DNA of 64,000 bases from Isurus oxyrinchus (Eukaryota), in NCBI GenBank assembly GCA_026770705.1, contig JANJGN010000024.1, positions 19,964,001 to 20,028,000 on the forward strand, given 5' to 3'. Below, piece after piece: positions 1 through 64,000 of the stretch (its first letter is position 1; each line of letters opens with the position of its first letter). Made by a program: the position numbers and the translations under genes. The notes under the pieces were generated by a model. That model saw nothing but the letters and a program-made list of their open reading frames with translations, made no database searches and was not told where the DNA came from.

Positions 1-2
1 CC

Positions 3-119
3 TTCGAAGGCAAAGGACCGCATGATTACCTGAGGAAACTGAAGGCTGAGGGAAAGCTGTGTGGCAGCTCTTCCTCCAATGGCCACGCAGTCAATGAAAA
101 AGTCTGCAAAGAGGAATGA
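3..119 (+). CDS. SC5D: C-terminal end of lathosterol oxidase (sterol C5-desaturase), last coding exon, truncated by the window edge
   Basis: Frame 3 reads FEGKGPHDYLRKLKAEGKLCGSSSSNGHAVNEKVCKEE*, TGA at 117-119. FEGKGP followed by ...NG..NEK recalls the vertebrate SC5D C-terminus. An AT-rich 3'UTR follows. Confidence 0.8.
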   Translation, partial: FEGKGPHDYLRKLKAEGKLCGSSSSNGHAVNEKVCKEE

Positions 120-278
120 ACAGCTCCCACTCCCTGACTTTGCCCGTGCTTTGTTCCTGTGAAGCGCTCTCATCCTGCCAAGAGCAATATTATGAATGAC
201 ACATAATCCAGGCATAGCTCAGTGCTCTGATTTACTGTATTTTATCACTATAAATAAGGCCTATTGGAAATGTGCAGC

Positions 279-620
279 AATAAAAGACTACTTGTAGCCT
301 GTGAGTGATGGGAACCCCCACTTCACTAGCTTTTTTGCAGATTGGAAATACTTTGTTAAAATTTCTGCAGATGGCTACTTTTATGTGGCACAGGAGATCT
401 GCAAATTAGGGTCTCGACATACTACTGAACTGAATGCTTTGTTATTGCCATATCTAGGGTGCAGGTGATTCTTAGTTGTTGTCTAGTTTTAATTTAGTAA
501 AATGTTATAACAAGAATAGACTGCTAAAGGATCTGGATCATTCTGATGATTTTAAGCGATTTTAAGACATACAGTTTCTGTGCTGTACAGTCTTTGTGTT
601 TGGAATGTTTTCGAAATAAA
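279..620 (+). terminator. Candidate SC5D polyadenylation signals (AATAAA at 279-284 and 615-620)
   Basis: Hexamers in AT-rich sequence downstream of the stop codon. Confidence 0.4.
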
Positions 621-935
621 ATCATATATTGCTTTTCAATGATGGGTAATCACAAAAATATTTCCACATATAGATGATGGTAAACATGAAATGAGTTAAT
701 GTGAACTATTATTTAGACTCAAGTTTGTACCTTAAGTTGTCCTGTTTAACATTTGCTGCCTACTTTATATTGTATAATATTATTTCTTTGGTCATGTGAT
801 GCAATATACAGTAAAATGCCATGCTGCTTTAATAAGTCTGAGTTATTTCAATCACCATTTTATCTGTAATCTGGAAGGGGACTGGGCTATGCTGTTGGTC
901 TGGATTCCAATCCAGTGTGGGCTGTAAGAATGCTC

Positions 936-1716
936 CCAATGTGGTTTCCTCTACATTGGAGAGACCAAACGCAGACTGGGTGACTGCTTTGCGGAACGCC
1001 TTTGGTCTGTCCGCAAGTATGACCCAGACCTCCCTGTCACTTGCCATTTCGACACACCACCCTGCTCTCATGCCCACATGCCCACATGTCCCTCCTTGGC
1101 CTGCTGCCACGTTCCAGTGAAACTCAACGCAAACTGGGGGAACAGGACCTCATCTTCCGACTAGGTACTTTACAGCCTTCCGGACTGAATATTGAGTTCA
1201 ACAACTTCAGATCATGAACTCTCTACTCCATCCCCACCCCCTTTCCGATTTCCCCCCCCCCCCCCTTTTTTCCAATAATTTATAATTTTTTTTACAAATA
1301 TATTTTTCTTTTCCCACCAATTTTGAAATTTATTTCAATCTATTGTTTTATCTCCCCCTTTTAGCCCATTTCAATCCCTTCCCCCCACCCCACCCCCACT
1401 AGGGCCATCTGCCACTAGCTTGTCCTGCTTGCCACCCTTAATGTCCCATTAACACATTCCTTAGATAATATCACCACCGTCAACACCCCTTTGTCCTTTT
1501 CTCTATGACATCTTTGGCAATTTCTTCTTTGCCTTCACCTATCACTGGCCCCCTTTTGAGCTCTACCTGTCCCACCCCTCTCTACCAGCTTATATTTCAC
1601 CCCATTTCTCTATTTCCTTAGTTCTGATGAAGGATCATACGAACTCGAAACGTCAACTGTATCCCTCTCCACAGATGCTGTCAGACCTGCTGAGTTTTTC
1701 CAGGTATTCTTGTTTT
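936..1716 (+). mobile_element. Penelope-like element family A, 5'-truncated (GIY-YIG remnant plus terminal repeat)
   Basis: Translates CSQCGFLYIGETKRRLGDCFAE (GIY-YIG). Flanked by an 18-bp direct repeat tgggctgtaagaRtgctc at 918-935 and 1717-1734. Confidence 0.85.
1619..1659 (+). ncRNA. Minimal type I hammerhead ribozyme motif (stem II decayed)
   Basis: agtt-CTGATGA(1624-30)-aggatcatacgaactc-GAAA(1647-50)-cgtc-aact; stem I AGTT/AACT, GTC triplet. Confidence 0.6.
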
Positions 1717-2985
1717 TGGGCTGTAAGAGTGCTCTGTTAAATGGTTTTTGGGCAGTCTTAATCCAGTGCCTGTGAGCCCATAGCACAAAACTGGCCTCCA
1801 TTTGTCAATCATATGATGTTCTTGCTTAGTGAGGCCTCGAGGTGCGTCATGTGGGGAGATAGGGGTAAGGGAAACCAGAAAGGTCAGTCCAGACAAGCTG
1901 CAGCTGCCTTAGGTATGCAGGGTGGAATGTGTTCTCATCTTTAGCATTGCCATACCGTTTCAAACAGATATACACAATTAAATCACAGTGTTGACCTTTG
2001 CCTTATCAAACCATATAAGTTTATGTCTTTGGTATAATGCAGGAACTTCTAAGTCAACTTTTGCCAAGTTTTCAGGTCAAGATATTAAAATCTGATCAGT
2101 GATAATGGAGCATTGCATCCATCAATTTTAATTTTTTTAAAAATCCCTCCATCTTTAAAAATCATCTGTGTGTAGACCTCTCTTTAAAATAAGCTTGTAT
2201 TTATATATACTTGGGGAAGGCATAGCCACCAATCAGGGACACGCCAGAGGTCAGAATTGGAATGGCATAGAGAACTAAGAGGGTTGTCAAGCTGGAGCAG
2301 GTTAAGAGAGATAGGAACGGATTTGACCACATAATGAGAATTTTAAAATCAAGCCATTAATGGACCGGAAGGCAACCTAGATCAGTAAACACTGGAATAA
2401 TGGGTCAATGGAACTTGTTGTGAGTTAGGAGATGCTAAGCAGTGTTCTAGCTGAGCTCAAGAGGATGGGAGGCCCAGCCTGGAGAGCGTTGGGATTGTTG
2501 AGTCTAGAGATAACAAAAGCATAGATTAGGGATTCATCAGCAATTGGACTAAGACTGGCAGTGATGGAAGTCAGATGCATGTTTAATAGTTAATACACAT
2601 GAAAACAGCATCTTATTTTTCACCTTACAATAATTATTGAATCTTTGGAGCAGTGTTGAAGTGATCAAGATTGCCCAGGAAAAGTTGTTTCTGGGTTTGA
2701 GTATAGAAAAGAAAAAGTGATTAGCTAAATGCAGGTCAAGATATTTGAATCCTGAGGTAAATAGGCAGAAGCTATGCATATGTTTAGCCATGTGATGACA
2801 GAAAACAAACTGGAATATTTGTAATGATGCTATTCCCATAAAATTCTCTTGCTCATTAACAAAAGTATTGCATCTTTTACTAAAAATCATTCAACATGAT
2901 TTCAACTTCATGATCTCTGAATACACAGCCAATGCTAATGAATCTTCTCAGAAGTATTTGTGGTGCTGCCAGGTCTATGGCCTTC

Positions 2986-3447
2986 TGTCAGCTGTGGCTC
3001 AGTGGGTTACACACTCACCTTTCAGTCAGAAGGTTGTGGGTTTGAGTGCCACTCCAGAGATTTGAGAACATAATCCAGATTTACATTCTAGCCCAGTATT
3101 GAGGGAGTGCTGCACTGTCAGAGATGCTGTTTTTCCTTTAACACATTTAACAGAGTTCCAGTCTGCCTTCTCAGTTGTATGTAAAAGGTCATGTGGCACT
3201 ATTCTAATAAGAGTTGGAGTGTTATATCTGATGTCTTGACCAATATTTATCCCTCAACCAACATCACTGAAACAGATTTTCTGGTCATTAACACATTGCT
3301 GCTTGTGGGATCTTGCCATGTGCAAATTTGTTGCCACATTTCCTCCACTAAACAGTGAATACACTTCTTTGAAATTACTTCATTGGTTCTAAAGTGCTTT
3401 GGGACATCCTGAGATTGTGAGATGTGCCTTATAAACACAAATCTTTC
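2986..3447 (+). mobile_element. Deu-domain SINE (SacSINE1/AmnSINE-like)
   Basis: tRNA-like head gctgtggctcagtggg and core gagggagtgctgcactgtcaga; about 10 related copies in the window. Confidence 0.75.
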
Positions 3448-4409
3448 TTTCCCCCAGCACCGCAACCTGGAACTATTATCCTACAAACTTCAGCCTGTTA
3501 GAAGTTACATGGGATGTCACACACTTTCCTCTGGTCCTAATGTCTGATTCTCCTAGGCTGTTTCACATGGTGGGACTTTGTATCGAACCTTAATTGAAGT
3601 TTATTGTTAAGTATTGGTTGGTCATTCAATCAGGAAAGGGCATTATAGTTGAACCATAGATGTGAGGGGCTGAATGGACATCTGTTCCTATATTCCCATG
3701 CCATTCCATTCCAGTTACTGAAGTTCATGATATTTTATAATGATGTGTTTGATTTGATTAATGGTCCATTACTATATGACCATTTAGGACAGCTCAGTCA
3801 TTAGTAATCTTTGGTTTTATCTCATTGTTATGCTGCTGGCCCCACTCCTCTTTAGGGTTTGTTTGGACTATACCCAAAAGACTAACTGATCCCACAGATG
3901 TTGACTGACCTACTTCCGGCATCTTCTGCCTCTTTTGTCGGCTCTCAGCAACTCTAGTCTTTCGTTTTTAACACCGTGCAGGTGGCAATTCCGAGAAATT
4001 CATGGGAACTGGTTTTTAAGATGATTAAATAGAACTCGGATTGCGTTGAGTCAACCTGCTGTAACATAATTTCCCACTTGAGGGCAGCTGCGCACACAGA
4101 CCACAGTCACGGCTGAGAGCAAGGTACAGGATGAATAGTCATTTTGGTTGATGTCAAATTAATTTGGCTTTAAAACTTCATTGCATTGACATTAGAAGCC
4201 ACACAAACACTGTGGAAATCTGAGTCATTATGTAAATGTGATAGAAATAAATCCAGACAGGGGAAATTGTTTGGCACACCTCACCAGCTACCTACACCAG
4301 CCATCTCCAGTCACAGGATGATGATCAAGAGATCATAGAAGTTTTGTTCCTGAGACTTCTCCCGGATGTCCAGCCTAGGGGAGTGATCATTCTTTGTTAA
4401 GTGCTTCCT

Positions 4410-4970
4410 GACATAAGAACACAAGAAATAGCAGGAGGGAGCCAAACAGCCCCCTTGAGCTTTCTACATCATTTAGATCAGTCATGATCTTATCAGATAA
4501 TGGAGCAGGATCAAATGGCCTACTAGTGCTCCTAATTCGTTTGCTCATACCTATCTTCAATATGCCTGGCTGATTTTCTACCTCAATTCCTCTTTCCCAA
4601 CCGCTTCCCATATCCCTTCATTTCCTGAGAGGCTAAAAATATCTGTTCCAGCCTTAAATGTATTCAACGATGGAGCATCCCAATCCTCTGGGATAGAGAA
4701 TTCCAAAGATTCACAACCCTGTTGAGTGAAGAAATTTCTCATCTCAGCCCTAAATGGCTGACCCCTTATACTGAGTCTATCCCTTCATCCTAGGCTCTGC
4801 AGCCAGGGGGAAACAGTGTTCAGCATCAACCCTATCAAGCTCTCAAGAATTTTACATGTTCCAACTTCTCATTCTTCTAAATTCTAGAGAATATTGACCC
4901 ATTCCACACAATCCTTCTTCATAGGATAGCTCTCTCACCCCAGGAATCAATCTAGTGAACCCTTATTGAC
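4410..4970 (-). mobile_element. CR1-type LINE 3' fragment
   Basis: Similar in reverse complement to the CR1 tails at 50420-51830. Confidence 0.65.
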
Positions 4971-4985
4971 ATCTTTGTTGACAGG

Positions 4986-5355
4986 TGAGATTGTGGCATA
5001 GTGGTAACATCACTGAACTAGTGATCCAGGCCAATACTCTGGGGGAAAGGGTTCAAATCCCACTATGGCAGACGGTGGAGCTTAAATTCAATTAACAAAT
5101 TGGGATTTGAAAGCTAGTCTCAGTAATGGTAACAATGGCTGGGATTTTCTGGTCCTGCCCCATGAAACTATCATTGATTGTCACTAATGCCCTTTAGAGA
5201 AGGAAATCTGTGATATTGACCTGATCTGGCCCAGATCCACAGCAATGTGGTTGACTCTGAAATGGTCTAACAAGCCAGTCAGTTCAAGGGTGATTAGGGA
5301 TGGTCAACAAATGCTGGCTTTGCCAGAAATGCTCACATCCCATGAAATAATTTTT
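4986..5355 (+). mobile_element. tRNA-derived SINE family B with LINE-derived tail
   Basis: A box gtggcatagtggt, B box ggttcaaatcc; tail ttagggatggtcaacaaatgctgg is shared with the LINE end at 35840-36190. Confidence 0.75.
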
Positions 5356-5904
5356 AAAAACACTTACTTTTTGTAATTGTCTTGTCACTTTTTTCTCATA
5401 TTCATCTTTCTCCCCGTTGTCTGCAAATTGTATTAAGTATTGTACCTTAATTGTGCTGTGATTTAAGAGTTCCTGTTTCCCTTTCTATTTTGTCTCCATC
5501 TTGTGGCACACATTGGCAGTGCAATGATGGAGTTAGTGTGAAGCACTTTCGCTTCACTAACTTTCCAACTGTGGTGTAACTGAAGACAGTGCCAGCACAC
5601 CTGAAGTCAGCAGAGACAGACTGCTTATAGGACTGTGGTCTAACTGCAAGCTCCTTTGCTGACAGTTCCAAGGTGATTTCCCCACTGAAATTTCAGGTGG
5701 TGTACATTATCCTGGGAATAGTCTTAATCAGACAAATGTGGCCACTCATTAACGACTAGCTGTTCAAATTCAAAAGGACATTTCACATCCACCTCCTCCA
5801 CCAAAACATGTAGGTTTACTCGTTAATGATGTCCCATTAGCAAGATCAATTTTGGGGGGAAAATTTCCTACTTAGCTGATTCCTGAAGAGGATAAGACAG
5901 AAAA

Positions 5905-6213
5905 AAGGCCGGCAGCATCTCTGACAGTGCAGCACTCTCTCAGTACTGGACTTCCTCAGGAAGTCCCAAAGCACTTTGCAGCCAATGAAATACTGTTTTG
6001 AAGTGTGGTCACTGTTGTAATTTGTGCAGAGCAAGCTCCCATTAACATTAGTGTGATAAATTATCTGTTTCTCAATAGTTTTGGCTGAGGGATGAATAGT
6101 GTTCAGGGACACAGGGGAGACCCTCTATGCTCTTCTTTGAAATAGCGTGGTGGGATCATTTACATCCACTAGAGAGGGCAGGTGGGGCCTCAGTTTAACA
6201 TCTCATTCAAAAG
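5905..6213 (-). mobile_element. Deu-domain SINE fragments
   Basis: Reverse complement of the 2986 family core and tail. Confidence 0.65.
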
Positions 6214-6227
6214 GCCCTTAATGCACT

Positions 6228-7135
6228 GATTATTTTTCCAAAAATATACTTTATTCATAAAATATCTGAAGGAACATTCCAAAATATTTCAAAATGGTCA
6301 TTACAGAAAGTGCAAAAGTATTCAACTTTTCTCCATAGAGACTCGGAGGTGCCTCAATACAATCATGACCCCAGACGGAACAAACAATTCAGACCACAGT
6401 GCTCTTATTTCCCAGTTTTTACTGTTTTTTTGTTCTGCGATGCATGTGATATTTACCATATACATTCAACGTCAAGCATATAGCTTGAGGGGTCCTACAC
6501 AGTCTCCAGTCCCTCTGTGCACTGTGACAGAAAGGTGTTAAACAAGCAACCTTTCCCCATTGCGCCTTTGTAGCGGCTGCCCCAAGCTTTAGCGCGACCC
6601 TCAGTACATAGTCCTGGACTTTGGAATATGCCAGTCTGCAACACTCGGTCGGGACAACTCTTTGCACTGGAAGGCCAACAAGTTTCGGGCAGACGAAAGA
6701 GCGTCTTTCACTGAAATGGTGATCCTCCAGCTGCAGTTGATGTTTGCCTCATTGTGAGTGCCTGGGGACAGCCAGTAGAGCACAGAGACCTGCAACACGG
6801 GGCTGCTCGGGATGAACCTTGACAAAAAACCACCGCATATCTTTCCAAATCTTCTTCGCAAAGGCACATTCCAGAAGGAGATGTGCAACGGTCTCTTCCC
6901 CACCGCAGCTGCTTCCAGGGTAGTGCGCAGTGGCACAAATGCTTCAGTCTTGCATGAAGAATCTGAGGGGGTGGTTGTGTGCCCTTCTCACCACCAGCCA
7001 AGCTACATCTTGGTGCTTGTTTGCAATGAGAAATTCTGTCAAATGACTTTGACAGTCTGTTCAGTGAACCATCTGACAGGATCCACATCCCCTTTTTCCG
7101 CAGGGGTTTGGAGGACATTACGTGTGGACCACTAA
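6228..7135 (-). mobile_element. Tx1/L1-clade LINE 3' end, frameshifted
   Basis: The minus strand gives a Cys/His finger (CGEETVAHLLLECAFAKKIW), SVKDALSSARNLL and ECCRLAYSKVQDYVLR, then a 3'UTR with AATAAA near 6250. Confidence 0.75.
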
Positions 7136-7299
7136 ATGGTATCAGGCTTATTGCGTCCTCTGAAAGATTGCCAAGCACTTCTTGTGCTATTCTAAAGTGC
7201 AGCAATACGTTTTTACATTAATTTTCCTTTTAAAACAACTGAAAGGAAGGTTTTTCTAAACACTTTTTCGTTTCTTGGTGAAGAAGTCATATTTTTAAA

Positions 7300-7529
7300 A
7301 TTGAGGGACTTGAAGGAAAGAACAACTGAAACTTCACTCCACTTCTACATTGCGGTTTCCTGAGCCCCAAGAGCAAACAAAGGAACAACACAATGACGTG
7401 ACTACCTTGCAGATGTCAAATTAAAACTCTGAGGGAATCGAAGCAGACTGCAGCTCAGGAGCAGACTGGATTTTGAGTGTGACTTAGCAGTTACACCGAA
7501 GTGGCTTCTGTGAACTGAATAACTAGCTC
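7300..7529 (+). promoter_or_regulatory. Putative promoter and non-coding first exon of the JAML-like gene
   Basis: Unique sequence ending in donor GTAAGT at 7530. RUNX-like TGCGGTT (7351-57) overlaps an ETS-like TTCC; TGACGT at 7394. The ATG exon starts at an acceptor, so an upstream exon is required. Confidence 0.4.
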
Positions 7530-8379
7530 GTAAGTTCCTTTTCTTTCTGAAACAGAAAAATGTTGAAGGAAAAGAATATTAGCTTTCATTCAAAAATTTC
7601 TGCTTTAATTGATAGATTTAATTTTAACTTGTCAGAAAGATCATACGGTTAAAATCCAAATTAACTAATAAGGTGTTTGTTCAGGAGGAATGTTCCCAAG
7701 TATAATGAAGTGTTCCTCTCACTCTATTGATAATTATTTTAATTATTTAATTATAATTATGATTTGTATAGTGCCTTTAATGGATGTGGATATTCAGTTA
7801 CTATGTCCAGCACAGAGATTGATAGGTTTATGGATACTATGGGAATTAGGGGTTAGTGCAGGAAAGTGGAAATGAGTTAGAAGATCAGCCATGCAAAATA
7901 GGCCCAAAAGGGCTTTATCCACAATTTCCCTTTCTCCACTCCTGAAGGTGCTGATTCTCACTGGGGTACAGGCCTGTTCTCTCCATAGGAGTGCCATAAG
8001 CTACAGTTGTCACCTCTCCAGTGTTTAATCCAATTTGTCATTCTTCATGTTTGAGCCTCCATTAGTGCATCAGCAGCTATTTGAACTTGGGAGTTGTTAC
8101 AGGTCAATCCTCTCCACTCCTCATGTCCATAATCATGCAATATCCAGCAGTGGTCACAGGGATGAGAGGCAGGAACCTGGCCTGAATTTGGCCATGAATA
8201 ATGTAGGTCCTGTTATTAAGACTTTCATTGGAACCAATATAATTCAACCTGAAATAAGGATTGGACCTGTTAATGGATGGAATCCTACATAGCTAAACAC
8301 TGGCTTATGCATCAACCCCAACAACAATTTGAGAATTCAATCTGCAGTCTCTAATTTCACTGCTTGTCTTCCATTTTCC

Positions 8380-8850
8380 ATTCTCAGTCAGCTTAACTAA
8401 TCTAAATCTCTGCTGCTGGTATTCCTACTCCTACAGGTCCCGTTCAATGATCACCTCCTACGCTCACTAACTTGCATTGGATCTGGGTTTGGCAATGCCA
8501 CGATTTTAATATTCCCATCCTTCTATTCAAATCTCTCCATGGCCTTAGCCCTCCCAATCCCTTCAACCTGCTCCAGCCCTGCAACCCTCTGAAACCTTTG
8601 TGCTCCTCCAATTCTGGCCTTTACGCAATCCAGATTTTTATCACTCCACTATTGCCAGCCATACCTTTAGCTGTCTAGACCCTTTCTTCCTGCTTCCTCT
8701 ATTAAGACACTGTTTAAAGCTTAGGTCCTTGACTAAGGTTTAGTTAGTTGTCAGAGTATCTCTTTATGTGGCTCAGAGTCAAATTTTGTTTGATAATTCT
8801 CCTGTAAAGTATCTTGGGATGCATTTAAAGGCGTTATATAAATGCAACTT
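8380..8850 (+). mobile_element. L2/CR1-like LINE 3' fragment
   Basis: Pyrimidine-rich family repeated at 32530, 42720 and 49745, and on the minus strand at 34690 and 43410. Confidence 0.6.
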
Positions 8851-8893
8851 GTTAATATCATTGATTAATTTCCTGTGTTTCTCTCCATAGGTG

Positions 8894-8945
8894 ATGAAGA
8901 GTGGAATGGGCTTCTTCTTGTTCCTTTCGTCTCTTATGTTCTATG
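8894..8945 (+). CDS. JAML: JAML-like Ig receptor, coding exon 1 (signal peptide MKSGMGFFLFLSSLMFY)
   Basis: Acceptor ctctccatAG at 8890, ATG at 8894, donor G|GTAAGA at 8946 (phase 1), hydrophobic leader. Confidence 0.75.
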
Positions 8946-8959
8946 GTAAGAGTTTCTTA

Positions 8960-9380
8960 GAGGTCTAGTAAATTGGGCTTATATTCTCTGTAGTTTAGAA
9001 GAATGAGAGATGATCTTATTGACACCTACAAACTTCTGAGGGGGCTTGATATGGTAGACGCTGAGAGATTTTTTTCTATTGGTCAGGGAATCTAAAACAT
9101 GGGCGTACAGTCTCAGACTAAGGGGCCGACCATTTAGGACTGTGATGAGCAGCAATTACTTCACTCAAAGGGTTGTGAATCTTTGAAATTCTTTTTCTTG
9201 GGGGTTGTGGATGCTCCATCATTGAATACATTTAAGGCCGGGATGTCTCAGGGAATCAAGGGATATGGAGAGTGGGCGGGAAAATGGAGTTGAAGCCAAG
9301 ACCAGTCAAGCTTGTATTGAATGGTGGAGTATGTTCAATAGGCCATGGGGTCTACTCCTGCTCCTATTCCTTGTGTCCTG
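8960..9380 (+). mobile_element. CR1-type LINE 3' fragment
   Basis: Matches other CR1 tails in the window. Confidence 0.65.
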
Positions 9381-9784
9381 GTGTTTGTTTATTGAGAACA
9401 GGGATAGAACAATGAACTATTATGCTGAAGTGTTTTGAGTCTTAACTGTAATTGGAGATAAAGTTGCCAACTCTGGTTAGATGCATGACCCGCCCACCTC
9501 TAACCACCCCACACTTAGGTCATTGGTCCATTCTCAGTGCGTCTGCATTGGACATTTAAAATAATGGGCCCCAAGGGTTGAGTGCTGGGACCAGCACCTG
9601 GGCATATCGAGCTAAATTGGTGATTTGTTTTACACCTAGAAGCAGTGGGGGAAATGGATCGCTATGTGTACTATTAATGGGAAGGATGGAAACACCAGCC
9701 CAGTGTGGCATGGAACCACGCAGACCAGGGAGGTCCCAGTTTTAATTTATGGGCCAGTATTGACCACAGCCTAGTCAGTAAAAG

Positions 9785-10200
9785 GACATGCATTTAAATA
9801 GCACTTTTCATAACCTCATGACATGCAAAACACTTTGCAACCAATGAAGTATTTTTGAAGTGTAATCATTGTTGTAATGTAGGAAACTCTAATGCAGCCA
9901 ATTTGAGCACAGCAAGGTCCCACAAACAGCAATATGATAATGACCAGATAATCGTTTTAGTGATGTTGGTTGAGGGATAACTATTGGTCTAGACATGGGG
10001 AGATCTCCCTGCTCTCTTGGAAATGGTGCCATGGGATCGTTCGCACCCACTTGAGCAGGCAAATGAGGCCTCAGTTTAATATATCATCTGAAAGACAGCA
10101 CCTCTGAGAGTGCAGCACTCCCTCAGATTTTTGTATTCAAGTCCTGGTGTGAGAATTGAACCCAAAACGTCTGCCACCAGGGTAAGAATGCTATCCACAG
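9785..10200 (-). mobile_element. Deu-domain SINE
   Basis: Reverse-complement core agtgcagcactccctcag. Confidence 0.7.
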
Positions 10201-11080
10201 AGCCCTGCCCTTTTCCCAGAATCCTTTAACCCCCTATCCTCTAGCCACATATCTAACCTATTCTTAAATGTAAATATGGAGGGAATTTTCAATGGACATT
10301 TGTTTGGGCCGTTGAATCTCGCTAGGTGGGTCCCGCCATGATGGGGCTGGAAAACCCCAGCCATGGTCTCTGTTTCATTCACTATCTTTGGTAGTGAACT
10401 CTACAGCCTCATGACTCTCAACTTTTTCTTGCTCTATGTCCTAAATCTCTTTAATATAATCTCACCTCTATATCCGTTCATTCTAGACTCCTCAACCACT
10501 GGAAAAACTATGGAGGCAATTAGAACCCACCATTGGGCAGTTAATGGGATTGGGGGCAATGCAGGTTTTACCCTCGGCCCGATTTTGCTCTTCATTCAAG
10601 TCAACATGGAGCAATTTTGGTCATCCCATCCCAACCCCGTGGAATTTCCACCAGATGAATAAAGTTAAAAAAGACCCCTTCTGTTTCTGTCTACTCTGTG
10701 CCTTCCATTCATAACATTAAACTCTATCAAATCATTCTGTGTACAAGATAAGAACTGGGAGCAGGAGTAGGACATAGGATCCCTAAAGCCTGTTCTGCCA
10801 TGCAATAAGATCATGGCTGATCTTCCACCTCAACTCCCCTCTCTGACCCTGTCCCCATATCCCTTGAATCCTTTACTAGCTAAACATTTATCTACCTCAA
10901 TCCTGAATATATCCAATGACTGAACGTCCACAGCTCTCTAGCACAGAGAATTCCAAAGATTCACAAGCCTGTGAGTGGCAACCTAAATGGCCATTCCCTT
11001 ATCCTGAGACCATGAACATTAGTTCTAAACTCTTCAGCCAGTGGAAACAGCCTCTCAGCGTCTACCTTGAAGAACTCCAT

Positions 11081-11743
11081 GGGGAGGATCTTCTGGTCAG
11101 CAAGCTGGGTGGGGCCCGCTCGCCAACATGTAAAATGACAGGGAATGACGTCGGGAGTTCCTCTGACGTCACCCTGCATCATTTCAATTTTCAGGTCGGC
11201 TGGGGCTTAGCCGAGCCAGCTGTGCCCGCTGACCTATCAACGGCCTATTGAGGCCATTAATAAAACAATTTAAATAATTAACAGGGCTGCCCGTCCAACC
11301 TTAGGGTTGGCGGGTAGGCCGGGAGCCCTGGTGGGCTTCAGAAAAAGCATGAAACCTTATCCACAGGTGAGATGAGGGTTTTTAAATATTTAATAAAGGT
11401 TTGAGTTAAAGTGATGGACATGTCCCAACTCTTGTGACAGTGTCACATGAGGGGACATGTCAGGGAAATGTGGATATCATTTCTTCCCATTTTAAAATTT
11501 TGAGCTGATCCCCCTGAGGCAGCACTTAGCCTCAGGGAGGTCAGTGTGCTCTTTCATGTGCATGTGCGAAAGAGCACACTCTCGGCTGAGGGAATCCCCC
11601 CCCGCCCGCACAGGAAGCACATAGCTTCCTGGTGGACATCACGCTTGATGGGCCTTAATTGGCCTGCCCACTTAAAATGGCAGCGCGCCCTCCTGCACCC
11701 ACTCCTGCACTTCACCCCACCCAATGGGAGGAAAAGTTTCCCC
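11081..11743 (+). mobile_element. Harbinger-type MITE nested in a minus-strand CR1 fragment (about 10745-11830)
   Basis: Imperfect TIRs GGGGAGGATCTT / AAAAGTTTCCCC, 3-bp flanks cat/tat; the CR1 sequence resumes after it. Confidence 0.7.
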
Positions 11744-12914
11744 TATATATTTCAATGAGACCACCTCTCGTCCTTCTAAACTCCAAAGAATATAAACCCA
11801 CTCTACTCAAACGCCCTTCGTGGAACAGCTCTCTCAACTATGTTCTAATGAATCAAATACACTATGGCTTAGATGTAAGTGTTTAAAGCAACCATTTGGG
11901 TTTCAGGATTCATATCCCTTGTTCAAACTGCCCAAGTTGGTGATTAGTTCGATCCCAGCTGTCACTTTAAGTGAAGAAATGTTATTTACATTAGGCGTAG
12001 TTCCGTTGCTTTACAGGAGAGCACAGCAATTGTAATTTACTGTAAAGAGGAAGAAGCCACTCCAGCAGATCCTTCCCACCATCCCCACCCCACACACCCC
12101 ACCAACCATACCATGAACTACCCACAGTTTCCCCCTTTCCAGACAGCTGACGTTGACTTTGAAAGTAGCTTTCTTACTGTGAAGCAAAGTAACTCTTAAC
12201 AAGGCACTATTATCCAGGCTGGTGCTCTGATGCAGGACTGAGTTTGGGGCTACCTTGACAGAGATTCCATATTCCACATGGGACAGGAAACCAAGAACGC
12301 ACATGGCTTTAGGTAGTGTTCTCCAACGTGGGACTCCTTGTTTCAAATTGGCCTTACTCTGTGCAGGAAGATCTGCAGATGTTTTAATAACCCTGTTTCA
12401 CTGTTTGGTGGCATGGACAACATCAACTCGCTTTTGTTTAAGGAAGATATACATAGAAGCCAGCACAATTTGTTGAAGGCAATCATGTTTGACTAACTTG
12501 ATTGAGTTTTATGATTGGTCAGGGTGATTCAGTTGATTTGTATCTATGGACGGAAAAACGTTGTTTGATAAAGTGCCAGATAATAGCCTTGTTAGGAAAT
12601 AATGAAGCCTATGAGATGAAAGGAGTAGTCAGTGGCAGCACTGATACCTAATTGACTAAAGGATGGAAAGCAAAGATAGTTGTTAGCAATTGTTTTTCAG
12701 ACTGAGGAAAGTGTGCAGTTGTGACCCCAGGGAGCATTGTAAAGATCACCGCTCTTTTTGATAATATATGCTGGATGCTGCACACATGTGGTTCTTGAGC
12801 CTGGCAGTGATTCAGTTATCATTGCATTGGCCAGTAATTTATGTTAATGCATATTAGAGGTCAAGTAACAGAGTTTGGTTTGTGCTGAGAAACAATGAGT
12901 ATCGGATACCCAAC

Positions 12915-13900
12915 ATTAAATCGAGAGTTTATAAATAGGATTGTATGTAGCCAAGAATGGGTTACAGGCTGGAATCTATCGCAGGTTTCAAGCAGTTTAC
13001 ATGTAGCATAACAGATACCCAGGAGTAAATTACAGTCCAGAATCTAATCGAGAGGTTTGGGCAGTTTATGGGCAGAATTTTGCCCTTGTCGGGCGGGCTC
13101 GGTGGGGCGGACGGGTGGGGTTGGGAAGTTGACTGTCGTCGACGATCGGGGCCGGACCGTAATTTCACGCTGATGGGCCAATTGAGGCCTGCCAAGTGTG
13201 AAACACGTGCTGCAGCGCTCAGTACTGCCTGTGTGGGGAGGGGAGGAGGCCGAGCGGGGAGCTTCATGTATGCGTGGGGGTGTCACATGAGCAAGGGGGA
13301 CATGTTAGAAATCGGGATGAAATCTTTTTTTTTTACGTGACGGAATGAAACCTCATTCCGCCCGTGGATGAGGCTGGGCAAAAAAAATGCAAAGGCCGCT
13401 TGGTCTTTTCGCCTGCCCACCAGCTGTAAGGTTGGATGGGCAGTGAAAAATTTAAATCAGTTGGATTGTTAATGGTCTTAATAGGCCTTTTAATTGTCAG
13501 TGGGCACACAGCCAACTCACGCGTGCGCCCGCCGATCGAAATATTGCGCGAGTGCGCGATGACATCAGGACACTCGCCTGACGTCACCGCGCGTCACCTT
13601 ACGCTCGTTCGGGTCGGGCGCATGCCTGTCTGACAAATGAAAAGTTCTACCCTATGTGTAGAATAACAGGTACCCAAGGAGCAAGTCTGGAATCAGTGAT
13701 TTATATGTAAAATAACAGGTAGCCAGGAGAGAGTTACAATCTGGAATCCGATCGAGGGGTTCAGCGTGTTTATACTCAGGACAGAGTTACAGCCTGGAAA
13801 CTAATTGAAGCTTTTGGGTGGTTTATACAGAGAATAACAGTAATCCAAGAGAGTGTTACAGTCTGGAATCTGATCAATGGGTTTGGGTAATTTATGAAGG
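12915..13900 (+). repeat. Degenerate ~70-bp tandem satellite interrupted by a MITE
   Basis: Recurrent unit aataacagRtacccaggag..ttacagNctggaatctaatcgaggggtt. Confidence 0.7.
13070..13652 (-). mobile_element. Harbinger-type MITE
   Basis: TIRs GGGCAGAATTTT / AAAGTTCTACCC, exact TAT target duplication; related in reverse orientation to 11081-11743. Confidence 0.8.
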
Positions 13901-14009
13901 ATAGTTGGTGTAACATCACCAAAAGGGGAAATAAACCCATTGCCAGCCATCACAGGTACTGAGGCTTCTATCAATCTACAGGCATTGCCTGTTTGTTCCT
14001 GCTCCGTAG

Positions 14010-14176
14010 GTATCTGCTCAATCTTAGCTATTGGTGTCTCCACCCCAAATTCCTTGGTTGTGGAGGAGGGAATGGAGCTACGGCTGGACTGCAAGCTGGG
14101 ACATGCGGACACTCAATTACACAACATCAAGCTGGAATGGTCCTATACCCCTTACACTGGTGCTGAAGAGGACTTG
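14010..14176 (+). CDS. JAML: JAML-like coding exon 2 (first half of the Ig V domain)
   Basis: gctccgtAG acceptor; GICSILAIGVSTPNSLVVEEGMELRLDCKLGHADTQLHNIKLEWSYTPYTGAEEDL; donor GTGAGT; 167 nt, phase 1-0. Confidence 0.85.
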
Positions 14177-14414
14177 GTGAGTGTTGTGTTCCAGTGCTCT
14201 GTGTCAGATTCTGTGACTGCACTCTACCACCAGCTTCTCACCCTCTTGTCTTTAACTCAAGTGTGGTGTCTGCATGTTGTCATTTTAGGGCCACTGTAAT
14301 ATCGGCCAGAGTTTTGACTGTCTCTGGGGAATTTTTACACAAAAACTGTAGCAGGTGTGCACCAAAGCTCCAAATGATGGGAAATCACTGGGTGACAGCT
14401 CTGGTTTACCTCAA

Positions 14415-15065
14415 AAGGCTCTGAGAGTAAGTTTAGATTTAGAGGCTAGCAGCTAATGCAATAGGGAATCCCAAAGTCTTCTATAGGCATATAAACAGTA
14501 AGAGGATGTTAAAAAAGAGGTGTAAGGACCGAAAGAGGATTTACACATGGAGGCAGGAGACATGGCTAAGATATTAAGTGAATATTTCACATCTGGCTTG
14601 ACCAAGGAAGAAGACGCTACCCAGGCCATGGGGAAAAAGGGGGAAATTCAGCTACTATAAGCGTTTAAAATTGATAACAAGGAGGTACTGGATTGGTTGA
14701 GTGAACTTAAAGTTGACAAGGCACCAAGACCAGATAAGATGTATTCAAAGGTATTGGGAGAAGCAAGAGTGGAAAGTGCAGATGCATTGGCCATAATTTT
14801 TTAGTCTTCTTTAGACTCAGGGGTGGCGTCAGAAGACTGGAGAATTGCAAAAATTACACCCTTGTTCAATAAAGCTGGTAAGAATATGCCCAGCAGCTAT
14901 AGGCCTGTCAGTTTAACTTTGATGGTGGGGAAACTTCTAGAAACTATAATTTGGGACAGAATTAATAGTCACATGGACAAATGTGGGTTATTTAAGGAGA
15001 CCCAGCATGGGTTCCCAAGGAAAAATTGTGTTCAACTAACTTGCTGGAGTTTTTCAAAGAGGTAA
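14415..15065 (+). mobile_element. CR1 LINE ORF2 fragment (RT N-terminal region)
   Basis: EDWRIAKITPLFNK...YRPVSLTLMVGKLLE. Confidence 0.85.
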
Positions 15066-15410
15066 CCTGTTTCATCCCTGGGAGAGTTTGATGGGGACAG
15101 CATAGAGGGAGCTTTACTCTATATCTAACCCCGTGCTGTACCTGTCCTGGGAGTGTTTGATGGAGACAGATGTGGGAGCTTTACTCTGTATCTAACCCCG
15201 TGCTGTACCTGTCCTGGGAGTGTTTGATGGGGACAGCGTAGAGGGAGCTTTACTCTGTATCTAACCCCGTGCTGTACCTGTCCTGGGAGTGTTTGATGGG
15301 GACAGCGTAGAGGGAGCTTTACTCTGTATCTAACCCTGTTCTGTGCCTGTTCTGGGAGTGACTGATGGGGACAGTGTAGAGGGAGCTTTACTCTGTATCT
15401 AAGCCTGTTC
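15066..15410 (-). repeat. 69-bp tandem satellite, about 5 copies
   Basis: Reverse complement of the 37240 array unit; 23-aa period visible in the ORF track. Confidence 0.9.
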
Positions 15411-15448
15411 TTTCTCTTCAATTACATTCCTTCTTGATTCCAACACAG

Positions 15449-15665
15449 ATTTTTTTTCACTATCAAAACCTCAGTGTGGTCGTGCAGAATGGTACATTCT
15501 CCATGAGACTTCAGTGGATTGGTGACATCCGACAAAACAATGGTTCCATTCTCATAACTAAAGTGGAGTGCAGTGACAAAGGTTATTTCACTTGTGATTT
15601 GCGGATCCCCAGGTTATCCAGTAAAATCTTTACAAGCAGAATTGATCTAAAAGTCTTGTGCGCAG
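15449..15665 (+). CDS. JAML: JAML-like coding exon 3 (second half of the Ig V domain)
   Basis: IFFHYQNLSVVVQNGTFSMRLQWIGDIRQNNGSILITKVECSDKGYFTCDLRIPRLSSKIFTSRIDLKVLCA; DxGxFxC motif; cAG...G|GTAATG; 217 nt, phase 0-1. Confidence 0.88.
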
Positions 15666-15689
15666 GTAATGAACTAAGTTGCTGTACCT

Positions 15690-15945
15690 CAATACATTGG
15701 GAGTGAATGGGAAGGAATTTGAGCCTTTGGGATTCAAAACTCTGGGAGTGAACGAGAAAGGAATTTGTCTATTAGGATTGTATGCACTGGGAATGAATGG
15801 GAAGGTGTTTGGTCCATTGGGATTCAGTATTCCAGGAGTGAATGAGAAAAGGTTTCATCCATTGGGATTGCATGCACTGGGCATAAATGAGAAAGGGCTG
15901 ATCCACTGGGATTCAATACTCTGGGAATGAATTGGAAAGGGTTTA
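15690..15945 (+). repeat. Degenerate 45-bp minisatellite, about 5.5 copies
   Basis: Unit approximately ctgggagtgaatgRgaaRggNtttgNtccattgggattNNatNcN. Confidence 0.75.
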
Positions 15946-16204
15946 TGTCATGTGTGCATTATGTAGAGTTTAACTCAATGTTGTGAGTAAGCTAGGATTA
16001 AGCGGTAACTATGTAAGACTTTTCTACTCACCTCTTGTTTGCCATACCCCATAAATCAAATTAATGGATGAAATATTCTGCACAGCATTCCCCATGTTCT
16101 CATGCATGTAGCTAATGGGTGGGGCCTTCAATAAAGAGAGAGCAATCACAAAATCAATCTTTGTATTAATGAGACTGCCAAGCATCCAGAAACCTAATTG
16201 AAAT

Positions 16205-16590
16205 AAGAAAGAATTTACATTTATATAACTCTATTACATCCTTAAGACATACCAAGATGCTTTTCAATCAATGAATTCCTTTCAAGTGCATTTAATGATG
16301 TTATATAGATAAGCATAGCAGTCAACTTTCACACAAAATACCACAAACAACAATGAGACCAATTAATCTGGTTCGGTGGTGTTGGTTGGGAAATAAACCT
16401 TGATCAGGACACTTCGACCTTCTTTGGATAATATTGTTGGCTATTAAACATTTACCTCAATAACCAGGTTTGGCATCTCATTCAAAAGATGGCATCTTTG
16501 AGTGTGCAGCATTCTTTAAGTGTTGCATTGATATGTCGGCCTAAATTCTGTGCTTAAATCTGGGAGCAGGGATTTAATTGACTGTCGTTG
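16205..16590 (-). mobile_element. Deu-domain SINE, old copy
   Basis: Diverged reverse complement of the family. Confidence 0.55.
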
Positions 16591-16720
16591 GTGAGATTGC
16601 TACCGAGCCATGAAAGACTTGTTTCTTTTGTGAAATTGCTGCTTTTTTGGGTGTTGGGAGGTGGGGGATGGGGTGTGGTGAGGCAGAGATTTTGTATCTG
16701 AGCATTTCTATTCCCTTCAG

Positions 16721-16889
16721 GTTCCAAAGGTACAAGATCTATCAGGCATCCAGGGTTAGCAGAAGCAGTTCCAAAGAATATTATCATATATACAACAGTG
16801 GGGATTTTCAGCTTCTTTGGTGCACTGTCTATTATCCTTGTAAGTGTATGGAAGAAATGTTCAATAAACACAGCACCAAGGAGTCAAAG
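16721..16889 (+). CDS. JAML: JAML-like coding exon 4 (stalk and transmembrane helix)
   Basis: ttcccttcAG; GSKGTRSIRHPGLAEAVPKN-IIIYTTVGIFSFFGALSIILVSVW-KKCSINTAPRSQ; AG|GTAATA; phase 1-2. Confidence 0.85.
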
Positions 16890-16996
16890 GTAATACATTG
16901 AGGAGGGAGAATTTAAATGAGTTTTATTGTTACCTTTCTTTTCACACAAAGAATAATTCTGAACTTTCTCCCTCATTTTCTGTGGTCATTAAGCAG

Positions 16997-17030
16997 AAGA
17001 AACTGTCCTGGCGGGCTTGAAGATTTTGAG
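16997..17030 (+). CDS. JAML: JAML-like coding exon 5 (34-nt cytoplasmic micro-exon RRNCPGGLEDFE)
   Basis: Needed to join phase 2 to phase 0; strong donor GAG|GTAAGG; tandem AAGCAGAAG acceptors. Confidence 0.7.
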
Positions 17031-17634
17031 GTAAGGGTTTTAATGCAGACTTTTAATAATCCAGAATATTAAATATTCAGTCATTTCCTCAGTCACTGAA
17101 ACTTTAAGATCAATTGCCAACTTCAGGTCAAATGGATTGAATGTTCTTCCAGAGATTCTTCATAGTTAGAGGGACATCTACCAAACACTTCCTTTCCCAT
17201 CATAGTTGGAAGGTTGATCTGTTTGAGATTTATAGGGTAATGAAGAGAATAGATTGTGTCCAAGTTGACAGTTTGTTCAATATAAATAGATTAGGGAGAA
17301 CCAGGAGTCACAATTTTTAATTATATGAGGCTAGACCAAGGTTAGATGTCAGGAGTTGGCTCTTTTCCCAAAGAGTAGTGAACACCCAGAACAGGCTGGT
17401 GGCTTACTTGGAGGGCACCAATTCACTGAAATCTTTCAAGTAAGAGCTGGACCTGTTTGGGGTTGGGGCAGGCATCACCTCTTACAAAAACTAGTTATTC
17501 CAGGGAATTCAGGACCTAGATGAGTTGGAAAAGAATTTCCCAAATGTTTTCCCCCAAATTGGCTTGGTTTTCAACCTGGTTCCTTTCCTCTCCCAGGAGA
17601 TTGCATGGTTTTTGGTGGAGTGGAGTGTTCATTT

Positions 17635-18085
17635 TCTTTTATTCACTCTCAGAATATCGCTGGCAAGGTCAGCATTCATTGTCCATCCTCAATTGCTCTT
17701 GGGAAGGTAGGTGTGCCACCTCCTTGAGAACCATGTGGTGTAAACACGCCCATAGTACTACTTTTCTGTAGCAGTTTGATACAACTGAGTGGCCATATCA
17801 GAGGGCAGTTAAGAGTCAGCCACAATGCTGTGGTTCTGGAGTCCATGTAGGCCAGACCAGGTAAGGATGGAAGATTTCCTTGGCTAAAGGACATTGGTGA
17901 ATCAGATGGATTTTTACAACAATCCAATAGTTTCATGATCATCATTAATGAGACTAGACTAACATTTTTTCCAGATTTATTTATTTGAATTTGAACAGCT
18001 GCCCTGTTGGGATTTGAACTCGTTTCTTCTGAGCACTAATAAGGGCTTCTGGGTAACTAGGCCAGTCATATCACCACTATGATAC
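17635..18085 (-). mobile_element. SINE family B
   Basis: Reverse complement of the 4986/42361 family. Confidence 0.7.
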
Positions 18086-19154
18086 CAATATTACAATACT
18101 CAAAGTGTAGGCCAAGCTGGTGGAACAAAGGGTCTTTTACAATCAGTCACTATTTGTATGTTTGTAAGTTTCATCCAACTTCTAGCCCATATGGTTAACC
18201 ATGTGAATAAACCATGTTTAAACTCCACAGACTAGAAAGGAGATTGTTTGGACTGGACTAAATGAGATTTATAGAATATTAAGTGGTATGGATATTAGTT
18301 TGAATGAAATCAGGGTTATGACGGCCAGACATTATAAATTTAGATGAGTGAGTATTAAATTTAAAATTGGCATTACTTAAAATGTGAGAAATGTCTGTAA
18401 TGATCTGTTAGGCAGGGGTATAGAAATTCTGGGTCCAGCATTTGGGCAGCAGTGGGATACTGGAGGATCGAGTTTCAATAGGAATATTGGGGTTCAGGAA
18501 AGATGGGATTAGATACACTGGAGAGATGGTTTTTATTAACCTAATGGTGTTTTCTTATCCTTGACTGCTTTTGGTATGGTGATGTGATCAGCAATTTACC
18601 ACATAAGATCATTAAATTTGCTGTCTGCTTCTATTCCGAAAACTTTTGAGAATTATCTCAACTGTTGGGTGGTGTTGGAGACAATTGTTACTCAGAAATA
18701 TTTGTTTCGTTGCTTCAGTTTCCTCCTTTCCTCTCCTGAAGGTCCTGGTCCACAGGTGCTGTCAGCTTCCAGCATTGCAGTGAAGCCAATCATTCCTCAC
18801 GTAGGAATCTAAACAGTGAATGTTGGCAAGTTATACCATCAAGGAATAAAAGCTGTGCCTGGCTCTGTCTTTACCTGGCAGCAATTCTCCAGAAGGAATC
18901 ATTAGATCAGGGGAAGGAACGACAGCTGATGTTCCTCTGACAGGGGCTCAGAAGTCAAATGTGCGACTCTAATTCAGCTGAAAGCAGCTGGTTGATGATG
19001 GGATCTGGGCCAGAGTGTTGCGTCCCACACAACCTGGACCCAATGAGGCATTGGAGAAGCACAAGAGGGGATTGGGAGGACCTAAAATAGAAAGGGAAAG
19101 GCTAGAGAATAGCCAGTTACAACTCATTAAACTAATATGTTCACCAACAATCAG

Positions 19155-19280
19155 GATACAGGCCATTACGTCACTGTGACCAGCAGACACCCGCTCCAGA
19201 TTGACAGAGAAAATAAAGCCATGAAGGTGAAGAAAACTAAGGAATCAAAGACTGGTGAAGAAGAAATTTATGTAACAATG
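19155..19280 (+). CDS. JAML: JAML-like coding exon 6 (cytoplasmic, YVTV and YVTM motifs)
   Basis: cAG|DTGHYVTVTSRHPLQIDRENKAMKVKKTKESKTGEEEIYVTM|GTAAGA; 126 nt; ends in YxxM like the JAML YMTM motif. Confidence 0.8.
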
Positions 19281-20025
19281 GTAAGATTGTTGGGAAACAA
19301 TTACTTCAGCATGATTTAAATATTTGACATTGCACAGTGCCTGCATGACTAGCTGATATTCATAGTGAGGAATAAATCATAGAAACACAGAAAGTTTTAT
19401 GGCACGAAAGGAGGCCATTTGGCCCATTGTGTCTGTGCCAGCTGTAAAATCCAATCTAATCCCACCTCCTAGCTCTTGGTCCATAGTCCTGTACCTTACA
19501 GCACCTCAAGTGTATATCCAAGTATCATTTTTTCAGTGCTATCCATCCATTGCATGCACACGTTGTGTAAAGGCATTTTAGTAACAGAACCTGGCTGACA
19601 GGTTCATCGCTTTTTGAGTAATCTCAATCACACCTACTCAATTTGCTACCATATCCCTTAATCATACCCACTCACTTTTCCATTCTATCTCTCGATCCTT
19701 TTTTTCACCAATTCACTCACTCCCATGTCCCATCTCCTCATCAAATCCCTCAATTCTTTCCTTTCTCCAGAAGTATAGCCACAGTACGTTCCCTCGATCA
19801 AGGGCATTTAGTGCCTGATCAACTCGACATCGGGAAAGCAATCCTGCTGAGAGCCAGGCGTATGCTGTCTGATCCCATGGGCTAGGCTGCAATTTATGCT
19901 CCAATTTAACTCCTCTTTGTGTGAGAAAGTTCACCGTGATTTCTCTTCTTATTCTTCTCTCGCTTGTTTGTCACTTGGGTCCACTGGGATGTGAACAATT
20001 TGTCCAATTCAGTACTGGTCCCAGA

Positions 20026-20753
20026 GGACGGAATGTTGTTGAGGCATCGGGGTCCTGCCTGCCACCTGGAGCCGGCAAGAAACCTGCGCTGCCTGTTTTT
20101 GTGAAGGCCCCCCCGCCTAACCACAAGCCAATCAGGCAGTGATGAGGCCAGTGGCAGGCTTTCCCCTGGAATTAAGACCCCAAGGGCGCAAGCCTCACTT
20201 ACCGAGAGCTGCTGGCCAATCAGAGGCCAGCAGCTTTTGTTCTCAGCAGTGCCACAGTGGAGGCCCAGGATCGTGCAGTATCCCAGGCCACAGGTAAGCA
20301 AAGTCGAAATGGCAGGGAGAGGGGTGTAGCGGGGTCAGCAGCAAGAGTTGGGGTGGGGGGGGGTGGTGGCTCTCAGTGGGCTTGCCTTCCTGATGTCGAG
20401 TTCGATCAGGCACTAAGTGCCTTTGATTGAGGGACCACACCTCCCCCATTCCTCCCCTCCCCCACCACCCATCCCCAGAGCTGATAAGCTGGCTGCACGG
20501 TTTTAGCTGCTGTGCACACTGCATAGCGACAGACCCGCCTGCCGCAGGGTTAATGCCAGGGAGGCCGTTAAGTCATTATTAACTAGCCACTTAAGGGCCT
20601 CACTTGGTGCTGAGGCAGGAAGTTCAACCATGTGCCTTCCTTCCCAGGACTTAATTCTGGGCGAGGCAGGAAGATGGTGGAATTCCGGTACACCACCATC
20701 CCACCTAATTACACGCCTTTTCCCGCCTCCAGAGAGGGCAGAAAATTCCACCC
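20026..20753. mobile_element. Harbinger-type MITE (GC-rich)
   Basis: Ends GGACGGAATGTT / AAAATTCCACCC resemble the GGGCRGAATTTT TIR. Confidence 0.6.
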
Positions 20754-20881
20754 ATAATCTCAAACATTTTACGGTCAAAGACTTCTCCAAAGGAAATAAA
20801 GTCACATCCATTAAAAAAAGCCTTGATTCCTAATACAAGGAATTATCACTTCTATATCTTCTCAATATATCTTCTCAGGCC

Positions 20882-21193
20882 TAAGGTTCCCAACACTAAA
20901 GGATTGGAGTCTCCAGGAATTGAAGACTGATCTCCTGGACATCACTTCAAGTAATCGTGGAGAAAAACCATGCAGCTCTAAAAAAAAAATTCATAATCTT
21001 TTAACACTTTTGTTTCATAGTTATAAAAGTAACAGATATGGGGAAAAAAAGCTGACAGACAGCCAAGAATAATACAATCGGATAATTTGGGAAGGCAATG
21101 TGCCATGAGGATTGTTGGGCAACCAAAAGTGGGCGTGGATGGATCATTCGATGACACCTCCAGGAATACATCCAACTAGAGTTGGCAACCCTA
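20882..21193. mobile_element. Non-autonomous DNA element with TAGGGTTGCCAAC-type TIRs (hAT-Blackjack-like)
   Basis: taaggttcccaac ... gttggcaacccta; no clear TSD. Confidence 0.55.
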
Positions 21194-21249
21194 GTCACAG
21201 CCCCAGCCAACTTTATCTTCATTGGGTACTTACATGAGTGAACCTTTAT

Positions 21250-21830
21250 AGAAAGAAGATCTTGCATTTATACAGCACCTTACATGAACTCAATGTGTCC
21301 CAAAGCACTTTACAGCCTTTAACTTAAGTGTAGTCATTGTAGTAATGCAGGGAACCTGGCATCCAATTTGCACACAGCAGGATCCCACAAATAGCAATGT
21401 GATAACATCAGACAATCTGTTTTGTTGGTGGTGTTGGTTGAGGGGTTAGTGTTGTCTGGGGCATTGGGAAGAACATATCCTGATGGGTGAGATTACTGCC
21501 CACTGAGCCATGGCTGACACAGAAAGTGTTCACAGGTTAAAGGCCAGAAAAATGGGTCTTGGTGACTTTTCTCTTCCTGAACCTAGGACCAACTAAGACC
21601 AACTTTGGCACCTCAATTTATTTTGGAGTCAGTGTAAAGAAGGAAAGACTTACATTTATATACTTTTCACAACCTCAGGATACAAAACACTTCACAACCG
21701 GTGAAGTACTTTTGAAATGTAGTCACGGTTGTACTGTGAGAAAATATGGCAGCCAATTTGTGCACAGGAAGCTCCAAAAAACAGTCATGAGATAAATGCC
21801 CAGTTGGACTGTTTTGTTGGCGTTGGTTGA
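21250..21830 (-). mobile_element. Two Deu-SINE 3' fragments (21250-21520, 21640-21830)
   Basis: Family tail in reverse complement. Confidence 0.6.
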
Positions 21831-22316
21831 CTATACACCAAGGGTTAAATCTATGACCTTACCAGTCTCTATGCGATGGCTACTCATCAGGGGAGCAGTT
21901 TCTTAATTGGTAAAAATTCCACCTCATGAAACAGTCCTCTTGAGGGGATTCAGGATAATAGACACTTCCAAGCTGGGAGAAGAAATATGTATATTTTAAG
22001 TAACTTCGGTCCTTCCCTGATATATTCAAGATCAAGGGCTGTGATTGTGTTACACCATATGCATTGCAAATTAATTTCCAATCTGTTCCTCAGACAAGCC
22101 ATGGCTGGTACATATTATGGGGACAATTTGGCAGGATCATGCCTTGGGGAGTCTCACCTACCTGTTGTATATTTTAGGAGGTCATGGAGCAGTGCAGTGA
22201 TTTTCCCAGATGAACTATTCTGCCCATGAGGGAAAACTCCGAAAGTTAGCCTGGAGTGTGAAAATTATCCCGTGTGTTTTGTTCCTAAGGTTTTCCTGTC
22301 TCTCTTTTGTCCCCAG

Positions 22317-22400
22317 CGCTCGTTCATAGGAACTGGGAAATCAAATGACCTTCCTAAACCTATCGTACTCAGTGATCCTATTTATGGAGAATGTGGGTAA
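22317..22400 (+). CDS. JAML: JAML-like last coding exon (RSFIGTGKSNDLPKPIVLSDPIYGECG*)
   Basis: Long polypyrimidine tract plus cccAG, phase 0, TAA at 22398-22400, unique 3'UTR. Confidence 0.7.
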   Translation, partial: RSFIGTGKSNDLPKPIVLSDPIYGECG

Positions 22401-22699
22401 TCCCACTCTATGGATTTTCTGGAATCTAACAGATCATTGGAACTTTTTGAGGCTGTATTCATCATTTTGTTAACAGCAAATAGACACCCACAATTCTTCA
22501 AGACTGTGTTCGATGGTTCTGGTTTGATGGAGTGACTGAAATTCCTGCCACAAGACTGGTTCCCTAAATTTTCATTTTTTTTCAGCCTTTTTCAAAACCA
22601 ACTGGTTCTGTTTTATTGCATTAAGAAGCACAATGCCACTTCTGGGTCTAACTTTGAAAATATTATATTTTAATGTTTGCAAAGAGATAACTGTGAATG

Positions 22700-22705
22700 A
22701 ATAAA
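22700..22705 (+). terminator. Poly(A) signal of the JAML-like gene
   Basis: AATAAA 300 nt after the stop, followed by a GT/T-rich tract. Confidence 0.55.
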
Positions 22706-23567
22706 TGTTCTGTGTTTTGTCCATTTCTCTAGTTCCAGATGGTGGTGTTAAGGGGATACCACTTCAATGAAAAAACTTGTATCAAATTTGTTTCTATTTT
22801 GCTTAGAAGCTGGGGATGAAGTTCAATTTTTATCATGAACTCAAATGTGTTTCAGTGATACTTTCCAATCCGGTTTTTGTGCCGTTGAGTACCTGTAAAC
22901 AAACAAAATGTTTGCCATCACTCATGAAGAATATGTCCCTTTAATGCAGTTTGACGGTGTAGTTTTGAATTCTGTTTGTTCTGTGTACTAAATCTCATAG
23001 AGGAAGTAATCACATCAGATACAAAAACAGAAAATGCTGGAAATACTTGGCAAATCTCGCAGCATCTATGGCAAGGGTGGGGAACCTTTCTCTTATCACA
23101 GGCCTTGATTGGTAAGGGGATCAAAGGTTATGGGGAGAAGGCAGGAAAATGGGGTTGAGAAACTTATCAGCCATGACTGAATGGCGGAGCAGACTCGATG
23201 GGCCGAATGGCCTAATTTCTGCTCCTATGTCCTATGGTTTTATTCACGCATGGACAAAATTAGTCATGGGCCACACACACCTAAAAATCAACTTAATTTA
23301 GTTACTTTAGAGCGAACACAGAAATGTTCTACTCACCCACTGTTTTAATGAGATGGCTGAATTTGAACATTATGATGTTAAGTATTATTATAGTAATTTA
23401 GCTGACGCTTTTATCCAAAGCAAATTCGTAACAATGATGGTAAATGTTATTTTGAAGGCATTACTATCATAGGTCTACATTTTTAGAAATCTTGCTGCGG
23501 CCAAATGAAATTGAGCAATGAGGCAGATCCGACCCATTGGCCATAGATTCCCCAACCCTGGTCTATG

Positions 23568-23745
23568 GAGAGAGAAACAGAGTTAACGTTTCAGATCAAT
23601 GACCTTTTATCAGAACGATGAAAGATCACACAGCTGAAATGTCAACTCTTTTCTCTCTCCACTGATGCTGCCTGGCCTGCTGAATATTTCCAGCATTTTC
23701 TGTTTTTATTTTAGATTTCCTGCATTCGCATTGTTTTGCTTTTGG
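23568..23745. mobile_element. Penelope family A terminal-repeat fragments in inverted arrangement, with decayed hammerhead cores
   Basis: Minus strand gttCTGATAAaaggtcattgatctGAAAcgttaact at 23581-23616 abuts a plus-strand partial copy. Confidence 0.6.
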
Positions 23746-23789
23746 GTTCATATCAGAGTTGCCTCATAGCCTTTTCTATAGCAACAATT

Positions 23790-24560
23790 AGAAAATATTT
23801 GCATTTATATAGCACCTTTCCTCAGGCTCAGGATGCCCTAAAGCATTTTCCAACCAACTGGGTTCTTTTTAAGTGCAGTCACTATTATAATGTAGGAAAC
23901 AGGACAGATAATTTGTGCACATCAAACTCCCACAAACATATGATAATGCCCAGGTAACCTGCTTTTTGTGATGTTGCCTGAGGGAGAAATATTGGCCAGG
24001 AAACCAGGGATAACTCCCCTCCTCTTCTTTGAAATAGTGCTGTACAATCTTCTACAGTCACCTTAATCTTATGTCTTGATGGGGGAAGATGGTGGCACAG
24101 TGATAATGTCACTGGACCCAGAGACCCAGGACAATGATCTGGCGGCATGGTACAAATCCCACCATAGAAATTGGTGGGATTTAAATGAATAAAATCTGAA
24201 ATTGAAAGCTAGTTTCACCAGTAATGGTGACCATTAAAAAAAAAATCTGGTCCACTAATGTCCCTTAGGGAATGAAATTACCTGTACTTAACTTACCTGG
24301 TCTGGCCTACATGTGTTCCAGCAATGTGCCCTCTTAACTGCCCCCTGTGGCCTAACACAGCAATCAGTTCAAGGGCATTTAGACCCTTGTCTGCAATGCC
24401 CATGTCTCATCAAAGAATTTAAAAGAACTAAAGTTGGCACCTCCAACACTGTAGTGCTCCCTTAGTACTGGACCAGTAATGTCAGCTTAGATTTTGTGTT
24501 CAGCTGCCTGGAGTGGAGCTTGAACTCGCAAGCTCCTCAACTAGAAGAAATGTGAGCCAC
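23790..24560. mobile_element. Deu-SINE (-) interrupted by SINE family B (+, 24082-24425)
   Basis: The Deu-SINE sequence resumes at about 24430. Confidence 0.65.
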
Positions 24561-25309
24561 ATCCCATGATTACTTCCCTCTCCCCACAAATATTTTTTCA
24601 AAAGGAGTCACGAAATAACGATCAAAACAGCATTACTACCTCTCAGCCACGGTGATGCAACAGCAAATTGTAGCAACCAGACACTTGGTCTATCTACCAG
24701 CAACTTATTCAGCAAGCACCTTTGATTAAAATATCTTTACAAATGATAATGGAAGTGAGAATGTAGGTGTACAAGGGAAGAACAGGGAAATCAGTTGTAA
24801 CCTTACAAAGGAAATGATTCTGAAAAGAAATGAGCAGACATCAGCTGCTAAGTCACTGGGCCCTGACCACATATCCCTGGGGTTGTTGAAAGAAATTGGA
24901 GAAGGTTGGGCCATAATTCTTCATTAAATATATGAATTGTGTGGTGTGATTGGAGGATAATGAATGTAATGCTCTTGTTCAAGGACAGAGATAAACCAGT
25001 TAACTACAGACCACTGAGTTCAATGTCAATTCTGATCAAATTCTTTGAACCCATTATTTGAGATCAAATTAATGATCAGCTAGAAATGAAAGGGTTAATT
25101 GAGGGTGGATTTGTTAAAAGCAAGTTACATTTGCCACATTTAATATTTTTTTTTTAAAGAAGCAACTGATTGACTAGATAAAATGAATCCAGGTTAATGT
25201 GGTGAATGCGGATTTTTCAGATGACCTTAGAAATGAAGTCTCACAGGAGGCTTGTTACAAAAGTTCAGGTTGCTGACAGGATGAGAAGATGGAACAGCAC
25301 AGATTGAAA

Positions 25310-26549
25310 TAAAAACAGAAAATGTTGGAAAAACTCAGCGGGTCTGGCAGTATCTGTGGAGAGAGAAACAGAGCTAACGTTTCAAGTCAATATGACTCGT
25401 CTTCAGAGCTAAAGAGACGTAGAAATGTGATGGATTTTACACTGTTTAAGAGGGGGTGGAGCAGGTGGAGCAAAATAGAAGGTCAGGGATGGGTGGGTGC
25501 TCAGGAGAAATTGACAAAGATGTCATGGACACAAGACCCAGGGGGGTGGTAACGGTAGTGTTAAAGATTAAAGAAGGTGCTGATAGTGGCATAAGGGTAA
25601 GATAGCAGAATGTGTTAATAGTAGAACAAGGGTGAGCGCTCTGTGAAAGCACAACATAGAAACAAGTGACAGATCGTCCTGTGGTTGGAGGGGGGAGGTG
25701 GTTTGGGGGAATAAGATTTTAAAATAAATAAATAAATAAATAATGAGAATAAAAAGTAAAACTAAACCTAAAAAAGTTAAAATTGGATTATAAAAGGGAG
25801 GAGAGAGTTCATGTTATGAAGTTGTTGAACTCATTCAGAAGGAGGTGCTGTTCCTCCAGTTTGCATTGCATTTCAGTGGAACATCACAGCAGGCCAAGGA
25901 CAGACACGTGGGCATGAGAGCAGGGTGGTGTGTTGAAAAGGCAAGCGACAGGAAGGTCTCGGTTGCGCTCAAGGACTGAGCGAAGGTGTTCTGCAAAGTG
26001 GCCACCCAGTCTGGGTATTGGGAGCAACGAATATAGTAGACAAAATTGAAGGAGGTGCAAGTAAAGTTCTGCTTCACCTGAAATAGTGTTTGGGGCCTTG
26101 GGCAGTGAGGAGGGAGAAGGTAAAGGGGAAGGTGTTACCCCTTCTGCGATTGCATGGGAAGATCCTGTGGGAAAGGAATGAAGAATTGGGGATGATGGAG
26201 GAGTGGACCAGAGTGTCACAGAGGGAATGGTCCCTGCAGAATGCTGACAGTGGTGTGGGGGTGGCGGGGCGGGGTGGGGCGGGGGGTGGGGGGGTGGTGG
26301 TGGGTGGTGGTGAGGGGAAGATGTGTTTGATAGTGGTATCATGCTGGAGTTGGCAGAAACGGCGGAGAAAGATCCTTTGTAGTGAGGAGGCTAGTGGGGT
26401 GAAAAGGGAGGACAAGGGGGACCCTAACATGGACTTGAAACTTTAACTCTGTTTCTCTCTCCACAGATGCTGCCAGACCTGCTGAGCTTTTCCAGCATTT
26501 CTGTTTTGATTTCAGATTTCCAGCATCTGCAGTATTTTATTTTTATATT
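25310..26549 (-). mobile_element. Penelope family A copy with an inverted terminal repeat
   Basis: GIY-YIG region homologous to 936-1200 on the minus strand; 26430-26510 is an inverted copy of 25310-25388; flanks agcaYRgattgaaa at 25296-25309 and 26550-26563. Confidence 0.85.
25371..25410 (-). ncRNA. Minimal type I hammerhead ribozyme motif (best-preserved copy)
   Basis: Minus strand agct-CTGAAGA-c-gagtc-atatt-gactt-GAAA-cgtt-agct. Confidence 0.65.
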
Positions 26550-26917
26550 AGCATGGATTGAAAGTTAGTTGATGGATAAAAAGTGGGATAAGTTGATGTT
26601 CCATTGACTGGAGAAGGCGTGGGACAATTTGGGATACCCTTGCACCCTTGTTGAGTACAGATGATTTGGAATTTGGAATAGGAACCATGATGTTGAGCAA
26701 TGCAAAAATTGGAAGGTTTCAAGAAGTAAGGAGGATACTAAAAGACACCAGTGAAATGGGCAGGCAGGTGGCAGATGCAGTTTTATTTTAAGAGGTAAAA
26801 CATTCTGGCAGCCAACGAAAAGATAATGAAGGGTGTGTACACATGAACAGAGAGGGGCCCAAGAATTCAACAATATAATTACCTTAAGGTGTGAGTGCTG
26901 TAGATAAATTTTAGTAT

Positions 26918-27465
26918 TGCTGAAAAAAGGGACAAGCTGTTGAAGCTATTCAGCTTGCACTCATCAGCACAGGTGCAAGAATGCCAAATTTCAAAGGGAG
27001 CAACAATTTATACTGCTTGAGAAAAGGGTGTTGATTGGCTAGCAAGTTGACTCTAATTGGTCAAAGAGTTGCCATGGACAACGCACCAGGGAACTATTGC
27101 CCCCCATATTTCTGTTTAAGTTAAAAAAGGTGCAATGCCTGGACTTATTCCTTTTGCCTGCAGATGACAGATCCCTGTGAATGAATACATGTAACTTCTA
27201 GCAAGTATAAGTGAGCTACATTGTGAGCCTGACTGATAACCTTAAATTGGTTGTTAGTGTAATTATTGACACACTCAGGATTGTTCAGCAAGTGATGTCC
27301 AATTGTGGAATCACATCTAATGTTAGACATTGTGTTCTGAGATTTGCAAGTATGGGTTGGCTAAATTTGGTTAGTATTCTGCCTATTGGGAACAGCTGAA
27401 GGGAAGAGCTGTTTGATACGATCCACCAGTCATTCAGACTTGTGGCCCACGTACCTGTACAGCAG
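26918..27465 (-). mobile_element. Penelope-like element family B (GIY-YIG C-terminus plus terminal repeat with a decayed hammerhead)
   Basis: YVGHKSE*LVDRIKQ...STIGHHLLNNPEC...FKVIS...LLEVTCI...ICRQKE; gtgCTGATGAgtgcaagctGAAtagcttc near 26940-26972. Confidence 0.8.
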
Positions 27466-27819
27466 ATAAACTATGAAAAGGCCAACACATTTTGGGTTTT
27501 ATAAATGGAACACAGACTGATGCAATAAAGGAGATGAGGATAAAATTTACACAAGACCACAGATAGTGTATTGTAGTTTTGAGTACCTTATTATAGGAAG
27601 CACATTAACTATCAGATTGCAGCCAGGACAGGCTCCCAGGATAAAATGAAGGTTGGGAAACTATAGTTTATTGGGAGGAATTTGAGACATTGAGATATTC
27701 AATGTTTATTGACACTTGAGATACTGTGACTATTTCCTTAGGAGCAAAGAAAGCTAAGAGGGGATTCAAAAGAGGCTTTTAAAATTGTGAGGATTTTTGA
27801 TAGAATGAATAGAGAATAA

Positions 27820-28000
27820 CTATGGAAGAGGTAGAGGGAAAGGGGGAGGGGGATAATGAGAGAGGAAGGGGGAAGGGATGCAGGAGGGTATGGGAGGGAC
27901 AGAGAAGGGGATGCAGAAAGGGAGAGGGGGAGAAGGAATGAGGAGAGGGAGAGGGGATGAGGAGGGAGAGGGAAAAGAGGGGAAGGGGAAAGGGGGTAAA
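27820..28000. repeat. Polypurine (G/A) low-complexity tract
   Basis: Almost entirely G/A on the + strand. Confidence 0.8.
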
Positions 28001-28209
28001 TGATGCAAACAAACCGCAGATAGAACCAGGGCAGGGCGAAGGAGGTAAATTCAATGAGTTGCAGGAGGGATTAAATCATCATTTAGATTATGAATTTTCA
28101 TAAATAAAAGCAACAGAACGGAAAGGAAGTAAATAGGCAAGTCAGTTTGAATAATTTTAATTTCAGAATGTATTTTAAACAGTATTTACAGCATAGAAAC
28201 AGGCCAAAC

Positions 28210-30590
28210 AGACAGAATCTTCCAGTCCCACCAACAGCAGGAATCCTGGCACTTAATTTGGCGAGAGGCAAAAAAATCTGTTTCCTGACAGCAGGATGAG
28301 CTGTTTGAATTTTGTACTGCTGACTTTTAAGGTGGGTTAAAATGAACAAACATACATTAGCATCTTATGCATGCTCACTGAAAGGCCACCTCGCTGGAAT
28401 TAATTTCGCCCTCCAAATTAAGCTCCCCACCAGCGAGAATTTAGAATGTTCGATTTTACGACTTTATATAAGCCGTGTGCCCCTGGTGAGCTTCACCTCT
28501 TCCATGACTTTGAGGTCAGTACACGCTGTTTTTGCCTACTTGGAGACCACTCATAACCCCACTCGAGTGCAAAAACTGCACCAAGACTGTACCAGGTAGG
28601 CAGGCTGAGGGGGGAAGGAGGGGGGAAGAGTGTGCCTTAGAGGGCGGGGTCAGTGGTGGGGTCCTGGGAGGTCATGGGAGGGAATAATCAGTCACAGGGG
28701 GAGCAGGATGTGATAGGGTAGCAGGACTAGAATGAGAATCTGTTAGGTGAAGGTGTCATGGGGGCTGGGAGGTGGGGGTGTGCGTGGGGTGTTGGGTAAC
28801 GGAAGGGGACAAGACAGGTGGTTCAAATAACAGGAGGGGGCAGGGTGAGGTTGGACATGGGGACAGTAACAGGTGTCAACTCTGAGGGAAAGAAAGGCAC
28901 CTGGAGGTGGATCATAAAGGGTCCAGGTCAACAGCAGGGGGAGGAATGGTGATTTTGGGTGGGTCAAGGGTGATGGGGGGAAGTTGGTGGGTGACAGGGG
29001 GAGGTAGAATCCAGTGGAGTGAGTTTAGAAGGTAGTGAGCACCATTTTCCAAATCTGACCACACAGTTAGTCAGTCAGAGAGATCCCTCAAAGTGGGAGG
29101 AGGGTCTTTTTGGGTGGGTGGAGTTTAAGGTCAGCACAAGTGACCGACTAAAGAGACATCCTAATAATCATGAGACAGCTGATGTCAGCCGTGCTCAGTT
29201 GTTGTCTCCTCTCTTTGGTGAAGCCCATGTTGCAGCAGGTTTGTTCCTGACTCATGGGTCTCACAACCTCGAGATCCCAGCAAGGTTGGGAGCTGCCATT
29301 CATTCTGTGCCATTTGCCATCGGCTGCAATCAGAGGCAGGGATGAAGGGAAGGAGGGAGGTGGATGCCCCCAGGGGGCACGGCTGGTGGAGGGCAGCCAA
29401 CTTGCGACTCCATCCTCCCCGGTGAATGGTCATGGCTGACAAGGACTCAGGCAGTTAGCCTTTCTACATTGCCAGGGCAATGGTCTCGATATAGAGTCTC
29501 GAGGGTAGTGGTGACAGGTGGGATAGTGTCAGAGGGAGACCTCTCGCACACACCTCTCATCACCCTGGTCAAAAAGCAATGTCTCCACGTGCAGTCATGT
29601 ATGAACAGGAGGAACATCCATCTCTGGTCCTCCAGGATGTCCTTCATCTGGAAGGGGTGGAGTAGGGATGCCACGTCTAGACAGAGGCCGGGTGAAGGGT
29701 TTAGCACTTGCCTGCTGGCTTTGAGGGGAGGGAAATCTGTAAAGGACAGGCTCACTAAATTTATCACTTCAATTTGTTCGCACATCCACTGAGGCATCGT
29801 TGATGGAGGCCTCAGACAACCCTGCCCTTGGTAATGGCCGCATCCAGATGAAGAGAAGGAGGGCCCATCGCAGGTCGGCACAGGGCCAGGAAGGTCAAGG
29901 GCCGAACAGCAAAGAGCAGTGGGGCCTCTAGAAGGTCAAGATGCTGGCGAACAGGGTGCACTGCACCGGTGAGCGTTGACCCAACCATGGGTGTATCGCA
30001 GGTGGTGTTCTTATCTAGAGATGAAGGGGAAGGCAATGCCGGAGGCTCCCTCGCATGTCCCGCTAGCTCCTCCAGCACGAGCCGTGACTGTAAGGACTCT
30101 GGAGCAGCAATGCAGGGCTCCTGGCCTGCAATGAGGGAATGGTTGACCCAGTGCCATTTAAATATGGTGCCAGGACCTCCGACCCCCATGAGGCAACAAG
30201 ATTTGCCGTGCTCTTTGCGGACGCATAGCTAAAGGGGTGAACCGTGGACGATCACGTGTGTTCAGCCATCCTGCCGCCCTGTGGGAACCATGCCGACTTT
30301 CCTGCCCACCACCGGACTTGGACTCCCAAACGGAAGATACCACCGTGTTTCTGCTCCACAAGAGCCTCTCCCTCATCCCCTCTTCATCTCACCCTATCAG
30401 CATATTCCTCTATTCCTCAATGTCTGGCTTCCCCTTGGAGGCATCTATAATACACATTGAATGGTTAATTTCCTGATTATCCCTCACAGCCCAAATAAGG
30501 GGATAAAAATGTGGAGGGATAACTAATTCTAGCGCCCAGTAAGAGGGCTTCTATTCAATAGCAGCGCCAGTTTGCAGATTCTGGTGATTT
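28210..30590. mobile_element. Unclassified GC-rich insertion, possibly a deleted Harbinger derivative
   Basis: Composition shift, gacagaatctt...agattctg ends, and a G-rich intron-like block as in the 44725 element; no recognisable domain. Confidence 0.3.
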
Positions 30591-30599
30591 GCTCTCTAT

Positions 30600-31090
30600 T
30601 GTGGTTAATATTTTTACCCCCCACCCCCGCCACTCCTCCTTCCCCCCCCCTCAACCCACCCCCCGACCCCCAAGTCGCAGCATATTCATTTCTCACTAAT
30701 GATACTCATCCCAGACCGCTCCTCCAAAGCACAGAATGAGCCCCTTTCCATTCCAGTATTCGCAGTTCCAGCCATATTAAACCTCGCTCAGTCCGCCTTG
30801 CCAGCCCTGGGAGAGTTCTGTACCTCCCTTCCTCATCGACACCTCCTTCCTGCCTTTTTCCCGGGGAAATTCGCAATGAAACTTCATGTCAGACCGGTTC
30901 TTCCTCGCCCACATTCCGCCTTGCTCGGGCTGATGCTCCTGTCCAGCGGCTGGGGTAAGTTGCATTTTTTTTTCGCCAGATTTTTCGTTTGAAGGAAAAC
31001 AAAGGTTTGGTGGGGGGAGGGAGAGAAAGAGAGAGAGAGAGAGGGGGGCGGGGGGCGAGGCTGAATCAGGATGAACCTGCCAAAACGCAG
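30600..31090 (+). promoter_or_regulatory. CpG-enriched promoter/5' region of SCN2B
   Basis: C-rich boxes (ccccgcc) at 30617-30670 and raised CpG around exon 1. Confidence 0.5.
30876..30954 (+). CDS. SCN2B: Sodium channel beta-2 subunit exon 1 (signal peptide MKLHVRPVLPRPHSALLGLMLLSSGW)
   Basis: LPRP plus a hydrophobic core as in the mammalian leader; G|GTAAGT, phase 1. Confidence 0.85.
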
Positions 31091-31346
31091 AGCTTGCCAC
31101 ATTTTTTGTTCATTTTACAGAGAAAAATAAAGAAAAGACCTGATCTCATATTGGATTACCAGTTATTGAATGTGTGAAGGACCCTGCTGTATAAATTGGA
31201 ATTTCTAACCAGCTTCATATTGTCTGTTCCCACAATATTTATGTTATTTTTTTGTTTTACACAGACTGATATTTGTCAAGACAGATTTTGTGGACTTCGT
31301 GTCCTTTCATTGATGTGAACCAACTCACGCAGATTGTTTATTTTTT

Positions 31347-31348
31347 AT

Positions 31349-31384
<36 letters not shown>
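31347..31384. repeat. (TA)n(CA)n microsatellite
   Basis: Read directly. Confidence 0.9.
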
Positions 31385-32982
31385 TCTTACAGGGTGAAAT
31401 GGAGTGCTTGCTCTCTCCCAGGCTGCTTACTGGGTGTGTCAAAATGTCCTCTTCACCAGATGTATTTTACCCTTGTCACAAATCTTCACACGTCTTCCTC
31501 AGGGAAACGTACATTGTGCTGCAGCCAGCTGGTGTTCAAAGGAATCCCCTAGTTCTTATTGTTTGTTTTCCCTCAATTAATATTCTCTTAACTCAATAGA
31601 ATTCTCAATGGGGTAATTTAAAAAAAAAGAATTCCTATCGGCGAAAATCTGAAATTAAAATGTGAAAATGCTAGAAACACACCCAAGAACTAGTCAATGT
31701 CTGCAGAGAGAAGGAGAGAGGAAAAAGACGAGTTAATGTATCAGACTGAGAGCCTTCCTTAGAATTGGTCCAGAGGAGAAAGGCCTTGTGATATAAACAA
31801 GGAAGAGGGGCAACCAAGGCAAGATTTCTAGAGGTAACGCTGCATTTGGCAGCCTGTAAAGAGCCTCACTATCCTTGCCAATCTAGCTTGCTCCATTATT
31901 TTGGATGGTGGCTGTTCTCCTGTGGAAGGATCACACCTGATCCACCCCAGCGATCGGAAACTGATGTAGAGCTCCATGGGGAAGGTTTGAAAACACCATG
32001 GCATTGAAAGTATACAGTATCTGTGGCCCAAGTGAAAATCTGTCAATATATTGGGCCTTGCTAGAGGGAGTGAGAGTGGGAGCAGAAATATCACAAATCT
32101 AGCAGCCACATGGAGTATGATCAAAGAATGAGAAACATAGGAGAATGGAGACCAAAAACACTAATCTGATATTTGTATTATACTGAATGGTTATCATAGA
32201 ATCTTACAGCACAGAAGAAGGCCATTCAACCCATCTCATCTATGCTGGCTCTTTGAAAGAACTATTCAATTACTTCAACTCTCCTGCTCTTTTCACATAG
32301 CCCTGATTTCTTTTTCTTTTCAAGTATCTATGCAATCCCCATTTGAAAGCTGCTGTTAAAACTGTTCACCACCTTTTCAGACAGCACGTTCCAAATGACA
32401 AGTCCCTTCATAAAATAGTTATCCTCATCTCTTCTCTAGTTATTTCACTAATTACCATAAATCTGGTCACCGACCCAGTGGAAACAGTGTCTCAGTATTT
32501 ACCCTATTAAAACCTCTCTTCACCTTGAACACCCCAATTATCCCTATCTCTGTAATCACCTCCAGCACCACAACCCTTTGAGATCTCTGTGCTTCCCCAG
32601 TTCTGACCTATTGCACACACCAGTTTTCATCGCTCCAACTTTGGTGTCTGTGCCTTCAGTTCTGGGTGTTAAACTCTGGAATTCACTCCTTGAACCTTTC
32701 TGCCTCTCTACCACATTTCCTTCCTTTAAGACACTGATCAGTTAGTTAGTCTACAAAATTACCCACTGTGATTTACCCCCAACAAATATCACCCAGTGAC
32801 TTGACTAAATGAACCCAAATCAGCCTACATGGTCTTATAAGTGTGTTAAACATTAAAGTCTAAATTCTGAAGCAATATAAAAATGTAGATATAAATAATA
32901 GATCTTTAACAATCCTATGTGAAAAATCTGGCTCCATAACAACATGATAATCTAGTTACGCTGAATATCATTCATTCTCACA

Positions 32983-33410
32983 TGTCAGTCTAGTAGCACT
33001 CTCTTGCCTCTGAGTCAGAAGATTGTGGGTTCAAGTCCCACTCCAGAGACTTGACCACATAATCCAGGCTGATGCTCCACTGTGATACTGAGGGAGTGCT
33101 GCAGTGTTAGAGGTGCCATCGTTTGAATGAAATATTAAACAGTGGCCCCGTCTGCCCTTCAGGTGAATGTAAAGATCCCATTGAACTATTTTGAAGAAGA
33201 GCAGGGGCGTTCTCCCCACTGTCTTGGCCATTATTTATCTCTCAATGAACACCAGTAAAATAGATTATCAGGTCATTATCACATTGCTCTGTGCTTGCTG
33301 TGTGCAAATTGGCTACCATTCACCACAACAGTAATTGGACTTCAAATGTACTTTATTGGCAATGAAGCACTTTGGGACATCCTGAGGCTGTGAAAGACAC
33401 TATATAAATA
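32983..33410 (+). mobile_element. Deu-domain SINE
   Basis: B box ggttcaagtcc, core gagggagtgctgcagtgttagaggtgcc. Confidence 0.75.
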
Positions 33411-33874
33411 CAGAATCCCAGAAGTTAATACTAACCCCATCTGATGGACTGGATGAGTAGTTGCAACTCTGAATTATGTGGCTACAATTCCTGATACACT
33501 GAGTTTGAAATGGACATGAGTTACATTTAAGGTTGAATAATCTCCATTGTGGGAATGTCATCTTCACAAGGAGCTCAGCTGTTCAAGAAAAAGGCCCACC
33601 ACCACTTGCTATGGGCAATAAATGCTGATCAAGTTTAATATTTTAAAAGAGGATCTAAATAAAAAGTTACAACAATATTGTACATTGACTACAATCCATA
33701 TCACAAATTTTAATCATTCAATAATCCAATGAGAAAATGAATCCAAGTTGCTATTTTCAGTAGAGCATATTAGCTTTTGTATTAATTATGGGAGTAGAAT
33801 ATTTTCTCAATTGCAGTTCTGATTGGTAAATCTTTCAAGAACGCAGAAAACGCAGAATAAAAATTAGGCATTTA

Positions 33875-34259
33875 AATAGTGGCTTGGTAGTACAGAGCTT
33901 GAATCAGGCTGAAAAAAAGAGACATGCTGTCAAAGCTTTTCATCTTGGACTCATCAGGCCAAATGTAGGAATGTCAAATTTCAAACAATCACAACAATGT
34001 ATGCTGCAAGAGAAAAGGGTGCTGATTGGTTGGCAAGTCGTCATGGATTGGCCAAAGCATTGCCACGGAGAAAGCAACAGGGAACTATAAGCTCCCTATA
34101 TTCCTAATTAGGCCAATCACTGTTGACTTGCCAACCAATCAGCACCCTTTTCTCCTGAGGTATAAATTGTTATGATAATTTGAAATTTGGCATTCTTGTG
34201 TTTGCCCTGATGAGTGCAAGATGAAATGCTTCGACAACATGTCTCTTTTCAGCAAATCC
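33875..34259. mobile_element. Non-coding fold-back derivative of Penelope family B with a hammerhead motif in each arm
   Basis: Arms about 33908-34052 and 34111-34253 are inverted copies; 14-bp direct repeat aaattaggcattta at 33861-74 and 34260-73. Confidence 0.8.
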
Positions 34260-35489
34260 AAATTAGGCATTTAGCGATCAATCACAACTCTTTCCACAGT
34301 TCAAACGGGTCAATATTAGTCCTTCACTCCCTTCCTGGGGGTAACCTGATCTATCGATATCTCTCTAACCCTCAATAACTCCCTTCTCAGAACTTAACCT
34401 GATCCATTGATATCTCTGTAACGCTCAGCCAATGATGATCCATTTCCTTTCTGATGTTATCCCTCTGACCCATAATTTCTCTGCCAGTCTGTTGCACACA
34501 CTCACCACCCCATGAGGGGATTGAACCTGCTCTAATCTTTTTCACTGACACCATGCTGCTCGGGTCACTTACAACAGAGGTCGGAAATTGTGACGTTCTT
34601 CAACTCTACACCAGTATCCTTGTTGATTGAGCTACTGAATGACAGTATACCTCAGGGAAAACCTGTGGCACAGTTTCTTGCATCTAGCAACAACAATTTG
34701 CATTTATATAGCCTCTAGTAAAACATCACAGGAGTTTATTCAATGTTATTGACACCAAACTAAAGGTGAAGATGTTAGGAATGTTGGTCAAAGCAGTAGA
34801 TTTTAAGCTTCTTGAAAGAGCAGAGAGATGGAAAGGTGTAGGGAGGGTATTCCAGAGCTTAAGATCCAGGCAGCTGAAATCATGGTCATCAACAAAAATT
34901 GGATCTGCACAAGAGGCCAGAGTTGAAGGAAAACAGATATCTTGGAGAGTTATGGGGCTAGAGGAAGTTACAGAGAAAGAGAGGTCATGGAGGGATTTCA
35001 ACACATGGATGAGAAGTTTAAACTTGAAGTATTTTTGAGGCAGTGTAGGTCGGCACTTTACTCTGTATCCAACCCCTTTGGAATTGTTTGATTGGCTAAT
35101 GTGGCAGAGTTGGGGCAGCAACAATTGATCTCGGCACTTCTGCATTAATGAAGGTGAAAAGTCAACCCTGGATCCACTGAGCCCTCTCCTACTGAAAGGC
35201 TTTGCTTCAAGATGGGATCTAGCTTGGTGATACCCCAACATTGGAAGTTCCTGTTGCCACTCATTATCCATTCTCAGACATGAGTGTGGCTATTTGAATG
35301 AGGCACTGGAAGGGGGATATTTCTTGTGGCATGTTGCCCTATGAAAAGCTGGACTCGAGAAGAGGAGATAAACTTGTCAGTGTAGATGTTTTAGACAAGG
35401 TGCTAGACCTCATTTCATCATTCGCAAAAATTAGTAACAACAAAAGAATTGAGTGATTGTTTACCCAGTTACAGTGACACATGGGGCCC

Positions 35490-35800
35490 AGCTGTTTTCT
35501 TGATTTGTTCCTGGTAATGTGGGTGCTGCTGGCAGGGCCAGCATTTGTCACCCACCCTTAATTCCACATTGCTGAAGTTCACATAAACCAGACCAAGTAA
35601 GGACAGCAGATTTCCTTCTGGAGATTAGTGAACCACATGGATATTTATGGCTATAGTTTCATGACTATTATTGAGACTACCTTTCAATTCCAGATTTAAA
35701 AAAAAAATTTATTGAATTTAAATTCCACCAGTTGCCATGGTGGGATTTGAGCCTGTGTCCCAAGAACATTACCCTGGATCATGGGTTTACTAGCCCAGTG
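35490..35800 (-). mobile_element. SINE family B
   Basis: Reverse complement of the family. Confidence 0.65.
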
Positions 35801-35839
35801 ACTCCACTCTCTCCTCCCTAAACTCTCACTCCCTCCATC

Positions 35840-36190
35840 CAAGATGCACGAATTGCAGGAATTCATCAAGGTTCCTTAGGCAGCACCTTCCAAACCCACG
35901 ATCACTACCACCTAGAAGGACAAGGGCAGCGGACACATGGGAACACCACCACCTGGAAGTTCCCCTCCAAGTCACTCACCATCCTGACTTGGAAATATAT
36001 CACCGTTCCTTCACTGTCACAGGGTCAAAATCCTGGAACTCCCTTCCTAACAGCACTGTGGGTGTACCTACACCACATGTACTGCAGCGGTTCAGGAAGG
36101 GGGCTCACCACCACCTTCTCAAAGGCAGTTAGGGATGGGCAACAAATGCTGTTCTAAGCCACACATCCCATGAATGAATAACAAAAAAAA
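35840..36190 (+). mobile_element. CR1/L2-clade LINE 3' end that shares its tail with SINE family B
   Basis: SWNSLPNSTV-type terminus followed by ttagggatgggcaacaaatgctg...catcccatgaatgaat. Confidence 0.7.
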
Positions 36191-37237
36191 ACCCCAACCA
36201 CACTCTCACACCCTCCCTTGCTCCCTCACCCACACTCCTTCACTCCCTTCCCAGGCTCACTTCATCGCACAACCACTTACCCACCCTTGCTCCATCTCCA
36301 ACACTTGGTCACTCCTTCCCCCAGGCTCACTCCCTTCATTTTATACCACCATTCATTTCATCCTTAAGTCTCATGCATTCTACCTCCTTCACTCCACTCA
36401 CACTCCCTCACTCCCTCTTTGCCCCCCAGCTGAAGTTAGTTAAAGTAAAGCTCCCTCAACGTTTGCCCTGTGACACACTTCCATTGAAGACACGGTAAGG
36501 TTAGATATAGAATAAAACTCCATCTGCACTATCCAATAGAATGATAGAATAGAACAGCACAGAAGGAGGTCATTCAACCAGTCATGACAAAGAACAATCT
36601 AGTTAGTCCCAATGCCCTTTCTTTCCTCATATCCTTGCAATGTTTATTCCCCTTCAGTTTATCCAATTCCCTTTTTGAAGGCTACTATTAAATCCACACA
36701 TATAAATCTATATATTAATCTAAATCTATAAATCTAAATCTATATCCACCATTCTATTGGACAGTGTCTACTTGGGAATTGAGAGTTTTAAATTTAAAGG
36801 ATAGATTTTCATTGGATGAAAACAGATTTAAATCCCCATCACACCTTCCCAGAGAAGAGTTAGTGGTCTTTAAAATGATGAAAGGATTGATAAGATCAAC
36901 ATACAGAAGATATTTCCACCTGTGGGGGAGATCAGAACTATGGGCCATCAATATACAACAGTCACAAATCAATCTAAGAGGAAATTCAGGAGAAACTTCT
37001 TTAGCCAGAGTTTGATGAGAATGTGGATCTCGCTACCACAGGGAGTGATGAGATGAATAGTATGAGATACATTTAAGAGGAATCTCGACAAACAGTTGAG
37101 GGAGAAAAGAACAGAAGGATATGCTGATTGTGTTAGATGAAGCAGGATGGAAGGAGGCTGCTCTGGAGCAGAAACACCGGCTTGAGCAGCGCCCTAACCC
37201 TGGGCCATTTCTGTGCTTTGAATATATTGTAATATAT

Positions 37238-38414
37238 GTTAGATACAGAGTAAAGCTCCCTCAAAGTTCATCAAACATCCTCAGGACAGGTACAGCATGG
37301 GATTAGATACAAAGTAAAGCTCCATCTACACAGTCCCCCTCAAACACTCCCAGGACAGGTACAGCACAGGGTTAGATACAGATTAAATCTCCCTCTACAC
37401 TGTACCATTCAAACATCCCAGGAGAGGTATAGCACAGAGTTAGATACAGAGTAAAGCTCCCTCTACACTGTCCCCATTAAACACTCCCAGGGCAGGTACA
37501 GCACGGGGTTAGATATAAAGTAAAGCTCCCCCTACACTGTCCCCATCAAACACTTTCACGGCAGAAACAGCACCGAGTTAGATACAGAGTAAAGCTCCCT
37601 CTACACTGTCCCCATTAAACACTCCCAGGGCAGGTATAGCACAGAGTTAGATATAGAGTAAAGCTCCCTCTACACTGTCTCCATCAAACACTCCCAGGGC
37701 AGGTACAGCACGGGGTTAGATACAGATTAAATCTCCCTCTGCACTGTACCATTCAAACACTCCCAGGACAGGTATAGCACGGAGTTAGAGACAGAGTAAA
37801 GCTCCGTCTACACTGTCCCCCTCAAACACTCTCAGGACAGATACAGCATGGAGTTAGATACAGAGTAAAGCTCCCTCTACACTGTCCCCATCAAGCACTC
37901 CCAGGGCAGGTACAGCACGGAGTTAGACACAGAGTAAAGCTCCCTCTACACTGTCCCCATCAAACACTCCCAGGCAGGTATAGCATGGAGTTAGATACAG
38001 AGTAAAGCTCCCTCTACACTGTCCCCATCAAACGCTCCCAGGACAAGTACAACATGGGGTTAGATACAGAGTAAAGCTCCCTCTACACTATCCCCATTAA
38101 ACACTCCCAGGGCAGGTACAACATGGGGTTAGACAAAGAGTAAAGCTCCCTCTACACTGTCCTCGTTAAACACTCTCAGGGCATGTACAGCATGGGGTTA
38201 GATACCAAGTAAAGCTTCCTCTACACTGTCCCCATCAAACACTCCCAGGGCAGGTACAGCACGGAGTTAGACACAGAGTAAAGCTCCCTCTACACTGTCC
38301 CCATCAAACATTCCTAGGGCAGGTACAGCACAGGATTAAACACAGAGTAAAGCTCCCTCTACACTGTCCCCATCAAACACTCCCAGGACAGGTACAGCAC
38401 GGGGTTAGATACAG
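37238..38414 (+). repeat. 69-bp tandem satellite, about 17 copies
   Basis: Unit gagtaaagctccctctacactgtccccatcaaacactcccaggRcaggtacagcacggRgttagataca. Confidence 0.95.
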
Positions 38415-40296
38415 TCAGCCTAGATTTTATACTTAAGCCTCTGGAATGCGTCTCTCTGTCAGGGAATTCTGTGAAACATATGAATGAGCAAACGCCAGTG
38501 GGAGACCTTGCATGCCGATTGTCGATCAATAGATTACTGCAACAAGACTAAATGATTTGTTAACCCTTTCTTCGATATTCCTCTGCTTACCTTAGCCGAG
38601 TAACTTCTCCTGTCATTTCATTTAACCAGATAGGCAAGTGAGAAATTAATTCTTTCAACTTGCTTTAGTTTCTCATTGAGGCTGAAATGGAGCAGGCAGG
38701 AGAAAGAGCAAGATGAAGTCAGCTGGCTTTCAGTGTAGATTTCTGGGAAGAAGGATTTCTGATTCACCATTTTTAACTCATTCCTTTTGGTCCAGTCACC
38801 ACAGATTGAGGAGAGCGATGTGATTTTATACTTTCATTCAGACATGTTGAGCTGGCTTCCTCTTTGCCCATTGACTCTTGGGATCTGAGGTGTTGAAAGT
38901 GTCCGTGTGCTTTCAAGGAAAATAAATACAATTGGTTCTAACCCTAGGCCAGCTCCATGCTGCCTGACGTGGTTAGACCATTATCCGAGGTCTTTTAGGG
39001 CACCAACTTTCCTCCATGGGCTAGCCAAAAGATTTTTATACCAGGGCGGTGTGATGAGAATTCATAGCTCCAATACTCAGCTGATTAAGGACGTTCTTAC
39101 TTCTTAACAGTAACCTTCACAGATGGCGTGATTCCAGTTCATCCAAAGTCTTGTAATCTTTTACTATCTTTAGGGTAACTGAGCATCGAGGAATGCAGGA
39201 ACCTCTTTCTAACTTCTCCGGGAGGAAGAAAAGATCCTTTCTGAAGCTCTGTTTATTGGAGTGTTGCAAATTAACCAGCACACGCCGACAGACAGGACGC
39301 GATTCCTTTTCATGTTTTTTTTTGGAATGGAATCCTGCTCCTTTGCAGTATCCCCTGGGATAGGCCCAACTTAGTATTATTCAATAACAGTCTTGCAGAG
39401 TCAGCACTCGAGCCCAGCTGCATCGCCCCCTGATTGATGCAGTGTTTGGAAATATAGATTTTTTTTTTACAGATCCTTAAAGCACAGCAATATGCAAATA
39501 AAGCTGCAGAGGGTAAAGGCACAACTGCATGATGACAGCAGCACTGAAGCTGGTGCAGGTTGGGCAGTTGAAGAGAAGGATGTACCATCGAAGCAGCTTA
39601 TCAATGGGGAGTTCTGTTATCAGGACCCTGCTGAAGGAGGGAGGTCTTGTCAACAGGACCCTTTTGAACAAGTTAGCCTTGCTAAAACTCTCCCTCCACT
39701 TTTAAAGTTGCTTCTTAAAAGCTACCTCGACAGCTAAGCTTTAGTTCACTTGTCCTAATAATTTCCTTATGCAGCTCAGTTTTGTTCGATAATCGCTCCT
39801 GTGAAGCAACCTTAGAATGTTTTACTACATTAAAGGCACAAGTTGTTTTCCTGCCATGGGGACTACCTTTAAACCGGGGGTGTCAGCTTGGTGACTTTTT
39901 GTAAAGAGGGAGGTTTCACCCTCGGTCTCCCCTGTATCGAGGAGGGGCAGGTGGATACGATCATCCCTGACAGTGTTGTTTAGAACACATATTAAGAGGG
40001 TAAGGCATGTCTTTGTTGGTCTCTATTCTCCTTAACGGTCCAGGAGATGTGTGTCTTGGTGGCCTGGGCTTTAGAGTCAGATTTTAAGACTAGGATTAAT
40101 TAAGATACTTACATTTTTACACCTCCAAATTTGAAAGGACATCCACCACCTCATCATTAATTAGCTTGGATCTCAAATTTCTTTCTCAGGACTGAGAAAA
40201 GTGTCTTTATTTTACAGTTGTGGGACAGGCCATCTGACATTTTCAATGCTTTGGTTCCTGACAGTGTCTTTCCCACACTTTCCCCAATCTTTTTAG

Positions 40297-40463
40297 TCCA
40301 CCTTGGTTCCAGTATGGAAGTTATGGTCTCACCGTACATCATCAAGCTGAATGGTACATCAGCCAAACTGACCTGCACCTTCAACTCTTGCTATGATGTC
40401 AATGAAAAGCGTTTCTCTTTAAATTGGACCTATTTTGAATGTGACAACTGCACTGAAGATCTG
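40297..40463 (+). CDS. SCN2B: SCN2B exon 2
   Basis: VHLGSSMEVMVSPYIIKLNGTSAKLTCTFNSCYDVNEKRFSLNWTYFECDNCTEDL; ttttAG...GTAAGT; 167 nt. Confidence 0.95.
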
Positions 40464-41336
40464 GTAAGTGTTTCGCTTTTTGCTTCATGATTTAATTGGG
40501 AAGTGCAAGATGTTTCTTTTTGGAAGAGTGTTCTCTTTGCAAACTACCACCCATCTCTAACTTCCCTTGTCTGTCCAAAGTCATTGAAGGTGTTGGCACC
40601 TCCCAAATCCCTGCCCATCTTTCTGTAATTCCGTGCATGAATCTCTCTGATTGGGTTTCTGCCACGACACTGAATCAGTCCATATCAAAGCCATAAATGA
40701 TATCCAACATTACTCTGATCATGGTAAACTATCCTCCTCTTCTTTCTCCACCTATGTGCAGCCTTTGACCACATCTCTCCTCCGTCATCCAGTTGTGTGG
40801 GACTGCTCTCCACAGGTTCAACTCTCTAACCGTATCTAACCATAGCCAAAGCCTCTCCTGCAATGATTTCTCCTCCTGCTCTTGCAGCATTTCCTCTGGA
40901 ATCTCACAAGGATCTATCTTTGTCGCTCTCCTGTCCCCCTCTACATGCTTTCCCTTGGTGACATCATCCAAAAACACAACATTAGGTTCCATGTTTATGC
41001 TGGCAACACAGAGCTCTGCCTCAGCACTATCTCAGCCACTGATTTGTCAGACTTCTTATCCGGCATCCAGTGAAGAATGAGCCAAACTTTTCTCTAAACA
41101 GCATTGGAAAGAGTGAAGTTATTGCCCATAAATTCAAACCAGTCTTCATCTTTTGCCAGAAACTCTGTTCCCCTGTCATTGGCTGCAACTCTCCCTCTGG
41201 CCACTGCCTGAGGCTGAACCAGACTGTTGACAACCCCATTGTCCTTTGTGACCCTGAGCCCCATATCCTCCATTGCAAAAAATACCTACTTCCACCCTCC
41301 ATTGCATCATTTGTCTCCTCCCCTGTTTAAGCTCAT

Positions 41337-42360
41337 CAGGTCAAACATGAGCAAGGAAAACTCCGGCTGATTACCACGTACCACACCCCCAACCCACACC
41401 ACCCCCCCTGCTCTATGTTGGACATCACTTGGAGAAAGCACTGAGGGTGGCAAGGGCACAGAATGTACTGTGGTTGGGGGACTTCAATGTCTATCACCAA
41501 GTGTGGCTCGGTAGCATCACTACAGACCAAGCTGGCCGAGTCTTAAAGGACACAGCTGCTAGACTGGGTCTGCGGCAGGTGGTGAGGGAACCAATAAGGG
41601 GGAAAAATATACTTGACCTCATCCTCACCAGCCTGCCTGCTGCAGATGCATCTGTCCATGACAGTATCAGTAGGAGTGACCACCGCACAGTCGTTGTGGA
41701 GACGAAGTTCTGTCTTCAGATTGAGGATGCCCTCCATCGTGTTGTGTGGCACTACCACTGTGCCAACTGGGTTAGATTTTGAACAGATCTAGCAACTCAA
41801 GACTGGGCAACCATGAGGCGCTGTGGGCCATCAGCAGCAGCAGAATTGTACTCGAACACAATCTGTAACCTCATGGCTCAGCATCTCCCCACTCTACCAT
41901 TATCATCAAGCCAGGGGATCAACCCTGGTTCAATGAAGAGTGCAGGAGGGCATGCCAGAAGCAGCACCAGACATACCTAAAAATGAGGTGTTAACCTGGT
42001 GAAGCTACAACACAGGACTGCTTGCATGCCAAACAGCATAAGCAGCAAATGATAGACAGAACTAAACGATTTCACAACCAACAGATCAGATCTAAGCTCT
42101 GCAGTCCTGCCACATCCAGTTGTGAATGGTGGTGGACAATTAAACAACTCACTGGAGGAGGAGGCTCCACAAATATCCCCATCCTCAATGATGGAGGAGC
42201 CCAGCACGTCAGTGCAAAAGATGAGGCTGAAGCATTTGCAATAATTTTCAGCCAGAAGTGCCGAGTGGATGATCCATCTCTGCCTCCACCAGAGGTCCCC
42301 AGCATCACAGATCACAGATGCCAGTCTTCAGCCAATTCAATTCAATCCAGGTGATATCAA
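41337..42360 (+). mobile_element. CR1/L2-clade LINE fragment (AP endonuclease region)
   Basis: NVLWLGDFNVYH, LDLILTS and SDHRTV motifs; inserted in an older L2-like element (40520-41335, resuming at about 42715). Confidence 0.85.
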
Positions 42361-42712
42361 GGGGAGATGGTGGCATGGTGGTATTGTCATTGGGCCAGTA
42401 ACCAGAGACCAGGGTAATGCTCTGGGGACCCGGATTTGAATCCCACCACAGCAGATGGTGGAATTTGAATTCAATAAAAAAAATCTGGAATAAGCCTAAT
42501 GATGACCATGAATCGATTGTCATAAAAGCCCATTTGATCCATTAATGTCCTTTAGGAAAGGAAATCTGCTGTCCTTACCTGGTCTGACTACAGACCTATA
42601 GCAATGTGACTCTTAAATGGCCTAGCTAGCCACTCAGTTCTCAAGGGCAATTAGGGATGGGCAATAAATGCTGGTCTGGGCAGTGATGCCCACATCCAGT
42701 CAGTGGATAAAA
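42361..42712 (+). mobile_element. SINE family B, full length, fused to the LINE fragment
   Basis: ggggagatggtggcatggtggt head, ggatttgaatcc B box, LINE-type tail. Confidence 0.75.
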
Positions 42713-44011
42713 AAGCTGCTGCTGAAATTCTTATTCATGCCTTTGTTACTGCTAACTTCACACATTCCACCTTCTGTAAACTTCAGCTGATGCAACTGTT
42801 TTGTAACTCCCATTCACTCTTTACCTCTGTGCTCACTGACCTAAAATGGCTCCTGATCCAGCAGCTCCTCAATTTTAAGATTCTCATCCTAATGTGCAAA
42901 TCCCGCCATCCCTTCTGATTTTGACAATGCATCCGGCATTTCTGCACTCTTCCAATTCAGGCCTCTTGTGCACTTCTTACTCCTTTCAGATCACCAATGA
43001 TCTTGCCTGGGCCCTTAGCTGTGGAATTCCCCCCACACCTCTGCCCTTCAACCACTCTCTCCTCCTTTCAGACACTCTTCAAAACCTTTCTGTCCAAGTT
43101 CTTTATTATCAGCCCTAATATCTCCTTCTTTACCTTGGGATCATCTTTGCCTTGATAATGCTTCTGCAAAGTGCATTGGCTAGTGTTTACTACCTTGAAG
43201 CTATATAAATGCAAGTTCTTGTTGTTGACTGCAAGCAACATAGCAGCATGTTGAATTCAGGCTGTTTAAACTGTACGGCGATGTGGTGGCTCAGCATGAA
43301 GGGCTTGATGCAGTTGGACAAATGAAGCAGAGAGGGGGGGTTATGGTCATCTTAGTAGCTAGCTACACAACGTCATTGACAGATCTCAGAGCAGACCATA
43401 ACTTGTCTGTCAGAAACAATAGTTTGCATTTACGTAGCGCCTTTAACATAGGGAAACGCCACAAGACATTTGACAGGAGAGTTATCAAACAAAATTTAGC
43501 ACCGAGCCACATAAGGCAATATTAGGACAGGTGACCAAAAGCTTGGTCAAACAGGTAGGTTTTAAGGAGTGTCTTAAAAGAGGAGCAGGTGGAGAGGGAA
43601 TTCCAGAGGTTAAGGTCTCAGGAGCTGAAAACACAGTCATCAGTGATAATGTAATTAAATTTGGGAATGTTCCATAGGCCAGAATTGAAGGAGCACAGAG
43701 ATCTCGGAAGATTGTAGGGCCGGAGGAGTTTACAGAGATAGGAAGTGTGAGGCTGTGGAGGGATTTGAAAACAAGGATGAGAATTTTTCTTGCCTCACTG
43801 GGAGCCAATGCATAACCAGGGGCACAGGCGCAGTGGGTGAACAGGAGTTGGTGCGAGTTAGGGTACAAGTAGCAGAGTTTTGGATGAGGTCAGACAGATG
43901 TTGGGTTTGAAAAAGACGAAGCGATGAATCGATGAGTTTAACAAACCCCCCCCCCCCCCCCCCGCAACCCCCAACAAATATTTACCTTTCTCTCTTTTCC
44001 TTTCCCTGTAG

Positions 44012-44222
44012 TTTGTCCAGTTCCGGCGCAAGGTCATCATCCCCAGAAATGACCGCTTTTCAGGCAGGGTGGAGTGGTCAGGGAACCTCAAAAAGAACGA
44101 CGTGTCGGTCACTATTCACGACATCCAGCTCGGTGATGAAGGCTTTTACAACTGTTCTGTGTTAAACCCTCCTGACAGACACAACGGATGGGGATTAATC
44201 TACCTGAGAGTGGTCACAGAAG
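44012..44222 (+). CDS. SCN2B: SCN2B exon 3 (missed by the ORF track)
   Basis: FVQFRRKVIIPRNDRFSGRVEWSGNLKKNDVSVTIHDIQLGDEGFYNCSVLNPPDRHNGWGLIYLRVVTE; 211 nt, phase 0-1. Confidence 0.95.
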
Positions 44223-45868
44223 GTATTGTAAAATAATATTGTTATCTAAGTCACTTTATCTCCAGTCTTTGGCATGCCTGCCCAGCCCCTGTCTATGATT
44301 TTCCATTGCATTTTCTCTCTGTTTGCCGCTATTTCTGTTCCTTTGTATCCTGTAATTGGTCTTCTACCCCCCTTCCCCACCACTGACTAACCATCTGTCA
44401 AAACCAAATTTGGAATTAGTGCCATTTTATAATTGATTAAATGATTCTTGAAGAGATAAAGAAAATTAAAGCAAATTTGAACATTCTATAATGCCTCCAT
44501 GAAGCAGCACAGGTGATGTTTGGCTGGAAGATGAGAAAATTGCCTCTGGGTTGGACCCTGCATCACTCCCTGACTGATAGGAAGAAGGTCTCTTTTTGAT
44601 GGCTGCAGGATGAAACGGATTCCATCCTTGTGTTTCAAGGCTCTCCTGGCCAGCCCCCAAACTTCCACCCGCCATAAACTTGAGTTCATCCAAAAGGGCC
44701 GCTGCCTGTATCCTAACACACCAAGGGCGGAACATTCTGTGTCCGCTGGCGCCGGGCGTGATAGGTGGTGTCAGCGGACAGTATGACACGATCGGTTTCA
44801 CAACGGCGGGAAGGCAGGGTCACGGTTGTCCGCTCAGCCCGCTGACAGCGGGCCACGTTTTCCGCCAGCGGTCATCGGGAACCTCATTGTAACACATCAG
44901 CAAATCATTATCAGGCCGTCCCGCCAGGCTCAGCGACCCCCGCTGGATCGTCCGTCCACGTTGGCGGGAAAGCACGCTGGCGTGTTTCACAACGGCACAG
45001 AGGTGACGTGCACTTGGCGGCCTTCGCTTTGGGTGAACTGGAGGTGAGTGAACAGCAACGTTCTGTAGAGCTAGCTAGTGTTGCCTGTTGCTTTGCAGGC
45101 TTCAGGGACGCCGGGGTAGGGGTTAAGTGCCACCCTGCCCGACCAGTGGTAGGGAGGGGGATCAGGGGGCAAGTGTAGCCCCTGCCTTTGAGGCGACTTT
45201 TGAGAGTGAGGGGGAGCAGGGGGGCAAGTGTAGCCTTGCCGTTGAGGCGACTGGTGAGGGCGGACAAGTGCAGCCTTGCCGTTGAATGTAGCGCACAAAC
45301 ATTCAGGGTGGGGGGTAGGGTGGGTGAGGGAAGTGGCCAAGCATTCGGGAAACCTGTAGAAAGTGATTATTCCTCTGCAACTGAGACAGTTCAGATGCAG
45401 CCACATTGATATGACTGTGGTCAGGCTCCTATCTTATCTGCCCACTCAAGCAACTCAGAGGCATCAAAGTGCCACCAAGTTCTGCAGAGCTCCCTCCCCA
45501 CCCCAACCTCCTTCCGACCCCCACCCACCCACCCAGCACAGACTGCAAATTCATAAGCACTTGAGTGGACTGCAGAGCAGTTGGACTGCACGTGTTGTAC
45601 AATCTCCTCGCTAGAGCTGGCCATTGAGCAGTCACTGCTGGAGGGGATCACAGCCTCTTGTAATGTCAGCATTCTGGTTTGGACCAGTCTCCCCTAAGGT
45701 TGCAGCTGACAGGGCACCATGCAGCGCACTAAGTGGCACTATCCAAGTGGTGACAAGCACTCTCCAGGAAGTGTTAAGGGGCTGTCACACTTAACCGGGA
45801 CAGGTTCCTAGTGCACCCATGCTAACCACGTGCCTCCCTCTTTCATGCTGCAGGAGTACATCAGGATC

Positions 45869-47080
45869 ATGGAGCCTGGTGAAATAGCTGTGTGCCTGAT
45901 GGCCTACAGAATGCGGAAATGACGGAGGAGAGAGCGACTGAGGCTCCTAGCTGTGCAGAGGCAGGAGCAGCAACCTCAGGAGGAAGGGGACAGCTGGGGC
46001 TCCTGCACACGCCACCGAAGAGCCACAGTGAGCCGTTGCTATTCAGTGCCTAGTTCCTCCCAGGGTCCATAGAGGCCACCTTTCATTCCTGTGATGACTG
46101 AGAACCAGTGTCTCAGAGACATGTCCAGGGAACTGGTCACTCACATCTGCCACCTGCTGCAGGATTTGGCACAATGGGGACATGGAGGGCATCCACTGCC
46201 AGTGGCTGTGAAAGTGAAAGCGGCGCTCAATTTCTATGCAGTGGCTCCTTTCACGACTCCACAGGTGACCTCAGTGGGATCTCTCGATCCTTCATCCACA
46301 AATGCATCGATGAGGCCATCTTCGGGAGTGCACACAACTTTGTACATTTCTCCCAGGACCAGGACAGCCAGGATGCAAGAGTAATTGGGTTCGCCCAGAT
46401 CTTGGGTTTCCCACAGGTGCAGGGTGCAATAGATTGCACTCATGTGGTGCTCAGATCTCTGTCACAATACACGATGGACTACATCAACTGCAAGGACTTC
46501 AGTTCGCAGAATGTGCAGCTGGTGTGCAACCACCAGAAACACATCCTGCAGGGGTATGCACAGTTTCCAGGAAGTGTGCACGACTCCTACATCCTCAGTC
46601 AGTCTTCCAGTGTCCATAGAAGCTGCAGGGATGGCTTGTTGGGGACAAGGGCTACCCAAAGAGGCTGTGGCTGATGACACCCGGCGGTGGCCTCAGACTG
46701 CAGCAGAGCGACTCTATAACGAGGCTCATGCTGCAACTCGCAACTAGGTGGAGCAGACCATCGGGATGCTGAAGATGAGGTTCCGGTGCCTGGACTGGTC
46801 TGGTGGAGCCCTGCAATACAGTCCACAGAAGGCGTCACACATCATCATCGTCTGCTGTGCCCTTTACAACCTGGCGGTGCAATGGAGAGAGAAGCTGGCT
46901 GAGGAGGAGATGGAGGAGCTGCATAACTCATCTGATGAGGAGGACACCGATGAGGGTGAGGGGATCCTTGGAGGCGGCAATGACAGGAATGAGGCCCTCA
47001 CACTGGCTAAATGAGGCAGGCATGCACGGGAGGACCTCATAGCTGCCAGATTTGTGGAGGATGATGATGACATGCAGTGA
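45869..47080 (+). pseudogene. Harbinger DDE transposase (HARBI1-like), with stops and frameshifts
   Basis: LPVAVKVKAALNFYA, GFPQVQGAIDCTHV, FPGSVHDSYIL, GDKGYP, YNEAHAATRN*VEQTIGMLKMRFRCL and CCALYNL across shifting frames. Confidence 0.9.
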
Positions 47081-47814
47081 GGTGACCCCAAAGCTCCTCA
47101 CATCACATCTGTGAATGTTTGACTCCAATCTGGCTTATGGCAGTGTGAATACCCTCTTGTGAAAATGCTCCTGTCATGGAGATGCAGTGGAGGCCCTAAT
47201 AGTCGCTCAATTGCAGGAGGAGAATGACGACATGCATTGAGGACACCCCATAAATCTTCACATAGCCTCAGAATGTCTGACTCCTGTCTGGCCAAGGGCA
47301 GCTTGCTTGCGCTCCGCGATCAGGGTCATATCACAGAGACGGAGCCATGAAACTTTAGAAGCATCTGATGCTTTGTCTGCCTTCAGCACCTGAACCCTTT
47401 AGGAGTTGGAGCACAGATTCAGTGGTCACAGCTGCTGAAGATATAGGAGCCACCCCCTCCATAAACGTGCAGAGAGCACACCGAGAGAATGTGAGAACTC
47501 TGTGGCGCCTGCCCACCACATTCTGACAGCAATGTCAAGCACCACTGAGGTACAGACAACAGTAATGTGTTCAGGGAGTGAGGCCGGACTATCACTTTGG
47601 TCTGAAGGCTGCACAAAGCACAGGGAAGAGGCCCTGGACTGAGACACCTGCCTTTATCTTGTGCAGAAAGGTTTCACATCTGAGTGATAAGGACACTGCT
47701 CATCAGAACAAGGAGCTAGAGGCAGGGAGACATTCTTGGGAGTTTATTGACAATAGCGAACAGTATGTACAAGTGATTAACATTCATGCCCGGGCTGTGC
47801 AACGAATTCTCCTT

Positions 47815-49507
47815 AACTTTCCTAGCCCTGCTGCTACGTCTTGGTGCTCCCTGCACATCCACAGTGGAGATGGGGGCAGCCTGCTGACTGCAACACCCTG
47901 TCTGTGATGACTTTGGCAGGTGTTCTCTGGAGGGCCAAGACTTGGAGGTCCCAGCCTGCTTTCGGGATCCTGCTGTGTGGCAGTGGCACCTTCCTTGGCC
48001 TGTGGAGCTGCAGCTGCTGAGGTCATAGGAAGAGGGGAGTCGGATGGGTCAGACACTCTTGGAGTCACCTGGATTGATGGGCCCAGAGTTTGTACCTGAG
48101 GATCCTCCTCCCTGTGGGTGCCCAGGGGCTGCAGGCTGACTCCTTAAGGAGCAGGGGTAGCTGGAATGAGATCGAGCTTCCCTAAACCCCTCTCGCGTAC
48201 ACACTATTGGAGACCAACTATGGTATCAGTGATGGAGTTAAGCCCATGCAGCAGCACAGGAGCGACATCCTGGACCAAGGTCTCCATGATGGCTGCCATC
48301 CTGCCAGTGTTGACCATTGCAATGCTGGCGCTATCATCTCAGTCTGAAGGTGGACGGATTCCTCCATCGTGCCCTGCAATCTGAGGAGCGCAGCGGACAT
48401 CCCTTCCTGATATTCCCGAGCTTGCCTTTGCAGCTCCAGCATCTGTAAGATGACCGAGTCCAGAGGCTCATCATCTGATTCGGACTCAGTAAATTTCTGG
48501 CCTCTAGCAGTCCTCGAGTGCCAGACACCTGGGGAAGTCCCTGCTTCTGCCTACTGTGGATCAGACACTGTGATGTGCTCACCAGATTGTGATCCTGGGG
48601 CTACTCTAAAGCTAGGTCCCACCAAGGTGTATGTGTCTGCACTGGTGGAGGGTGTGAGCGAGTGCTGTGACGGGACTTTAGGGAGGGTGCCTTCAGATTC
48701 CTCTTCAGCAGTTTCTTTGGGGCTTGATTGTAGGCCCTGGGTCATGGACTCTGTCAGCTGTTTCCCAGATGTGCCTGGGAAGCAAGGAGAGGTAATTAGT
48801 GCATGGCAGTGGCCTATGAAACAGGATCCATCTTTCACAGCATGGTTGTCTGATGGATATTGCACTGCTGGACCCTCACTTGGTTGAGCAGCGCCGACCT
48901 CACTGTCAGCTCAGGAACAATCCAGATCCTCGCCGGCCAGCTGGATGGCTCTGTTTTTAAAGTCCGTGAGGACCTTGATTTTGGGCATTCCTCCACCAGC
49001 CTGCACTCTCTCTGTCTTGTTGTGTGCCAGCTTGTCCTGCATAACTAGAGATGGAGAAAGTGTGAGCAGGACGCCTGCCGGGCCAGATGACAAGTATGCC
49101 TGGCCTGTGTGGGTGGTGAGTGGTCCCATGGACGGGATGAGGACAATGACAGTGAGTGTGAGAGAGTGAATGGTGATGTCCCTTGAACTGGCAGTGAGTG
49201 AAGGCCTTGTGGATGTGTGATGGATTTATGAGTGTGTGAGTTGAGTGATAAGATGAGTGAATTACCTTGACGGAGCAGAGGGGATCATTCATCCTCTTGC
49301 AACACTGGGTGGCTGTCCTCTTTTGCAGAGCGTTGGCACTGACCACCGCTGCCAGCACCTCCCAAGCCATGTTAATGCTGTTGCTGCCCATCCTGCAGCC
49401 AGAGCGGGGGTAGAGGACATCCCAGCAGGTCTCCACGGCATCCAAAATCATTTGAGGGACACATCGCTGAACCTGGGGGCTGCGATCGTCTTCAGTTTCT
49501 GGCCATG
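47815..49507 (-). pseudogene. Harbinger Myb/SANT-like DNA-binding protein, 3 exons, disrupted
   Basis: AAPRFSDVSL..ILDAVE..WEVLAAVVS..RTATQCCKRMND | DKLAHNKTERVQAGGG | low complexity plus coiled coil MLELQRQAREYQE; GT-AG boundaries near 49265/49040 and 48880/48775. Confidence 0.8.
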
Positions 49508-50419
49508 TCTTCCGTGCAACAGTGGTGAGCTGGAAACAATGAAACATGGCGCCTGGCATGATGCAGCAGTGCGGTGATGGTGGGCGGGCGAATGAGAGCC
49601 CGCTTCACCATGGAAATGGCATGTTTTCCGGGAATGCATAAATAATGAGGCGGGTCTGGGATGACATGATGTGAAAAACTCCCATCGCAGCCGGTGGGTA
49701 AAATGTTGTTTTAGTGTAAATTTGGGAAAATTCTGCCCCAAGTCCCTTTCATCTATCACTCCCATGTTCATTGACCTGCACTGGTTCCTGGTCTGGTAAT
49801 ACCCTCAGTTTAAAATTCTCATCCTTGTTTTTATATCTCCCCCTATTTCTGCAACCTCCTCTATCCCTGAGATCTCTCCACCCCTCCAGTTCTGGACTTT
49901 TTCATTCCTGATTTCCTTCACTCCACCATTGGTGGCTGTGCCTTTAGCTGCCTAGGCCCTAAAGTCTGGAATTCCCTCCCTAAACATCTCTACCTTCTCC
50001 TCCTTCTTTAGGTCATTGCTTAAAATCTACCTCTTTGACCAAGCTTTTGATCATCTGTCCTAATATCTCCTTATGTGCCTTGGTATCAAATTCTGAGTGA
50101 CAGTTTTCTTCCTCAGAGAGCAGTGGAGGCTCAAGGGTGAGTTAGACAGATTTTTGATAGACAAGAGAGTCAAGGGTCATGGGGACAGACAGGAAAGTGG
50201 AGTTGAGACCACAACCAGATCAGCCATGATCTTAATGAATGGTGGAGCAGGTTCAAATGGCCAAATGGCCTACTACTGCTCCCAAGTCCTATGTTCCTAT
50301 GAAGCATTTTGGGACATTTTACTATGCTAAGTGCAAGGTGACACGTGGCCCCAACTTCAATATTTACTCTCTTTTTCGCTGCACACAGCCTTTTCATTTC
50401 AAAGTGTGGTACCGTTGAA

Positions 50420-51830
50420 AACTGAAGTAGGGAAGTTATGCTTCAGTTATACAGGGCATTGGTGAGACAACATCTGAAGTACTGTGTACAGTATTGGTCT
50501 CCTTATTTAAGGATGGTTGTAAATGCATTAGAAGCAGTTCAGAGAAGGTTCACCAGATTAATACCTGGAATTAGATGGTTGTCTAATGAGGAAAGGTTGC
50601 ACAGGCTGGGCTTGTATCCACTGGAGTTTAGAAGAGTGAGGGGCAATTTGATTGAAACATATAAGATCCTGAGGGTCTTGATAGGGTGGATGTGGAGAGG
50701 ATGCTTCCTCTTATGGGAGAATCCAGAACTACGGGCCACTGTTTAAAAACAAGGGATCCCCATTTAGGACCAGCAAAGTATGAGGTAATGCATTTGGGAA
50801 GGACAAACGAAGCAAGAGAATTCTCAATAAACGGGAAGTTATCGAGAGGGGTTGAGAAAGCTAGAGACCTTGAAGTGCATGTCCACAGGTCCTTGAAGGT
50901 GGCAGAACAGGTGGATAAGGTGGTCAAGAAAGCATATGGAATGCTTTCCTTTATTGGAAGAGGTATTGAATTCAAAAGTAGGGATGTAATGATAGAACTA
51001 TATAAAATGCTGGTTAGGCCACAGTTGGAACTTTGTGTACAGTTCTGGTCACCACATTATAGGAAGGACATAATTGCTCTGAAGAGAGTGCAGAGGAGAT
51101 TTGCAAGAATGTTGCCAGGGCTTGAAAATTACAGCTATGAGGAGAGATTGGATAGGCTGTGGTTGTTTTCCTTAGAACACAGGAGGCTAAGGAGTGACCT
51201 AATTGAGGCGTACAAAATTATGAGTTGCCTAGATAGGGTTGACAGGAAAGACTTGTTTCCCCAAGCTGAGGGGTCAATTAACAGGGGGCATAGATTTAAG
51301 ATGATTGGCAGAAGGGTTAGAGGGGATATTTTCACCCAGAGGGCGGTGGGCGTCTGGAATTCACTGCCTAAGTTGGTGGTTGAGGCTGAAACGCTCAACT
51401 CATTTAAAAGGTACCTGGGTCTGCACCTGAAGTGCTTTAACCTGCAAGGCTACAGACCTGGTGCTGGATAGTGGGATTAAAATGAGGGGCTAGTTTCTTT
51501 TTCATCTTTTTGGCTTGCACAGACATGATGGAGTGAATAGCTTCTTTCTGCACCATAATTTTTCCATGGTTCTATAGTTCTATGACAGAGATGAGGTGAA
51601 TTTTTTTCCTCTCAGAGGGTAGTGAGTCTTTGGAACTCTCTGCCTCAGAAGGCGGTGGAAAAGAGTCTTTGAATATTTTTAAGACAGAGCTAGATAGATT
51701 CTTGATCATTTGGGGGGTGGGGTAGGTGGGAATGTGGAGTTGAGGTTGCCATGGTCAGCCACGATCTCATTAAATGGTGGAGCAGGCTCGAGGGGCCAAG
51801 TGGCCTACTCCTGCTCCTAATTTGTATGTT
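50420..51830 (+). mobile_element. Nested CR1 LINEs: a younger copy (about 50770-51585) inside another CR1 tail
   Basis: YEVMHLGRTN...LVRPQLELCVQFWSPHYRKDI; host sequence ccatttagga|cagagatgagg is split by the insert. Confidence 0.85.
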
Positions 51831-52209
51831 TGGATGTTACATTTTTTGCATGGGTGCACACGTACATTACCATTAAAGCAGCAAATTGGAACATTCTGGT
51901 TTGCTGTGCACCCATGCATCTGTAGAGGAAACATTGACCTCAACTCCGTTTCTGGGGTAGGTCCATTCTGCAGCATGGAACATACCATAATTTATCACAA
52001 ACTATCACTGTGAGGGGTCACAGTGATGGCATTCCTAACTGACATACTGCTGTGGACAAAATCCCCACAAAATGCCCATATTTAAACATTTAATATAATG
52101 TCTATTTGTTCCTATGTTCAATTATTTCCTCCAAAAGTATACATTTAGAACAAGACTCCCTCCGTACATGAAGGAGACTACTCTGCATCATGTGATGTTT
52201 TTCTTTCAG

Positions 52210-52409
52210 TTCCCCCTGAACGTGACTCCACGGTCGCTGTGATTATAGGAGCATCAGTCGGGGGGTTTCTGGCTGTCGTCATTCTGATCTTAGTGATTGT
52301 GAAGTGTGTGAGGAGGAAAAAGAAACAAGATCACCAATCTGAAGATCAGAAAACCGAAGAGGAAGGAAAAACAGATGGCGAAGGCAATCAGGAAGAAGAT
52401 GGAAAGTAA
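52210..52409 (+). CDS. SCN2B: SCN2B exon 4 (transmembrane and cytoplasmic tail)
   Basis: VPPERDSTVAVIIGASVGGFLAVVILILVIVKCVRRKKKQDHQSEDQKTEEEGKTDGEGNQEEDGK*; TAA at 52407-09. Confidence 0.95.
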
Positions 52410-52441
52410 GGATTTCTGTCAGACCCAACTATAGCTCATAG

Positions 52442-52800
52442 TGTCAGCTGTGGCTCAGTGGGCATCACTCATCTCTGAGTCAGAAAGTTTGTGGGTTCAT
52501 GACCCACTTTAGAGTCTTGAGCACAAAACCTAGGCTGACCCTCTCACTGCAGTCCTGAGGGAGTGCTGCGTTGCCAGAGGTGTGTTTACTGGATGAGATG
52601 TTAAAGCAAGACCCTGTCTACCCTATCAGGTGGACGTTAAAAGATCCTAGGGGCATTAGTTCAACGAATAGCAGGGAATTGCTCCCGAGCAACCTGGGCC
52701 AATATTTGTCCCTCAAACAACATCAATAGAAAACAGTTTGGCCACTGTTGCAATTTGTGGGAGCTTGATGTGAAAGGTGCTATATCAATACAATCTTGTT
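52442..52800 (+). mobile_element. Deu-domain SINE
   Basis: Head tgtcagctgtggctcagtggg and family core. Confidence 0.75.
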
Positions 52801-52973
52801 CATTCCTTCCTGTAACCAAAGGAGACCAATGATGCTAAGCCTGAGAGATCAGAAAGCAGAGTGGAAGAAGCAGGAAAACTAATGTAAACTGAATTACTTG
52901 GAGTTAAGATTCCTGGCGTTGAGATTCAAGTTCATGCACGTTTTTTGCTCCAATCATATTTCCATTTTTGCAG

Positions 52974-52983
52974 GCAACACTAA
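52974..52983 (+). CDS. SCN2B: Putative alternative SCN2B terminal exon (K-Q-H-stop, then 3'UTR)
   Basis: Donor AA|GTAAGG at 52406 overlaps the stop; acceptor tttccatttttgcAG at 52973; the spliced product reads AAG CAA CAC TAA. Confidence 0.5.
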
Positions 52984-53394
52984 ACAATCGGCAGGAACAG
53001 TGAGGAAAGGTTGAGGCTGATGATGATTTGCCTCTGGCAAGAACTGTTGGTCTTCGTGCTTCGTGGGATATTAACGACTCGTCTCCGTGTTCAACCCATG
53101 CCTCTTCACATTAAACATGAGCGCTGAGATGATTCTGCTGTGCCGTGAAACCGTGCTAGCTTCGTCGTGCATGCCATCATACCTCCAAACCGTGCGCAGG
53201 TGTAATGCTAAAACATGGCAGCGCCCAACGTGAGCACAAGCTTCACACCATCGCTGTATCATAATAGTGTGCTGAATTTTAACTAGGGTTGTTAATTGTG
53301 CATGTTTTAATTGAGCAGCAATGATTAGGCCGTACATTGCAGATAAAAATAGTGCACACCCAGGCTGATTGCTGCATGGCTTTCTAATTCATTG

Positions 53395-54302
53395 GTGGGG
53401 TCATTTTAACCTAACTCACCTGGCGGGATTCCCACCGGGTGTAAAGCTGGTTTTACATCCCACTTAACATTATCCTCCATTAACTTCAACAGGGAGGAAA
53501 ATCAGGCGAGCTGTAAAGCCAGCATTACTTTCGAAGTGGTGAAAAGCTAGAAGCAATGGAGGTCCAAAGAGACTTGGGGGTCCAGGTACATAGATCATTA
53601 AAATGTTGTGAACAGGTACAGAAAATGACGAGAAAGATAAATAGAACGTTGGCCTTTATATCTATAGAGGCAGAATACAAGGAATAGAAGTCATATTTCA
53701 GCTATACAAAGCCCTGGTTAGATCACACCTGGAGCAGTGTGTGTGGTTCTGGGCTTTGTCTTAGGCTGGATATTAGTCTTGGTGAGAGTGCAGTATAGAT
53801 TACCAGAATGATACCTGGACTCTAAGGGTCAAGTCACAAGGAGAGATTGCACAGACTAGGATTGTATTTCCTGAAATTTAGAAGGTTAAGAGGTGACCTG
53901 ATCAAAGTTCTCACGATAGGGTATAGATAGAGAGAAACTCTGTCACTTTTCGCTTGCTGGGGAGTCTAGGGCTTTTAGTTGAAAAATCAAAGCCAGACCT
54001 TTCAGGAGTGAAACTGGGAAGCAATTCTACACACAATGGGTGGTGGAAGTTTGGAACTCTCTTCTGCAAATGGCAATTAATGCTAGATCAATTGTTAATT
54101 TTAAATCTGAGATTGATAGATTTTTGTTAATGAGGGATATTAAGGGATATGGAGCAATATAGAGTTAGGTCACAGATCAGTCATGATCTTATTGAATGAT
54201 GGAATAGGTTCAGGGGGCTAAATGGCCTCCTCCTGTTCCTGTGTTACTGTGCATCTAATCCCCCCTGTTTCCAGTATGTGGGTAAGGTTAAAATTGCCAT
54301 CA
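53395..54302. mobile_element. MITE (GGGTCATTTTAACCT / AGGTTAAAATTGCCA ends) interrupted by a CR1 fragment (53530-54245, +)
   Basis: Inverted ends flank a CR1 3' segment. Confidence 0.55.
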
Positions 54303-56179
54303 AGATTAATATTGTTGCTGACGTTGTCTTTTTTTTTACAAAAATGCCACAACATCCACCATAAAAACTTGGGGAGACTCAATGCCTTCATTGGTATGGT
54401 CAACAGGTTCTGAATGCATTGTGGAGTACTGTTCTTGTCCAACTACCTTGTTAATGTGAGAATTGGGGGGCTCAGAGAATGGAGGTTTAGACATGGTGAT
54501 TGTAAAATGGTCACCTCAATTTATCTTCTGGTGTCTTTCTCCCTTGGAAGAAGAGGGAGTAATGGCCCAATTTCTTGTGCCAAATTGTGGGTAATTTTGT
54601 GCAGAGAAACTAGGCTAATTTAGGAGTGGATCGCCAGGAACCATTTCCACACACAAAGGAAAACCTTTTTAACTATGAGCATGATTTATTGTCTCAAAAC
54701 CAGAAGGTACCACAAGGCCAACAAATGGTCAAAATTTATTATTATGGAGTTTTCATGTAGGGTTCCCAATCCTCCGGGAATGACCAGGAGTTTCCCAGAA
54801 TCAGGGGTTCCTATCTGAAGCACTGCCTCTAGTCTGGGCAATCAGTGATTTAAATTTCCCACTGCCCTATGCCCAGGTTCACAGTAGACACTGATCTGTG
54901 AGGCACAGTACATAAAGACCAACTGTTACCCCAGCAATGGGAGGCAGAAGCAGGTTAAACCATATTCATTTTAAACTGAATCATTTCCTAACCTTTCCTA
55001 CAGTGCTCATCACCCAGCTCCTGCTCAAAGCCATCACCAGCCAAGAGGCAACATGAATCTGAAATCAGACTGTGGGAACAGAGAGTAAGAAATAGGGACT
55101 CGGGGACAAACTAGGGATTGGGAGTTCAGGGAAGAGGGAGACTGGGCAATGGAGACTAGGGAATGGGAGCTAAGTGGAGAAGGAGACTGAATGGGAGCTC
55201 AGAGAAGGAGACTGGGGATTGGGGCTTTGGGAGATTTTATAGTGGGGGCTAGGGGAGTCTGGGGAATGAAGACTTTGAAGAGGGAGAATGGAGAATGGGT
55301 GTGAGGACCAGCATCTCCAGCAGAGCTAGAAGCAGTAGCAGAAAAATGGTGAGTAGGTGCAGCACTGAGAGAGGAGCAGTCAGTGAAGGAGCAAGTGGAA
55401 CTTCCAGGCCTTATTGTGGGTAAACGGAGAAAGACTATTTCCACTGATGGATGAATGGGAAGCAGAATCCAAAGATACTTGTTGTAAGAAACAAGAGGAA
55501 AGGAGGAGTAAAGTCCTTAGGCTGAGGACTATTAGACCATGAGATACTTCACCACATGTGGTCATTAGTACTGACTAAAACTTCATATCAAACGGAAGTG
55601 TATAAATATTTGATCATGTGATCAGATGTCACATGGTCAGACACCACATGCTCAGAAAGCCATATGGTCAGAATGTCATGTGATCAAACCTCCTGGAGTG
55701 CCTCCAGCCAGAGATGGTGGCCCTATTTTCCTGGTTTCCCATTGGAGCTACAGTGGAATGTCCATCCCAGCTTCTCTTTGACTGCCTTGGCAATATCCCA
55801 TTCTCGTTTGTATCAAGTCAGCAGGATGAGACTGAGTCAGTCGATGCGATGATTTGTTAGTCCACAGCTCTGCACCTCTCTTCCTTACGTTGCTGTATTT
55901 GAATATTCTTGCAAAGTTTAGTGCTCCAACTAACCTTAAACACTTCACCAGTTCAGGTACATTTGTTTTCTGAAACAGCTGTTCTAGATCCATCATCTTT
56001 GGGCTCAATTTGAGAGCTGTTCACAAACCAGACTGAAACAAGTCAAACTAAACATGATTATTTTCATTGACATGGGTTTGCTTCAGTCTGCTAGTCATCT
56101 CGAATTGTAAGCACATTTAGCCAGTGTCTAGGGTCAGAATTAGAATGGACAGGATGTATCAGAACGATAATATTTGAAC

Positions 56180-57100
56180 TCCAAAGGTTAAATCACGAGG
56201 AGCGATTGCATAAACTAGGATTGTATTCCCTGGAATTTAGAAGATTAAGGGGTGATTTGATCAAAGTTCTCAAGATATGAAGTGGAGCAGTTAAGGCAGA
56301 TACTGAGAAATATAGAGGGAGTCTAGGGCTTGGGGGCACAGTCAAAAATTATTGCCGGACCGTTCAGCAATGCAGTTAGGAAACACTTCTACATGCAAAG
56401 GGTAGAAATTTGGAACTCACTTCAGAAAACAGCAATTGATGCAAAATCAATTGTTAATTTTAAATCTGAGATTTATAGAGTTTTGTTAACCTAAGGTATT
56501 AAGAGATATGGGCAAAGACGGGTAGATGGAGTTAGGTCACTGATCAGCCATGATCTCCCTGGATGGTGGGACAGATTCGAGGGACTGAATGGTCTCCTCC
56601 TGTTCCTATGTTCGAAATGAGAAGAGACAATTGTCACACGGTTAGTTTTAGTTAAAATGGGGTCTCAGCTCCTGACCCTGATGGCAATGAGCGACGTTCT
56701 TTAACTTCCAGTTAGAATTGTCAGTTCCATGTGGCCATTTTCCAGGAAGCTTTATCACATGACAGGGATAGGGAGAAACCATTCCCATCGGCAGAAAGAT
56801 TGAGAAGCAGAGGGCACAAATTTAAAATAATTGGCAAAAGAAGCAATGGCGACATGAGGAGAAACTTTTTAATGCAGAGAGTGGTTAAGGTCTGGAATGC
56901 GCTGCCTGAGAGTGTGGTGGAAGCAGGTTCAATTGAGGTATTCAGAAGGGAATTGGATTATTATCTGAAAAGGAAGAATATGCAGCGTTACAGGGAGAAG
57001 ACAGGGAAATGGCACTAAGTGCATTGCTTGTTCAAAGAGCCAGCGCAGACACAATGGGCCGAATTGCTCCCGTCTGTGCTGTAACAATTCCGTGATTCTG
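56180..57100 (+). mobile_element. CR1 3' fragments (56180-56612 and 56760-57100)
   Basis: SRGHKFKI...QRVVKVWNALP; the first copy resembles 53820-54245. Confidence 0.75.
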
Positions 57101-58424
57101 TGAATTTAGGACCTCCAGCTGTCGCCACCATCCCCCTCCCTCACTCCGGTCATTATTTGTCCAAGACATTTATCTTCACGGTGCCCTGCTCCGCACATGG
57201 CCAATCCTTTAGCAATCAGGTTCCTTGTTACCCAAATGGATAATTCTTGACTAAAGATCAAACATCTTATTTTTTTGCCACCCATTTTGATACTTTTGTA
57301 ACTAATGAAAGCGTTTGAAGGAAACGAACATCATTTTTAATGCTATTTTCTTCCTCCTGGGTTTAGCTGATGATCGTGTCCGGGAGATTATATCCTTTAA
57401 TTCTCGGAGGCTCCAGGACCATCCAGGAGGAAGCTTCACTTGCTGAACAAGGGACTCCTGATTACTCACTTTTCTGAAACCGCGTAACTCTTCCAGTTTC
57501 TACACACTAATGAACCCCCACCCCCATCCCTGTCCCTCCTTGCCATTGCAAATGAATTCCAACAGAGCTAGCTTTTAATTACACTCCAAACAGTAACCAT
57601 GAGACACCTTCCCCAACAATCTAGCACGCAGTGACTCGTGGCAAAATTTCAAAAACATTTTGCTGAACAATTTAAAAAGGGGTTAAAGTATTTGAGAAAT
57701 GATACTGTTTTTATATCTTTTTCATGGTGTTTTCCTCCTTGGGGAGGTTTTCGGTACTGCCAAAGTTATATGAGGGGATTGTCAGGGGTACTGGATATCT
57801 GTTAGTTGTAACACAGTTAAAAATAAAGTAAATGTGATTGAAATAACATTTCATGATGTTCTGAAGTTTCTTGTTATATTTTCTCCCATTCACTCTCCAC
57901 CTGCCATGAAAGCACAAACTCTCCTTGGGCACTCTGCAGTGTCCAGGCTGTGCTTGCATTTGAGTCTCAACAGTGGGTATCACTTGGCTGTTTGAACATG
58001 GGGATATCAACAATCCAGTCCAATGCTGCCCTTACTTAATCTATATACACCGCCTACTCTCCAGCAGAGATGTAATGGATACACTGATCAAGAGCAGAAG
58101 CCCCAACTGGCTTTTAGCATTCCCTATTTAGGAGAAGCTTAGATTCCTCCTGGTCTGTGTGACTTAGAACCGCACCTAGACCCTGCTCAATGTACTGAGA
58201 TTAGGTTTGAGCATGAATAACAGACGCTCTGGCAAGTTGTTTGCCTTCTAGGTTCCAAGCACTAGAATTTCAACACAAACATCTCTGTCTCTCCAACTTC
58301 TCCTTAAAGCTTACCTCTTTGCTTAAGCTTGTAAACGCCTATCCTAATGATTCCTTCTTGGGATCCATGGCAAATTTTGTTTTCCAGAGGCTTGAGCAGA
58401 AAAACTAGCCTTACACCAAAGCAC

Positions 58425-58770
58425 AGTACTGAGGGAGTGCTGCACTGTCGAGGTGCTGTCTTTTGGATTCAATTTTAAACTGAGGCCCCCCCTGCCCTCT
58501 TGGGTAGATGTAAAAGGTCTCACAACACTATTTAAAGACATAAAATGGAGCTCTCCCCACTGTTCTGGCCAATACGTATCCCTCAACCTAAATCGCTGAA
58601 ACAGATTTTCTGGCCATTATTTCATTGCTTTTTGTGGGAGCTTGCTGTGCACAAATTGGCTGCCACGTTTCCTAAATTACAACAGTGACTCCACACCAGA
58701 AGCACTTAATTGGCTGTAAAGTGATTTGGTTTTTCTGAGGTTGTGAAAGGCACTTTACAAACGCAAGTTG
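58425..58770 (+). mobile_element. Deu-domain SINE, 5'-truncated
   Basis: gtactgagggagtgctgcactgtcgaggtgc core. Confidence 0.75.
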
Positions 58771-61700
58771 TTGTTATCGAAGGCCAGTTAATGCTCTTGG
58801 AAACAAAGCACAGCATAAGACAGCAACTTGAGAGAAATTGGTATTAAAAGTGGATGCGCACCCAGACTTGACTTTAGTGACATCAAACTCCCATTCTGTA
58901 ATACTAATTGAGGAGTAATTTGATTTAAGCTACTTAGTGTGTTTTAATAATAAACCACAACAGCAGGACTTGGGATGCCTGATCTCAGTAACATTTTGTT
59001 AATGGAGCCGTCAGAATGGGTATTCGAGTTGAGTTTCATGATAACAGCCCCGGTCTCCATTAGTGACCTATTACTAAACAGAAAGATATAAAATTTTCTC
59101 TCTTATACACTGAGGTTCAGCTATAACACACATTGTGTTAGACCCCAGGTCAGTGTAAGTCTCTCAATTATAAAACCCCTCTCTTGTTACACAACCATTA
59201 TGAGACCATTGTGTCCCTGTAGTAATTTATCTAAACTCCTTCTTACCTTTGCAGAGACTGCCTTGAGTCGCTTCCTGGCTGAGGTTCGGGTTACTGTCAG
59301 ACGCAGAGCAGGTACCTATTTCTAGACTTATATCCCCTTGCCCTCTGCGCTGGGCTGCAATAGATCTTGAGCCAAGCAACCCTCACAGTGCCGCATACCA
59401 CAGCAAAGTATCTGGACCAGTAAACATTCTGCTTACTGCAGCTTCCTACCTCCTGGCTCACTTCAAAGTGCTGAGTTTTTATTTCGTGGGTAACAGCTGC
59501 CTGTTCATGATATTTGGAAGGTGACAGGGTTGTGTGGCTCTACTTTAACACTTTATTTAAGTTGCAAAAGAAAATATTGGGTGCACTCTCTGGGCCCCTC
59601 AGTCGACTGTCTTCACCTCTCTGCCTGATTCCAACATAGTTGTCTGACAAGGACTGGAAGAAGCTTTCAATATTTAAATTGATGATTTTTTATTAGGTAA
59701 ATGTATCAAGGAATGTGGAACCAAAGCTGGGTAAATGGAGCTGAGGCCCGCAAAGATATACTTCAGTAAATAGAAAGGGAAATTAGGTCCAACTAGCTTT
59801 TCTCATTGGAACCCAGGACCAGCCATGATTGTATTGAATGGCAGAGCAGACTCGATGGGCCATGTGGTCTACTCCTGCTCCTATTTCTTGTGTGCTTGTT
59901 TATCTTAAACCAAACTAACTGTCATCTCCTTCAGGACCATATTCTGCAACCCCATCTACCAAATTCCCAACATGTACAATAACCCCACCCTCTTTCCAAA
60001 TTCCTCAACCCTACCTACGCATCTTTTCTCCAAACACTGTGCCTCCAGCAATGCAAGATGGCCACCGATACCCACTTGTCCGCACAGAAAACCAATTACA
60101 TCATTGACTGGAGATGCAATGCCAGCAAAATCCATCCTTAGAAAAGCTTCTGTGGAGATTTTCAAACTAAACAATTTGAGTCCCAAAACTACAATTGTAT
60201 TCAAAACTCTAAGAGCCCTGAATTTGTAGATTCCACTTTTAATAAATCGCTGTTATATTAGGTTCTTTACCGTCAGGTTATGTATGAACTTTCCAGATAA
60301 CCTAGTGTCAGGCCAACACGTTAGATGCTGAATCTGAGGATTATATATTCAATGTCTGAAGGCTTTCAAATTGATTAGTAACTGTTTTTGAATTATTTAA
60401 TTTGCAAGTACATTGACGCTTTAATATTTAGAAAATGATGAGACTACATAGAGATTTGCTACTTTACCAGATGGATGACCACTATCATTATAATTTAAAA
60501 ACACACTACCTTCATTTTTCATTACAAATAAAAATCTTAGTCTCATGAGTATCTAAGGAACTGAAAAATATAATTGATGTGAATTCTGATCTCTGTCACG
60601 CAAAATGACATCACAGAATAAAACAGTACAACTGTGCGTGCACCACATTGGCAGCAAATGCAACCTCCTCCAAATCCCTCAGTCCCTCTTTCTGAAAGTC
60701 ATCAGACTGTACACTCCAGTGCTGGTTCCTGCTATGATGGGACAATTGGCTGTGCCCACTGTGAAATCCAGGCTGATTAATGTTAATTCACATCTGGGAG
60801 AACCTTCTCAATAGCTTTAGGCGCTGGACGGAAGTATCACAGGGGCATAACTTTAGGTCAGTTTATTTAAAGTTCCTGATGGATGTTTTTACTGCGTTAA
60901 AGGTGCTATTTAAATGCACATTGCAGTTGGAATGGGGAGAAACCTTGACAAAGGCAAATTGTACAAAATCTGGAGGATCAAATTCAATGGGCCATATGAT
61001 CTTCAGTTTACCATTCATTCTTGAGCCCTTGCTACCTCGTTTGATGTCTGTTTTTTAAATTAAGTAATTAATGTTTTATTCATTGCTTCGATGATTCTAA
61101 TTGTCACATTAGAGTTATAGAATGACACAGCATGGAAGGAGGCCATTCAGCCCATCATGCCTGTGCAAGAGTTAGCCATTTAGTCCCCCATCTTTGCTCT
61201 TTCTCCTCATTACATGAGATTCAAAGAGTTTTTAAGTGCTTGGGTGTGACCTCATTGTCAGATTGCCTTCTCTTTGGGATCATTATTAGATTTTGAATTG
61301 TGTCTGACTCCTGTCAAAATATAAAACACCCAGATCTTGACTTCATAAGAATCTAGGCAGAGTTCAGCAAAATAAGGTGGCATAAATCAAAACACAAACC
61401 AAATGAAAACATCATAAAGGCAGGCACTCATTTGGGTACTTCAGATGTTGGATTTGTTTATGACTCATTAATAATATACATGGTTCATTGACAGCTGCTC
61501 ATTGGTTTTCCATCTGATGGATGCATTAACTAATCTCTATTTACTGCACTTACATCTCAGTTACAGGAAAATTGCCAAAGCTTGCTTCATGCAATTAACT
61601 CTGCAAGCACTGGACTTTTGTTGTTGAATTAATTTTGAAACATGTGACAGGCAGTTTTGCTGGCTTCATCATAGGAGACTGTAAAGTGGAGGTAGAGTTA

Positions 61701-62484
61701 CAACATCATAGCAATGGCATTCGGCCCTATGTTTGTGGATGACAAGCCTCTGCACTGGAAGGGAAGCATTGAAAAATTTGCCCTATCCCACTTGTTGGTC
61801 TGTCCTGTAACAATCTAGCCAGCCCCAATCTTTGACCTTTTAGGATACAGAAGTGCAGCAGAGGTAAAAGTTAGTTTGCTATCCAAGTTTAGCCTCTGTC
61901 CCAATTTCAAATGATTGGCCTGGTAGGGGCTGATGGGGGGGTCGTGCATGATGAGGCCAGGGCGTGTGGCTAAATTAAAACCTTAGAAAAGCTGGAAACC
62001 ATTGAAATCATCTGTACAATCAGTCTAATAAATATTAGACAACATGGATTGTGTCTCACCCACATCCTTAACTCCTTTGTTTAAGTGACACTGGAGTCTA
62101 AGTGGAGTGTTGAAAGCTCTACGACGTAGAGTACCTGAACTTCAAGTTCCCACACAAAAGACAACCAATAAACTGAACCGTACAGATTCAGAGTAAACCT
62201 TAGGAATGGATACAGTTAATTGACTGAAGGGTAGGAAACTTGCTAAAGGAGTGATGTCAAAGTGGGGGAATTACTGAGCGGAATGTCCTAGGGTTTGATC
62301 CTGGAGTGATGACTATTATTTATTTACATAAATTATAGGATACAGAAACTCAGTGGAAGACAACCAAGTTTGCAGATGACACCAAACTCCGAGGAACAGT
62401 GAAATTGGTAAAGGCAGTTCAAAAATCATAGTGACTTGAACAAAATATGTAACTGACCAGGTCAATGACATGAATTTTAATACA

Positions 62485-63605
62485 GAATCATAGAATCAAT
62501 ACAGCACAGGAGGAGGCCTTTTGGCCCATCATGTCTATGCCAGATTTCTGCTGTAGCAATTTAGCTGGTTACACTCCCCTGCCATTTTTCCAAATGCAAT
62601 TTTTGTTCCCTTCAGACTAATTGTCCACTTTCGTTTTGAAAGCCATGGTTGAATCTGTCTCCACCACACTTTCAGGCAATGCATTCCAGATCCTAATTAC
62701 TCATTGCATGAAAAAGCTTTTCTTCATGTTGCCTTTGCTTCATTTGCCAATCACCTTAAATCTGTGTCCTCTGATTTCCCTTCCACCAATGGAATGGTTT
62801 CTCTCTATCTATCTCTCTGGATTTTGAAAGCTTATCTCAAATCTGTTTTCAACCTTGTTTCCTCTAAGGAGAATAACACCAGGTTCTCCAGCTCATCTAG
62901 TAACTGTTCTCTTCTTCCTGGAAGCATTCTCGTAAATCTTTTCTGCACCCTCTTTAAATCCTTCACATCCTTCCTAAAGCGCGGTATCCAGAATTAGACA
63001 CAATGTTCCAGTTAAGGTCAAACCAGGGTTTTATAAAGATTCATCATAACTTCCTTGCTTTTATGCTCTATGCCTCTATTTATAAAACACAGGGTCCCAA
63101 ATGCCTTTGTAACCACTTTCTCAACCTGCCCTGACACCTTTAATGATTTGTCCACATATACCCTATGTCCCACTGTTCCTGAGCTGCCTTTAGAATTGTG
63201 CTCTTTGGTTTATATTTCCTCTCCTCTTTCTTCCTATCAAAATATATCACTTCACACTTATCTGCTGTCCGTCCATTCTGCTAGCTTATCTATGCCCTCT
63301 TGAAGCCTGTCACTATCGACCTCACAGTTCACAATACTTCCAAATTTTGTGTCACCTGCAAATTTTGAAATTGTGCCCTGTACATCAAAGTATAAATCAT
63401 TAATATGGATCAAGAAAAGCAGAGGTCTTGGTACTGACCCATGGGGAACCTCACTGTATACCTTCTTCTAATCTGAAAATTAATCATTTGCCACTACTGT
63501 CTGTATCCTGTCACTCAGCCAATTTCGTATCCATACTGTCACTGTCCCTTTTACTCAATGGGCTTTGACAAGCCTATTATGTGGAACTTTATCAAATACC
63601 TTTTA
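62485..63605 (-). mobile_element. CR1 LINE 3' region
   Basis: Reverse complement of the CR1 RT C-terminus and tail; further CR1 scraps continue to the window end. Confidence 0.7.
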
Positions 63606-64000
63606 CAAACATACTAATTAGGAGTGGGAGTAGGACAATCAGCCCCTTGAAGCCTGCTCCGCCATTTAATAAGATCATGGCTGATCGGATTGTGGCCTCA
63701 ACTCCACATTCTGTCTACCCCCAATAACCTTTCACTCCTTGTTAGTCAAGAATTTATCTACCTTCGCCTTAAAAATATTCAAAGACCCCGCTTCCACCAC
63801 TCTTTTTAGTTAGTTACTTAGTTTGTTTTTTACTTATTTTTGAGTGCATTCCATCACTTACATAAGTATTTTAACAACAATACAGAGTGACAAATCCCTA
63901 ATAGGCGCTCTTTAAATCCTTCACATTCTCCTGAAAGTGCAGTATCCAGAATTGGACACAATGCTCCAGTTAAAGCCAAACCAGGATTTTATGAAGGTTC

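What the first reader, a model, noticed from the sequence alone, without database searches (positions are those of the whole stretch)
8894..22400. JAML-like co-stimulatory receptor with a single Ig domain
Seen: seven phase-compatible exons give a 282-aa protein with a leader, ONE V-set domain, a stalk, a TM helix and a tail. The 1055-bp intron between the V domain and TM exons holds only a minisatellite, a SINE and short unique sequence, with no second domain. Known: mammalian JAML lies just upstream of SCN2B, has two V domains, binds CAR mainly through D1 and co-stimulates gamma-delta T cells via a YMxM PI3K motif. As I recall human D1 (YYYSNLSV, GDILCNDGSLL, CEIRL), it matches FHYQNLSV, GDIRQNNGSIL and CDLRI here. 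Inference: this is a pre-duplication or reduced JAML, which would place JAML-CAR-type signalling near the base of jawed vertebrates.
Basis: partly seen in the sequence, partly recalled or inferred. Interest (0 to 1): 0.8.

Follow-up and report, generated by a model that had tools for sequence, protein, structure and literature searches.

The report
Shark JAML gene, one Ig domain
This is a real, transcribed shark gene for a small immune-type surface receptor, the counterpart of mammalian JAML but with one outer domain instead of two, and similar genes are already predicted in other sharks, rays, turtles and birds.

Summary
Seven phase-compatible exons on the + strand (8894-22400) encode 282 aa, or 283 with a NAGNAG acceptor: leader, one V-set domain split over two exons, stalk, TM helix and tail. 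Spliced contigs in four public runs show the exon 2-3 junction. Three of them show the V exon joined directly to the TM exon. No second Ig exon or remnant exists in window 1-30000.

Trees place the domain in a starred clade (100/99) with mammalian JAML D1 and D2, turtle and bird JAML and coelacanth JAML, apart from MPZL3, MPZL2 and MPZ. The tail ends in E-E-I-Y-V-T-M. This Y-x-T-M motif occurs in 28 of 29 full-tail JAML-clade proteins and in 0 of 53 MPZL3/MPZ proteins. SCN2B lies downstream on the same strand.

Mammalian D1 and D2 group together, and sauropsid JAML models are single-domain, so a single domain looks ancestral.

Caveats: AU tests do not formally reject the rivals (p 0.06-0.12). 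Foldseek ranks MPZ above JAML. CAR binding and co-stimulation are untested.

Orthologues are already in RefSeq for 12 elasmobranch species, two of them named JAML. This is a new member of a known kind, of modest interest.

The parts
8894..8945 (+). Exon 1: start codon and most of the signal peptide (17 codons plus 1 nt, phase 1).
   Evidence: ATG at 8894 and GTAAGA donor at 8946. tblastn of Cetorhinus P0122 residues 1-18 gives 88.9% identity. Not covered by the laid stretch. X1 contig record 1 has 31 letters ahead of E2 (table 8).
14010..14176 (+). Exon 2: end of the leader and the first half of the V-set domain, including the B-strand Cys.
   Evidence: AG acceptor and GTGAGT donor. JAML-clade profile E 2e-13. 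85% identical to Cetorhinus. Joint 14176|15449 in 4 of 4 runs.
15449..15665 (+). Exon 3: second half of the V-set domain (C' to G strands). It holds three N-glycosylation sequons, the F-strand Cys and two further Cys.
   Evidence: Pfam V-set E 5.7e-8. PDB mouse JAML E 2.3e-16 over two stretches, MPZ 1.5e-10. Profile E 6.5e-30. Tree placement. Sequons and Cys counts.
15666..16720 (+). Intron 3 (1055 bp) between the V exon and the TM exon. It has no Ig-coding potential.
   Evidence: Skipped as GT..AG in X1, X2 and X3. No V-profile hit better than E 5.6 inside it. Only self-similarity of the minisatellite.
15698..15944 (.). Minisatellite inside intron 3 (period 45/90 bp, about 5.4 or 2.8 copies).
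   Evidence: Tandem Repeats Finder and blastn self-hits.
16721..16889 (+). Exon 4: stalk, TM helix and basic stop-transfer stretch (phase 1 in, phase 2 out).
   Evidence: Sequence. 89% identical to Cetorhinus. Joints on both sides in 3 runs. Helix 164-194 in the model of the Cetorhinus orthologue.
16997..17030 (+). Exon 5: 34-nt cytoplasmic micro-exon. The alternative NAGNAG acceptor at 16994 gives 37 nt.
   Evidence: Candidate list. 93% identical to Cetorhinus, which has the extra Ser. The contigs of X1-X3 use 16994.
19155..19280 (+). Exon 6: cytoplasmic exon with two conserved tyrosine motifs (Y-V-T-V near its start, E-E-I-Y-V-T-M at its end).
   Evidence: Sequence. Motif counts. Both Tyr, plus T and M, are invariant in 19 of 19 aligned elasmobranch and sauropsid proteins. 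Covered by contigs in 4 runs.
22317..22400 (+). Exon 7: last 27 codons and the stop.
   Evidence: Polypyrimidine tract and CAG acceptor, in frame. 79% identical to the Cetorhinus C-terminus. X1 and X3 contigs run on past E6.
44012..44233 (+). Neighbour gene SCN2B, second V-domain exon. This is the synteny anchor and not part of the gene itself.
   Evidence: phmmer against PDB: human sodium channel beta-2 E 2.3e-20, beta-4 9.3e-5. A further SCN2B-like TM/tail open stretch lies at 52149-52406.

Best explanation
The locus is the orthologue of JAML (junctional adhesion molecule-like, AMICA1) in a shark. The shark is probably a lamniform, judged from 77-93% identity to the basking-shark protein.

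The gene encodes a type I membrane glycoprotein. It has a signal peptide, one V-set Ig domain of the sodium-channel-beta/MPZ subfamily, a short stalk, one TM helix and a tail of about 80 aa. It is transcribed and spliced as seven exons. All of this is shown.

The single-domain form is most likely the ancestral state. The two-domain mammalian protein most likely arose by an internal duplication of the V-domain exons after the split from sauropsids. This is inferred from trees and from the distribution of architectures.

Likely mechanism (inferred, not tested): the V domain engages a ligand on another cell, by analogy CXADR/CAR. A Src-family kinase then phosphorylates the tail tyrosines. The phosphorylated Y-V-T-M recruits the p85 SH2 domains of PI3K, as described for the mammalian Y-M-x-M motif, and this gives a co-stimulatory or adhesion signal in leukocytes.
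For: Gene and transcript:
- Per-exon identity to Cetorhinus P0122 is.
- Spliced contigs were found in X1 and X2 (study P1), X3 (P2) and X4 (organism B, P3). The direct E3-E4 joint is in 3 runs.

Family placement:
- E3-only tree: a clade of 27 rows holds the window E3, 9 elasmobranchs, Latimeria, 8 sauropsid JAML and 8 mammalian D1/D2 domains. Support is 100/99 starred and the stem length is 1.08.
- Full-domain tree of natural proteins: the same clade of 26 rows has 100/99 starred support.
- E2-only tree: the same grouping, 95/68.

Signature motifs (chosen after seeing the alignment):
- C-[DE]-x-[RH]-x after the F-strand Cys occurs in 11/11 elasmobranch, 13/13 sauropsid and 4/5 mammalian JAML, and in 0/40 MPZL3 and 0/13 MPZ.
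- N-[PS]-P-D is the reverse: 0/29 against 52/53.

Tail:
- Y-[VMIL]-T-M occurs in 11/11 elasmobranch, 13/13 sauropsid and 4/5 mammalian proteins, and in 0/53 MPZL3/MPZ.
- Both tail tyrosines are invariant across 19 of 19 aligned sequences.

Synteny: SCN2B lies downstream on the same strand.

Single domain:
- Only 2 of 1361 open stretches hit V profiles.
- Each of the elasmobranch orthologue proteins from 12 species has one V envelope.
- 22 of the 26 relatives of turtle JAML have one envelope.
- Mammalian D1+D2 form one clade, 97/98 starred.

Function of the mammalian motif: passages of PMC8404475 and PMC3101210.
Against: AU tests on 123 columns do not formally reject the alternatives:
- elasmobranchs + MPZL2/3 held together: p 0.063;
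- elasmobranchs + MPZL3: p 0.076;
- D2 outside all other JAML-clade domains: p 0.118.

Per-domain pairwise scores favour MPZ slightly: 43.6 bits against 34.9 for mouse JAML D1.

Foldseek ranks MPZ, MPZL1 and SCN2B at ranks 1-10 and JAML at rank 11.

The E2 peptide alone finds nothing significant in PDB (best E 0.26, SCN2B).

No shark MPZL2 or MPZL3 was in the trees. The gene upstream is not in the window.

NCBI names 6 of the 12 orthologue proteins 'myelin protein P0-like' and one 'MPZL3'.

The laid runs are labelled RNA only by guess, and their tissue is unknown.

Nothing here tests ligand binding, phosphorylation or the cell type that expresses the gene.
Confidence: 0.75

Rival explanations
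1. It is a secondarily reduced JAML. On this view the two-domain form is ancient, and sharks, together with coelacanth and sauropsids, lost the membrane-proximal domain.
For: The AU test does not reject a tree with mammalian D2 outside all other JAML-clade domains (delta lnL 13.5, p 0.118). Concerted evolution between D1 and D2 could mimic a recent duplication. The E2-only tree does not resolve D1 from D2.
Against: D1+D2 form one clade at 98/93 and 97/98, both starred. Single-domain models occur in sharks, rays, coelacanth, turtles and birds, so this view needs several independent losses. There is no remnant of a second domain in intron 3 or anywhere in window 1-30000.
Confidence: 0.1
2. It is an MPZL3/MPZL2-type homophilic adhesion protein that happens to sit next to SCN2B, and not a JAML. 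On this view JAML is absent from sharks.
For: It has a single V domain with a split-V exon plan like MPZ-family genes. NCBI names 6 of 12 orthologue proteins 'myelin protein P0-like' and one 'MPZL3'. Foldseek's top hits are MPZ and MPZL1. MPZ scores 43.6 bits against 34.9 for JAML D1. The AU p values are 0.063 and 0.076.
Against: The JAML clade has 100/99 starred support in two trees. The N-P-P-D motif, present in 52 of 53 MPZL3/MPZ, is absent. The tail Y-x-T-M and a second conserved Tyr are shared with JAML and absent from 53 MPZL3/MPZ proteins.
Confidence: 0.08
3. It is a lineage-specific paralogue inside the JAML clade with a different job, for example a decoy or an inhibitory receptor. On this view the true functional counterpart lies elsewhere in the genome.
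For: Elasmobranch sequences form a long-stemmed clade (0.69). They have two extra conserved cysteines not seen in sauropsids or mammals. Some species have duplicated the tyrosine-motif exon.
Against: The HMMER scan of 1.84 billion representatives with E3 gave 112 hits. I looked up the names of 20 of them. The three elasmobranch representatives were P0003, P0005 and P0007, and each has a single matched stretch. The position next to SCN2B fits orthology.
Confidence: 0.05

Closest known systems
Mammalian JAML / AMICA1 (mouse ectodomain PDB 3mj6; complex with CAR 3mj7)
   Same: Both belong to the same V-domain clade. E3 aligns to D1 (34.9 bits) and to D2 (25.2 bits). Both are type I TM proteins. 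The tail has an acidic run followed by Y-[VM]-T-M and an upstream Y-x-x-[VI]. The gene is linked to SCN2B. Human linkage of JAML, SCN2B, SCN4B, MPZL2, MPZL3 and CD3 in one 11q23 deletion is stated in a passage of PMC9574220. The exact human gene order is recalled.
   Different: The shark protein has one V domain instead of two. It has two extra cysteines, one in the E-F turn and one after the G strand. Its tail is shorter. Ligand, expressing cells and signalling are unknown in sharks.
Sauropsid and coelacanth 'junctional adhesion molecule-like' RefSeq models (for example Carettochelys P0098, Numida P0147, Latimeria P0047)
   Same: They have a single V-set domain, a TM helix, and a tail with both conserved tyrosines. 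They fall in the same clade.
   Different: Overall identity is only 23-28%. They lack the extra Cys pair. Sauropsid tails carry a further Y-V-[EQ]-L stretch that sharks lack. These are automatic predictions, and I found no paper describing them.
MPZL3 and MPZL2 (EVA1)
   Same: They belong to the same beta/MPZ subfamily and have one V domain split over two exons, a TM helix and a tail. MPZL3 is the nearest outgroup of the JAML clade (95/98 starred for MPZL3+JAML).
   Different: They have N-P-P-D after the F-strand Cys (39 of 40 MPZL3) and no Y-x-T-M in the tail (0 of 40). They lie outside the starred JAML clade.
Myelin protein zero (P0) and sodium channel beta-2
   Same: These are the best Foldseek matches to the modelled orthologue (MPZ E 6e-12, TM by target 0.85; SCN2B 1.1e-10). 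The pairwise scores are comparable.
   Different: They form a separate starred clade. Their tails differ and lack the tyrosine motifs (0 of 13 MPZ).
CD28 / ICOS / CTLA-4 co-stimulatory receptors (a likeness in how it may work, not membership)
   Same: Both have one V-type domain, a Cys near the stalk, a TM helix and a short tail with a Y-x-x-M PI3K-type motif. The likeness of the JAML and CD28 motifs is stated in PMC8404475 (passage).
   Different: No CD28-family chain was among the 60 PDB rows shown of 91 matched for E3. I did not test a sequence relationship directly. The shark Cys count is even (4), which fits an extra internal disulfide at least as well as a covalent dimer.

Membership tests
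JAML (junctional adhesion molecule-like) | The V-set domain groups with JAML domains and not with MPZL2, MPZL3, MPZ or the SCN beta subunits. | tested here: met
   The clade has 100/99 starred support with the window's E3 and with natural full domains. The E2 tree gives 95/68. Caveat: the AU p values of 0.063 and 0.076 do not reject the alternative.
JAML (junctional adhesion molecule-like) | Two tandem V-set domains (D1, D2), as in the mammalian protein. | tested here: not met
   The window has one domain only. The same holds for the turtle, bird and coelacanth proteins that NCBI names JAML. This feature therefore defines the mammalian form, not the clade.
JAML (junctional adhesion molecule-like) | A cytoplasmic Y-x-x-M (PI3K p85-type) motif near the C-terminus. 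| tested here: met
   E-E-I-Y-V-T-M ends exon 6. The motif is shared by 28 of 29 full-tail clade members and by 0 of 53 MPZL3/MPZ proteins. This is tested at sequence level only.
JAML (junctional adhesion molecule-like) | A position in the MPZL2-MPZL3-JAML-SCN2B-SCN4B gene cluster, directly upstream of SCN2B on the same strand. | tested here: inconclusive
   SCN2B is the next gene downstream on the same strand. No gene is recognisable in 1-8800, so the upstream neighbour is unknown.
JAML (junctional adhesion molecule-like) | Binds CXADR/CAR through the membrane-distal domain. | not testable with these tools
   The paper with the contact residues (PMC2951132) is not held. No coordinates are available. 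No shark CXADR was retrieved.
JAML (junctional adhesion molecule-like) | Expressed on leukocytes (gamma-delta T cells, neutrophils, monocytes) and co-stimulatory. | not testable with these tools
   Only transcription and splicing are shown. The runs are coded and their tissue is not given.
MPZL3 / MPZL2 | The N-P-P-D motif after the F-strand cysteine, and grouping with MPZL3/MPZL2 in trees. | tested here: not met
   The window's E3 and 0 of 11 elasmobranch orthologues have the motif, against 39 of 40 MPZL3 (the motif was chosen after seeing the alignment). The gene lies outside MPZL3.
Immunoglobulin V-set domain (Pfam PF07686) | A match to the V-set profile above Pfam's gathering score. | tested here: met
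   E3 alone scores 33.4 bits against a cut-off of 26, covering profile positions 48-109. E2 alone scores 12.5 bits over positions 2-38, which is below the cut-off as expected for a half domain.

The most novel reading that the evidence does not exclude
The jawed-vertebrate ancestor already had a JAML that was a single-V-domain receptor with a Y-x-T-M PI3K-type tail, an architecture like CD28. The two-domain mammalian JAML is then a late internal duplication. In sharks this receptor pairs with CXADR to co-stimulate tissue gamma-delta T cells, so this co-stimulatory axis would be as old as the T-cell receptor system itself. An elasmobranch-specific extra cysteine pair may further make it a disulfide-braced or covalently dimeric form.
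Probability: 0.25. Interest if true: 0.6.

Novelty: new member of a known kind. Interest (0 to 1): 0.35.

Why it matters
The finding fixes the identity of a gene that public annotation names inconsistently. Among the 12 proteins, the names are 'myelin protein P0-like', 'MPZL3', 'uncharacterized', 'hypothetical' and 'JAML'.

It shows that the JAML lineage, with its PI3K-type tyrosine motif, predates the split of cartilaginous and bony vertebrates. It also indicates that the well-studied two-domain mammalian receptor is the derived form.

This gives comparative immunologists a concrete, expressed shark gene with which to test whether JAML-CAR co-stimulation of gamma-delta T cells is ancient.

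It is not a surprise at the level of gene discovery. Orthologues are already predicted in 12 other elasmobranch species and in many turtles and birds.

In seven searches that used JAML or its full name as a term I found no paper in the held library that describes single-domain non-mammalian JAML. One paper (PMC7916592, passages seen) dates 'JAMs' by BLAST only.

Tried and rejected
1. The E2 peptide against PDB and Pfam gave nothing significant (best PDB E 0.26; V-set E 0.17). It is too short to be informative alone.

2. The TM exon against Pfam matched no family.

3. Pairwise ranking as a way to tell JAML from MPZ was rejected. Whole-sequence E-values favour two-domain proteins because two stretches add up. 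Per-stretch scores are about equal.

4. The structure route did not discriminate. I folded the natural Cetorhinus orthologue with a 19-row alignment. Mean pLDDT was 60, the V domain scored about 70-89 and the tail under 35. Foldseek puts MPZ, MPZL1 and SCN2B ahead of JAML. This confirms the fold and the subfamily only.

5. The AU tests of three alternatives gave p 0.063, 0.076 and 0.118, so none is rejected.

6. A SINE in intron 3 was not verifiable.

7. Rfam on 8500-23000 gave no match.

8. The earlier findings of this scan hold nothing on JAML, MPZL or CXADR in this genome.

10. The CAR-contact residues could not be read. PMC2951132 and PMC3039130 are not held.

11. The literature search was too broad to be useful.

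12. Supplements were not opened. Those of PMC7916592 (BLAST tables) and PMC10506104 (gene files for MPZL2, MPZL3 and JAML) might bear on when JAML was first seen in cartilaginous fish.

13. My first reading gave MPZL2/3 even odds. The trees and the tail motif overturned that.

Full report
WHAT IS THERE

The + strand between 8894 and 22400 carries seven exons with canonical borders and compatible phases (sequence read; candidate lists).

| Exon | Coordinates | Content |
|---|---|---|
| E1 | 8894-8945 | start codon and leader, phase 1 |
| E2 | 14010-14176 | end of leader and first half of a V-set domain |
| E3 | 15449-15665 | second half of the V-set domain |
| E4 | 16721-16889 | stalk, TM helix, basic stretch |
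| E5 | 16997-17030 | 34-nt micro-exon |
| E6 | 19155-19280 | cytoplasmic, tyrosine motifs |
| E7 | 22317-22400 | C-terminus and stop |

The V-to-TM intron is 1055 bp.

E3 alone passes Pfam's V-set threshold (33.4 bits).

Every search used single exons or natural database proteins.

IS IT A REAL GENE?

A HMMER scan of 1.84 billion representatives with the E3 peptide gave 112 hits at E up to 0.001. The best single-stretch hits are predicted proteins of Mustelus asterias (76% identity), Heptranchias perlo (68%) and Mobula (54%).

A word search with the Heptranchias protein found 12 proteins at E up to 0.001 among 934 candidates. All are elasmobranch and all carry PF07686 only. With the two Mobula species this makes 12 species.

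The closest is Cetorhinus maximus P0122 (283 aa). Its pieces match all seven window exons at 77-93% identity. I infer from this that the window comes from a lamniform shark other than Cetorhinus.

Public runs were then laid on 14000-19300.
- Contigs of three runs of one organism join E2-E3-E4-E5-E6 in one record: X1 (777 nt), X2 (593 nt) and X3 (1119 nt), from two studies.
- The skipped parts end in GT..AG for three of the four joints.
- A fourth run, of a second organism (X4), matches the window without mismatch in two pieces and with one in a third. It shows the E2-E3 joint but does not cover E4 or E5.
- The V exon is joined directly to the TM exon in 3 of the 3 runs that cover it.
This gives the 283-aa form that Cetorhinus also has.
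- At the E5-E6 joint the contigs of organism A carry three letters that differ from the window's first three letters of E6. The same contigs differ from the window at seven further listed places: two in E2, two in E3 and two in E6 in all three runs, and one more in E2 (14050) in X1 and X3. I read this as a closely related species or a divergent allele.
- The runs are RNA only by guess. Spliced contigs are what argues for RNA.
- E1 and E7 were outside the stretch laid.

NO SECOND DOMAIN

tblastn of all stored proteins under 700 aa against the window (E up to 0.01) hit only the seven exons and two SCN2B exon regions near 40.0-40.5 kb and 44.0-44.2 kb. That set included two-domain mammalian JAML.

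Profiles of the V domain were searched with all heuristics off against 1361 stop-free stretches of at least 15 aa from both strands of 1-30000. They found E3 (E 6.5e-30) and E2 (2e-13). The next best hit had E 0.48.

Intron 3 holds a minisatellite (15698-15944). The remainder has no other copy in the window.

WHICH FAMILY?

Pairwise scores do not decide.
- Mouse JAML is the top PDB hit for E3 (E 2.3e-16), but that sums two stretches: D1 at 34.9 bits and D2 at 25.2 bits.
- MPZ scores 43.6 bits in one stretch.

I therefore cut V domains with a profile, aligned 48 rows and built maximum-likelihood trees.

E3 columns only, with the window's own E3 peptide and the window's SCN2B exon as outgroup:
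- One starred branch (100/99, length 1.08) unites 27 rows: window E3, 9 elasmobranch proteins, Latimeria JAML, 8 turtle and bird JAML, and 8 mammalian D1 and D2 domains.
- MPZL3, MPZL2-like and MPZ rows lie outside.
- Window E3 is sister to Cetorhinus (99/92 starred).

E2 columns only: the same 27 rows group at 95/68. This is not starred and carries a long-branch warning.

Full domain, natural proteins only: the JAML clade of 26 rows has 100/99 starred support. MPZL3 plus JAML has 95/98 starred support.

Against this, the AU tests do not reject the following:
- elasmobranchs held with MPZL2/3 (delta lnL 17.5, p 0.063);
- elasmobranchs held with MPZL3 alone (14.2, p 0.076).

No shark MPZL2 or MPZL3 was available for the trees.

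INDEPENDENT CHARACTERS

These motifs were chosen after seeing the alignment, so they are descriptive.

After the F-strand cysteine, JAML-clade proteins have C-[DE]-x-[RH]-x: 11/11 elasmobranch, 13/13 sauropsid and 4/5 mammalian, against 0/53 MPZL3/MPZ. MPZL3 and MPZ have N-[PS]-P-D instead: 52/53, against 0/29. The window's E3 follows the JAML pattern.

Exon 6 ends in E-E-I-Y-V-T-M. Counts for Y-[VMIL]-T-M:

| Group | With motif |
|---|---|
| Elasmobranch | 11/11 |
| Sauropsid JAML | 13/13 |
| Mammalian JAML | 4/5 (the fifth has Y-M-V-M) |
| MPZL3 | 0/40 |
| MPZ | 0/13 |
| Latimeria | model of 201 aa has no tail |

In an alignment of 11 elasmobranch and 8 sauropsid proteins, both tail tyrosines and the T and M are invariant.

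According to passages of PMC8404475, mammalian JAML binds CXADR, starts a PI3K cascade and shares the Y-M-x-M PI3K motif with CD28. PMC3101210 says the same of PI3K recruitment.

SYNTENY

The exon at 44012-44233 is SCN2B (human beta-2 E 2.3e-20, beta-4 9.3e-5). A matching TM/tail stretch lies at 52149-52406.

A case report lists JAML, SCN2B, SCN4B, MPZL2, MPZL3 and the CD3 genes in one human 11q23 microdeletion (passage).

Several Ensembl-type bird and crocodile models fuse an MPZL2/3 domain to a JAML-like domain (P0009, P0015, P0017). This hints that the two genes are adjacent there too.

PRE-DUPLICATION OR REDUCED?

Mammalian D1 and D2 form one clade (98/93, 97/98, both starred).

Of the 26 relatives of turtle JAML, the profile gave:
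- one V envelope in 22;
- two envelopes in one 518-aa bird model;
- two envelopes in two mammalian proteins;
- two halves of one domain in one protein.

Sharks, rays, coelacanth, turtles and birds are thus single-domain. One gain in the mammalian line is more parsimonious than several losses. However, the AU test does not reject D2 lying outside the rest (p 0.118). I did not sample amphibians, squamates, monotremes or marsupials.

STRUCTURE

The Cetorhinus orthologue was folded with alignment A1. It gives a confident V-type sandwich (block pLDDT about 70-89 for residues 21-140), a TM helix at 164-194 and a disordered tail.

Foldseek's best matches are MPZ (6e-12), MPZL1 and SCN2B. JAML is at rank 11 (4.4e-10). 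This shows the fold and the subfamily, not the orthology.

HOW IT LIKELY WORKS

Shown: a spliced mRNA for a glycosylated-type (three sequons in E3) single-pass receptor with one V domain and two conserved tail tyrosines.

Inferred:
- ligand binding through the V domain (CXADR by analogy);
- tyrosine phosphorylation;
- PI3K recruitment at Y-V-T-M.

Unknown: the expressing cells, the ligand, and the oligomeric state.

NOVELTY

The gene is already predicted in 12 other elasmobranch species. NCBI names it JAML in Narcine and Scyliorhinus canicula and otherwise inconsistently.

Seven searches of the held library used JAML or its full name as a term. They turned up no description of single-domain non-mammalian JAML. 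PMC7916592 only dates 'JAMs' by BLASTP (passages).

I rate this a new member of a known kind, with a modestly interesting evolutionary reading.

Noticed in passing
window 15077-15402: A 69-bp unit repeated 4.8 times (93% matches) lies in intron 2 and ends 46 bp before the E3 acceptor. Contigs of all four laid runs pile up here to summed depths of 10^5-10^6 in three runs and over 10^3 in the fourth. It is therefore a very abundant repeat family in these shark data sets.
   Followed up: partly
window 17717-17893: A second pile-up of contigs lies in intron 5, with summed depth up to 5x10^4, many loose ends and variant letters. It is probably an interspersed repeat.
   Followed up: no
window 16994-16997: Exon 5 has a NAGNAG tandem acceptor. 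Contigs of organism A and the Cetorhinus protein use the upstream site (one extra Ser, 283 aa). The Heptranchias and Heterodontus proteins correspond to the downstream site.
   Followed up: yes
window 19155-19157: In the contigs of X1-X3 the first three letters of exon 6 differ from the window (three other letters between the joint sides). X4 matches the window there. This is a species or allele difference that changes the first residue of the exon.
   Followed up: partly
proteins P0003 (Mustelus) and P0120 (Heptranchias isoform X2): The tyrosine-motif exon (E6 equivalent) is present twice in tandem in these proteins, giving two Y-x-T-M-type motifs. The window has one copy only.
   Followed up: partly
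window 15449-15665 and elasmobranch orthologues: There are two cysteines beyond the canonical pair, one in the E-F turn and one just after the G strand. They are conserved in 11 of 11 elasmobranch proteins and absent in sauropsid JAML. They may form an extra internal disulfide or a link between chains.
   Followed up: partly
proteins P0009, P0015, P0017, P0041, P0082: Bird and crocodile database models labelled MPZL2, MPZL3 or uncharacterized carry an MPZL-type domain followed by a JAML-type domain. They are probably run-on predictions across two neighbouring genes.
   Followed up: partly
window 14526-15062, + strand: Open stretches in intron 2 look like a fragment of a LINE reverse transcriptase. 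This is my reading of the translation. No family scan was run.
   Followed up: no
window 44000-50000 and 50426-51468: Inside SCN2B there is a G+C-rich block (0.53 against about 0.43 elsewhere) with long open stretches. One is a 190-aa stretch at 46102-46671 that looks like a DDE transposase. A 268-aa reverse-transcriptase-like stretch lies at 50665-51468. These labels come from my reading and were not tested.
   Followed up: no
runs X7-X11 against X4: The DNA runs of 'organism A' hold only 0.46 of the sampled words of the stretch. Contigs of 'organism B' match the exons almost perfectly. The window's species is probably organism B, and organism A is a close relative.
   Followed up: partly

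Follow-up and report, generated by a model that had tools for sequence, protein, structure and literature searches.

The first intron of SCN2B in Isurus oxyrinchus very probably carries a single old insertion in which two 5'-clipped ends of an EN+ Penelope-like element lie head to head; the insertion was likely twin-primed, and its hammerheads are likely dead passengers. It was analysed in a window of 64,000 nucleotides, which is the whole stretch of DNA examined and to whose numbering the coordinates refer. The structure at 33861-34273 is real but ordinary, as decayed Penelope stubs of this kind are very numerous.

Anatomy of the insertion and its surroundings

The first-pass annotation had described inverted arms of about 145 bp and a spacer of about 60 bp within a 14-bp direct repeat. 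The flanking repeat is exact (33861-33874 and 34260-34273), and the inverted arms were also found, their sizes being adjusted to 142 nt (33915-34056 and 34108-34249, 84% complementary) with a gap of 51 nt. Since the arms are only 84% alike, they are not an assembly mirror. Both are 3' ends of the same Penelope-like repeat facing outward. Family homology spans the whole element except about 11 nt, and the 'spacer' is not foreign DNA but mostly extra upstream sequence of the longer arm. The arms are unequal in that only the left one has a tail of 30 nt, the ends relative to the family being +30 on the left and +3 on the right (Table 1). In relatives, this tail belongs to a reading frame starting at an ATG inside the hammerhead core; in 8 of 90 copies the frame runs open through the tail, over 27 codons. 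The CCAAT, CCAAT and TATA-like motifs in each arm sit at the modal positions of the family, with the TATA-like box of the long arm (33875..34096, minus strand) mutated. A 10-bp palindrome is located at 34103-34112 within the central junction. Plus-strand RNA of the element is predicted to form one long hairpin (-205.7 kcal/mol, z -18), and none of 100 shuffled sequences folded as well. Immediately to the right of the element, a 33-nt direct repeat is present at 34342-34427 (88% alike, 53 nt apart).

Table 1. Features of the inverted insertion, its host gene and a related copy in the window
Feature	Position	Strand	Basis
Separate single-arm 5'-truncated copy, same Penelope-like group	26917..27454	-	broken end of endonuclease frame and pLTR, degraded hammerhead core
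SCN2B coding exon 1	30876..30954	+	called from phase and signal-peptide character
Left target site duplication, 14 bp	33861..33874	.	exact direct repeat
Penelope 'tail', 30 nt, left arm only	33875..33904	-	TSD-anchored end at +30; two end classes among 90 copies
Long arm, 5'-truncated pLTR of Penelope-like element, about 200 nt plus tail	33875..34096	-	
Minimal type I hammerhead motif, antisense to SCN2B	33927..33962	-	core 33957-33951 and stem III palindrome intact
Central junction, about 11-14 nt degenerate/filler sequence	34097..34112	.	unique in the genome as searched
Short arm, 5'-truncated pLTR, about 150 nt, without tail, ends at +3	34111..34259	+	
Promoter-like motifs of pLTR: CCAAT (34113, 34135), TATAAA (34161)	34113..34166	+	predicted from sequence
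Minimal type I hammerhead motif, sense in SCN2B pre-mRNA	34202..34237	+	core 34207-34213, GAAA 34223-34226 intact
Right target site duplication, 14 bp	34260..34273	.	exact direct repeat
SCN2B exon 2	40297..40463	+	match to solved sodium channel beta-2 chains

The proposed position in SCN2B intron 1 (30955-40296) is upheld. The translation of exon 2 (40311-40463) matches solved sodium channel beta-2 chains with an E value of 1e-17, and the element is placed in intron 1 because a signal-peptide-like exon at 30876-30954, a call that depends on phase and peptide character, joins exon 2 in phase. Contigs of public sequencing runs cross both outer junctions of the element in I. oxyrinchus and in a second organism; they cover the outer junctions, and none of those listed spans its centre, a gap that carries no weight as evidence. 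Among 24 public runs listed, none was found to hold the element as RNA, which says nothing about expression. There were no differences in a run of I. oxyrinchus, which may be the sample of the assembly itself, and 4-6 differences in about 340 letters in the second organism. Since the insertion is present in both, it predates their split.

An Rfam scan of the window gave five weak hits, with none to a hammerhead family. One of them, MIR169_8 (E 0.47), fell on the hairpin of the element and was put down to chance. Another site, 23388-23445 on the minus strand, matched the UnaL2 LINE 3' element with 37.6 bits, under the gathering score of 55, and is probably the tail of an L2 LINE or a SINE. Upstream of SCN2B, the frames at 13898-16883 (+) resemble exons of a membrane protein with an immunoglobulin V-set domain, which we take by synteny to be possibly JAML- or MPZL-like. 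Downstream, the frame at 46102-46747 (+), within 46073-49604, presumably represents a Harbinger-type transposase and that at 48957-49604 (-) its Myb/SANT-like partner, while 50426-51471 and 56716-57018 are assumed to be CR1-like LINE 3' fragments.

Similarity of the arms to the copy at 26917-27454 is 77%; a match to a Penelope copy near 26918 had been noted at first. The Penelope origin itself is corroborated by longer relatives, in which the arm sequence runs on into endonuclease and RT frames. Upstream of the arm, the 26917-27454 copy, L023 and L100 have the broken end of an endonuclease frame, and L094 has an RT frame with motifs including YVDD, which reached only E 0.021 with Pfam RVT_1, below the cut-off. 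The link from L094 and L100 to the arms of the element is made by the 26917 copy and by L023, with matches of 68-76%. A stretch of L100 was taken, by recognition and with no profile hit, to be GIY-YIG-like. Together with the RT/GIY-YIG frame in relatives, the inverted 5'-truncated neighbour, the one-sided tail and the hammerhead in the pLTR place the element among EN+ Penelope-like insertions. A Pfam search of the linker between RT and endonuclease in L094 gave no match, and CX2-5CxxC was absent from this open 112-aa linker, which is one copy of a sister subfamily. As described in PMC8557442, this motif in the RT-EN linker marks Neptune and Nematis. Assignment to the Neptune clade was therefore dropped, and the Penelope/Poseidon type is likely because the L094 linker has no such cysteine motif, a classification drawn from that one linker. 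L094 (G000:C1:192970992-192975522) is the longest relative seen and comprises RT, linker and the start of the endonuclease; about 1.2 kb of other sequence interrupts it, and an inverted tailed arm is present at its 5' end. Head-to-head pairs of about 0.8-1.3 kb with arms reaching into the endonuclease end were seen at L024 and L028 (G000:C3, C30), which are outside the counts given below.

State of the hammerhead motifs

Two opposed hammerhead-like motifs had been reported, and both were found at their places and on their strands, 34202-34237 (+) and 33962-33927 (-). In both arms the core CUGANGA, GAAA and NUH are in type I order, which bears out the minimal type I layout. The palindromic stem III described for the minus arm is intact, and the plus motif is indeed sense within SCN2B pre-mRNA. 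Cleavage is predicted at 34232/34233 (UUC) in the plus motif and after the U at 33932 (UUU) in the minus motif. Stem I pair 2 is mismatched in both (34205 and 33959, respectively), so that neither has a continuous stem I beside the core, and on the plus arm the palindrome of stem III for the dimer fold is lost (34227). In the family motif the order is type I and stem III is palindromic, and it is at stem I pair 2 that both motifs of the element differ from it. Two CpG positions are mixed columns in the family motif and show ordinary decay. Among unselected partner arms, the core is intact in 11 of 33, core and palindrome in 4 of 33, and all features in 1 of 33. Retention of the core in both arms, as in the element, has a probability of about 0.11 for a pair, but the locus had been picked for this.

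The opposed motifs cannot form a dimer in cis, because a transcript of either strand contains just one motif in the sense orientation. According to the fold prediction, the sense motif in the pre-mRNA pairs with the other arm with a mean probability of 0.86. Ribozyme activity in the element is judged unlikely from these models, because both motifs mismatch in stem I and the arms are predicted to pair in the pre-mRNA. Minimal hammerheads of Penelope-like elements are described as not cleaving as monomers and cleaving weakly as dimers (PMC4209133; review PMC6765202), and the motif of PAc, a Poseidon element of Anolis carolinensis, is reported to need the protein of the element (PMC11167929).

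Compared with the metazoan minimal hammerheads in PMC4209133, the type I topology, the palindromic positions 15.2-16.2 and the location in the pLTR are shared, whereas a very short stem II of 2-3 pairs, a 4-nt palindromic insert in stem III and the stem I mismatch in both copies set the present motifs apart. The same paper describes dual minimal hammerheads on opposite strands, about 100-700 bp apart, in Schistosoma mansoni; the opposed pair in the element, about 250 bp apart, is similar. As in PAc, the hammerhead overlaps the ORF start, two end classes define the tail, and copies run past the cut site (PMC11167929). In the element, the ends are found about 25-60 nt beyond the cut site and no more than about 90 nt from the ATG, whereas PAc is reported to start 111-118 nt into the ORF (PMC11167929). 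Overlap of the pLTR with the ORF start is common to the family described here, PAc and Pen2a of Adineta vaga (PMC11167929, PMC3846280). With non-LTR retrozymes, the element shares being non-coding, hammerhead-bearing and derived from the ends of Penelope-like elements. Retrozymes are described as same-sense tandem repeats yielding circles, while in the element the pair is inverted and its junction unique (PMC7229834; bioRxiv 10.64898/2026.07.22.740005). Same-sense tandem hammerhead repeats are absent at the element, its motifs being on opposite strands.

Head-to-head copies in the genome and a one-off junction

A 31-nt core pattern had 1,574 exact matches in the genome and none with the control. 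The first 90 core matches on contig C1, a sample that mixes subfamilies, were inspected with 1.5 kb of upstream sequence for 30 and 4 kb for 60 of them. An inverted partner is present upstream in 43 of these 90 hammerhead-bearing copies, which makes the layout routine for the family. A direct neighbour was detected in two copies, and an inverted partner downstream, where a shorter stretch was covered, also in two of the 90. Because a locus with two arms has roughly double the chance of entering the sample, the fairer share of two-armed loci is about a third. The total length of the loci varies from 121 nt to 3.6 kb. Arm-to-arm identity is 84% at the element and ranges from 76 to 93% over 34 loci. 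L105, L108, L093 and L076 (G000:C1) are very short fold-backs of 121-179 nt, their arms beginning no more than about 30 nt from the hammerhead core; duplications of 11-12 bp are retained in three of them.

The ends of the 90 copies fall into two classes, long and short. One long and one short end were combined in 36 of 42 loci, against 20.7 expected if the ends were independent (p 9e-7), while five had two short ends and one had two long ends; with a stricter cut-off, the mixed combination was still obtained in 33 of 42 (p 5e-5). Flank duplication scores of at least 9 were reached by 18 of 42 loci versus 26 of 3,080 mismatched flank pairs, and target duplications of 9-14 bp are kept in 18 of the 42. 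Among loci anchored by such duplications, four of which came from the similarity search, exactly one end is located at +21 to +32 in 21 of 22. L051, whose left end is cut by the locus edge, was left out of the tail and duplication counts, and L009 was dropped as a duplicate of L008.

The layout as such is familiar. Inverted 5'-truncated copies with a one-sided tail of 30-40 bp and a target site duplication are described for EN+ Penelope-like elements (PMC8557442, PMC3846280), and variable inverted terminal repeats for Penelope of D. virilis (PMC2377424). Head-to-head inverted pLTRs, a one-sided tail of about 30 nt and a TSD are thus shared with A. vaga Pen2a/Pen2 and D. virilis Penelope, and a pLTR that holds the first ORF codons and promoter-like motifs is shared with complex EN+ insertions (PMC3846280, PMC8557442, PMC2377424). 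Unlike the insertions in A. vaga and D. virilis, both arms of the element are truncated within the pLTR, and therefore no coding region remains. Its target site duplication is 14 bp, compared with 8-10 bp in the A. vaga examples given in PMC3846280.

Two readings of the element had been offered at first, a one-off inverted truncation and a non-autonomous mini-element bearing ribozymes. The search for further copies with the same junction of arm and spacer and with duplications of their own returned none besides the element, two patterns being matched across the genome and the DNA searches being scored over 40 candidates each. A gapped junction pattern matched once in the 5-Gb genome, at the element itself, as did a 31-mer of the junction with up to three mismatches allowed. 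A 96-nt junction query gave single-arm hits of 88-98% and, elsewhere, junction-spanning hits of 74-80% among the best 40 of 292 candidates. When the genome was searched with the element, 85 matches were obtained in the best 40 of 6,636 candidates, the closest other fold-back among these being 79% alike. The 30 loci among the top matches included 14 distinct fold-backs, the element being one of them, and one duplicate with shared flanks. Alignment of 13 junctions, those of the element and its 12 closest look-alikes, revealed no two that coincide at the base level, and the arm that bears the tail is the longer one at some loci and the shorter one at others. The only identical junctions are those of L008 and L009 (G000:C263, C15), the same fold-back with near-identical flanks; since the flanks are shared too, this pair is a duplicated region (assembly duplicate or segmental duplication) and not a transposition. 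As far as the searches reach, the central junction appears to be unique. Copying of the junction filler from the target site was rejected as a rule, as at least 8 nt were shared in 1 of 34 loci versus 25 of 1,122 control pairs; an 8-mer is shared between filler and target site at the element's own locus.

With these results, the element is very probably a one-off Penelope stub. The other reading, a MITE- or retrozyme-like fold-back mini-element that carries ribozymes and is copied as a unit, is exceedingly improbable and is rejected because, as far as the searches reach, the central junction is unique. Many fold-backs of similar size, 14 distinct ones including the element among the top matches, and the arm lengths of L003, L007 and L017, which are within 8 nt of those of the element, would speak for such a family, but these loci had been chosen for their likeness to the query, their junctions all differ at the base level with varying tail polarity, the junction patterns match no other locus, and the sole identical pair is a duplicated region. 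Retrozymes moreover require same-sense tandem hammerheads, and those of the element are opposed. It is also very improbable, if slightly less so, that the stub has been co-opted, its sense arm serving as an intronic promoter or cleaving SCN2B pre-mRNA, or its hairpin affecting processing. The sense arm does retain CCAAT-CCAAT-TATA and the hammerhead core, a hypothetical transcript initiated downstream of the TATA box would avoid the long hairpin, and the insertion is common to a second organism. Against this, both motifs have bases discordant with the family in stem I, and the sense motif has one in its stem III palindrome as well, the divergence of the arms is typical, the second organism with its 4-6 letters in about 340 is too close to show constraint, and such minimal motifs are described as inert as monomers and weak as dimers (PMC4209133) or as protein-dependent (PMC11167929).

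Origin of the inverted arms

In twin priming of L1, both target ends prime cDNA, leaving an inversion between target site duplications. There, the segment that is inverted is internal and non-overlapping, whereas in the element the 3' end has been copied twice. From target-primed reverse transcription we infer that 3' ends facing outward between a target duplication are the outcome expected if both 3' hydroxyls prime. For the stub, such twin priming is regarded as a reasonably probable origin. An RT-endonuclease, probably a dimer, would nick both strands about 14 bp apart, and both 3' ends of the staggered cut would each prime reverse transcription on the sense RNA of the element. Synthesis from one target end would begin at the distal RNA start site and include the 30-nt tail; from the other end it would begin at the proximal site and lack the tail. 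Both cDNAs would terminate prematurely, in this case at about 230 and 150 nt, and would be joined by end-joining repair; the inserted copy would then decay neutrally. The template RNA was apparently uncut at the hammerhead, because each arm extends beyond the predicted cut site, by 24-57 nt. As a speculation, the palindromic stem III of the hammerhead might hold two template RNAs together in the insertion complex.

PAc offers a biochemical parallel for several of these steps. It is reported to cut and extend both strands, to use two neighbouring internal start sites by which the tail is defined, to be a predicted dimer and to use uncut RNA (PMC11167929). In vitro, its start site is reported not to differ between the strands (PMC11167929); this lack of a strand difference does not by itself explain a one-sided tail and counts against the scheme.

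The published alternative is self-priming, proposed for inverted copies and argued from palindromes at the junctions (PMC3846280). The same one-off stub would then have obtained its second arm by snap-back, with cDNA or antisense RNA folding back and copying itself. For a tailed first strand, snap-back requires the tail to be on the longer arm, while the version with an antisense template offers no prediction to set against the counts. At the element, the tail is on the longer arm and the junction has a palindrome of 10 bp, which is also compatible with self-priming; partner arms mostly belong to one subfamily, and 16 of 27 loci have their tail on the longer arm. A tailed first strand that snaps back cannot, however, yield a shorter arm bearing the tail, the arrangement seen in 6 of 18 unbiased loci and in 11 of 27 in all (16:11, longer to shorter). 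This arm-length test was applied to 34 of 51 loci with a placeable junction, 17 being dropped by the junction filter, and leaves out L010, L051, L078, L094, L117 and L119; before the filter, with mis-placed junctions included, the tallies were 18:13 and 17:14. Palindromes of at least 10 bp were detected at only 2 of 34 junctions, one of them that of the element. Arms are seldom each other's best match, with a median rank of 7 of 49 and a best match in 7 of 50 arms. Since the tail is often on the shorter arm and long junction palindromes are rare, the counts, which come from old copies that are 7-24% diverged, favour priming from both cut target ends over self-priming, and the latter is considered a rather doubtful origin of the stub.

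Whether Penelope-like elements insert by asymmetric twin priming, with a dimeric RT-endonuclease, a staggered cut of 9-14 bp and each end starting at a different RNA site, is evenly balanced in our assessment. A literature search among openly available papers found none pairing Penelope with twin priming in that sense. PMC11167929 speaks of 'additional steps yet to be validated', and the inverted pLTR with its one-sided tail is described in PMC3846280 and PMC11167929 with its origin left open. The head-to-head layout has already been published (PMC3846280, PMC8557442, PMC4209133). The one durable point is the asymmetry at the population level, which favours twin priming.

The locus itself matters little, and it is the class counts that bear on the open question of how inverted pLTRs are formed. 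Asymmetric twin priming, if true, would account for a head-to-head pair with a one-sided tail, whichever arm is longer. The near-strict pairing of long and short ends, its independence from arm length and the duplications of 9-14 bp yield a prediction that can be put to the test in the reconstituted PAc reaction, and the thousands of stubs in this genome would be a data set to settle the origin of inverted pLTRs against self-priming.
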